Positions 1 through 64,000 of a stretch of DNA of 64,000 nucleotides are shown here, one piece after another. The position numbers and the translations under genes are program-made. Position 1 is the first letter of the stretch. Each line of letters opens with the position of its first letter. Source of the DNA: Klebsormidium nitens (Eukaryota > Plantae > Klebsormidiophyceae). The stretch spans positions 1-64,000 of the forward strand of contig DF237089.1 of assembly GCA_000708835.1 (NCBI GenBank). The letters are read 5' to 3'. Under the pieces are notes generated by a model. That model ran no database searches. It was not told where the DNA came from and saw nothing but the letters and a program-made list of their open reading frames with translations.

Positions 1-2254
1 GCTAGCTGCACATCGTGCCTGGCACTAGTGCACCATTCAGGCTCTTTCCTTGTTCCCTCTGAGGTTGTGGCCACGGTTTGAGCTGGGGAGCAGGCTAGTT
101 TCGAGACGTGAGTCCCCACTGCTCGAACCAGGCATAGTCTAGTTCGTGCTTGGTGTGTGTTGCAGACAGTGCAATCAAGGTTCCTCTCCACCGTACAGCC
201 ACAGCATTTGATGCTTAGCAACATGCAGTTAGATACAGACAGCATGCAAGAAGTACGAACGGGCTAAGAACAATATGTAGTCGACAGTCACCACCAACTG
301 TGATCGCTACAAATCTCCTGAATTCTTTCTTGCTGGCTGAGAAGTTAGTTGCTGTTCTGAGACCCCGCGCCTGGACCTTATTGAGGGTACTGATCATGTG
401 GCTGAGCTCGTTGATATCGCATAGAAGGAGGCTAGTTTGAATAGAAGCTGTAGCAAGGGATCAGACAAGGACTAGGGTGAGGTTCGGTTGCAACATTACT
501 TATCGAAGCTACTCTGAGCAGAGATTGAGGACATCTCGATGTGCTTCGAAGAAATGTGCAGGACCTTCGAAGCAAGTAGACATCGAGCAAGATTCCTTAA
601 GAGGGGACTAATGTAAGTCACGAATGAGTCTGCTTGAAAGAACGGTTTCAAGGATAAGGCGCAATCCATTCGGTGCAGTAGTCCCCGACAGCCAGAAAGA
701 TCTGCATTTGTCTCGACGGCAGTAGAGGATCTTTAACATCAAATTGTTGTTCTTCTTCGAACATCATTCTCATCGCTTTAACAGCCCAGGTCCAGCTTGT
801 ATGTTTCAGTTGGAATGACGGGAACGAACGGCTTACAGGTCGCATAAATTTTCTCATTCTCGAGAGTTTTAAGGTGAGCCCTCAGGTCAGTGTCTTTGCA
901 TTCAGTCGCTTAATCCAAACATTGATTATCGCTTGATCCAAACATTGGCAAAAGCATCACCTCCTGTAACCAAGGATGGGAATGGACAATTGGCATCTCG
1001 ATGCAGATGAAGTGAACGACCTTGCTTCCCGCCCTGGCCAGCTCACGATCCGTCACGCCAAGTGCGCAGCCTGGGTGTACCGCATGGGAAGGCGGAAGGC
1101 AGCCCACAACCGCGTCGAAGCAACGCAGCACTTGTCAGGTCAGAGGCTGGCTGAGACCGCACGCTATGAACAGACAGAGTGCCTGTCAAGATCTGGTACA
1201 GCCTCGCTCCCTCAAGATGCTCGTGGGTGGTGACGTCAGCAGGCATGATCAAGAGGACCTGATTTTGAAAAGAGGATCGTTGAGACTGTTTGGACTCAGC
1301 ATGAGCAGTGGCTCAACGTTCGTTGACTCATAAGAACGGACAAAACTTTGCCGCTTACAGGCCTGATTGAGCACAGTCTCTACATTTGACCAAAGGGCTG
1401 ACCAGACCTGCTTCACAGAGGCGGAAGCTGCTTAGACGAACCGTTTTCTCTTGCCGAACATATGCACATCATAGGAACGCCTTTCGGCTCGTACACGCAT
1501 TCCGACCGTCGAAGCTGCTCTCCTCCAGGCCTCAAAACGCATGTTGTCCGTGCTACTTCTGGGACTACGACCCGATTATAAGCTTAAGAGGTTGATATAA
1601 TCATTCTTTCGAACGTCGTATGACTAAGCGCTTTGAGTTTGTGGCTGCTTCCATTCGGCTCCACTTGTGAAGACTGTCATCCACACATCATGCCGCCCAT
1701 CAAGCTTCCGAAGACCAGTTCGCAATCGTGACGGGCACGACTGACAGGTTTGGGCGCCTTCGATGCTGCCGCCGCGTTCTGCTTCCCCCTTATGATTCCC
1801 GCAACTCTTAATCCTGACGATTCCACCGGGAAGTTTTCGTCAGTTTGTATCAGTTTGGGAGTCTGCTTGGTGTATGAAATGGGCTCGACTCAGGACCAAA
1901 TGCTCTCCGCTCCGTTATAAACTGCAGAAGTTGGTGCCCTCATACAGCACGTCAAGTAGGCTCTGATAGAGACCTTCGCGTACATAGCCGGGCCAATCTA
2001 CTCTTACAAGAACACCTTTCAGAATTTTCTTTCCTCTCTGGTCGGCCCTTTTTGCATTCTTTGACCACTCATATCTCAGGGCCCTGCGGAGTATGCACAC
2101 AATCGAAGACAGGACGCAGGACTGATCAAGAAGCGGTTCCGCTGGCTTCCACCTTGTGTTCAAATCCGCTTTCTTGTACTTACCAAAAGGCTCCAGTAGC
2201 TGATGACTCACCACCCCAAGCCTGAGAACCTTAACCTGTTAGAAGTATTTGCGC

Positions 2255-3117
2255 NNNNNNNNNNNNNNNNNNNNNNNNNNNNNNNNNNNNNNNNNNNNNN
2301 NNNNNNNNNNNNNNNNNNNNNNNNNNNNNNNNNNNNNNNNNNNNNNNNNNNNNNNNNNNNNNNNNNNNNNNNNNNNNNNNNNNNNNNNNNNNNNNNNNNN
2401 NNNNNNNNNNNNNNNNNNNNNNNNNNNNNNNNNNNNNNNNNNNNNNNNNNNNNNNNNNNNNNNNNNNNNNNNNNNNNNNNNNNNNNNNNNNNNNNNNNNN
2501 NNNNNNNNNNNNNNNNNNNNNNNNNNNNNNNNNNNNNNNNNNNNNNNNNNNNNNNNNNNNNNNNNNNNNNNNNNNNNNNNNNNNNNNNNNNNNNNNNNNN
2601 NNNNNNNNNNNNNNNNNNNNNNNNNNNNNNNNNNNNNNNNNNNNNNNNNNNNNNNNNNNNNNNNNNNNNNNNNNNNNNNNNNNNNNNNNNNNNNNNNNNN
2701 NNNNNNNNNNNNNNNNNNNNNNNNNNNNNNNNNNNNNNNNNNNNNNNNNNNNNNNNNNNNNNNNNNNNNNNNNNNNNNNNNNNNNNNNNNNNNNNNNNNN
2801 NNNNNNNNNNNNNNNNNNNNNNNNNNNNNNNNNNNNNNNNNNNNNNNNNNNNNNNNNNNNNNNNNNNNNNNNNNNNNNNNNNNNNNNNNNNNNNNNNNNN
2901 NNNNNNNNNNNNNNNNNNNNNNNNNNNNNNNNNNNNNNNNNNNNNNNNNNNNNNNNNNNNNNNNNNNNNNNNNNNNNNNNNNNNNNNNNNNNNNNNNNNN
3001 NNNNNNNNNNNNNNNNNNNNNNNNNNNNNNNNNNNNNNNNNNNNNNNNNNNNNNNNNNNNNNNNNNNNNNNNNNNNNNNNNNNNNNNNNNNNNNNNNNNN
3101 NNNNNNNNNNNNNNNNN
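2255..3117. other. Assembly gap (863 N)
   Basis: Continuous run of N. The ~300-aa ORFs at 2203-3188 are artefacts of it. Confidence 1.
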
Positions 3118-5848
3118 TAACCAGGATTTTTCGTCGCACCCTCACAATCTGCCGTGATAGCAGACCATACTTCGTCGCCTCGCAGCAAACTTGTGGTAAT
3201 TTACGATTCCGTTTCCCGCAGGGCCACTTCTTGTAGAGTAACTTGACACAACATAAATGAACTTGGTTTACTTTTCTACGTCGGTGCTTTGTTTACACGG
3301 TGCTTTCGCTGTCTCGTCAAAGGATTCTATTGATTCTATCCAGTGACAATAATTTCAGCTCTCTTCCCAGTTCGCGGACTGGGTTTACGCATCCACTTAA
3401 TTTCCTGGAGACCATTCCCCACTTTGCTGGTACCGAGCAAAACTTCCCCTCCTCCGCTTGCAGCCGCCTTCACCCCGGTGTGCACCAACGAGCTGGCCGT
3501 CGTCACTGAGTATTAGTGTACGTCCAAGGAGCCTGACGTCAAGCTCACAGCGAGCGTGACGATTAAGTTCCTGCTTCCCGGAAAAGCAGGATTCCGGCAT
3601 CATGTTCAAGGACGTGGAGACATCTCCTAAGTCGTTCTCCCGGGAAACGTGTCTGGGTTGCTGGACTCGCTCCTTCCAAATCCTTTCAGTTCCGGTGCCG
3701 CTCGCAGCATACACACCTGACCGCCTAGGAACTGTTACCATAGCCCACAGAACTTAAGCTGCTCTCGCCCTAACTTCCTCTCTGTTCGAGTCCCGCGAAG
3801 CACTTGCGTCTGCTCGAGTGCTGCTCAATTCGATTCAGGCTCAGCGCACCAAAACTCGCCCAGTCCGGCATTTCAGCGCCGCTCGAGCGCGCCACGGAGC
3901 TGGAGCGCGAGCGCCCCCTGCGCGAGCGCCTGTCGAGACGTTCAGCACGGGGACCCGATGTCGAAGCTGAATCGGTGGAAACGCGGCAACAATGTTCGGA
4001 CATACTGGATGGAGAAGAACGCCCAAAACAAGTGTAGTAAACTGTCAATGACAAGCCGTTTCTAGATTTCGACGCCGCGCTTGTTTCGAAGCATGGCTCC
4101 GATCTGTAGGAGCTCTTCTTGACCACTCATCAATGTCAATCAGGTCTGACCGTCTTCTCTTGGAGACGTTTGAGGTTTCCAACTCTTTTTCCTTGTAAAG
4201 GAAGGTATCGCAAGGCAAAAGGGAATACAAGCCGCAGCTTCTTTTTCTCCTTCCATGAGTTGCTCTGTTTATAGATTCTACTTCAGCTGACGTCTCGCGA
4301 GATGAGACTTGAAAGGCCCAGGCAGCGCGTCGGCAGGTTCTCCTCTCCTGGAAGTCCGGCTTGCTCATTAAGAGGTTCGAGCCGGTGCCACTGAAGGCCG
4401 CGCGGGCGCGGTCATGGCCCATGTTGGCGGCAGCCCGGTTCTGATTACCCCCGCAGGGCCGCGACCTGAAGTTGGAAGCGCCCATCGACCGAAACCAACA
4501 ACAAGCTGTAGACCGAGGGCCTCGGCAGTCTAGTGGAAGACTTATCACGCATACAATGGAGTACGGATCCGACGCATGGCTGCATGCAGGATTCGCAAGT
4601 AAAATGCAACCGCGGTTCGAAGTCGCTGGATTTCGGTAGCTATGCGAGGAGTTAAGCGTCGAATGGATTGGATGTACTGACAATACATACGAGCAACTTG
4701 TCGTGTTTGGATATACAATGAACACGTAGCAGTGAATCTCTGCATACTAGCAAAGAATTGGTTGTGAGCCAAGGGCTCCCAACCGATCAAGTTTTAACAT
4801 GCCACACATCATTTGCAGACCTGGTCTGAACACACTGGTCAGCAGCTTGATCGGTTTCTTCTGCGTCCAACCGTTAGACAATACAGATCTTTCTCGAATG
4901 GCAACCTGTCAACCAAGTCATTGCAAGCCGCAATCATTGCACTGATAAAGGTTTCAGTGTGTGGAGTCATATCGCCCACTTGATCCTGTGCTCCGCAGAC
5001 AACTTCGGAGCGTCCCTTCAACGCATATGCAGACGGCTTTCAGGGCCAAGCTTTCAATGACGATCTCTTCTGACTCTTTCATGTTCTCTTGTCGCGGACA
5101 AGGTATATATCGATCGAATCTTGTTGCAAAAGTGGAGCATCCTTTTAAAATTATTACCTTCACCAAATCGAATCTATCGTTACGATTTGCAAATCTCAAC
5201 CGCGGCCCTTTACCAAACCGAAATCGTCGTTGGGATTTGCACTCATACGGCTCACAACTAACACTACGTCTTGAAGAATCAAGCCTTAGACGAGTGGGTG
5301 GGGGCTTGATCATTTGCAAAAGGCAAACTCCGAATATTATTATTGAGCCATTATTCTTGCCGATCTTGAGTCCCCAGCAGAGATGTCAAGCGCGTGCCAC
5401 GTACTCTGTAAAGCATCACTTCAAGAGTCCTCAACCTAGTCTGAAACACCAGACGTGAGGCGTAAACTCCGCGAAAGCCACGTTCACTGAACTTGGACGA
5501 AGTTCTCCCTTGAGGTATTGACTGGCTGATGCAGAAGTATGCTCGATCCCAAAGCACACGCTATTTGGCCATCTCTGATACCGTCCCGGCACTATTGCAT
5601 CTACAAATACCTCGCAAAGCTAGCTACAGAAGCCAGCTCGCAGCAACTACGGCTGATCACACCTCTACACGCCTTTTCAGCAAGATCTACCCCTCGGGAG
5701 AATTCCGGCCCGGAATATGCCAAAGGCTCTGAGCGTCTCACATTCTAATTCGACCCCGGTATGACTATCCATCTGGGCAAAGTCCAGTTAGGAAAGGTGG
5801 AGTCTCTTTCACAGAATCCCGCTCTTTGGAAACGGTGCACCAACCTGG

Positions 5849-8800
5849 TCACGTGCAGAAGGGTTCCGCTGCGGGTTCCGATGGGCAGGACCCGCGACAG
5901 CAAACGGAGGCCGAGCCAGCGGCGTTGAAGCACTGGCGACATACAGAACGACACGTGTCAACACGGTCCCGGAGAGCGGTCAGCTGTGAACGGACCACTG
6001 GCGACTCCATGGGGCAAAGGCAAGTGTCCATTAAAGTTCGAGAAACATAAGCAAGGTAGATTACGATACGGGCACAGACACTGAATCAGAAGAATTTTCG
6101 TACCCCAAAGACCTACGTGCTCCGCACCCGTACCGACATTGACCCCCAAAGTAACCCCACCCGTCTCCCGGGCTTGGCCTTCTTATTCATGTGGCTTACT
6201 TCTCAAAGAATCGAGACTTCTCTTGTGTCCTGCTAATGAAATACCGACGACGTACACGGGGGAGGACATATCAGAAATAATTACGCAGCCTCCTATAAAC
6301 CATCACCGGCGGGGCGTGTTCTGACCTGGTTCGGCTTCTCCGACTGCGGGTCGCACAGTGCCCCGGGTGCCGGCGCCGGCGCGGGGCCCGGACCTCCCGT
6401 CGCTCTAGGCGTTGGTGTCGGACTTTGGCCAGACTCTCCGTTGCCAGGAGGTGGCCCTGCAGTTGCCCCGGTCGCTGTCGGCGTCGGGGTTGGCGTCTGG
6501 TCAGACTGGGTGCTTCCTGGAGCTGGCCCAGGAGAGGCCCCAGTTGCTGTCGGTGTCGGTGTGGAGGTCTCTTCAGACGGCCCGGGAGCTGGGGCTGTGC
6601 CCGGTACCTCGGACGCCGGTGGGGTCGGCCCAAGAACGGGTGCCGGTGCGGACGCCGGGGGAGGCGCCCCAGGGGACTGAACCGGGACGGGGACACCGTT
6701 GACCTGGAGGGTGGAGGGAGTTTTCATTTGGAACCGAGGGCACGCCGAAAAGGCCTGTGTCATGTAGTCAAAATCACGGCTCTTACAGGTGAAAGGTTTG
6801 CGCAAGCGCTCAGATGTGAAAACCTCCAAGGGGTTTAAACACGATTAGTTGGGAAGGTGAATGTGACTCGACAGATACCATGACCAGGGATTATAAGACT
6901 GTGCTTATCATGGAGCACTTGCTTTTGCACCGCTTGTGTACTTTGAAGATGGAGCGCACCGGAATGGATTGTGCTTTCCGCGTTTAAACAAACCTGTTCT
7001 TGAAAGAAGCAACATGCACCCGGAAGATTGAGCTTCAGCCACGGGCCGGTCCTCAAGAGGGGCAGATCTCTAAGAGGGGCCAATGCAAAAGAAAAGGCAA
7101 CACGGGCGCTCTCCGTCGGGTCTTGTCCTTGTTTTGGGGCTGGACTAGATCTCTGTCACGACGATGAAGTATGAATTCCGTGCCGCTCACACTCAGTCTC
7201 GTTGGCCCTACGCCCCTGTTCCTCACCACCTTTGGTGGCTTCGCTCTTTATTTTTCTTATTATCAACCTCTCATTACGGGCTACTTTTGAATGTGCGCTG
7301 AAAGTGATGAGAATTTCCAAAAGGCCTCCGTCTACAGACATGCTCGGGCGGCTTTTATGCTGCTCGTAAAATCAAAACATGAATATCAGCACCTTAAGCT
7401 CAGGCTAAACATATTCCGCCACGCTGTCGTGACATTTGATATGATCTTTCCGCTGAGTCGGCCTCCATCTCAAGCACTTTCCCCTCAACGAATTATTGTC
7501 TGAACGTCTTTCCGGTTATCGGCAACCCGCAAATCGTGACGTCAGCCTACCTGGAGCTCCAGGTGGTTGGCGCCGCTCTTGGTCGTCAGCGACGCCGCGC
7601 ATGACGTTGTGAACGACTTGGAGAAGACCGTGCTGACGTAGCAGTACGTCCCCTGTGCGCGCTCGGGGGTCAGGTCCAAGATGACGTAGCCCTTGCTGTT
7701 CCACTCGAGGTAGCGCTGGTGCGGGTTGTCCTGCTGGAACACGGGCGTCAGCACCTGCGCCACTTGCTCGGCGGCCGTGCCCGGGCCGCCGGGGCCGCTG
7801 CAGGCGAAACACAAAGAGGCGTGTTAGAATCTTCGATCTTGAGCCATGGGAAAGCGTGCGCAGCAACTGTAATATCTGGTCTGGATGTGCTAGAACGGCG
7901 CTGCCACGACCAAAGCGGTACATGCCGCAAAGAGGTGTCCATGTCTGGCCTATGAAACAGAGCCGCTTGCCGCCCCGTTGACGTCGGCTTCGAGAGCAAG
8001 GCGACGTGTCAAGCTCAGCTGTAAGCAGCTCACTAGAACGTCTCGATGCTCGACGGTGACGACACGGCTGTCGTCAGGAACTCGACGGCGAGGGACCCCG
8101 CGCCTGTGGCCGGGTCGTACGCGCACGCGGCCGCGTCGCGCGTGGCACAGTAGCCCCCCGGATAGGCGAACCGGGGCAGGTCATTGGCAATGGACGAGTG
8201 CGTGTCGCCCGACAGGAAGACCACGTTGTCCATGTTCTCCGCCTGGAGCTTCGCCAGGATGCGGTCACGGTTGTCTGCGAAAGAGGGCGCGGCGCGCGCA
8301 TCAGCGGGTTAGTCTGTAGGATGCGGTCGGTTCTATGAGAAAGGGATGGGTGACGTCGCGATTGAGCGCGCGCATCAGCGTGGCGGTTGAAAATCTCGCC
8401 GCGCGTGGTCCGCTGGAAAGTCTTGAGAGCCAAGGTGGTCGAATCTTGGCGGACATCATTTGGAAATCGGCGCCACTTGAGGTCCGATCATAGCGCCTCG
8501 CTTGATGCCCGCATATGCCGATGATCCGCTAGAAAAGCATAGCAGACAACCAGAGGCCGTTTTGTATCGTTTCCGTTTAGCACAGAATAACACCCTCATA
8601 TGACTCGCGGTACAAAGCGGTCAGATGTTGAGGCGGGAAGGAGGGCAATTCTGCATACCGCTGAGCAGGCAGCCATCCTGAGAACAATTGAACGGTCGCG
8701 CGCAGCAGGCAGTGTGGAATCCCTGTCTTCCGCACTGCCTGCGTCTCAGCTACACGGAAGCATTTTGCATTGCAGAACATTCGAATCGCACGCAGGGCTT

Positions 8801-11800
8801 ACGCGTTTCACCACGCTAGCCTTTGGCAGAGCCCGCCAGCGCTTACCGGCATACCCGTCCCACGCGTCGAAGTTGATGACGGGCGTTATGCCCAGCTCCG
8901 GACGGCCTCTGGTGAGGAACTGTCCAAGCACGACCTGCTGTCCGATGACCTTCCATGTGACGGCGCGGGACTGGTCCAGCTGCGCGTACAGATACTGCTC
9001 CTGGTAATCGCCCAAGATGGTCCTGTGCATGGACAGCGGTTTCAAGACTAGAGTGCGACAAAATTAGTGAGCAACTCACCCTGGGACGGGTGGGTTTACT
9101 TTGGGGGTTAGGTGGGCATGCGGAGGAGGTAGGTTTCGGGTTTGTGTTTTACTGTGTTAGCTGGGAGCTTCCTATTCCTGAGCCCTTTCTATTCTTCTCT
9201 GTGGCAGAAAGGCTAAGCTGAAAGTTTCTCGACAATAGCAAAGGGGGTTTGCAAGAGGCATTCTGAGACGCTGATCCTGATCACCTTGACTATGTTATAT
9301 CAACCGGAGTACGTGAAAAGCATTCGATGTTGCCAGCAGTTCCTTCTATTCGATACGGACGGATCCTGGTCACTGAGCGAGAAAGCTCCCTCCGGCGATA
9401 AAAGTTGAAGTCCCAATCAACGCTCCAAACCCTGAACAACAGGCCCGATCGACGATCCAGGAACGAACGTTGGCGCCCGGACACATCAACGCTCCGATTT
9501 GTTCGACAACAGGTCCGGCGAACGCTCCAGATTCGTCGTTGACTAAGCTCGCCCACCTGCCCGGAGAGGTGGCGACCGCCAGCTGTGCCGCGGTGTTGTT
9601 CACGCCGGGAAACGTGGGGTCGTCGACTTGGATCTGTCGCCCGTACACTCGGGCGTCGAGCATGGTGAGGTGGACCAGGCTGCCGAAGTTGAAGGAGCGG
9701 AAGATGCGGGCGGGGTCGGTGGGGTCAACCTGGCCGACCGGCATGTACTCGAAGTAGGCCTGCATGGCGGCCGACTGCGGCCGGTGCAAGGCACCGGGGT
9801 AGGGAGCCGTTAGTGAACGTCGTATTGGGGAAAGTTTCGATGAGGCATCCTACAGTCGAGCCTGTTGCGAACACCGGCGCCAACAAACTTTGACGCAGAC
9901 CGCAATAGCTCTGACCTGAAAATCTCCTCTGATCAAACTAGAGTAACCGCAATGACTGCCTTGGCCAGTCGCTTCGCAAGCTGCCCGGGCCACGAACACA
10001 CCTTGCAGGCAAGGCTTTGATACCAGTTCCAAGAGAATTGGAAAAGAACCGTTTCATTTTTGACTCCGAGCTGTGCACAAGATGTGTCCATGTAGCAGGG
10101 CCTTACCTTCCGAGCAGCCCAGGAACCCTCGGTTGCCGGGTTATGGTTTGCGGCACCGCCGGCCCAGGCGTTATCCGCAAAGTCGTGGTCGTCCCAGACG
10201 GCGACCCATGTGTGCTTGGCGTGGGCTGCTTGGGCGCCCTCGTCAGTTTTGTACTGGGCGTGACGGGTCCTGTAAGGGAAAGGAAAATTGTGGTCCGAGC
10301 GGCTGGAATAATCAAGCCGGAGGTCGGCACTCATCAAGGCGTTCAAAGTTCCAGCAATTCTGAAAGTCCCCAGGTCATGACGGCTTTGAGAACGCGCCCT
10401 CAGGGAGCATTAAAAGCATTTTGATTTCCTTAGGAGCCTGAGGTTGTAAAGGCATAATGGTGCCCTGGCCTCAAAGACGGAGAAAAATGCTGCGCAGCGA
10501 GCTCAAGGGCGGGAACGGACCCCACTTTCGTATTTGGAGTTTTGTTTGCAAACGTCGATGCCATCGCCGTTCGGATGGTTTATTTACGAGCCTGATGCAT
10601 TCTTCACTCAGACGTGCAATTGCAGTGCGAAGAAGGCCGACGTCTCAAGGAAACACAGCAGTACCAAGGGGGTCACATTGCTTCATTCTATGTCTTGATA
10701 AGCGATTGATGAGTGACATCACTGCCTGGAGAAACGGACGCTGTGGATCTGGGGGTTGGCAAGTCAGCGCTAGATGTCATAACGGGGTCCATTTCCAGCG
10801 AGTCGTTCTTTGGTCTATCAGAATCACTTTCTAAGCGCTCATCCTAGGATCAAGAACCATTCTGAAGCGCCCGCCAAACCAGACTTCGCCACCAAGTGAG
10901 GCCAGCATTTTCCGAGCCCGTGCCAGTGGACTCAGTGGAGTGGCAGGGACATGTCACCGTTTTGTGTCTCCGTGCTTTTAGCAAGCCCCGCTTTGGGCCG
11001 CTTTCCGACCTTCTTATGGCCTCATTCGGGTCCCCTCGGACGCGCAACATGCAAACCAAGCCGCAATCCCTGCTTCGTGTCTTACCGGTAGTCACTCAGA
11101 GTGACGAGGTCCCTGTCGGGCTGCGGCGCGCGGGAGGGGTCCACCGCTGCAAAACCCGTCCCGAACTCCCCCGACTTATACTCGTAAATGTAGTCCCCCA
11201 GGTGGAGAACTAGATCGACGTCTTGGGACGCCACGCTCTGGTATACGTTGAAGTAGCCCGCCGGGACGTTGGAGCACGAAACGACCGCAAAGCGGACGTG
11301 GCTGACGTCACCCTGCTGCAGGGTTTTGAGGCGGCCTGGAGGGGTGGGGGATGTGGGAGGTGAGCGGTGGGAGTGCATAGAGGATGACGTGAGCTTGAGC
11401 TGGTAGACTTGTGGAGTGGGGAGCTGAGTTGTGGGGAGTACTCATGAGGAGTTGTGATGTTCAAGTACTGAAGAGACGTTGTACGCTCCAGTCGCCCCCT
11501 CTCTCACAATCTCAAGGGCGGTCTCTGCAGCACAGAGACGAACGCTTACCGGACTTTGAAGGTCTTGACGACGTCCAATGGAAGAGATTGCGGCGTACTT
11601 GTTTCACAAAAAAATGGTGGTCCACGAATGCTTCACAAAATACCAGAACTTGGCTTTCCAAACCAAATGAGGCATCACAAGAGATATCAATGTCTTAGAC
11701 AACTTGGACATGTTGCACTGCCGGCTCCCGTATGCCGGTGAATGATCCGGACCCCTAGTATGTGCCAAAAGTTGGACTCTATGCCTCGGCACGGTTCAAA

Positions 11801-12402
11801 GCACAAGTGGTGAGAAGCAACAATTTGAACAGGGCAGCAAATCCGCTGGCCTCGAAATCAACCTGACACTCACCAACAGGCGACTTGACATTTCCCGCTT
11901 CGTCCGAGAACTGGTAGTAGTAGAACTGGCCACCCAGCTGCAGCCCCCCCACCGTCACCTTCACAGTGAAATCTACCGCCGATGACGTCAGCGTACTCCC
12001 TGACATCACCACGTCGTTCATGCCCTCGTCGCTTGCGACTGCAAAGTTCACAACAATGCTGCCCGGGAGGTCACTCGCCGGGGTGCCTTTAGTCCACAGG
12101 ATCGCTGTCGCTGCGTAGGGGTACGTTGTGTAGTCCACCCCGGGGTCACCACTGGCCACCCCGTGCAGGAATGCCACAGCGGACGCTTCTGCTGCCAGCA
12201 ACTGCCGCGCTGCCCGGCGGGGGTGCGCTGGGTACGGCTTCGCAAGGTCGGGGCGTGTTGTGAGGGGGGAGAGGTAGTTCAGGTTGGGAGTGGAAGCTGC
12301 TTGGGAGGCAGGCACCCCAGCAGTAAGGAGGGCGGCCAGCAGGGAAAGGAAACGAAGGAGGCATGGCCGCGGGGCGTTGGTACTGCGGCCACGTGACACC
12401 AT
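5849..12402 (-). CDS. phoD: Secreted PhoD-family alkaline phosphatase/phosphodiesterase with C-terminal Pro/Thr linker and Cys-rich tail (~761 aa, 9 exons)
   Basis: Exons (minus): 12402-11874, 11335-11086, 10269-10107, 9774-9557, 9022-8847, 8274-8034, 7797-7551, 6703-6326, 5932-5849. All introns are GT-AG, phases are consistent, and the total is 2286 nt. Motifs: FLHGVASGDP, VVSCSN, LHLGDYIYEY, WDDHDFADN, QAYFEYMP, MLDAR, DAWDGY, LSGDTH. Hydrophobic N-terminal signal LLRFLSLLAALLTAGVPASQA. Confidence 0.93.
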
Positions 12403-12643
12403 TTTGGTACGCGTCTTGGGGGCGTTGAAGGGGATCCAAGGGAGCAAATGCTGCGTTGACTTTTCAGTTGCAATGTGCTGCGTAATATTTCAGTTGCAGC
12501 TTGCTGTGGGAGCTCATGTGCGTGCGCTGCACTGAACGGGCGCAGAAATGGCTACACTCTACTGATCAGCTGATTAACTTTATTCGTAAGAATGTGCTGT
12601 AGTTCGACATATTGCGTAGTTGTTGCATGGCGCGTTGGGGCTT

Positions 12644-13770
12644 GCCACGTGGCCGGGGATTCTGTGCTCGCTTTTCGGAATAAAAGGAATGAAAGGGGCC
12701 TTCTTTTGCCTTGAATGGTCATGGGACTCGGATTTCTCCAGGTGAAACAGCTAGCGGCCACACTACCTGCTGTGCAATGTGTGGCGGGCGTCTTGACCTT
12801 AAGACCTTGTGCTCACAGGGGTCGAGCTTATACTGGCTGATCACCTGAACTGTTTAACCCCTGAGCTTATATTTGAAAGGCATTGAAGCTACAGTGCACG
12901 AGATCAATGATGACACCAGCGTAGATAGCTGGGAGTTTGTCAGTTGCAAGCCGCCGGAAGTGGTAGAACGAGGGCTTATCATCAGAGCCTACCAGAAACA
13001 TAAGTCCTAGTTGGACGGATCTCGACCGGGCCAGTGCCCCTCATGTGGAGCAAGGCTACTGGACCTGTCACCAAATCTTCGCTCCTGAGAGTCCGGGCTA
13101 AGCTCGTCTCAGATCAAAAATGTTCACACCATATAATCGCCAGACGCAGATCGAATGGACATGCAGTCACTGGCGCCGGCTACCTGATCTCAGCTCGACA
13201 GACGCTCAGTCATGCTTAGTCATGCTTAGGTCAGCCTGTAAGTCGGCTGCACTCGGTCGCAACAATTGGCTAATGTCTTCTAGGCATAGTCATTGTATAT
13301 ACTTAGCTAAAATAATCAAATTATCTTGTATCGCTGAAAATACATTCTTATGCGCCATAGCTTAATAATTGACCTGATTGCACGGAGAGAAGCTTGCATA
13401 CGGTATGAAGCTCATGAACAATCTCATGTACCTACCTATTCGATCAAGCACCATGATAGTACATACCGGTATTTCGGGGCTGAGCCGGGCTTCTGACAAG
13501 AAATGTGCGGGTGCATCCCCTTCAGCATTACCGGAGCTCACATTTGCTGCGGCGTGGTGGCACTAGGACTACGGTACCTAGCTTTTACCGGACGTACCTG
13601 TTTCCATGTAGCGTACTGTACTTGACAGCAGAACGGATGGAAGGAGAACGTGGACCGCAGTTTGCAATCCCGGACCCCCACACCGCTTGGTACTCTTTGC
13701 GGGAAGACCGGTCTGGTAACGTAACCGCCGGCGAGGTTTAGCAAGCCCGAAGCTGGCGACCTGCATATTC
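12644..13770. promoter_or_regulatory. Candidate cis-elements upstream of phoD: G-box and P1BS-like motifs
   Basis: Palindrome GCCACGTGGC at 12644-12653. GNATATNC matches at 13295-13302 (GTATATAC) and 13763-13770 (GCATATTC). These motifs are short and could be chance. Confidence 0.25.
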
Positions 13771-14417
13771 ATCTGCAGCCAATAACTCGGCCGCGAAAAT
13801 CGCACCGGCGGGTCAGACCATGAAGTAGTACGTACCGTTCGCGCGAGCACTGAGTCCGAAGCGGTGTGGGGGTCTCCGCGTTCTCCGGCCTTCCATCCGG
13901 TCTGACAGCTGGTGGCCATGTACCGATCACGAGAACTTCGTGAAGTGTGCGACCAACACTGACAGCGCATTGTGTAGTACGGTATGTAGCGTTAGCGTAC
14001 CTACTGGAAGCTAGAGTACCGTAAGGTATTCAGCAGGTACAAGAGTTCACAGTAAGTACTACCGGTAGGTATTAGGTATCTACAACCGGTAACTACCGTA
14101 CAAGAGTACTTAAGCTATTCAAGTACCGGTACATTGCAAGCAGCGCCTGGTTAGGTAGGTACATGACATTGGTAGGTGGAGCAACTGATCGCCCATGGAT
14201 CAGTCATAGCGGGCTCGTGATTTTACTAATATGTACCTAGATGTTCCGAAAGCCACTGATTTGATTCACTAATTTGATTTACTAACTGGTCGCTCGATTG
14301 AACGGACGGGTGGGCATGCCCAAGTGTTACATATGACGTAGGAATAATTCATTCATGCAAGTTGACCTCGGCCAGCCCGGGCCGGGATCCGGCGGGATGG
14401 CCGCTGGGGCTGCATGT

Positions 14418-14517
14418 GGGGCCTCGGCTCCCTTATATTAGGGGCCGGCGCCCGGCCGCCCCAGGTCCCCGGGATCAGGGGGCGGCCGGGCCCCTAATAT
14501 AAGGGGGCCGAGGCCCC
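14418..14517. repeat. GC-rich inverted repeat/hairpin (~40-45 bp arms)
   Basis: Left arm GGGGCCTCGGCTCCCTTATATTAGGGGCC(GGCGC)CCGGCCGCCCC (14418-14462). Right arm GGGGGCGGCCGGGCCCCTAATATAAGGGGGCCGAGGCCCC (14478-14517). They are reverse complements apart from one mismatch and a ~5-nt indel. Confidence 0.85.
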
Positions 14518-16143
14518 AGGGGCCAGGGCCCCGGGTCCTGACCAAGGATTCCGTACGGACTGTACGGACACTGGCGCTGCCGGCTCTGCAAGACCTGCCA
14601 AGACGTACACGGTACACTATCCTACTACACTGGCAGTGCGAAGAGTCCAAGACCGCCGAAGACCGCAGGGCAGTGTGGACTCATATCGATTTCGTCGGCT
14701 CATGAACCGGACGGTCGGCTTGTTGTCGTCTACCGTATGTACACCTCGTTTCTAGCTACCATACCTCGATTCTACGTCGGCTTTCGGCCGACGCCCCTCG
14801 GTTGAGACGGCCGGGGCATTCTGTCAGTGCCACGTGTCGAACACTATGATCGAGTGGCTGAGCCCGCAGTGCGCGCCGCGATAATTTTGACGTTACCTAC
14901 CGGTGGCATGCATGGAAAGTACGGTCGGAATGATCGGAAGAACGTCCCGGTTTGAAAATCCGGTCACCTGTCAAAACGTGCGCGCACGCGGTCGAAATCG
15001 AACGAACACTCCGGCTCGTAGGTCGAACACTCTGGAAGGGGGTGTCCAGATAGTGTCGGACCCGGCTGCATAACTCCGGGGGCTGAAGAGGACCGTGAAG
15101 ATAGTGGTAAAGCCACCCGGTCGATACAATGAAATGCCACGTGGCACAGGCACTTCATCTTGGTGCAGTCTTTCCGGGGGCCGGGCAAGGTTCAATAATC
15201 TTTTGCGTGCATCGTTGTCAGAAATTAAATGGGCATTCGATACGCGATCTTCAAAACTCCTGGGAGCGCCGACGATGGGTGACGGCATGACGACGTCGGA
15301 CCCAGCGGTGCCGACATCAGCAATTGATGTGGATCCATATATAATGGGCCGGGGCCGCCTGTTATGGGTTATGTTTGGAGTCTGGAGTCGGACTCTAGAT
15401 TAAATCATTGATAGCTCAGACACTGGACGTGGCGGGGCCACGGCCGTGATATACCGGTATGTTGATCCAGCTAGCTCCGGCCTACTCCGAACATTCTGGT
15501 CGGTGAACTCCAACTCGTCCAGTACAGCAGCCTCGTACTTCAAACATACATCAGACTGTTGAATGCTATTGTCACCAGATAACTTCAGTTTTGTGGTCCA
15601 GAATCGCGGCTGGCCTAGAATCCGAAGTGGCCTCCCAATTATGTTTCTTTGACAACGATCTTCTAGCACCACTGTACTCTCCGCAGCGCTGATGCGTGAG
15701 GACGTACCACACTGTTGTGTCAAGCGAGCGGCGGATTGGTCTGCAAAGTGCACTGTGTGAGCTACACTGGTGCTGCTTCTTGCATTTCCTCCCAGCGCCT
15801 GCCTCGCTTCTGAATGCTCACTGCTCACAGACACTGTCAGAAGGTGGCAACGCCGGAGCGCCATGCTCCTTTGATAGGCAGTGCACACGCGGCTCTTCAA
15901 CAACCAGACTCTAGCTGATTCTTCTTTTTCTTCCATTCTGTGCAAAACTGCCACGCTTTTAGTGTGGCCTCACTACCACTGAAAGCTAACAACGGGCGCA
16001 GCTCTCAATGACTTAGTCCTACCACTGTACAATAGCCTGCCGCTGGTATCATTTAACGTTGTCCAAGTGCTGGCGCAAGTTTCCTCACCGGACGTCCTAG
16101 CACTGGTGCATCTTCCCTCACCAGACGTCCGCCGCCCAGTGCT

Positions 16144-19100
16144 ATGGCATTCGGCGGCGGTCCAAAGCCCGGGGAGCCGGTCGTCGGGTGGTGCGACCTG
16201 GGCTTTGCGGTGATGACGCCCGGGTGGAAGGAGAAGCAGGTGCTGACGTCACTCACCGGGTTCGCGCGGGCAGGGAAGGTGCTGGGGGTCCTGGGGCCAT
16301 CGGGGTCGGGGAAGGTGAGCTTGCGTGCGGGGCAGAGCTGAGAGACTGGTGTGAGACATGTTGTCATGTTACAGAGCGTGCTGCCAGTGGTGAAAGTGCG
16401 TTCTGGACAAAAGTGCTAGCTTGTGTGAAAGCTGGGCTAAGTTTGGGGTCTGTGCCTGTGAGTGAGCACAAATATCCTCAGTACAAAACCCCCTCCTAAG
16501 GTCCCCTGTGACAGTGAACAAGCCAGATGATTGAACGTTGGTGTAAACGGGCAAGTGAAACCTTTGATCTGCATGCGCTAGCTCAGCCAGTCCTTTTGGG
16601 GGGGTTGAGCTGAGGGTTAGCTGGTGGGGAGGGCTTGTTCGGTGGTCTGATTGGAAGCCTGACGGAGACGCAAATGTGACATTTCCTCTGTAAGGGCCGT
16701 TGCCAGGACACGATGTTGGGGGCGTGGCGCAGAATTGGGGGCTAAATTTGCAGCGACACAGACCCGCATGAACTTGCAACCCCTGGTCGTCAGCAAACAT
16801 CACTCAAACATCAGTCCCTGTGCTTGGGAAATGCTTGAAGCAGGGGTAGGGATTTGAATGGGGTAAGGCACACTCATTGCCAACCCCCCGGTCCCCCGGT
16901 CTACTTTTCTGGACTTGTTTCCGCACCCTAAATTACAACAGCCGGGAGGGCCAGAAAATTCTGCCATTGGAGAATATTCTGATTCCTGGACGCCCCGATG
17001 AATCCTCAACTCCTTTTCCGCAGAGTACGTTCCTGAGCCTGCTCGCCGGTCAGCTGGGCTGCGGCCGTATCACATCGGGGGAGGTCCGGAGCGCAATCGA
17101 CGGTCAGGAGGACAGCGACATGCTCATGTACCTGGTGCCGCAGGAGGACTGCCTGCAGGCCCACCTGACCGTGCGCGAGCTGCTGACCTACAGGTTGGGG
17201 GGGGATGTCACACCAAATTCAGGGTTCTAGTGCGGTGGAGATGCGCATGCAGTTGTTGTGTTGACATCTGGCCTCAATTCGTGTGTCGATCTGGAACTGA
17301 TCTGGACCATCCAAGAATCGAGAGGTGGGGGGCTGCTACTGCATGTTTGGCGCGTACTTTGAAGTCTTTAGTGTGGCTGAGATTGGCGCATGCAACCGTT
17401 TCAGGTTGATCTGGTGGTAAAGCTGGTGTCAAACTGCTGGAGATTCAGTGTCGATTTTAGTTGTTCTGACCGATTGAGAAGTGCCGACCAATACGTAGAT
17501 CAGGATGCGTCAGGCCCCTCGTGAGTAGACAAAGTTGTTTGGTTGTTCGACACAAACAAACATTGACGTCCAAGGCCCTGCGTATGGTGATGAGCGCTTA
17601 AATGACGACAGTAAATTTGTGATTTGAGCCTAGATAATTGAACATTTTTAAAGATTTTCCGCTTGTTTTGGAAAGCGTATGGGCGCACCGTTCTGGTTTG
17701 AAGTGGCGTGTTACATCAACAGCAAGTTGGGGCCAGAAGCGGCGCAGCTTTTAATTGTTAATTTAAACCCCGGAGTCTGGATTATTGCCAAGGACACGTA
17801 TAGTGTGGATCTGCGGGTTCGTGAAAAGGAGCCGCGTTAGCCTTTACGTCTCAATCCCATTCTGGGGATGCGTTGGACGGTCAATCGAAGTCAATTCCAC
17901 TAAAAACTTTCCTATGATTATCTCTATGGCACTTCTTACAGAATCTCGAATACTTGGAGCCACAACTTATCTCTGCGTCTTGCGTTTCGCTCCCCTGAAC
18001 GGGTTACTTGTACTCGGCCTGAATTACCTCAAACGAATGAGTGACCCATTAAGCTCGTCGGTGCTCAATTCCCCACCCCGTGGCGTACTTCTTCAAGGGA
18101 CGCCAAAACGACGTCATGCTGACGTTGTTCCAAATCCGATTCCCCCAGCGCCCGGTTACAGCTCCCGAGGGCGCGCCCCAAAGTCATTGCCGCCCGCGTG
18201 GAGGCGACAATCGACGCCGTCGGCTTGACCAAGGTTGCGCGCTCGCGCATTGGTGGAGTGGCCGGAACCAGCGGCGGGGCACCCCGGGGGATCTCGGGGG
18301 GGGAGCGGAAGCGGCTCGCCATCGCTGGGGCGCTGCTGTCAGAGCGCCCGGTGCTGCTTCTGGACGAGGTAAGTAGATTCTCACAAACTTAGCTGGAGTC
18401 TGATACACTTGGGTCGACCCCTCAGTCTGCTCCCCGGGGGGTCAGCAAGCTCGCTCTTCATTGCTTAACTAACCAGAATTCAATGACGTTGGGCGGACTC
18501 CCGCTGTCCTTCTTTTGGACAAGGTCAGCGAGCTTTTGGTTTTTGTTGATATGCCAGCACCAATTCTTTGAAAAGAATCTCCAAGGACGAGGAGAGTGCG
18601 CCGTTTCGCAAGTGGGTCTGCGGACATGGAAATCATCTCGGGAAGTCTGCACAACCGACAGTCCGGAACCCGTTTGCCTGTTGCCGGGGCCAGATTCAGG
18701 TTGTCGAACTGTACTCGTTGTGAGTCCCAAAACAGGAACGAACTATAGTCGACTCTCTCAAACTTGACCAGTGATGAACGTCTTTTCCGTTTCTCTCTGA
18801 TGGAGCCTTTCAATCAGCTTCAGTGTACCGCTTTCTGCCCTCTAGTTTCCGACATGCCACGCAGCCGCCGCCGTGTTTGATCATTCGACTGCCTCTAAGC
18901 CACAAAGCACACTGTGCACATTTGCACGATGTACGTGACAACGGAACCGTTGAGCCCGGTGCAAGCCTGTCTGCTTCTTTTGGTGCAGCGCTTCCCTACT
19001 TCACCCGCTCGATCCTGCGCACTCCTTAACGTCCGGCCCGGATTGCTCTACCCGTTTCGAGTCGTAAAGCCGTCGTATGCATATTTACGCAGACAATCGA

Positions 19101-22100
19101 CCCCATTTCCCCCCGAGCAAGTGTCTCAGCCAGCTTCGAGATCCCGCCATTGCCTGTCCTGACATGCTTCTGAAGATCCGCATCCCGTGCCGGCGACGTC
19201 CCTGAACCTTCGAGTGGATAGTCTCCATAGCATTAGTCGAAGCAACCAGACAATCAGACCCTTTCACCTCGTTTTTCCCTATCTGTTAGCTCCTGCCCTG
19301 ACTCACATTTGGACGTCCGCGTCCCACGCAGCCGACGTCCGGGCTGGACGCCACGACCGCGGCCAAGATCCTGGCGCTGTGTTCGGACATCGCGGCGCGC
19401 CACGCATGCGCCGTCGTGCTAACGGTCCACCAGCCGCGCCGGTCCGCCTTCGAGCAGCTGGACGACGTGCTCCTCCTCTCGCATGGAAGGTCAGCCTCTA
19501 AACTAATGTCATCCAATAAGGGGATTAGTGAATCATTATTGAAAAACAATGGGCCACAACGGTTTTGAAATCTGCTGCTAACCCGAAGCCGTAACCCGGT
19601 CCAGTGAAACACAATTTGAATGAACGAGCTTAGGTTGAACTGGTTGCCAATGGAAGTTGAACTACAAGGAGGCAGAACGACCGGCAAGCTACTCGCTCAG
19701 ATTACCCGCTTGGTTAGAGCTTAGAGGGGACCGCTCGCACAGTAAGCACTTAGAAGAAGCGCTGCACGAGAGTGAACCTGGGCCGGCAGTACCTGAAATT
19801 CGATAAGACGAGCAAGATTGGCTGACGCTGGAGGGGCTGAAAATCAAGCTTTCTCTTTGACAAAACACAAATCAACCTCGAAGCATTGATTTTCTCGAAC
19901 ATGCTGGAAATGGCCTTCAAGCCAGCCTTGAAAAGATGGAGAATTCAGAGCTCTGTGCTAAAGTAACCTGGTTCCGCCCGGCCGCGCAGGACGGTCTACT
20001 TCGGCGCGCGCGGGGAGGCCCTGTCGGACTACTTGCAGTTCCACCTTCTCCTCCCGCCGGAGCTGGTCGTCTCTTCCAATCGAGCCAACCTGCTTCTTGA
20101 TCTGGTGGAGAACTACGAAACCGGGGCTTCCACCGCAGTCGAGACAGCGGATTCCGCTGCCCTGGAGGAGCCGGACTCGCCAGGTTCGCAGGAGCGGACG
20201 ATGCTCGCAGCGAATCGCACGAGCGAGAGCTCCGACTTTGAGGAGGAGAGCGGCCCGCTGGACTTTGGTTCGGAGGCCTCTGCGGACGCCTCGTTCGTTG
20301 ATCGAGACGGTGAGCGGACGGTTCAGCGTACGAATGACTGGCAGTTGGCAATCGGAAGCGGTCCGTACGATTCTTGTGAGTTTTGAAGTATGCTGAGCGG
20401 GAGGTTTGCATGGAAGCGACTGAATTTGGGTATGCTCAGCCGGCTGATCGCAGGCGAGAATCCAGACCTGGGTGAGTGGGGATGTGTGCGCCTTGACAGG
20501 CTTACAGGCTTACAGGCACCAATCCGTCTCGTTTTATATGATCCTTCAGCATTCGAGGATAGCATGCCGTTTGCTTTTGATTTCTATAATGTGTGCGTAG
20601 AATTTAAGGCCCCGTCCAAGAAAGAACGAGATTGCCCCCGATCCAAGAAACTTTCGCTTTTGCTTCTGAGAAACGAGAGGCCAATCCCACGTAACATTAG
20701 TGTCACCAACCGTCTTGATTAGCCGGTCGAATCCGAAACCCTCTCAATCTCAATTGTTCGATCATCTTTTCCGGCTCTACTTTGGGCTCTCGCATCCAAA
20801 CCACCGCATCTCGGCGCGCTCCCCACATTGCAATCCTCGGCTCCTCAATCCACTCAGATTTTCCTCTCGCAATTTATTTTTACCCGTTGTACGGTTTTTG
20901 CTCCCTGCAGGCCCCATGCTCCGCCGCTCCTCCAGCTTCGACACCAACAAGCACCTGCTCGCGACCGGTACCTTCCCCCGGGCGGACCTGGTCGCCGCCC
21001 ACGAGTCCTCCGCCGGGCACGCCGCCGCCCTCAAAGTAGCCGGGGACTTGCCCCACGTGTGGACCCCGGGCTCTAACGAGTCAACCTTCAGCCTGCGCAG
21101 CGCAAAAATCCTGGCGGCCCGGAGCATGCGCGCGGACCTATGGAGCGACCCCACGTGGCTTGTCACCATGATCGCGCACTCCAACATCGTGCTGCTCGTG
21201 GTCGGGACGCTCTTCTGGCACGTGGTGAGCGGGATGGAGCCGGTGCAGCGCGCGAACGCACGCGCACAATGCCCGCCCCACTAGAAATATCAGGAACAGA
21301 TTGGAGCAAGCTTCAGCCTCCATTTTCCGTTTATCAAGCGCCAATTCTCACGTCATGATACCGGCGAAGTTGCGTCGGCGAAAAGACGAAGGAAAATCTC
21401 TTCTTGGATGATTCAGATCGTCTGTTCACAACTAAGTACATACACCCTCTAAGCTCCAAGTTGTAGATCGGGAATAGTCGAGAAGCGCCAACCTTCTTCT
21501 AAATCCTCCGTACTTGGGTGGTGCAAGTTCACTTAATCTTCGAAAGAATGGAGCGCCAAAGCGGAGAAAGGATGTTAAAGTATTCGGCTGGTCACCCAAC
21601 CGCCCCAAAACCACCCCGCTCCGTATGCTTCCATCCGTTTTTGAATCAGTCACCTTGAGGAAACTCCATACTCTGCCTGGTTTTGATGAGCGCTTGGAGT
21701 CTTACATTTTGTGGTTTTGACTGCCGTCTTCCCCTTTCCCACTGCAATGTAGCTTCGATCCAAGGAGACTTTCTAAGATTCTGTACGAGGAAATTCTCGA
21801 TTCTTGGTACCTCCAATCACACGTTTGACACGTTTCTCACAATGGTGCGTCCGTCGCCTCTTGGCAGCCGTCGACCCTGGGTGGCGTCAGCATCGCGGCG
21901 GCGGCGCTGCTGCTCGTCCTCACGTTCGGCGCGTCATTCACGTGGCATCGAACAGAGCGCGCGGTCCAAATGATTACAACATTCCAGGTGGGTCGCGAGA
22001 ATGAATAATGCAAGAAGAAAGATGAGATAGAAACTAAAAACGCAGTTATGCACAGCTGAGCAAAATTCTAACAGTGTTGTGGATGGTAATCGCTTATACA

Positions 22101-24120
22101 ACGGCCGGCAATTGGCACAATAGAGCCGAAGCAACAGAAGACAGGGAAGCAAAATCGTAGACAAAAATGAGTCACGGTTTCAAAAGAAGGAAAGAAACGG
22201 ATGATAAACACGGGCGCATTTCATCTTTCTGATCCAAGATGCAGACTGAAATGCAGGTGGTCTGTGTTTGTCCCCGTTCACAGCTTCGGACGCTTGAAAG
22301 GCCCCGTACGCAGCGCCAATGTTGCTTGCTACATGATCCTTCTCGATCCAATTCCAGTCATGGAATTTCGCATCGTATGGCCGTCATTCCCAGAAGAATT
22401 TTCGCGCGCCCCCCCTGTAAAACCCTAGAATCCTGACCATTCCCGCAGGCTGAGCACGCCAACGGCCTCTACGCACCCGCGTCGCTCGCGCTCGCGCGCA
22501 CCGTGTACGACGAGCTCATCACCGCGGTCGCCCACGTGCCACCCTACCTGTACTACTACTGGCTGGTCGGCCTGCGCGCGAGCACGAGCGCATACCTGAC
22601 ATTCATCTTCGTCATCTGGGTCTCCATGAGCACTTTCAACCTGTGGACTGTGACGTTGGCGTTCGTCAGCGGGAGGGACTGGCTGGCCACGCTGATCAAC
22701 ACGTCGCTGCTCGGAGCGTGGACACTCACGGCCGGTTTCCTCGTAACCTCTAGCCAGATACCCGTCTGTGAGTGACCGCTACTGGTAACCTTTTCTTGAG
22801 GTTTTCCCGCTCAATTCGTCGCCGTAGCTTTGACCGTTTGGAGGTTCTCTCGAGATGAATATCAACTACGTCGCGGTTGTTTCGGTTGGTTGGTGAGCCT
22901 CTCAAGATTGACCAGTACTTTTTCGCGTTGCCCCACCGACTGATCGGTGAGTACTGAGAGCCTGCGAAGGCAGCCGATATCTCGCAAAATACCTCTTCTC
23001 CAGGGTCCATATTCTTTAGATTTCGAAACAGCTATTTGGCTTGTATGCTCTGATGGGCAACAATTGGCGGGAGATAAGCCATGTCTTTCCATGACTCACT
23101 TAAATCTGCTCATTGAAGCATACAAAACACAGCCGCATTCCTTGACACACCAATATCGAAAAGGGTCTTTGCTCAAGAACGCAATGACGTTTGACAGTTC
23201 TCGTAAGAGGGCGTCGGCCTTTGCTTTTTTCATCTTAAAACAGAGCCCCTCCGTGAGCGAATTGGGCAAGGACCAAGCGTGCGTCGCCCTGACTTGTCTG
23301 TCGAGGAAAGAACGGCCGTTAACACCGTGTACGGGGGCCCCGCATTCTGGGCGCTCAAGAAAACGCCTTTCCAGCTGTCCCGTCATCTTTCGGGAGGGCC
23401 TTAACAGCATTGGATCATCCGCGCCACTCACCTCCCACGGACGTCCAAATTTCGCAGGGTGGCGGTGGCTCAACTACGTGAACCCTGTCCGGTACGCCGG
23501 ACATGCGCTGGTTCTGAACCAGTATGCGGACATGGGGCCCGTGTCCGACTGCCTCGACTCGCAGCGCGTGCCCGCGCTTGTGGACGGCACCCTGGTGCGC
23601 GGTGAGCAGCCCCCGGTGGTCGCCCTTTACCTTCCACCCGACTCCAGTGGGCGTCTTGATGTAGCTTAAGGGGCAATACCTCTTAAATTTCAGAACAAGA
23701 TCTGGTAATCTCTCCTCCAACTTTCTAGGGGTCCTTTCTCCAACTATGCTCTCCTTCATTTCCAAAGATTCTACCCGCTCTGATATCCTCGCCTTTGGCC
23801 ACTTTTACTATAATCAACTCCTTTCATCCTTGTCATGCGTCTCTTTTGGGCCAATGTCTGGTACTTAACCGTCAAAGTGTAGAATCTAGGATCTTGAGCC
23901 AATATCCAATCCTGAGACTCCGTGCCTTCCAGCCTGCCCCGACGGCCTGCAAATTGTGACGGCGCTCGGCATGAAGCGCACAGTGCTGTGGAACGTGGGC
24001 ATCGTGGTCGCCATCAACCTCGTGTCGCGCGCCGTTTTCTTTGCCGCGCTCGCGATGCGCGGCTACGTCACCTCCTCCAACCGGCACACCATGGCGACGG
24101 CGGCCGCGACCGCGCGCAGG
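16144..24120 (+). CDS. ABCG (White/WBC-type) half-transporter module, NBD-TMD order; exons 1-10 of a probable ABCG-lipoxygenase fusion gene
   Basis: Exons 16144-16314, 17024-17193, 18149-18368, 19332-19489, 19990-20309, 20911-21224, 21868-21987, 22449-22767, 23458-23601, 23933-24120. Walker A GPSGSGKST, Q-loop VPQED, signature ISGGERKR, Walker B/D-loop LLLDEPTSGLD, H-loop TVHQP. TMD motifs: GTLFWHV, EHANGLY, AGFLVTSSQIPVWWRWLNYVNPVRY. Confidence 0.95.
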
Positions 24121-24573
24121 GTGAGCAGTTCGTTGGAGAACTGGACGGAGGTAGAGCTTGTGTGCCTCCTTCCAAGAGGTTCTCGTGGATCTTACAAGTG
24201 GTTTAGTTTTTAGCCTGCTCGGAATCCGGGCTTCGCTTGCAACATACTGAGAGGGGACGTACAGGTCCACTCGGAGTAAGTTGGATACAAAATCTATTAC
24301 AGTTTGATACAATGCGCGCTTGATCCTCGTCTCTTCTTATAAAAGCTACAACTCACGCTTCTGCATGCAAACTCGCAGAGCGAGACCCTCTGACAAATCC
24401 TTCCCTCTTCATAACTTTCACAGACCTGGCGGACTTATGAGGGCTACCACCTTGACAGCGACTGATTGGCGGTCTAATGGTTTCTTTCTAATCGAGAAAC
24501 CGCCGTCCGTGAACGCCCAAACTTAGCTCACACTTGTACCAGATTGCAAATTCCTGTTATGTATTCCTTTCAG

Positions 24574-27500
24574 AAGACGTCGGAAGGACTTACAGAGACC
24601 TCCGGCAGCTCCCCGGGGCCCCGCAACGACGACGTCGAGCGGGCTTTGCCGCCAAGGGGCTCTCAACCGGTTGCTACGAAGACAGCGCGCCGCCCCGGGG
24701 CTCTCACCCGAGCGCTCACCCGGATGCTGCCGACGAGCCAGGCCGCTTTTCTCCTTCTGGGCATCCTCAAACTCGCAATCGTCGTCGCTTTCTCCGCCTA
24801 TTTTTTCCGAGAAGTCGCCCCGGAAGAGTCCCCGAAGTATGGATGGGCAACCGGGACAAAGAGCTCGTACCCGGCCCTGTACGGGTACGTTGAAGCGAGC
24901 ACCCTTACTGTGGACGACGTCCTGGAGTACGACAGGTACAGGGTGGAAGTGGTCGCACCTCACGTGAAGCTCTGGAACACGCTATTCCCCCGAGTAGAGC
25001 CGCCCATCTACCGCGCGGAAAACGACTCCCTTGGGCCCGACAAGGAGCTCGGGTCGTTTCAGGTCAGTTTTCTGGCTGGTGATCCCTTCTTACTGTGGTA
25101 GAGAAGCAATCCGGCCAAGGTGAGACCAGTCCAAAAGTACTCTCAGAATGAGAAGGCGATTCACATTCCTCCAACAGATTGAAGGGCTGAATTCGGAGGC
25201 AGGTTGAAGGGTCGGAATGAAAAACGGCGTCCCACAGAGCACTGAATTCAGGCCAAGCCATTCGCCGCAAATGTCAAAGATGCTGTAGATCTCTCCACCA
25301 TCTTTCCTCAATCACTTTCATCCGATGGTAGGAGAGCTTTTGAAGGCCTGATGCGCGCGTTTCTCGTCAGTCTTCGAATCTACTTTCTCGCTCCAGATCC
25401 TTTTTAATGTGTCAGGGGAAATGATCTGCCGATGAAACGTTGAGATCGTTCCGGTCACCTATCGGGCGGCCAGTCAAGCACTGCCACGTGGCAGGCCACA
25501 ATATGCAGATGCCGTTTGCTGCCACAGCCAGCGGGTGACGTCACGGGTGCGAAACTTGGCCACCACCGCTAGCCAGCGTCGCGCCCACATAGGTATCTCC
25601 TATCAATCGGTTATGATTTTGTTACACGCTCTTTCTTTCAGGAACTGTTCCAAGTCTTTCCCCGGGGATACGACATCGGGCCCCAAGACCCGGGAGCTCA
25701 GATGAAGGTAAGAGTTCTCGCTTCCTGTTTCGAATGGAAACTTGACCCCACGTGGAGTCAGAAAGTATCGAAGGAAAATGGTTTGACTGTTTGTACACAC
25801 TTTTGGGCCCGCAAAGAGTGCGGGTTTAGACTGGAATGCAAGCAGTCACGCCTTATGCGAAAAGACCTAGAACTACATTCAAAGTGACCCTGGTGCATGA
25901 AAGCTCGACCACCGAGTTCACGGGGGTGGTCCTTTCAAAAACTGCTCGGTCCAAACGGGTTGCAGCCATAATTTTTGTCTTATTAAACCCTCAGTAGAAG
26001 GGCGCGAGGCGCTCAAATCACTAGACGCTACCACATGAACACTTGCCTTAATGCTTAGTTCCCTTCGTGCTTCCTTCGTCTCTCAAAGTAAGTGCTTCAT
26101 AAACCCACGGTTACCGATCAGGCGGTTGCAAGAATCATGACTGTCGATTCCCTCTCTTCGCGCAGTGGTTCATGAACGACACCGGGGATGGCGCGCTGCT
26201 CCTTCGCATCATGCAGATGTCGGGGGACGACCAGTGCTTCTCCCGGCTGACGACTTTGCCCCCGGTAGACAGTTTCCCGGTCGCCACATCAACTGGCGTG
26301 CAGGTGTTCCTGCAGCAGACCCTGCGGACCACCTGGGGCAATGCTCCAACCACTCTGGAGCAAGCTCTCAGCGCTGTGAGCCCCTCCGGAATCTACTAAT
26401 GCTCTCACGAAGGCTTGGTGATGTTTGATTGCAATTATGTTGGCCAATCGTTTTGGAAGCAGCATGGCGGCTCTTTAAATCGTGAAACCTTCGCACTTCA
26501 TATCGTATGTGTTCCTCATGAGTACGTCTCGAAGCAGATTTATGTCATTTGTGTCATTAAGTTGAGATATGTATCCGGACCACGTTCCAATGAGGCCCAA
26601 TTTTCTTGAACCACGGTCGAGTCACCTGATCTGGCAGAGTTTGAGATTGACGGTGACTCAAGGATTTCCTGACAAGCATCCGCTATTGTTCACTTTCACG
26701 GGACCCCAAAAGTAGCTTAAGATTCTGCGTGCCCTGCGTTAGAATCATATCATCAATTGGAATCGGCAAAAATGCGCAAAGATGTCTGCACGATGACGGA
26801 AGAGAAGGTCGCAGGCGGTAGACAATACGGCACTCGGAATTGGCTTGGAGTCAGTCACCCGTCGACTTCGGTTGCTTTACAAGATAAGATTGCTGCAAAC
26901 ATCTGCTATTCTCCTGGTGCTCCGTTTTACAACGGTTTCTTGTGGGTCTGCTTGACAACTCTAATTGGGGGGCTTTGAAAGTCGTCACCCAATGACGGTC
27001 TGATCATGACAGAGAGTTTCAGGGAAGGTAGCGGATTCCAACGCTCAAAAGTTCGAACTCCATCCGATGCAGGGTCGTTTGTACATGGCGAACTACTGGT
27101 TCCTGGAGAACGTCGAGCACGACATCGGCTACACGACCCACGCCCCCAAGATCCTCTTCTATCTGCTCGACTCCGGAGAGCTGGTCACCGTGGCCATCCA
27201 GCTGGGGCAAAACCCGAGGTGGGTTTGCTCGAAAGCCTGCGCTTTGGCTTTCTTACCCATTCAAACCCCATTCTTCCCAACTTACTGGGGTTGGCCGGTT
27301 TACAGGAGGAAGATCTTCCTCGGATGCTCGGCGGTTACTCCCCTCTCCTAGCTAGGTAATGTAGGTAATCTGAGGAGAGTCCATTTTGGCGTTGAAGGGT
27401 AGGGGCGCTTTGATGTTTGGGTATAATCTGACACTATCCAGGGCCATTTCGAAACATCTTTACAAAGGATGAGTATTGAATGCGATGGTTGAGGACCTTT

Positions 27501-30270
27501 AGGACCGGCCAAGACGGTCCTTGCTGTTGACGATCGTATCTCAGGTCGGAAGCGGCGCTCCCTGTTTTCTTCCCCGATCTGCAGATGAAGCTACGCAATA
27601 CCCAGGAAGTGGATGCTCCAGTGGTTTTGCAAAAAGTTGACACAATTGTTACGATGTTTGCAAGATGTGGAAAAGGTCACGTTCAGATTGGGTTGCCATG
27701 TTTTCGGGGCCGTTGCGCACCAGCTCTGTATTTGATTTCGAGGTCCGTCATCGAGAGTGTATGCTTCAACATACTGATTCCTAGCAAGCTCTGCAAAGAC
27801 CGGGGCGCGGCGCACAGACATTCCGTCATCAGATCCTGGTCGAGTATCTTCTGCACAATGCTTCGCAATTCCCATTAACATCCCGCCCCGTCGGTGGCAG
27901 GCAAGCGCCGCTCATCACTGCGTACGACGACGCGCGCGCGACCGGGAACCCCTGGAACTGGTGGTACGCTCGCGTGTGCGCGCGGCACGCAATCACCATG
28001 TCAGCCAACTTCTATCACGTGGCGACGCTTCATTGGCCGGTCGAGACCGTCCGGGTGGCGCTGAATCGGGCGCTGTCCGAAAGCCACCCAGTCCGGGCGC
28101 TGCTATACCCTTTCATGGGCTACGCGTCCGTGCTCAACACGGCAACCAGGGTGCCCGGAGCGCTGCCGCTCAAACTTACCGGGCAGGTACGATACCTGCA
28201 CTGAGCGCGCGTGTTCTCAGCGCAAGGTAATGAAGGTCTTTTCAAATGGATTGGGCCGGTGATCTGTGTTCCACCGGGGACATGCAGGCGCCGTGGTCAA
28301 CGGACGGCGCAAAGCTTCGTCTCGGGTTCCACACGGTTTGGCTAAGCAACAAGTAGACGGACTGGAAGCAATCAGCTATCTTTTGCCGTTGTCACATGAA
28401 TCTTCAAATTCTCGTAATGCTCCGTTAAGCAGAGTAGGATAGCGCAAACTTCCTTACACGGCTGGGTGCGTGAACCGTGCCGTCGACGCTCGCAGCTCGC
28501 GGCCCCCCATTTCTCCTGCTCGAGTTGCCCAGGCAGTACAAAAGCAATTTGAACGGCTCAAAAGCTAGAACGTCCATCACAAGTCGCGGGACGGACGTGG
28601 GTGGTCAAGCATACTCTGATGGAAACGCGAAGAGCTGTCATTGATAAGCCGATAAGACGTTAACATGAAGCGCAAACTTCCAATGACGGGGGTCTCGATC
28701 ATTTCTTGCAGGGCCAGGCCACTCTGGTAAGCAACATCCTGGGCAATACGAGCTTCGTCGACTCATACGACTACGTCGCCAGCCTGGAGCGGCGCGGGCT
28801 GACCGCGCCGGCCGCAGGCGCGCCCGACTTCGCGGAGGTTTCGGAGATGCGCGACCTCCTGATAGCGCTGTGGGGCGTCCAGGATGACTTCGCGGCCGCG
28901 TTTGTGAACGCCACGTATGCGGAGGATGCTGACGTGGAAGCCGACGCGCCACTGCAGGTGGCTATGTTATGCAAACCCCTGCCTAGTTGCGCTGCGTCTT
29001 TTTCGGCTCCGCGCATCCCCAAAATGGACAGGAAAATTTGCAGGTTTCTTGCTCCAGTTTTGAAGGCAGTGCAGTTGGCGTGCTATGCTATTTCGATTCT
29101 TACGAGGAGACTCAGGATTGGAATCCAGTCCTCTCAGACTGGGTGATGATCTACAAGTATTGTCTCTCCTTCTAAGCTGCTCGACCTTCTGAGTTTGCTG
29201 CTCGAAATCGAAGTCTTTGTGAGGCAACAACTGGACAATCTCACGTCATCCCTTGAACGCAAAACTACTGCAATTCCTCGGTCCTCTAATCTGATCCCTT
29301 CTATATTCCAAGGTCTGAAAGGTCTTCAGAACCGGTCATTAAACCGGTTTGTTACCCCCGCTTCCCCACCCAGGACTTCGTCACGGAGCTCTCTCACCCC
29401 GACCGCGGCAACTTCGGCAACCTGACCCGCTCAGGGCAAGTCGCCACCCGGGGCGATCTGGCTGGCGTGCTGACCCGCCTCCTCCACCGCCGGGTCATTC
29501 ATGGAGCAGCGGGTGAGTTCCACACTATCCCCTTTGCTGTTCGTTCTTGGCCGCGCACGCGAAAATGGAGAGCCTTCGGACGCCACGCCGAACGCTCTTA
29601 GGCGCCTCGGAATAACAATTTGAACGCCACGTAAAAAGCTTTTGGACGCCTTCTAGACCTAGTGGCACCTCTCGGCGCTCCAATTCGGACGCCCTGGTAG
29701 CTAGCTTTGGGTAACACTCCGGACGCCCTGGCAGCACCATGCGCCGGACCCGTTTGCCCCGAAACCAGATTTGAAGTCCTCAAATTGCCTTCCCATCAGT
29801 TGCGACTGCAGACCAATACAGCGGTGAGAGCAAATCACAACCGAAGGAAGACCTCTCGCTTTACGTCCTCTCGCCTCCTCTAGATCGATAAAGGGATCTC
29901 GATCCAGAAACCGTCCACGTGGCGCCTTGCAGGCCCGGTATGGCAGGCCCAGGCGATCGTGTACCCGACCACTTACGTTCCGGTGCTGCGGGCGGCGCCC
30001 CTGCTGGGCCGGATGCAGGAGTCCACGCTCCTCAACGCATTCGGCACGCGCCTCGACGTCGTCGAATTCCTCGACTTCTTTTTCTTCGCCCTCGCGCCCG
30101 CCCCGAAGCCGATGGCCGCCTGGCAGGGCGGGGACTTCTTCCCCGGGGGCTCGGCCCTATCGGCGCTGGTGGACGAGTACATCGGGAACACAACCGCCGC
30201 CCTCAGGGCGCACGATCGGAACGGCACGTGGAACATCGCGGCCACGTGGGGGGGCCTGACCGCTGGGTGA
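24574..30270 (+). CDS. Membrane-anchored lipoxygenase-like domain (no PLAT domain seen); exons 11-17 of the probable ABCG-LOX fusion
   Basis: Exons 24574-25062, 26166-26375, 27073-27218, 27901-28186, 28712-28957, 29374-29512, 29933-30270; phases consistent. LOX-like segments: DKELGSFQ, GRLYMANY...APKILFYLLDSGELVTVAIQLGQNP, WWYARVCAR..HVATLHWPVE..ALNRALSESHPVRALLYP, LERRGL, YAEDADVEADAPLQ, LTRLLHRRVIHGAA. Hydrophobic helix AAFLLLGILKLAIVVAFSAYFF precedes them. Confidence 0.85.
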
Positions 30271-30381
30271 TCGTGTTGGGAATGGAAAGATTGGTCACTT
30301 GACCCTTCTAAGTAGGTATCTTCCAGAAGTTCATGTTTTTTCCTACATACACTGACGTGCCAGCTTGACTTGGGCTTTGTA

Positions 30382-30444
30382 GGATAGTCTTTATGGGATA
30401 GGCTTTATGGGATAGTCTCTATGGGATAGGCTTATGGGAAATAG
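30382..30444. repeat. Short tandem repeat, ~14-bp unit ATGGGATAG(T/G)CT(T/C)T, ~4.5 copies
   Basis: GGATAGTCTTT ATGGGATAGGCTTT ATGGGATAGTCTCT ATGGGATAGGCTT ATGGGAAATAG, starting about 110 bp after the LOX-module stop. Confidence 0.85.
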
Positions 30445-32721
30445 TGATGTAAACGAGTTGCAACGTCGCTTTGACGCTGAATTCTGCAGGCTAGCAGTGG
30501 CAGCTTTGGGTCCGGGTCCAACATGAGGTCTAGTACGATTAGACAGTACTTTTTCTTGTGCAGGATACTCAGTTGTTCTAAAGACGGGTCTACAAAGAGA
30601 CAGGGTTGCTCGCTAGCTGCATAGCTCCACCAACTCTAGACAGGTCCCAGGTGTTGCGTGCACCGTTGTTAGGTTCATCGTCTCAGACAGTCGCATCGGA
30701 CAGGTTAATGCAATCACTTGGCCGCCAGACTTTCTTTCCTAATTGGGAAATCAAATCACACGCTTTCTCTTGACAGACACCTTTTGATAAGCCATCTTTC
30801 GAGTCATGTTCAAGCTGAAATATCAGCAGACGGGCTGACGCGTCTATGTGAGTACGTGTGCCAGCTAATCAGAACAAAGACTGAAGGTACGACTTGAATC
30901 CTGCAATTCAGAACTCGACGTGACGGAAGATTGTAGTACGTGGTATAATCACGCATCATGGCTTTGTCTACAATAGGTCTACGTACCTCTTGACTGATAG
31001 ATTACCATGTCGGGTGTCAATCAATCATGAAGGGGAGGATTAGCAAGCTGGAAGAGACGTCCTTGAGAATGATCAAGCGAAAAGCAATTTGCCTAAACCC
31101 TGCCTAAGACCCACTCGGCATGCCGAGCGTATGGTTGGCAGGTCTGGCAGCGTGAGGCATGCCTAAGACAAGCCCAAAAGCAGCCTGATACATGCCTATT
31201 AAAGTGCCTGCGAAACCCGGCTGTAAAGTGTCACCTACGGCTTGCATGTTACTTCTGCCCAACGTCATCAATCTGGCACTTTGAAAACAAGGGACGACGA
31301 GTAGCATCAAGAGCGGGCCCGTCTTAATGCCAGCCGCAAATGTGCGCACACACTCAAGTCCTGCAAATTTGCGACCAGAGTCCGGCCAGAATAGCTTTAT
31401 GGTTCAAAAGCGTAAAAGCGGGACAGCGCATGGGCGCCGTGCAGCGATCATGCAAGTCATAATATGCACTACTTGAGCGTCTGGTCCCAGTAACATTGTG
31501 AATTCAGTATGTGAGTATATGCTTGTACGCGTTATATAACAAAGTGCTGGCTAGGCATAAGACAGGTAGAGCGCGGTGCGCATATTTCGGCCGCACGCGC
31601 TGCCTACGCGCTGGCTGTGCACAATTTTCGCGAGTGACTATGTTGGGTCGACGCTAGCTAAAGCTAGCTCATTTGCAATAATTACATGCAGATACTGTAA
31701 CCAATATGCATTTACGTGCGATTCGAGCAGCACGGAAGCTTGATCGAAGCACGATCGAAGGCCCCTCACAGGGAGTTTTCGCAGCTTTCAGAGTATTGTG
31801 TCTCACCGGACAAATAACGGCTGCGGTGCCTTTTGTTGACTTCCCGTTGCGGCTCCGCGACAGGCGCCATTGACTAAAAGAGTGTATCCAAACAATAAAG
31901 GTTCTTATCCAATATTGGCCGCTCAGGCCCGAGCTTTTTGCACTTCGACTCCGAGCGCCCCTTCACCTGCCCCTGCAATAGCTGGCGGCCGTTCTTTACA
32001 ACCTTCGACAATGACGAAATTTTAATTACTCATACGCAACAGTGCGGCACCGTGCAAGCGCATTGCAAATTCACTGGGTCAGGACTCAGAACGGGTCAAA
32101 GTGTGCCAAAACCGTGGCAGGACTACTTGGGAGACAAAAGTTGAAGAGACAAAAGCACAGAGATTCGAGAAGGAAGAGAAAGAAATCAAAGACAAGGGGC
32201 AAATAAGTTGACGGGCTTCGTATACGGTATGTTCCTCATGTATACGTACAGGGGAGCCACGTGATGGTTGAAACCTCAAACCCTTTGACCCGTTGGTGGG
32301 AGCATTTTGAAAAAGACGGCCGCGTTGCCGGAGCAGCCGGCCGCGTGACTGGGACATCTGCCTCTAGCGCGCTTGATTTATTGCATCATGCCGCAGCTCC
32401 CAGCCGCAGCCTACTACAGCTAGCTCGAGAACTTGCCAGATCGAGCGCTTTTCGAAAAGGAGAAGCCCCCCCTGATCAGTCAATTTGTTAGTTGCAAGTG
32501 GCGATGCGCTCTTCAATTGGATTACCTAGTACTACCTAGTAGAGATCTGACTTGCATTCTGGTGGTTGGAACATTTTAGGAAGGTTTTCTTTTAGGAGGT
32601 TGGGGCCAAGAGAGAAATCGTTGGTGCGCTCCTTCGCGGGATGCTGACATCCTAAGCAGTCATGTCTTCGTCGCCCCCCTCTCTGTTTCTGGCCAATGCG
32701 CCTCCCATCCCTGTTCCCCAG

Positions 32722-32850
32722 GACAGGAATGAGTACAGCACAACAGCCCTAGGCGTGTCTGTAGGGGTCACGGCCGGGCTGATCCTCTGCTGCATTGCCC
32801 TCGCTTGCTATGCAGCAGGCAGGAGGAGGAAGCAGCTCATCTATGTGTGA
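32722..32850 (+). CDS. Orphan terminal exon encoding a single TM helix and basic tail (possible extra 3' exon of ABCG-LOX, or part of a 62-aa ORF from 32662)
   Basis: Pyrimidine-rich acceptor ccctgttccccag, then DRNEYSTTALGVSVGVTAGLILCCIALACYAAGRRRKQLIYV*: a hydrophobic stretch followed by an RRRK stop-transfer. Confidence 0.45.
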   Translation, partial: DRNEYSTTALGVSVGVTAGLILCCIALACYAAGRRRKQLIYV

Positions 32851-33312
32851 CACAGCCCCTGGGCCCTGGGCACAAATTTGCAGGGCTGTTTGCAAATGAG
32901 AATGAGTACCTTTGAACAGAGCCCATGAGATTGGTGAATGGAATTTGTAGGGTGGCAGAATATTACCCATTGAGAGATGTTTGTCGTTGTTTCAGAGGAC
33001 ACTGCTCGTGACAATCAGAAGCATAGTCAGTGCGCTCATTCGGAGGGTGGCTAATGCAGGCTTGCAGACTTCCCTTTCTTCTCTGACAAATCGCAAAGCA
33101 GAGCTTTGTCGGCAATGGCACCATCACGAGGGCTGCTTTCAGCAGTCTATTAGGGCTTGAGGTCGCAGAGCATGTAGCTGATCCTTCACTGCCAACACAA
33201 CTAATCTACACAGGGGGACTAAAGAGCGCCTCTGACACGCTAATTGTTCATTGGCATCGCTACCACATTCTAGATTTTGGGGTCACTAATTTGCTGCTCG
33301 TGACGCTCCAAC

Positions 33313-36287
33313 ATGCAACGGTTTCTGTCGAGTTGCCTGCATTTGGGGGCCTGTCAGACGGTGATCCCTCTGCGGGGCTGCTTGGACCTTCCGGTGCGCC
33401 CGTCCTTGCCCAAGTTCAGGCATGTCATGCCCAGGTGTGTCACAGGCACGGCACTGGCCAGCGGCAGGAGTGAGGCCCTCACACCGCAGTGGTTGGAGCA
33501 GCAACTGAGGGCAGCGGGGGCCGAGAAAGGGGCTGCGCTGGCCATGGCAATCTCTGGTGAGCCTCGCACGCTCCCAACCCAAAATTGCTCGGTGATGGGT
33601 AATCAAGGGTCTTGCATTCAAGTTCATTGTGCCCCTCATTGAGAAGCTCTGCAAACTCACTTGAGCCACTGTTTTCCCTGCTGTGTATATTCGAACAACT
33701 AGACTTGATGAGTTGGACATACTGAGAGTGGCTTCTTCACCCTTACTGGTAGCTGGTGGCCACCCATGCTTGCGCTGCTTCCTGACAGTCAGAAAAGCAA
33801 GGGGATGTCTTTGTGCCCCACCCTGTAAGGGTGCTGCTGGTTGGAGAGTTGTTCTGCGTATCCGCCTATTGACGGACAGCCTTTCCGGTTCAGGGGGCAG
33901 CGACAGCATGGCTCTGGCAGTCCTGGCTGCGCGCCTGCCAGGCCCCCCTGTGACGGCGCTGGTGGTGGACCACGCGCTGCGCCCGGAGAGTGCGGCAGAG
34001 GCGCGCCAGGTGGCAGCCTGGCTGGACGTCCTGGGGTTGCAGCAGCAGGTGCTTACGCTGGAGTGGCCCCACGGGCTGCCCACTGCCGCAAAAGTGCAGG
34101 AGGCAGCCAGAGAGGCGCGGTGAGCACACCCGCCCTTCCTGAGCTGAGGGTGTGGTAGTCACCATAAGTTGGGCTGCAAAATCTCGAAACCACCGGCATT
34201 TGGGTTACTCCTTGTTTAGTTGCTCGGGACTGAGCTTCTTAGCCCCTCAGGTTCTTCATTGTATCAGAAAGCAGCATCAGTCCTTCCTCCGAGGACCATT
34301 GCCCGACACCCGGCATCTTGTGCAGCTATGATGCGCTGGCAGGCGTGTGCCACGCGCGTGGGCTGACCGCGCTGCTAACCGCGCACCACTGGGACGACCA
34401 GGCGGAGCTGCTGCTGATGCGCCTCTCGCGCGCCAGCGGCCTAGCGGGCTTGGCCGGCATGGCGCCCTCCTCGCAGCGCGTGCTGGCGGGGCGGCCCCTG
34501 CGCCTGGTGCGCCCACTGCTGGGGGCCACCAAGGCACAGCTGCGGCAGGTGAGGGGCGGGACGGTAGAGCAGCATTTAACAAGCCGAGAATCTAAGATCA
34601 GTCACCCAACGCATCTTGTATTGACAATCTCCAATCGACCCTCCTGAGGTGTACCCTGTCAAGGGTATAGCAGGCCCCTGAAACATTCCTGGATCGGCCA
34701 TGCTTGTCCTTCACAATTGTGCCTGTGCCAGGGCCTGCCTGCTTGCCCTCTTGCTGCCCACTGCTGATGGCGCGTATGCTTTGTCTGCTGCAGGTGTGCT
34801 GTGCTGCAGGCCAGGCCTGGGTGGAGGACCCCAGCAATGCGATGCCTGTTTACCTGCGGAACCGGGTGCGCGCCGTGCTGCAAGACCCGCACTCAGGTGA
34901 GCCCGCCCACCTGGCTGCCACATTAACAATGTGTCCCAGCTTTAATTCTTCGACATCTTGATATGGCCATCTTGATCTTCGCCTATCTGCCTTTTCTCAT
35001 AGTCACGCAATGCTGGTACAGCGACATGCTTGTGTGCTGTCGCAAAAGCCGAAAGCTTTGTCCAAGTGAGTTTCAAAGGGCCCCTCTGAAACTGGCGCTG
35101 GGCAACCTGAGCCGTCGACATTGTCAACTAGAAACGCGCAGAGCAGCTTGACGACATGCTGCGCAGAGGCGCTGTTGTGTGCCTTAAAAGAGGCGCACTG
35201 GGGTGTGATCACCTGTGTGGCATGCTGACCGATTGTACGTCTGTCCAGGTGTGTCCTCCAGTGACGTTGGGGCAGCGCTGGCGCTGTGCGGCCACCTCAA
35301 GGCCCGCCTAGAGGAACAGACGCAGGCGGTCCTAGAGCATGCGACTCGCACAAAGCGGGTATGTGAACAAAGGAACGCCCAAATTTTTAACCCCGCCGCT
35401 TACGATCTAGCTCCCCTGCTGATTACAAGAAGCTCGTGGCTTTTATGAGCTCAATCTACCGCCCAGTTTTGGCCGTGCTTCAATCCCTGCACCGTCTCGA
35501 GTAGAGTAAACCATCGTGCATTCAGCGAAGGGAACTTCTTGAGCAAATTTGTTAATGGATACGGTAGGAAGAATGATGGGAACCAATCGGGCGTCCACTG
35601 GTGCGGATTGGGCAGTCTATTGCACTTCTAGGAAAGCAGCACCTCATGAACGGCAGAGGTGTCGTGCTTTGGCTCCAGGGCAGCTTCCTTCTCCCGGCCT
35701 CTCGTGCCACCTGTATTCGTCTACGATGCACTGATGTCGCATTATCGGCGCCGGTTGCAGGAGGGCCGTCACGTGGTCGACCTGGCCTCCCTGGCCGCGG
35801 CTCCCCCCGTGGTGCAAGCGGCCGTCGTACAGAGCATCGTGCACGCCGTGGGTCCGCCTCGTGGCGGCCGACCTGCCAAGAGCCGGGCCGTGGAGGCGCT
35901 GCTGACGTATCTGGCCAAGGTCAGAGAATGCTCCACCGACATGCTGACGTTGTTGAGGCCTTTCAGAAACGGTCGACTCTTTTGAATTGGCCGGCAGGCT
36001 TCTCGTCGAACAACGTGCAGGCTGGGAGACGGAAGTCGGATGCTCGGGCAGGGGAGCAACGATTGGATGTTCCTGATCCTGTTGTGGAGCTCTCTTCGAT
36101 GCCTGCGAGTCTTGGTCCTTCGACATTGTCAAAGATACCGACATATCTATGGCGTCGTCAGGAGCAGTTGGGACGCAGGCCGGGCTTATACGGGCGCCTA
36201 TCCTATGCAGGGACCTCGGAGAGCTGCCTCCTTTTCTGTGGGACGGACCGAGGTGCAAGCGTATCCAGAAAAAGGGGCGGCTGGTAG
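33313..36287 (+). CDS. tilS: tRNA(Ile)-lysidine synthase (TilS/RSY3-like) with N-terminal organelle-targeting-like extension (~443 aa, 7 exons)
   Basis: Exons 33313-33556, 33894-34119, 34326-34548, 34794-34896, 35249-35358, 35761-35919, 36021-36287 (last exon less certain). PP-loop [57 protein letters not shown]. Confidence 0.9.
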
Positions 36288-37544
36288 GATTGTCTTCACT
36301 AGACGTCGCTCTGACGAGTAGAAGGATGTTCGAGAACATCTTGGTAGGATTCTAGGGGACCGTACTCACTGCTCGCTTAGAACTGACATTACGGATCACG
36401 AGAAGGAAGTCTTGCGGATCCTTCTCGAGTCGGTACATTCAAGTAATAAATGTTAGACTAGCATACCGACTGAGGGACAGTGCAAGATTGATTCGAGAAA
36501 CTTAGGGTGTGCATACAACATGGTGACGATCCATGTACGTGCAGCAAAACAAGAACCATCAAAACTCTTCGTAAACGGCCAGGTCGGATTGACAGCCAGG
36601 TCGATCGTCAATAAGCAAGAGCGAGCTTGGTGCTGACCGCATGCATTCGATCGTGACCCTGACCATATGATTGTACGTTGGAGCGAGCTCTGGGAACACT
36701 GACTTATTAGGATCATGCATGACATGTGCGCGTGCAAAGGCCGAGGCTGCCAAGGATCTTGGCCTATATTTGCTATAGATACTTTGCACTGCGCGGCCCG
36801 CCCGCCGCCCAGCCCATGTTCATGCATGCTGCCGCCATGAATCGATTGGGACTTTATTAACCTCATGGCACCCATTATCAAATGCAAGATTATCCCTATA
36901 GTATATATACAATCAAAAGTACGCCGGCATGTGGAATTCGACTATAGGATTCACTATACATATATAAGGATCATGGGTGACTGATCAATCTAAGATCAGC
37001 GCGCGTGTGCACATGTACAAGGGCGCCATCGACTCGATCCTACTGCATAGTTTCTAGGTAGGCGTGTGCTCTGAAATACACGGTCATTGTCCATTGGGAG
37101 TGTGCGAATGGCGGCCGGCCGCCCCCCGGGCTTGCTCAAATTGTCTTAAACCTTTGGAAACAAATCGTCGGCTCCGAGAGCTGGGTCTGCAACAAGCTAT
37201 GTTTGAGTTGGAACTTAGTTTTTGCTAGCCTAGTACCGCCAACAGCAGATTGAGGCACTACTCACCATGATCTGTGCTTTTCCGCTCTGCATGAGAGCCC
37301 TCTCCCAATGTTTATGGTCACATGCAATCTGGAAGCAAGCCGGTATGAAAACGGCTGGCTAAAAGGACCCCCTTGTCGGAGCGACTTTTTTGCTGAACCT
37401 GTGGGCCTCTCGATCAGCCGATCGCAGCACTGGGTCCACGACCACCATTTTTCAAGCAGCAGACTCAACGCCTCAAGGTGTCTTAGTCGCAGGCCGGGAC
37501 GGTTCGTAGCGATGTTCGTGAAATAACCTTGGCTGGCAGGCTGT

Positions 37545-38932
37545 TTATTCCGGCGGCAGAGGATCCGCCACGAAGTGGTGCAGCTCCGACTCGGGCTTCC
37601 CTAGCAGCTCCCGCCGCGACGCTGCGCACCACCACAGAACGGACCAAGGTCAGGCCGGGCATACGGGAGTTGCGAGGAAAAGCTTTTCGGATCAGTTGCA
37701 TCGCTATTGCTGCCTTATCCAATCGGGCGGTCGACCTTTTTAGTCTGGAACAAACACTGACGGCCTACCTAGGGAGTGTAAAGTTTGTCAGATACCTTGT
37801 TGGTGTCATTCATTCGGAGGGTAAGGTGTGCAGGTATTGCAGAGACCGGTATTTCGGTAAGGAGCTCGGCCCGCCTGGCGTAGAACCTGAGTGTTTAAGG
37901 TCCCTTCCGTCTGATTCTTTGCGCTACGAGGCCAACACCCTCACAAAGTTGGACCACCCAACTACGCCGAACACGGCCCAAGTGTGCCTCTGGTCTCAGG
38001 CGGCGACGGCCTCTCTCAGTGCGGGCAGCACCGGCGAGACGGCCGTCATTCAGAGCCTGGGCAGGCACAGGGCCTCACCTGCGTCCGCGTCCAGCTGCGG
38101 CGTCCTGCCAAACAGCTTGTCCAAGTTGAGCCCGGCAGGGATCCTGCAGAAAAATCAGAAGCTCCGCCGCGTGAGCATGGAGGACGTGGGCATGGAGGAC
38201 TGGCGGACTGCGCGTACGAGTACGTGGCAAGACGAACGGGCTCGCTATCGGCTCACGCCTGCAGCAACTAGAGAGCATCAGGAAACATGAACGCAGGCTC
38301 GACGGCACTTAGAGCGGGCTATGCTGGCACTTCAGTACTAACATGTCAAAGCAGTGTTGCTTGCAGCTGGTTCAAGGAACTCACATGTTGTTTCTGGCCG
38401 CTGCCAGCAACAAGCTATCCGAAGCAAGGGGGCGACCAGCGGCAACTGCACGACGGGTCATGCTGAGGTTTAGCTTAGCTAGGAGAAGGAGTTTGGAGCG
38501 ACGGAGATGGGTACTCTAACTTCGATCGCAACAGCAGAGGAGGGAAGAGAGTCAGCTCAAACAAACCGTCCTTAGACTTAAAGATCGCTTGGATCAAGGA
38601 AGTGACTCCAGCGTTCCCTATATACCACCGTGTAGGGTTTGTTTCGCTTCAACTATTCTGTCCCCATGCAGCCTTACTTCACAGAAGCTTAGTAAAACCG
38701 ACAGCATGTCGAGGGTATCCTGAAAGTAAATGCAGAGAGCTTGCCAAGTATGGGCGTGGCAGAATTTTCAGCTTCTTGGGGCAATGATGAATCCGGGAGG
38801 CCTCGGATGAAGCCCAAGAACTGGAATTAGGAGCAGCGGTCTGGTTTTCTTACCGGGCCGCATAGCGTGTGCTGTGAATAGAAGCATCACGAGAAGCCAG
38901 GGACACACAGCAGCGCAGGAGCGTGCCGCCAT
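37545..38932 (-). CDS. Small secreted protein / peptide-precursor-like gene (93 aa, 4 coding exons)
   Basis: Exons (minus) 38932-38854, 38445-38385, 38143-38079, 37621-37545. Donors GTAAG/GTGAG/GTGAG, acceptors TGCAG/TGCAG/CGCAG, phases 1/2/1 all match, 282 nt total. Protein: MAARSCAAVCPWLLVMLLFTAHAMRPVAAGRPLASDSLLLAAARNNMIPAGLNLDKLFGRTPQLDADAASRRELLGKPESELHHFVADPLPPE. Confidence 0.7.
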
Positions 38933-41541
38933 TAGGCAATGCTCAGGTGCCGACCCCGGTGAGTCTGTCAAAGGCGTTAGTGTATGCAGTTTGAGGACCC
39001 AACCAGGCAAGAGCGTTCGGTGAGAGAACGTAAGCGAACCGCTGATACTAACTGCTAATAGGAAGACCCACGGAGGTGCTAATCGAAGAGTTTCAAGGCT
39101 CCAGGTAGACCATAAGATGATGTCTCTCAACGTGTCTCAATCTTGCTCGGTAGCAGGGCCCTACTAGCACTTCGAGAAGGCAAGCTCAACCGATGGGTTT
39201 GCTTGAACCTCGGTCCTATAATTGGCCCGGAATGTGGTCTTTGAATGCGATCCAAAGATCCGAAATAGTGCTAATTCAGTAGTGGCGTCGGCGCTCCTTG
39301 AAATGCTGAATGTTTGGTGATGACGAGAGACCAAGCAATAACAATGAGTCCTGCCTGGCAAACGCGGAGGCGCCCGAGCCCTCTGAGTCGATGAACGACG
39401 AATCTGCAATGCTCTTTAATCAAGCACCGCTTTGAGTTTTATATTCGTCGTGATACTTTGAATCATGTACAGGTTGACAGGTGGCCGCCCAGCATTGCAG
39501 TAGCACCACAAGCAGTGGAGCAGTGCAACGCAAATAGCATTTCATTCTTTGAGACTTCCTGCGAATCTCTGATCCTGACGGGGCCTAAGAACTTGCAGGC
39601 AATCAGTTACTGTTGGTCCGGCTCCGTAATACTAGTTTGCCGCGTCGTGAGAATGTCAAATGGTGCAGAGTCGCAGCCAATACTGAGGTATTAGTGTTCA
39701 AGTCATGTGTTCAAGTGTTGGAGAAGCTTCATCATATCATCATGACCAGTCACGCAGCCGCATGCAGTAGCAACAAAATGTCCCAAGCGCATTGCATACC
39801 CATTGCACAGGCCCGCCTGACTCACAGCCGGTGCTGAAAACGCAGGCGGACGCTGGCGAGGGGAAGGGGGGGGGAAGGAGGAAGTTTCAAATCAGTTGGG
39901 AGCCGCCTGTTAATGCATGTAGTAGTGCGGGCTGGCAGGGATCTAGATGATGCATTGAATGGCACCCGCCTGGTACGCTTAGTCTGCACTTAATGGTCAG
40001 CAGTTTGTCCAAATCGATTTGATACAGTAAGTCTATACGGCGTCGATTACCGCGCCCGATCATAGCGAAAGAAACCATCGAGTATGGAGCGGATCTTCAA
40101 GAGTGGTTGCAGTGCAGCCCTCCCTGCTGCAACTGCCATTTATCTTGCGAGCCTTCTTGCGAAGCCCATCGACGGAATGGTAATGACATATTTTTCTCTT
40201 GGACAATGCAAGCCGTCCGATCGCTCCTCCATCTCGAGTACTGCCGGCCGGCGCCGGCCAACTTGAATACGCCGCCGAACTGCCAAAGTCCACAGTCGGC
40301 CGACACTGGTTTACCAGCTACTCCATGTTGCTCTCTTTTGCCCTGGCATTGACCAATTGAATAAGGTTGGGCCATGACTTGATCATTGAATCGCTTGGGC
40401 ACTGCTTGCACATGGTCCAACTGGCTGCGAGCCTCTGTTCTTCTGTCCTGCGGCATGGTTTGCAAAGACTGCAGAAGCTGCCTGAGTTAGTGTCAATGCA
40501 ATAAACTATCTGAAAGTTGACCAACCCATCATCCGAGTCCATGTCCGACATGAATCATGTGAAGCATGCCGGCATATCAATCACCTGTACTCATGCAGCG
40601 TGTTCGCCGAATATGGTTCTCATTCAAAATGTTTTCCATTTCTCTTTGCTTTGGCGCCAGCATTGGTTGCATGTACATAGTGACGTGTTACGTTGCAAAG
40701 TGCATGCATGATGCATGATCAACAATAAAGAGGCTCGCTATGGCGATAGCTGCATGCAGTGAGATTAAGGTGTGACTCGGAGAGTCCACCCTGAGCTGAG
40801 ACTGATGATAAGCTCACCGTTAGTATGTACAGTCTTTCATCACAGCATCAAGCTGCTCCATATACAGCAATCTGCAGACATGCCATGTTGGCTTGCAAAA
40901 ATGAGTGCATGCCAGAGGATCCCATGGGGTTTTTTTATTGTAGGTTTGCTGCTTTGTTGTTGACTCGGAACGATGCTACAGCCGTTCAATGTCAGCCGCG
41001 GCACGTGCACTCATGAAACCTCCCCATCGATCGTACCGGCATCAATGTTTTAAGCAACCTTGACAATTGACAGGGGCTTGACGGCATGCGCATTTGCCAA
41101 ATGGATTAGCAAGCCAAATATGCATCAACATCAGAACTACTCGATTCGCTGAAAAACTCATCTCGTTCTTGCTAGCTGGTCTCCTCGGGAGACATGTGGC
41201 CGAGAGAGTTTACGAGCCAGGCAGCTAGACAGCAGGCAAGAACGGGCGATTACACAAGCATGTTGTCCTGCCGGATCAGTTTATAGTCCCAAGAAAAAAA
41301 GGTATGTCTCACTTGTCTACACAACTAAGAGCCCCGAAACGGCTTTTTGAGTCTCTATATCGGTCACACGCTTGCTGCGGTCACTTTGGACTTCACGCAG
41401 AGCATCCAAACCTGCTGGACACCGAGAGTCCTTGGGCTGTCAACACGACGAAGCACATCCAGAACCACCTTCCTTCGCTGCTTCATTCTCATCGATTTCT
41501 AGCACGAGGTAGGCCCTGTCGATACATATTGCTGACCACTA

Positions 41542-44500
41542 TTACCGAGGACCGTTACTGTGATCCCCATTGGCCCCGTTCTGCCGCCCCTCCCGGGCTG
41601 TCCCGGAGTCGGGTGTGTCCACCCGGCCATCCCCGGTCTGCTCCGCATCGTCCACCATGGGCGGCCGCACGGCAGATTCGAGATCACCGTCGTTCAACAC
41701 CTGCGCCAGCCACACAAAGTCGGCAATCATCACGTGGGCGCTCAGTGAAGACAGCCCTTGACACATAAGCCCAGCTTCCTCAAAGCAACGCTGATGTGGG
41801 AAAAAGTGTCTTTGAAGTGTCCAAACTGGACGATCCCTCCTTCAGCTTCTTGAGGACACGCAAGTGTCGATTGCGGCTTTGCAGGATCGCAGCCTGAACA
41901 GTGCGTCACCCTGTGAGCGCCACCAGCTCGGAACTTGCAATCACCATTCTCCAGCCAACCAGACTTCCGCGCTCCCCTTAGCAAATGCAAACTATACGAG
42001 TTACTGTCCGCCTCGTGCTGTCAAATGCTGGCCCGTTTGGTTATGAGAAGCCGAAGCTTCACAGGAGTACGGGGCTTGAGACACAACCACCGCTTCGCGC
42101 TCAGCCATAGTTCCGGCATAAAAGCCAGGGCATAAGCAACAGCACTTGAGGCGCTCACAGATGCGTACCAGCCCAATCACGATGCACCCACACACAGCGC
42201 GCGCATATCTGTCGACGGCCGCTCGGCGGACTCACCTGCTTGACCCCCGACTCGTCGTCGTCCTCGTCGGACGGCTGCTGGCCCGCGCTCTTGGCGGACT
42301 CGCCCTGCTTCTTGGCGAACAGGCCGTCCGCGTGCACCAGGGTCAGCACGGACCCGATCGCGCTGTGCACCGGGTTGGCCTCCTCCTCGGGGGCGTGCTG
42401 CGCCTTGGCGCGCTTGGCCCAGCCCTTGAGGTGGTGCTGCACGTGGTCGCCGAAAATGGTCAACCGAGTGGTCGACCCCATCTGCAAAAGAGCACGCGGG
42501 GCGGTCAGGGCAGCGGAGCGCAGCCAGCCTTTGCAGTCGTCAGAACCGCGCATCCAAACAAGAGTGCGCGGACTTGTCTGCACTGCTTGGGAAGGAGGCT
42601 CTAGGTGCAGCTCCAAGCAGGATAGCAAACCAGCCATGCCTTCGTATTGAAGCTTCCTCCAAGTTTGAAGACACCAGCAGACGCCGTCGAACGGAAAGAA
42701 GGACGGACGGCAAGAGAGAGGGCAAGCAAACTCCTACTCAACAGTTCGACCTATGCCTCCGGAAGCTATTTCCCTGCACAGGTCGCGGTTCATCCAACAA
42801 ATATGGACGACGCTGCGCAAGATGCTGGCGTGAGAGGGCGAGTACGGACCTGGGACACGAGGGCGTACGCGGGCAGCGTCACCCAGCTGGTGAACAGAAT
42901 CAACGTCACACTGCGCAACACAAAGAGCAAGTCAAGCGGTTCAATGCGATGGATAACTGCACAAGAGAGCTTGCTCAGTGACAACAGGAAGCGGCCGCAT
43001 CCACGGGCTACATCGAGGACGAGACGCAGCAACGCCAGCATCTTGCATAGGCTGAAGGCCAGGAGGGGTTAAAGGCCTGGGCTAGCCTGATCGACTGGAG
43101 CGGTTGGACAGAACGCAGCAGCACGAGCTGCCTTCCCGGAGGGACAAGAGAGCCTTGGCCAATTTAAGCACAGGAGGGCCACACGGCAGCACCCAACTCC
43201 CCTTGGCATACACAAGAAGTCGCTTACCTAATCACCACCCGCAGGTAGGAGAAGGGTCGGTTGTAGAAGTAGCACGAGTTGACCCCAAAACTCCACTGCA
43301 CATCGGCAGGCCCAGCGCAATCATCCAGCAACGCCAGGCAAGGAGCAATGTAGTGGCCCTCATTCTCAGCAAAACACGCAGCTTTGCTGAGCGAAGCCTT
43401 ACAGTATACACATGGAACAAAGAGCCGTCGGCCGTGCGAGCGGCAGCCTGCGCACCAGAGCACGCTGCTGCTAATGGTGCACGAGTGGCGGATGGGGAAG
43501 GGCTTAGCTCACCGCATAAAAGATGATGCTGGCCAGTTGGAACGAGTTCTGCACGAGCATCACAGTACCAGCGTCAGCGCTGCGCGGCCGGCAAATGTCC
43601 TGACAATCTGACGCGCTGAGCTCTCAGACGGCCCTGCTTTTTGGGGCGACCACGGGCACGAAGCACCAGGCAGAGATCAAGGCCACACAAATGCACATCG
43701 CTGCTGAATGACCCGCCAGCAAGTGATTCGCAGCAGGCAGAGAGGACGTGGGACATGTTGTCATGGGGGGAGGCGACGAGGTCTTCAGCCATGAGCACGA
43801 CCGTGCAGCAATTCCAGGGTTGGGAGGTGGGCCTCACGGTGAAGAGCGTGAAGTGCATGAGGTTGAGCATGATGCTCGGGCGCTGGAACCAGAAGAGCGA
43901 GTTGCGCGGCCGCAGGTGCGCGCCGACGCAGGGGCCCATGCGCTCCACGTCAATGTCGCGCGCGAGCACCTGCACCACGCGCGCCAGCTTGGCGCCCACC
44001 AACAATATGATCTGCACCGCAGAAAGAGGGGAGGGGGTGCTGAGAAAAACCTTACAGCTTAGAAGGTAAAGTGGGAGCGGGAAAGGCGTCTTCCGCCGTT
44101 GAGTTTTCCTCGCCAATTGGCCCACGGAGATCGACAGAAGGGTGGACGGGAGTGTGCAGGAGTACATGCCCACAGTCTCGAAGATTGTGCAACCCTCAAC
44201 CTAAAACCCTAAAAAGGGAGCTGGCACCGCTGCCGCATTCTTGTCCATAAGTACAGAGAGTGGATGGGGAGTTCTCGATAGAAAAATCGGTTGTAACGGA
44301 GCCATTGTTTTGAAGACGCGAACCAGATGTTGGTGGCATGAAACATGATGATGCGAAGGGGGCACGCCAGTCGGCGGTGGCGCTGACCATGACGAAGATA
44401 TCGGGCAGCCAGAAGACGATGTGGCCCTGCGGGATGTCGAAGATAACGAAGAAGACCACGAAGAGCCACATGAACGGGGTCACGCCCACCTGCACGCACC

Positions 44501-47500
44501 GGCCGCAGCAGCATCACGGGAATTGCGGCTTCCAAAGAAATGTTAATGACGAGCCACTGCGTTGTCAGTTGGGCTGTCATCTGTGAACCGGGGAGGAAAT
44601 AGAGGAGCATGACCAAGTCGTGTCGGAAGATCTACTGGAGCTCTTGAGGTTGTTTTGACATCGTTGCGGTTGCCCTCGTAAGCCTTCCCAGGACATACGA
44701 CCACTTCAGCTGTGTTACAGCACTGCAAATCGAGCACAGTCCATGCGTGGCTGGTGCGCATTGACTGCCTGCGTGGACGGGAGGTGTACACGGGAGCCAC
44801 TCTGCTCACCACATGGCTGTAGTCGGCCTCCAACGACCGCAGCAGAAACTTGTGGAAGGCAAAGCCATCGTGGCTCAGATTGTGGTACTGCACAGAAGAA
44901 GGGTCCAAATGGGGTCAGGGAAAAAAGGGTCAACAGACTTCCGCATCAGTGATTGACACAACAGACGTACGCATCAGTGATTGACAAAGTTGACGACACA
45001 CCTGCAGCCAACATGGGCTTGCCGGCCCTGGTATATGCAGTCAGCCTCATAGCGTGTTTTGCACAAGACTGCCACAGCCCCGTGCAAGCTACTTGGCTTA
45101 TCAACAGACTTTCAGCTCACCGTGCAGAAGGCGATGCGCAGGGCCTTGTAGTCAGCCTTGGCGACTGCCTGAGTGAAGGACTTGAGGAAGCAGTGCTGCA
45201 CGGCAGGAGAAACGCGCTGTGTTAAAACCCGAGTAGCACGTCGGATAAGATCACCTTCTTGTGGCGCCTACCTTGTTCTGTGTTTGTGGAAAAGCAAGCG
45301 AACTGCTGTACAGTCTCATAAGGAGGTCAATGAAGGGAGCCCTTGCAACTTGTCGATTCTAGCATCCAACAATCTTCTAAGGCCCCCTTCTGGAAGATTC
45401 CTCAAGGAGGAGGCGGGAAGGAGTTCGCAGGCAATCTTGGGGCTGCCTCACCGCCCAGTCCAAGATCCAGATGCCCGCCTTGGCGCTATGCCGCTGCTGG
45501 AATGTGGACACGCGCGTCAGGTCCTTCTTCTGGCCTGCACAACCCGCAGGGGCGCGGCTCAGGCTGGGCGTTGGATTGAAGGCAGAAAACAAAGACCAGT
45601 ATTGTCTAGCCAGAGGAGTGCAAAGGCAACGACCAAAGGCAGCTACGCCCCCGCTCACAATTTGCAAGGGCGTTGATCCCAGATGCACTGAAACCTCGTT
45701 TCTTAGGGGGGGGCCACATTGGGTGGGCAGGAGAATCGGAGATAGTATCTACGCCAGAATTAGCCACACGTTTGGGCTTCCCCAACATGGGTGCCTCCTC
45801 AGTGCGCAGCGGCAGTGCCGCGCACGTGCCATGACCGTGAGGGCACATCCAGCCGTCTACAAACACAGCGGCAAGGGAGGGCGAGGCAGCCTGCTTGAGC
45901 CGGGTGGAGATCAGGCAGATTCAATTCTGATGTCTGAAGGGGCATCGACAAAAATCATACTTTGGCCGGCATAGTAGGCACGAGCTTCCCTGACGGCCTC
46001 CTCCTCCCACTTGGCCCACCGCTCCACCTGCATACAGGCCACGCAGCATCAGCCACAGCCAGACTGGCCTCACTATGCGGCAGCCATTGAAACACAAGAA
46101 TGCGCCAAACCAGCGCCAGTTATATTACATGTTTGTGTCTGACATTTTACAAGGAATGCAGACTGCTTTTACCGCTATGCGTGCATTGATAGCCGAACGA
46201 TGCTGGTGCCACTTGACGTGACTGCATCTTCCGCGAGCTTTCATTGACCCTCTTTCTCTGCCTTCTGTCACGGGCTTGACCACCAAGAGAGAGACAGGGG
46301 TCCTGGTTGCCAACTTGACAAAGCACAATCTCCGCTCACCCATTCCAAAGATGTCATGCTTTTCTTAGTAGCAAGTACATTCAAATAAAGAAAAGAATGG
46401 TCCAGGCTTCCCCTTGTTTCAGGGTCTCTATGGCGCCCACCTTGATATACGCGAGGGACATGACAACGCAGCTGTACAGGATGTGAACGCCCGCCAGCAC
46501 GAAGATGAAGGTGTGGATCTGGTGCATTGCCTCCACGCCAATGAACGGAATGCGCCCCTGCAACACCACACATCACAGACGCTCACTACGGCGCTCCCTT
46601 CACCTGCTTCCTCTTTGCTCAATGCCTGAGGCCCTCAACTTGAAGGCATGTTTGAAGAGCGACCTTCTGTGAGGGTGAATCTAGCTTCTGCAAGGGACAG
46701 GCGATATGGCACTGCAAATCTTCTGATAGGAATCTTTGTGCCATGCTTCCGCACAAAGAGTTTCGCAAAAGCATCCTTTCTGTGCACTGACCTCTGGGCA
46801 GGTGGAGGCTGATTCTGCGAGGAGGCGCCGGCGGTGGCCTGCCTCGGTGGTGTTGCCCAGGAGGGCCTCCGTCTCCGGCAGCTCCTCAGGGTTGCATAAG
46901 AGGAAGGTGCGGCGCGTCGAGGTGATGGGCACGCAGATGCCGGCAAACGACGCCTGGAACACGGTCAGGAACAGGCTGATAAATCCCAGCAGCATCAGCT
47001 CTGCAAGGACAACATAAAAGGGGGGCGCTGAATACGGGGTCGAGCAGTGACAACGCACAGGGAGCCAATGTTGGCCGAAAGGGTTTTGTCAAACAAGAAG
47101 GGCAAAATGGGCGCACATTCTGACATGAAAATGCAGATTCAGGCACTGAAGTAGCAAGTCATGTGTTCAAGAACACTTCCCGGTTGGACAAGGAGACAGG
47201 GGCAAGTCACGGCAAGGCTGTTCATCTAAGAAAGGCTCACCCTCTTTTATGGACTCAAGAGCTTGCAATAGTTGCTTGTTCTTCGTTTTCTTGAAGTACT
47301 GCAAGAAGGAAGACAGCATTCATTTAGGGCAATTGCGAGAGTTGGGGACACCTGTCAATGATAGCTCGTCAAAAGCAGCAAGCGCGACAAGTACTCCGCT
47401 GAGAACACTAACAAGCGGGCACATATGTTGAGAGGATCTTTCCCCCCCTTTACAACATTCGCTTTAAATCAGAAATTCAAGTACTCAGGCAGAGGCTTCC

Positions 47501-47736
47501 TCACATTTTTGAGCATCAGTGGCCACCAACAGAAGCTGGTGGGCACCCTGCTGACCTATGATTATCTGAGAAGGGCGTTTGTCGTGAAACTCTTGCACAA
47601 TGCTCACTTCACAGCTCACCTTTCCAAGATAGTGGATGGACCGCTCGATGATGAGGGACACGGCCACAAAGATGCCAATAATTGTCCCCGAGCCGTAGCT
47701 GGGGGTATTGAGCATATCCGGCCCCGAGCACACCAT
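41542..47736 (-). CDS. MLO: MLO-family seven-TM protein (~549 aa, 15 exons)
   Basis: Exons (minus) 47736-47620, 47298-47241, 47000-46792, 46557-46441, 46027-45961, 45534-45452, 45195-45121, 44887-44810, 44489-44388, 44011-43838, 43548-43513, 43295-43228, 42910-42850, 42481-42236, 41700-41542; total 1650 nt. Motifs: ALESIKEELMLLGFISLFL, MHQIHTFIFVLA, KADYKALR, FHKFLLRSLEADY, FWFQRP, TLPAYALVSQMGS, CaM-binding-like IFGDHVQHHLKGWAKRAK. Confidence 0.95.
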
Positions 47737-48366
47737 GGTGCCCGCTTGTTAGAAACCCTGAGGCTGACGAGTAGGAAAACAAAAGACTGTGGCACAGACA
47801 GCAGCCGCACAGGGCCCAACTCCCCAGCTCTCAAGAAACACCAAATCTGCCTTCCTAATGCACCTTACAAAGCACGCTTCAATCCTCACCACCCTCCTTA
47901 TCACACGAGCTAGCTCAGCAGAAATCCACCCAATAGTCCCTGCTGGCGTGACTTTAACAGCATCAGATGCTGTGCCAATGCCAACGCCGATGCGACCAAT
48001 GCCACCAATGCCAGTCCCAGGCAATTGCAGAGGAGTGGGCCGCAGATTCCGTCACTTTCCGCCAGTTTCCCTCATGTGCAGCCTGCAGTGCTACGGGAAA
48101 CGTAAGCATACCGCAGCTGCAATGTCGACATCCGGACTCAACATTCACATGTCAACTTTCCGGAAGAGCGGCCGAAACGGAATCCGGCAAGTCCGGCAGA
48201 AAGCCTGTCCGGTTCCGCTCGTAGGACGTTCCGTTCTTCCGGCCAGTCCGTTGTTTAATACAGCATGCTGCATGTCTCTCTCGTTGCTCATCGTTGACGA
48301 TTCGAGCATGCAAAAACATTATTAATATTTCAATCAGATTCACAACGCTAAGCAACAAGCAGCATT
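47737..48366. promoter_or_regulatory. Divergent (head-to-head) promoter/5'UTR region shared by MLO and PPD6
   Basis: 630 bp lie between the opposite-strand start codons. The region holds three CCAATG copies (~47975-48010) and a CCGG-rich imperfect palindrome (48160-48242). Confidence 0.55.
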
Positions 48367-51300
48367 ATGGCGGGGGCCGTGTGCAAGTGTGCAAGCATTC
48401 CAAGTTTTTCTTGTGCGCCCTCGTTGGCACCTCTAGATACGTTGAGTCCTCAAAGCCCTTCCTCTTCTTTCTTAAGCGCGACCAGGCGCAGAGGATCAAG
48501 GGTCACACAGAAAGAGCGCCGCTCACAGGTACTTTGTAATGCTGAATGTGAGGAGCAGGCAGGGGTGAGCAGAGATTGTGTAACCAATCAGAACCTTTTG
48601 CCGCGGCGACATGCATTGGCTGCTCTCTCTGCGACCGCCGTCGCAGCAACCTTGCAAAACAGAGCTGAAGCTGTACAGGGCATGGTCGCTGGGCGGCTAC
48701 CAGGACTTGGGCCCGAGGATGCAGACGGTGCGAATCCGAGGTGGCCCTAAAGCACTCCGATTGGGAGTAAATTTTGCGAGATCTATCTGGCCCTTCCAAT
48801 GTTCCTGTTAATGCTGTAGCAAACAACTTTTGTCTGCAAATAAAACTCCAGATTGAGTGGCATGACTCAAAGATCGTCAATGGAATGTTCCTTGAAGGGT
48901 GTGACTGTTGGCTTGCGTTGTGGGGCATCCTGGCAAAACTTTCTCTCATCCTCTTTTCTCCTTCATTGCGAATTGGAGGTGGGGCACCATACTTGGGTTA
49001 CGTGTTCAATTCTGCATCAATAGGATTCCTCTAAAAGGTCTCATGAACTTCCTGATTTATGGTAGTGGAAGCCAAGCGTTTATCCTTATTTGCTTTTGCA
49101 CTTTGAGGTTGGTGTGGGCAATCTCATTACTGGAGATGGTGACCGTATTCATGCATGAAGGTGCTTCCACCTGAAGATAGGATCCCAAACTTTTTGCCAG
49201 TCTCTGCGTGTCTGCGTGCTGTCGGGTTACTGACGACACTTTTGCCTTCCAATGTGACTTTTCCATGTGAATGGGGACCATGCACACCGTGTTGGCACTT
49301 GCCGAGGTCTGACTACTTGGCCCGCTTGCCCCGTCTGATGACTTGATGCTGTACAGGATTCCGCAAGTACACCCGCCCTGAGGGGAAGTCTGGAGGCCAT
49401 GGGGTGGGCTGGACAGAGGTAGTTCATCAGTCCTGGCCCCCTATGTTGTCTGCCCCAACGCACTCTTCTCTGCAAAAGCTTGGGCTTGCTGATCCTTGTG
49501 AAGCTCGTCGCACTCTATTCGAGTGAACGCACTCGCTTTCAGACAATCTTTTTGGAAGATTCTTCAAAAACGAAGATAGGCTTTGAAAATCAGTTTGTCT
49601 TTAGTGCCACAAATCTTGCTTTTACCTGGAGCTGTCGAGACATTTGACAATTGCCAGGGACATCACCCAACATCACAGGGACATGGCAGGCAAGATATTG
49701 TTGTGACGGTGTCTGATCTCCTTGTTTTCTGATGCAGTTTGACCCCTACTCCTTTAGGATACCTGAAGGCTGGGAAGAGGTAGGTCCCAGGCAAACGGCT
49801 TTGTTTATCTCATTGTGTAGGTCTAAGAAAGTCTACTGCAATAAAACTGATTAGTAGGACCCGCCGATTGTAACAGCCTCGGTGAGTTTGACAGTTAATC
49901 TTCAGCAGTCGTCATGATATCTTCGAGGTGGTGCTCGGACAATGGAGCACGTTTTAGATGTCCACTCACCTACGAAGTCCAAATCAGTGCAGATATCCTG
50001 TAAGCTGGGCGATGGGCTTCGTTGAGGCCGCAACTTCAATCAATGGGGTCCAACTTGTGTTTCTCCTGCAGGTCCCCGTGTCAATTGCTGATCTAGGGGG
50101 AACCGAGATTGACCTGCGGTTCTCCAATCCGGCTCAAGGAAACATCAGCGTTGTTGTAGCCCCAGTTCTCCGCTTTGCGGACTGTGAGTCTGGCGCTCGG
50201 CCTTTTCGAACTTCCGAACCTGATAAATTGCTGGCGAAATCACCAAACAAGTCATGAGGACGTCCTTGATGCATGTGCGCTTTACTTCCAAAGATGCTGC
50301 TTGAAGCTCGAAAGCCATTTTCTCAGTAGAGGAGGAGAGTGGTGTTCTTTGACCCTCAGAATGTGCTTCAATGTATCTAAACAATTTCCACAGGCGCCTT
50401 GTGCCTGTATCGCTCGCAAGCGAATTATGCCTGTCTGATTCGTTTCACCAAAGCGGTCGAGAAGATGAGGCCCAACTGCTCACTTGTATGCAGTGGGCGA
50501 AAATCCCACCATCGACATGATTGGCAGTCCTGACAAGGTCATCAACGCGTTCGGACCTGAGGCAAGTTGTTCACGTCTTGTCGAGTCTCTCAGTCCCATT
50601 TTACTTTGATCAAAATACAGATTGTCTGGTATATGTTGCTAGTTTCCATAACCCAAACTCCTTACGATCGTCGAAAGGAGGACCCTCGTCACGTGACCCT
50701 CGTTTTCGACCTCTTTCGTGATGTTGAACAATAGTTGTCGGGAAAGGTGGTTAGAGTCAACGACTGAACGATAAGCTTAGGTTCGGCAGTTACGAAGAGA
50801 GCAGCCAATGAAGTTGACGGCAACGGCAGGCTGCTCCGTCCAACTTGGTGTTGATTTGAAGGGCCACTCGCCGAGCAGGTGATTGGGCAAGTGGTGGACG
50901 ACAAAGTCGTGTACGCGCGGTCGGAGACAAAGGAGGACCGCAGGCTGTACTACCAGTTCGAGCTCAACGGCCCCCATGTGAGGACCAGCATGCCGCACAG
51001 AGGTCGTCGTAGGAGTCGAGTCTTTTGAATGATTACCAACCTTTGTTGTGCACCTGTTTGAAGTCTTGTACATCTTTTGGCCTGCTGTGAATCTTTGATC
51101 TTGTCTTGCTTGCCCTTATTTTGCAAGTATGGTTCCATTTCCAATCTCCAATTGCTCCATCCAGGTCCTCATCACTGCTACAGCTGCCAGCAATCGTCTG
51201 TACCTCTTCAACGTCTCTGCAACAAGTAAGTACGAAATTTGAGTCAGCGTAGCATTGGGATCCCAAGTACACCTGCTACAGAATCCTGATCTGAAACACT

Positions 51301-51507
51301 TGATTGATCTGGGCGAAGTTGCACAAATCTGGCGACTTTGCTGCATTACCCAAGCATGCATAGGATGTTGTCTGCCCGTCGATCGTGAGGCGGTGGTTTT
51401 GATTCCGTTGCCCCCGTGGATGTGCAGCTCGACAATGGAAAAAGTCCGAGGCTACCCTGAGGAAAATAGCGGATTCCTTCCGGGTCGCAAAACGAGCTCC
51501 AAGATAG
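48367..51507 (+). CDS. PPD6: PsbP-domain thylakoid lumen protein, PPD6-like (~294 aa, 8 exons)
   Basis: Exons 48367-48727, 49357-49418, 49738-49779, 50072-50183, 50494-50561 (GC donor), 50879-50977, 51165-51225, 51428-51507. Transit peptide with twin-Arg LPRRHAL and AEA cleavage site. Motifs: VQGMVAGRLPGL, KSGGHGVGW, VPVSIADLGGTEIDLRF, VVVAPVLRFAD, KVINAFGPE, LYYQFEL, NRLYLF. Confidence 0.93.
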
Positions 51508-53069
51508 AGTGCTTGTGTTGCTTCTTGCCAAGGGGAGCGCAATTTTTGACAAACTTGACACCGGACTGAGCGTATTAGAGTTGGTTGAAACATGAAGTGA
51601 TTTTGCACCGCCAATTGGTGCAGGATGAATCAACAAATACCAATTATACGTCCTTTGCGTCAATGTAATGAGCCTTTCAAAGCCCCGACGCACAAAGATC
51701 CGTTATTGAGCATGGCAAAGTACAGAATACTTGAGCTATCAGAAACATAGAAAAGAATGGCGAGATCCTAAGCGCTGCCGTATGTGCCCTTGCAGGCTCA
51801 GAATTAGGTGATGCAATGCATATTGGTACTAGCGCACGCGCGCTGGAGTAGTCCTAGTCATGTGCCATAATGAGTATATGGTATTCTCCGAATCCTATTG
51901 TCAGATGATATTCTAGCTTGAAACGGCGTTATATGCACCTTATTGTCCAAAGAACTTCCGAAAATGATTGTGCAGAATCATTTGGAGTTCTAATTGAACA
52001 ATATGGGGTCCAAACCTTTCGAGAATGAAAGGCATGGATTTATGGTCTTGCCTATGGACTGTATGGACATGCATGTGAGCGCAACTTAATGAAGTTGTGA
52101 TACGAAGTTGCGATCATAATTGACAAAGTGGACAAGTGGTGTCCGACCCATGTCCGACGCTTCGAGAGTTTGCCGAATTTGTTCCGAGGCTGCGTTACAG
52201 CAAATTAAAACCTCGCGCTTACAAACATGCTGACAGAGCGCTAGCACTGCTTTGTATCTTGGATTTTACTACTACTTCGCCGGTACGTACACTACAGAAG
52301 CTCCAGTTGCAAGAATTGTTGCAACAACGATTCAACATGAGAGTTGGATCTGCAGTGCATCTAGAGGCGGCCGCATTCAACGATCGCTGTGGCATGCATG
52401 GCACGAATCGCACGATGGACGGCTCTCAAGCTGTATATCCTACCGTACACATTCAATGGAATTTGGTTCACTAAGTTCAAGGCTGGCGGTCCCAACCTTT
52501 ATCTGAACCTCACGAGAAGGCTCGTAGGCGACTTCAAGCAGAAACGACGAGAAAATCAAGGTCCTCTTCGAGAGGAGCTATGACGGTTAGAAGATTAACG
52601 CATGGACGTGAGAGCTCGCTAGGATATTGCCAAACTTTTTGACTTGATTTAGCACTGCAAGTTCAGCACTGGCCAAGTTGATTGCAAAGTCATTCATTGA
52701 ATGAATGATAGGAAGTGAACTTCTTATACTCAACCTGACTCCTGAGCCGTCCACTGCAACATTTGCTGAACGTTTCATCTGAACCGTCCAATGTGTCCAA
52801 CTGTATTGCTAAAATCTGCTTGTCCAAAAAGTTGCACTGCAGACTGCAGCAGTAGACCTCTACAGTTTCTTCTCCACCTTGAACTTTCAGAGCAAGCGGC
52901 ATAGGGGCGGCATAGGTCTCATTACATATCAATTCAATCTGGCGTAGAGTTGTTAGAAACGCTTCTAAGTTAGCAAAAAACGCATCGTACATTTGGTTTC
53001 ACCAGGTGGCGCGTGTCTTCAACTTTCAGCTCCCATCGTTGCTCCAAGGGAATCCCTCTGTTCGCAGCA

Positions 53070-56000
53070 ATGAGCGCCATGATGGTAAGTGCGCATTAAG
53101 AGAAGGACAATCATTTGCAGACTGTTGTTTTGTAATCAAGCAGTGGTCAAAGTGCATGATGTTTAGTGGAGTCAAGGTGCTCGTCAATCGATTCATGGTT
53201 TTTATCATGTTCTGTTTTCCCTGCTCATTTGGTTGCCTCCTGTTTTGCAGCAACCCCAAATCATCCTCTTGAAAGAGGGGACTGATACTTCGCAAGGCAA
53301 GGCTCAATTGATCAGCAACATCAATGCGTGCGTGGCCGTTGTGGATGCGATCCGTACGACGTTAGGGCCGCGGGGCATGGATAAGTTGGTCCATGATGAC
53401 AAGGGGACCACAACCATCTCCAATGATGGAGCCACAATCATGCGCCTTCTGGAAATCGTTCACCCAGCTGCTAAGACGCTGGTCGATATAGCCAGGTCGC
53501 AAGATTCTGAGGTGCGCTCTGCTCAATCTGCTTAAAGACAGTCTTTTGTTGCTCATTTGTCAGCCAGAATGACATTGAACTCAAGCAACCATTGCACCAC
53601 CGCAAATTTTGCAAGTTCAGTGGCTCAATATGAGATTTTGAGCAAGCGTCCAGAGGCCTCCCTTTGTGTGGATGCTCCACTTGGTGTACTTGTGCGGCAT
53701 CAAGCCATGCCACTACACCACCATCGGAAGACCAAGCTGAATCCAGTTTTGCATTTTATATAGGATCCTTCTGTGAGCAGACACAATCTTGGTAATGATG
53801 CGTCTGCAACTAGCTAAGGAACTTGCCGATGCAAGTTAGAAGTCAAAGTAATACGCAGCTTTCTTTGATCAGCACAGCTAAACAACAAGATCATCGGCGC
53901 GTGGCATACACTTTCACTGTGTTTCCCCTTTGTCATTTTTAATGTGGCGTCTTGCAGGTGGGAGATGGGACTACCACCGTGGTCTTGCTGGCAGGGGAGT
54001 TCTTGCGGGAGGCCAAGCCGTTCATTGAGGACGGGGTGCACCCGCAGCTCATCATCCGCGCCTTCAGGACGGCTGCTCACCTGGTGAGGCGCTAACCATC
54101 TTGACATCTGTGATTGTGGTGGTGAAGCAAGCGGTGTCGTGTACCATCATTTGCCAACAAGCAGATTTCGGCCTTTGATCCTCACGACGGAGCAGGATAT
54201 TGAAGGTAATCTGATCACGTCAAAATCCAAGCTGACAGCATCGCAGGATGTTCCCAGCAGCTTTTGGGCGGTTGGGTGGATGCTGCCACCAAAAGCTCGC
54301 AGCTTTCTGGATGTGACATAGGAAGACTCAGCACCTTACCGGCTGCAAGACCCTTGAAGTCCAATTGCGATGAGAACCTCCAGTTGAGATTGAGTGGTGC
54401 TAAGACGGGGAAATGACAGGAACGGAGGCAGGATTTTGTGGCTCTTGGAGGGACTTTTTCAATTTTCACAAATCCATCTTGGTGTGAGGTGTGTCGCTGA
54501 TGTTTTCCTCTGCGGCAGGCTGTTCTCAAGACAAAAGAGCTGGCCATCAGCATCGAGGGCAAGGACCGCGAGGACAGGAACCAGCTGCTGCAGAAGTGTG
54601 CAGCCACCACGCTGAACTCGAAACTGATAGGGGGGGAGAAGGAGTTCTTCTCAAAGATGGTGGTGGATGCCGTTTCGATGCTAGATGAGGATGTGCGGCT
54701 GAGCATGATTGGGGTCAAGAAGGTGAGCGGTTGCTCACAAGTGGGATGGTGCGCACACGTGAAAGGACGACCAGGACTGGCCGTTGAGATGCAGAGTATG
54801 CGTTCAACGAGCCAACCATGTGAAAACAGTTGCTTGCCAATCATTCCCCCCTTTCAGAGGCTCTGGTACAACAGGAGGTATGTCAAGCATAAAGTCCTTT
54901 TCTGCGGGATAGATTCGCCTGGGTCCGGCTCTCAATGATGATTTGGACGGCGGAGTCGTCGCTTATGCATAGGATGAGATGACACTCGTCCACTAACCTT
55001 GTTTGACGGTGTTGTCTCAGGTGCAAGGGGGCACCATGCGCGACTCGTTCCTGGTGCAGGGGGTGGCGTTCAAGAAGACCTTCTCATACGCAGGCTTTGA
55101 GCAGCAGCCCAAAAACTTTGAGGATGCCAAGATTCTGCTTTTGAACCTGGAGCTAGAGCTCAAGTCGGAAAAGGAGAATGCGGAAGTCAGGTAATTCTCG
55201 CACCCGCTGCAGACAAAGCTTCTGCAGTGGACTCAAACCGTCCTGGCCTGCCTGTATCTTTGCGAACTCCTTTGATTGATCTGGCTTCAAGCGTACACTT
55301 TTAGAATCGGAAGTCGTTTTTTACCCCATGCTTCCCCCATCAACTGCGGTGGTAGGTTCGGGGATTGAATTGCTTGGAGTGTAGACTTGCTTCAACTGAT
55401 TTGGCTTGGGCCGTGTTTGCAGGTTAACTGACCCCGCTCAATACCAGTCCATAGTGGATGCGGAGTGGAACATCATTTATGACAAGCTGGATAAGTGCGT
55501 CAAAAGTGGGGCCAAAGTCGTCCTGTCTCGTCTGGCCATCGGAGACCTGGCAACACAGGTGGGGCACCTGTCTTCTTACGAACGCTTTTGATGAGTGGAC
55601 GCTTCCTGTTGGGATTGTATTCTGTCATCTCTGCAGGCTTGTTGTCGTCGATAAACTTTGCGCTTGGATTCTGAATCATCAAAATTGGAAGAATCCGTTA
55701 GAAAGTGGCGAATCGGGAGTCCCTATCCTTCAGTCGTTCGTAGTAGATAGCCGCAGGTAGTAGGCAGTAGGCGTCAGCAAAAGGGGTGGCCCAAGGACTT
55801 GAGTACAGGGCAGCTGTCCTTTGATTTGTTTGTCCAAAGAGACTGCAGCTTGACAAACTCCGAAACACAACTTCTTCGGATGAGTTCAGGTCGTCCTGAG
55901 TTTGAGCTGCACTCTTATCAAGCGACTATGGTTCCTGACGGGCAGACGGTAGAACCTCATTTGCGAGATTTGAAGACAGATTGAGACAACCGTCATGGGT

Positions 56001-58050
56001 GATGCGCACTGATTAGCTCAGTGCAAGAGAAGCAGTTTGGACGAGATCGTTGACTCTGTTCCGGCTGTGTGCAGTACTTTGCGGACCGGGATATCTTCTG
56101 CGCGGGCCGCGTGGCGGAGGACGACCTGCAGCGGGTGGCGAGCGCGACGGGCGCGCAGGTGCAGACGACGGTGAACAACCTGGTGCCGGAAGTGCTCGGC
56201 TTCTGCCAGCACTTCGAGGAGCGCCAGGTCGGCAGCGAGCGCTTCAACATCTTCACCGGCTGCACGCAGGCAAAGACCGCCACCATCGTGCTCCGGGGAG
56301 GCGCGGAACAGGTGCGTTCACTTGTCGCCACAGCAATGGAACGATTCTGCACTCAGAGCTCCAATTTGTGAAGATTGCTAAGGTTCGTTATCGTCTATAT
56401 TGCTTTCTCCATTTATGCATCGAGATTCATACCGCTTACTCTTGACATGAAAAGAAGGACGACTTGTAAGTACTTCGTGGTTCTGAGTCTTTCACAATAC
56501 AGTCAGCTTCTGTCGACAATCGTTATTCAGTATGGTTTGAAGTGACCCTATGCAGACACGACTGCCTTGCAACCTCCTTTGAGCTGCGAATGGTTGAAGA
56601 ATGTGGCCCGCTTTCAGGATGAGCCCGTAAGACCTCGCAAGATTGCCACCAGCTACGCCCGTCATCAGTTCCCTGGCTGCGCTCTAACATTCAATCCCAT
56701 CATGTGCGTGTGCAGTTCATTGCGGAGGCTGAGCGCAGCCTTCACGATGCAATCATGATTGTGCGGCGCGCAATCAAGAACCAGGCGGTGGTGCCAGGTG
56801 GGGGTGCGATCGACATGGAGGTCAGCCGGCACCTGCGCAACTACGCGCGCGGCATAGCGGGCAAGGCGCAGCTCTTCATCAACGCGTACGCAAAAGCATT
56901 GGAGGTCATTCCGCGCCAGCTGTGCGACAACGCGGGCTTCGATGCGACCGACGTGCTCAACAAGCTCAGGCAGAAACACTCCCTACCCTCAGGTGAGCAG
57001 TGCTGGGACACAATCTCCTAAGAAGCTTTGGAGTATGTGCTCCGAAGCTCCTTACGTTACATTGAAGGGGCCTTCGCTGTGAGATGCTTTATTTGCTTTA
57101 CCATCTGGCAAACTTCAAATTAGGCAGCTGGTTCCCGAGGTCCGGACTCGACCGTCCCTAATCACGACTGCACTGTCCGACGGACGTTCCTTTACTCGGA
57201 AATCTTGACCTTCTTATGTGTTGACATGATGAGCGGCTTATGGGGAGTGGTGCACTGAGGGCTTTGCTCTGCGTGTAGGCGAGGGGGCGCACTACGGGGT
57301 GGACATCGACACGGGCGGGATCACGGACACGTACGAGGCTTTCGTGTGGGAGCCGTCCGTGGTCAAGGTCAACGCGTTCAACGCAGCCACCGAGGCCGCC
57401 TGCCTCGTGCTCAGCGTGGATGAAACCATCAGGAACCCACGGGTAAGCGCAAGAAAGCTGTTGACCAAGGAAGCCGGCAAAAGTGGAAGCTGTAAATTGA
57501 GTTAAGGGCAGGCTACCCATCAGCCAGGTTCCCGGACTCATCAAACTCACATATTAGACTGAATCCACCTTCGTGCAGCGCTATGCGCCTGTGCGGACGC
57601 CTCGGCTCATCGTATTGATTTAGTCCAGAGTTGTGGGTCTCTTTTTTGGCATACCTGCGATTTGGTGGCTGGCCTATCGCCAAAGAGCGTGGAATGCTTC
57701 CTGAGCTTCGCGTTTCTTGCGCTGTTTGCCTTGGATACTGACTCCAATTCCTTTGCTCAAATACGCTGGATTTTGCTGCAATTGAAAAAGCAAGGTGCTT
57801 CGGATTTGGCTGATCGGACATGGAACTTGCAAAGAAGTCGTGCGCATTTCGATGTAGGTGGTCAATGTGACATGCAGAAAGCTGTCTCGACGGAAAGGCC
57901 TCGGGCCGCTACCTTTGCTGATTTGTCCCATCCTTTGTGTCCTTGCAGTCGTCTCAACCTGGCGACGATGGCATGGCAGGAATGCAAATGCCGGGACGAG
58001 GCCGCGGAGGAGGCATGCGTGGACGGGGGAGAGGGATGCGGAGGCGTTAG
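53070..58050 (+). CDS. CCT7: T-complex protein 1 subunit eta (cytosolic chaperonin CCT/TRiC), ~563 aa, 10 exons
   Basis: Exons 53070-53084, 53251-53511, 53958-54083, 54519-54722, 55021-55190, 55423-55558, 56075-56311, 56716-56992, 57279-57442, 57949-58050. Motifs: [68 protein letters not shown], and an RG-rich tail. Confidence 0.98.
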
Positions 58051-58961
58051 GCATGGTCGAAAAATCAGACTGAGTACTGGCTAAAATGGGCGAAGACGAT
58101 CTTCGAAGTATGCCATGATGCAACTAAATCACTTTTGGTGACCAATGTGTCTCACATTTCCTGCTTTCAACATCAAAGCATGTTACTGCTTCCGAAGTTT
58201 ACCAAGATCGACGAACTTGTTTGGTGGCTTGCAAGAATCAACGAGTACGTGTGAATCTTTCCTTTACACAAATGATTGCCGGCGAAAGCTTTCAGGCTGT
58301 AGGCGTACACGACGTCCTCCAGCCTGCGCTTCCTTGAAATTGGGATACTGACTTACTTCTAGCTTAGACCAACACTGCGCTATAATTTCACTTCATTGCA
58401 TCCGACCTCCTCGTGCACGCATATGCATGCTATAGATGTTGCATGCAGCAAATAGTGCAATTGTAATTTGCTGGTTCGTGTCAAGTGCATGGCCGGCGGC
58501 ATGGATTTCAGATATGCACATGCACATGTCGCCCACCACTTTCTTATAGAGAGCTTATACCGTATGATCCCGCGCGCCAGCCAGGTTTCGGGCCGGCTGT
58601 TCGAGCTGCAGCTACACTCTTGATGTGAACTGAAAAAACGCCGGGCCTGTCCCGTCAACTATTGAAGACAGATTTAACATGCTCTTCGGCGTGATGGCCG
58701 CCAGGCAATCAGCTTTCGTGGATGCACAGACCTGGCCTGTGTTTTCAAATTATAAATCCAAGTCAATCGGCAGCTATCTGCAAACGTTCTAGGCTGAGCA
58801 CTGCGCAGTACATACCTTTGCATTGAATGTGATCGAGTAATCACAAGACAATGCCAACTCGTTGCAATCTCCGCCTGTTAAGAGGTTTCAGCAGTCACTA
58901 ATAACAGTTCAAGTTGACCGAGACCTGTCTGCTTGCTGCGTGCTTCATTCTAGCGTGCCGT

Positions 58962-63541
<4,580 letters not shown>

Positions 63542-63811
63542 GAAATTTTGCTACAGGGTTTCTTTCCTTCCAGCCTAGTCAGGGTTTTGCTATTTGGGGT
63601 TTGGAGTTTCCCATGCAGGACTTCCCCTTTACGGCAGCCTTCGGTTGCCTCGTCAGCATCTGCTAGGATTTTGAACTGTGCAGTGTGAGAAGCTAGTGTT
63701 GAATGTTCTCTTGTTGTGGGGAGAGCGTCCCCAGACGGCTGGAAGCAACCCTTTGCTTCAACTGTTGCATCTTCTTGTTTGTGGACTTGCCTTGCACGAA
63801 CAAAAGGAAGG
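63542..63811. promoter_or_regulatory. Compact divergent promoter/5'UTR region between the GH1 gene and the PTS2-protein gene
   Basis: Only 270 bp lie between the opposite-strand ATGs at 63541 and 63812. Confidence 0.45.
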
Positions 63812-63875
63812 ATGGACCGACTTCGCGTGTTGGCCCGGCACCTGCGGCCCGAGGAGTCTGCTGGCGCTGAGCAAA
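63812..63875 (+). CDS. First exon of a probable peroxisomal (PTS2) protein; gene continues beyond the window
   Basis: ATG GAC CGA CTT CGC GTG TTG GCC CGG CAC CTG = MDRLRVLARHLRPEESAGAEQ, followed by a perfect donor A|GTAAGT. RLRVLARHL fits the PTS2 consensus R[LI]x5HL. Confidence 0.7.
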
Positions 63876-64000
63876 GTAAGTGTTCAAAGCCTTTCGCAGC
63901 TTTAGGCTTGATGCCCTTGCCAGAGATGTATGCAGGTCAATTGGGGACTGTTGCAAAATTGGCAGATGCAGCTGAGCAAGGATAGTTCCACACTTTTATT

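Follow-up and report, generated by a model that had tools for sequence, protein, structure and literature searches.

The window analysed here is a stretch of 64,000 nucleotides of Klebsormidium nitens DNA, and positions 16144..30270 of its forward (+) strand hold a gene of 18 exons with a CDS of 4044 nt, which codes for a protein of 1347 aa (145.6 kDa). We consider it very likely that this is one expressed gene, in which a single reading frame runs from an ABCG half-transporter (aa 1-708; 16144..24120, exons 1-10) into a lipoxygenase (LOX)-like domain (aa 788-1347; 24811..30270, part of exon 11 to exon 18). The ABCG part is spread over exons 1-5 (16144-16314, 17024-17193, 18149-18368, 19332-19489, 19990-20309) and 6-10 (20911-21224, 21868-21987, 22449-22767, 23458-23601, 23933-24120), and the remainder over exons 11-14 (24574-25062, 25642-25707, 26166-26375, 27073-27218) and 15-18 (27901-28186, 28712-28957, 29374-29512, 29933-30270). 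The stop codon at 30268-30270 closes exon 18, and a 3' UTR follows (30271..30760), with RNA contig ends at 30728-30760. All of these features lie on the + strand; every intron has canonical splice sites, and no stop interrupts the frame before its end at 30270.

RNA evidence came from Logan contigs of four runs (X1, X2, X3 and X4), which, as de Bruijn assemblies, establish splice junctions rather than an entire isoform. The joints from exon 6/7 through exon 18 are present in these contigs, in-frame and with GT..AG introns, in agreement with the canonical sites and matching phases of the original prediction; exons 1-6 are based on the frame, the ABC motifs and identity with the public gene model. 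The exon count of that prediction (17, giving a frame of 3978 nt and ~1325 aa) had to be corrected, as it had overlooked a phase-0 micro-exon of 66 nt (22 aa; 25642..25707, +) with joints 25056>25636 and 25705>26164 in all four runs. The 18-exon model is identical to the K. nitens entry GenBank GAQ83218.1 / UniProt A0A1Y1I518 (1347 aa), so that the gene model is already public, labeled there merely as an “ATP-binding cassette (ABC) superfamily protein.” The literature searched contained no mention of this accession or of its fusion.

The ABCG part is composed of an NBD, a variable linker and a six-TM ABC2 membrane domain, with Pfam matches to ABC_tran (3.7e-21, aa 42-190) and ABC2_membrane (7.9e-25, aa 412-620) that place the NBD before the TMD. 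TIGR00955 matches are colinear along it, and its top PDB matches are ABCG/PDR proteins (Cdr1, Pdr5, AtABCG25, AtABCG16, ABCG5 and ABCG2). All the ABC catalytic motifs are intact, as had been claimed: Walker A (GPSGSGKS, 51-58), Q-loop (VPQED, 95-99), signature (ISGGERKR, 162-169), Walker B (LLLDE, 183-187, with the catalytic Glu in 183-193) and H-loop (TVHQP, 218-222). The last outside loop retains the two Cys that other ABCGs also conserve. Judged from these domains and motifs, this is a WBC-type half-transporter with intact ATPase motifs, for which export and dimerisation are predicted.

The two parts are joined across a 453-nt phase-0 intron (24121..24573, +; GTGAGC...TTTCAG). Contigs of runs X2 and X4 carry the joint from 24119/24120 to 24573/24574 across this GT..AG intron, while the X1 contigs use a tandem NAGNAG acceptor (cag|aag, 24571-24576) and join 3 nt downstream, at 24576/24577; in X3, some contigs end exactly at 24120 and others begin exactly at 24574. 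The junction is thus carried by spliced RNA contigs in three of the four runs, at a depth approximately that of the flanking exons, and one X2 contig of 4192 nt covers exons on either side of it. The phase-0 link from AGG|GTGAGC at 24120 to 24574, which had been proposed from the genomic letters along with an RNA check, is therefore used in RNA. Two separate genes, or a C-terminal part without a LOX match, had been named beforehand as the outcomes contrary to a fusion; both were tested, and neither was found.

The same architecture occurs in a second, diverged alga (genomic contig L002), in which 15 colinear exons with identical intron phases include a phase-0, in-frame fusion intron and a counterpart of the 66-nt micro-exon (7258-7323), with one open frame (1154 aa) across the junction; a search elsewhere had been advised by the original prediction. 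L002 and K. nitens are 47% identical over 1166 aligned positions. By part, identity is 46-52% for the LOX part and 51% for the membrane domain, an equal degree of conservation. L002 keeps the GSSPG motif of the linker, which lies upstream of any Met, and has Tyr where K. nitens has Met761; no start codon from which a LOX product could be made by itself is conserved between the two genes. The ORFs of K. subtile begin inside the seventh TM helix and are silent on the fusion either way. Because architecture, intron positions and phases are all the same in an organism with just 47% identity, the fusion, on this sequence comparison, is ancient and selectively maintained.

Between the junction and the LOX-like domain lie a cytosolic linker of 56 aa (aa 709-764; 24574..24741, +), close to the ~55 hydrophilic residues first estimated, and a seventh TM helix of 23 residues (aa 765-787; 24742..24810, +). 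The linker is basic (12 K+R vs 5 D+E), and the spacing from TM6 to TM7 is 74 residues (aa 691-708 plus 709-764). The helix, also anticipated by the original prediction, holds the most hydrophobic 19-residue window of the protein (Kyte-Doolittle 2.42); basic residues flank it on the N-terminal side and acidic residues on the C-terminal side, in keeping with the positive-inside rule, and the hydrophobic segment is conserved in L002 and K. subtile. Since the C-terminus of the ABCG part is cytosolic and the seventh helix crosses the membrane, topology rules place the LOX-like domain across the membrane from the cytosol, at the cell surface or in an organelle lumen, an orientation that we think likely. 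That would be the side on which the transporter releases its cargo. The domain has 7 N-glycosylation sequons vs 2.4 expected (P about 0.007), those of the relatives have 7 and 5, and the enrichment is confined to the LOX part in all three species; the domain is probably N-glycosylated.

The C-terminal domain (560 aa) is without PLAT and scores 59 bits (4.4e-16) against the Pfam Lipoxygenase profile PF00305, for which the curated cut-off is 23.6, in a match confined to the centre of the profile (positions 246-394 of 673); for the K. subtile relative the score is 36.6 bits, and the match runs over positions 269-535. All three domains expected of the protein (ABC_tran, ABC2_membrane and Lipoxygenase) were thus found with Pfam. 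In a PDB sequence search, 53 of the 54 matches at E up to 1 are lipoxygenases (best 2.3e-16), the sole other match being a bromodomain at E 0.9. The AlphaFold model (pLDDT 73.7, pTM 0.75), made from an alignment that included bacterial LOXs and was thereby biased towards a LOX fold, has low confidence in the first ~106 residues and the C-terminal 12 residues (pLDDT below 50). Among the top Foldseek PDB matches listed, all are LOX (TM-score 0.58-0.68, E down to 1.9e-16), and matches to AFDB clusters are LOX entries almost exclusively. HMM, PDB sequence search and predicted fold agree with the LOX fold first proposed, and by all three the domain is a highly divergent lipoxygenase homologue; its clade lies on a very long branch apart from the bacterial LOXs.

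The canonical LOX iron site consists of three His, an Asn/His and a C-terminal carboxylate (the Ile tail). Two ligand clusters have been described as essential for true LOX sequences (PMC6612559). In the first cluster (H1051-x4-H1056, HVATLH; 28016..28033, +), both histidines align with those that act as ligands in ALOX12, in Nostoc LOX and in 19 bacterial LOXs, and are invariant in the three species. In the second (H1227-R-R-x-x-H1232-G; 29485..29512, +), H1232 takes the place of the third canonical ligand in the alignment and H1227 is an additional His, also invariant in the three species. Of the His-x3-Asn/His pattern expected here, the His is kept and the Asn/His is gone: the residue at +4 from H1232 is Gly1236 in K. 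nitens, Gly in L002 and Ser in K. subtile. The C-terminal Ile/Val is likewise missing, as the tail is 6-8 residues shorter by alignment and ends in G/Q/Q in the three species, whereas 20 of 21 other aligned LOXs (19 bacterial and two metagenomic) have Ile or Val as their last residue and one has Ser. His is the best-conserved residue type of the domain, with 8 of 11 invariant among the three species vs 38% for all residues. The metal site, as aligned, is non-canonical, with three His ligands kept and two of the five canonical ligands absent; ordinary lipoxygenase chemistry is therefore not to be taken for granted.

Each half of the protein has well-known relatives. Arabidopsis ABCG11/12 function in cuticular lipid export. 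Plant and animal half-transporters (Arabidopsis ABCG25/ABCG16 and ABCG11/12, human ABCG2/ABCG5-G8) have the NBD-TMD order, ATPase motifs, six TM helices and Cys pair in common with the ABCG part, yet those with solved structures have 651-736 residues and no large domain after TM6, where the K. nitens protein continues through a linker and a seventh TM helix into a domain of 560 aa. Bifunctional polypeptides with LOX as their C-terminal module are also known: the Plexaura homomalla allene oxide synthase-LOX (PDB 3dy5) and the catalase-like/9R-mini-LOX fusion of Nostoc sp. PCC 7120, whose LOX part is likewise without PLAT. In both of these, LOX is joined to the soluble enzyme that acts next in the pathway, and the canonical ligands and C-terminal Ile are kept; in K. 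nitens the LOX-like domain is joined to a membrane transporter, its location is probably non-cytosolic, and two ligands are absent. The Pseudomonas aeruginosa LOX (4g32), fungal manganese LOX (5fno) and Cyanothece CspLOX2 (5med) similarly consist of the catalytic domain alone (TM-score 0.6-0.67), and some are non-cytosolic, as predicted for the K. nitens domain. Identity to them is just 17-21%, however, and they are soluble, whereas a TM helix tethers the K. nitens domain; the aligned bacterial LOXs show both an H-x3-N cluster and a C-terminus of the Ile/Val type, and the K. nitens domain has neither. No description of an ABCG-LOX fusion was found in the literature searched, in line with the original prediction. 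The fusion is present in the databases but unremarked, and its parts are of known kinds.

A mechanism can be proposed in which a dimeric ABCG pump would export a lipidic substrate that the tethered LOX-like domains would capture and then modify, through oxygenation or another, related reaction that depends on a metal. The chemistry would proceed via a remodelled His-rich metal centre and not via the canonical 3His/Asn/C-terminal-carboxylate iron site. We give the whole statement (fused architecture, outside orientation and an export/modification mechanism) a probability of about 0.5; the coupling of export to catalytic lipid modification, taken by itself, is a tentative proposal that we rate somewhat below even odds. 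Its most specific form seems unlikely: that the pump hands each exported lipid directly to an oxygenase derived from LOX, which would be covalently tethered, extracellular and glycosylated and would have a new His-only metal centre (H1051, H1056, H1227, H1232), so that oxidised or cross-linkable lipids are made at the cell surface.

The same fusion could instead carry a non-catalytic pseudo-enzyme, an outside hydrophobic pocket that holds or passes lipid (as acceptor, lid or scaffold) with no redox chemistry. The Gly, Ser and Gly in place of the Asn/His ligand, the shortened tail, the very long branch and a Pfam match limited to 149 profile positions would all fit a loss of catalysis, but the three canonical His and the extra His are invariant, His outlasts every other residue type, and the entire LOX-like domain is constrained as strongly as the transporter core; we regard a pseudo-enzyme as possible, if rather doubtful. 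A reversed orientation, with the hydrophobic segment anchoring the domain at the cytosolic face in place of PLAT, so that membrane lipids are oxidised first and the ABCG part exports the products, strikes us as improbable. In its favour, known lipoxygenases are mostly cytosolic proteins that a PLAT domain brings to membranes, the K. nitens domain lacks PLAT, and iron loading would be straightforward in the cytosol; against this stand the 23-residue helix at the hydropathy maximum, with flanks that obey the positive-inside rule, the sequon enrichment in the LOX part alone in all three species, and nearest structures that include secreted or periplasmic PLAT-less LOXs (P. aeruginosa LOX, fungal Mn-LOX).

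We consider it very improbable that the locus mainly produces separate ABCG and LOX-like proteins, the former by retention of intron 10 (in-frame stop at 24211-24213) and the latter from an internal promoter and the start codon ATG 24724, with the junction a minor read-through. X1 does contain a low-depth contig of 254 nt within intron 10, but a comparable contig lies within intron 12 in X3, and the former therefore looks like pre-mRNA background. RNA depth 3' of the junction is 1.2-1.7 times that 5' of it, which fits 3' bias and is also compatible with an extra LOX-only transcript; yet the junction is as deep as its flanking exons, and no contig in the four runs begins in intron 10 or exon 11, apart from starts exactly at the splice site. 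With the hydrophobic helix that comes after it, Met761 could act as a signal anchor, and the K. subtile ORFs start near that helix. In L002, however, the junction is also phase 0, the frame through the linker is open and GSSPG is kept, whereas Met761 is not, and exon 10 ends without an ABCG stop codon of its own in both K. nitens and L002.

Klebsormidium serves as a model for green algal adaptation to land. It has surface lipids, and its genome shows only part of the land-plant cuticle gene set (PMC4927632). A conserved, expressed exporter-LOX gene is a concrete candidate for lipid modification outside the cell, and since fused parts likely act in one pathway, each hints at the substrate of the other. 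To the natural LOX fusions it adds a third type, in which the partner is a transporter rather than a downstream enzyme, and a LOX fold with a rebuilt metal site bears on what the fold needs for catalysis. If the most specific form of the mechanism, with its His-only oxygenase, is true, this machine of an early land-adapted streptophyte alga could be a way of making hydrophobic wall layers or oxylipin signals for secretion, distinct from the cutin/wax pathway of land plants.

The fusion gene (16144-30270, forward strand) joins an ABCG half-transporter (aa 1-708), through a linker and a seventh transmembrane (TM) helix, to a lipoxygenase (LOX)-like domain (aa 788-1347), and we consider this fused architecture highly probable (roughly 0.9). 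The DNA of the window is intron-rich and eukaryotic, with a GC content of ~55%. Logan contigs from four Klebsormidium nitens RNA runs (X1-X4) were mapped onto 21800-27700 and 26900-32800; these contigs are assemblies, not single molecules, and the splice evidence stands at the contig level. They were spliced, showed zero mismatches against the window and gave 11 joints in the fusion gene, all of them GT..AG: 21987>22449, 22767>23458, 23601>23933, 24120>24574 (the fusion intron), 25062>25642, 25707>26166, 26375>27073, 27218>27901, 28186>28712, 28957>29374 and 29512>29933. The RNA-supported exons were combined with six 5' exons chosen for contiguous ABC motifs across every junction, yielding a model of 18 exons and 4044 nt that encodes 1347 aa with one stop, at its end. 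Exons 1-6 lie outside the mapped RNA regions; their basis is the contiguous ABC motifs together with the identity of the model to a library protein (P0001), which bears them out. The original prediction of the fusion, with 17 exons and 3978 nt, was short by exactly the 66-nt exon 25642-25707 (supported by 4/4 runs), while its predicted junction, 24120>24574, appears in two contigs, of 4192 nt (X2) and 1744 nt (X4), that also span the exons on either side.

The acceptor of the fusion intron is a tandem NAGNAG (cag|aag, 24571-24576): the 24574 site is used in X2 and X4 and the 24577 site, 3 nt downstream, in X1, where one Lys is dropped, so that isoforms with and without Lys709 differ exactly at the domain junction. 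In X3, contigs end precisely at 24120 and begin precisely at 24574, the pattern that an assembly bubble at such an acceptor pair would leave. An unspliced 254-nt contig of low depth lies within the fusion intron (intron 10, 24155-24408; X1) and a similar one within intron 12 (25867-26143; X3), at a depth of 3-4 vs 8-13, as would be expected of pre-mRNA or a low level of intron retention in these libraries; given the X3 counterpart in intron 12, we read both contigs as pre-mRNA background.

One RNA contig reaches 1819 nt upstream of 21867, compared with 1353 nt in the model, which indicates a 5' UTR of ~466 nt or more; the 3' ends of the fusion-gene contigs lie at 30728-30760. The 3' UTR carries a tandem array at 30375-30445, with about four copies of a ~15-nt unit (tatgggatag plus 4-5 variable bases). 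Upstream, at ~7500-12500 on the minus strand, is a PhoD-like phosphatase gene oriented divergently from the fusion gene (matches in separate exon-sized frames: PhoD_N, 5.9e-18; PhoD, 4e-17 and 2.5e-16). From 32343 to 32800 and beyond, the RNA contigs have a depth of 49-78 vs about 10, 5-8 times higher, implying that the next downstream transcribed gene is much more highly expressed than the fusion gene. No paralogues of the fusion gene were found within the window.

When exon 15 was searched against 1.84 billion representative proteins, only three matches were returned. P0001 (1347 aa), identical to the gene model, is GenBank GAQ83218.1 / UniProt A0A1Y1I518 from K. nitens, so the gene model is already public; its name is only “ATP-binding cassette (ABC) superfamily protein,” with the fusion absent from it. 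Another match, P0003, was set aside as a low-complexity repeat protein. In the literature searched, we found no mention of the GAQ83218.1 accession or of an ABC-LOX fusion, and no case in which a TM helix links a LOX-type domain to a transporter; the sequence is thus already in public databases, and we found no description of the ABCG-LOX fusion in that literature.

Pfam, run with the whole protein, identified ABC_tran (aa 42-190, 3.7e-21), ABC2_membrane (aa 412-620, 7.9e-25) and Lipoxygenase (aa 955-1095, 4.4e-16; 59 bits vs a cut-off of 23.6). The first 708 residues, with all ATPase motifs intact, have ABCG/PDR proteins as their best PDB matches (Cdr1, Pdr5, AtABCG25, AtABCG16, ABCG5 and ABCG2), and to judge from its sequence this half is an ordinary ABCG half-transporter. 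For aa 788-1347, 53 of the 54 distinct PDB sequences matched at E up to 1 are lipoxygenases (the other, a bromodomain, at E 0.9), led by coral 11R-LOX (2.3e-16) and then Pseudomonas aeruginosa LOX (6e-13), with plant LOXs far weaker. An AlphaFold model of the domain from 11 sequences was poor (pLDDT 47.7); a second, with 15/19 bacterial LOXs fetched from prokaryote genomes added to the alignment, reached pLDDT 73.7 and pTM 0.75 and was confident over a core of domain residues ~110-545. Foldseek with the second model returned almost only lipoxygenases (PDB TM 0.58-0.68, E down to 1.9e-16; AlphaFold DB clusters likewise), and a language-model feature search concurred (0.96). Among the AlphaFold DB matches was A0A1Y1HND0, a PLAT-less “Lipoxygenase” of 566 aa with an accession in a series that fits K. 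nitens; at only 19% identity to the fused domain, it is not a close paralogue. No matches came from Pfam with most LOX exons singly, a PDB search with the last exon alone, exon 15 against metagenomes and prokaryote genomes, a homologue search with exon 11, or a metagenome scan with a two-species alignment. Weak UstYa-like matches of exon 11 in a protein atlas (0.89) were rejected, since they reflect just a TM-anchor pattern.

All searches together found two relatives of the LOX-like part, and its spread (two or three Klebsormidium-like organisms) is drawn from few eukaryote-capable searches, the other scans being empty. ORFs in the K. subtile transcriptome share 58% identity; their first Met lies inside the seventh helix, so they are silent on what lies upstream. 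The second relative is a locus, L002, recognised from a 98-aa exon product; it lies on a genomic contig of 16.9 kb from run SRR23617307 and carries counterparts of exons 4 to 18, colinear and on a single strand. This run did not come up in any paper of the literature searched. With homology-guided splice sites, its intron phases all match those of K. nitens (including phase 0 at its fusion intron, 5795>6394), exon lengths are equal in 9/15, the 66-nt micro-exon among them, and the 15 exons form a single 1154-aa open frame that is identical to K. nitens at 47% of 1166 aligned positions. Two of its introns have apparent GC donors, after exon 7 (CAG|GCAAGC, 3402-3403) and exon 16 (CAG|GCGAGT, 11320-11321), where K. 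nitens has GT. Identity between the two loci is 62% in the nucleotide-binding domain (NBD), 51% in the membrane domain, 46-52% in the LOX-like domain, 27% in the linker and 26% in the seventh helix, which keeps its length and hydrophobic character. A tree of LOX domains groups the three algal sequences (pairwise identities 58%, 47% and 47%), with unreliable rooting within the trio. A further run, labelled organism B (X5), holds 8% of sampled 31-mers from 23900-25100, and could come from a close relative in which this junction region is also present.

The metal site was compared by aligning the LOX-like domain with 15 bacterial and two metagenomic LOXs and, separately, by HMMER against ALOX12 and P. 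aeruginosa LOX and BLASTP against Nostoc LOX. Three ligand histidines are retained, two in the intact first cluster (H1051-x4-H1056) and the third at H1232; at the fourth ligand position the three species have Gly, Ser and Gly. Counted from the conserved Arg/Asp-Asn anchor, the tail falls 6-8 residues short of those in the other aligned LOXs, and its C-terminal residue is G, Q and Q, where all but one of the others have Ile or Val; the C-terminal 12 residues are poorly modelled in AlphaFold. Both ligand clusters are treated as essential for true lipoxygenases (PMC6612559), and by this standard the domain fails two defining lipoxygenase features yet clearly shares ancestry and fold. An extra invariant His (H1227) lies five residues before H1232, and 8/11 His in the domain are invariant across the three species, compared with 38% of all positions; this residue pattern is suggestive of remodelling to a His-rich centre and not of decay. 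That the domain is instead a non-catalytic lipid acceptor is a rival reading, which we hold to be less likely than not but the most probable of the rivals.

With the NBD in the cytosol, followed by six TM helices, and the two Cys typical of ABCGs kept in the last outside loop (in K. nitens and L002), the end of TM6 should be cytosolic. The linker is basic (K+R 12 vs D+E 5), and the seventh helix, more hydrophobic than any other part of the protein, is followed by acidic residues. N-x-S/T sequons number 7 in the LOX-like part vs 2.4 expected (P about 0.007), with 7 and 5 in the two relatives and no enrichment in the cytosolic and membrane parts. By these topology rules, the LOX-like domain probably faces away from the cytosol, on the side where the pump releases its cargo. 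It has no PLAT domain, and ~106 residues separate the seventh helix from the confidently modelled core; a cytosolic domain whose tether replaces the missing PLAT anchor, with lipids oxidised before export, seems improbable. That the locus yields mainly two separate proteins is more improbable still: RNA depth over 24120>24574 is similar to that of the flanking exons, the phase and linker frame are conserved, and there is no conserved start for a stand-alone LOX product, all of which count against it. Translation into a single protein is favoured by three features of the two loci: exon 10 ends without a stop in both K. nitens and L002, L002 has Tyr in place of the start-like Met761 of K. nitens, and the linker keeps a conserved GSSPG motif that in L002 lies upstream of any Met.

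PLAT-less LOXs, secreted or periplasmic, exist in bacteria and fungi. To our knowledge, the only partners described in LOX fusions are downstream soluble enzymes, as in coral AOS-LOX and in the catalase-like/mini-LOX protein of Nostoc (encountered as a plasmid match); the K. nitens partner, in contrast, is a transporter. In the single fused protein that we favor, lipid would be exported by the ABCG pump dimer, and two tethered LOX-like domains may then capture it on the outer side and modify it there, a catalytic coupling of export and lipid modification that we put forward tentatively.
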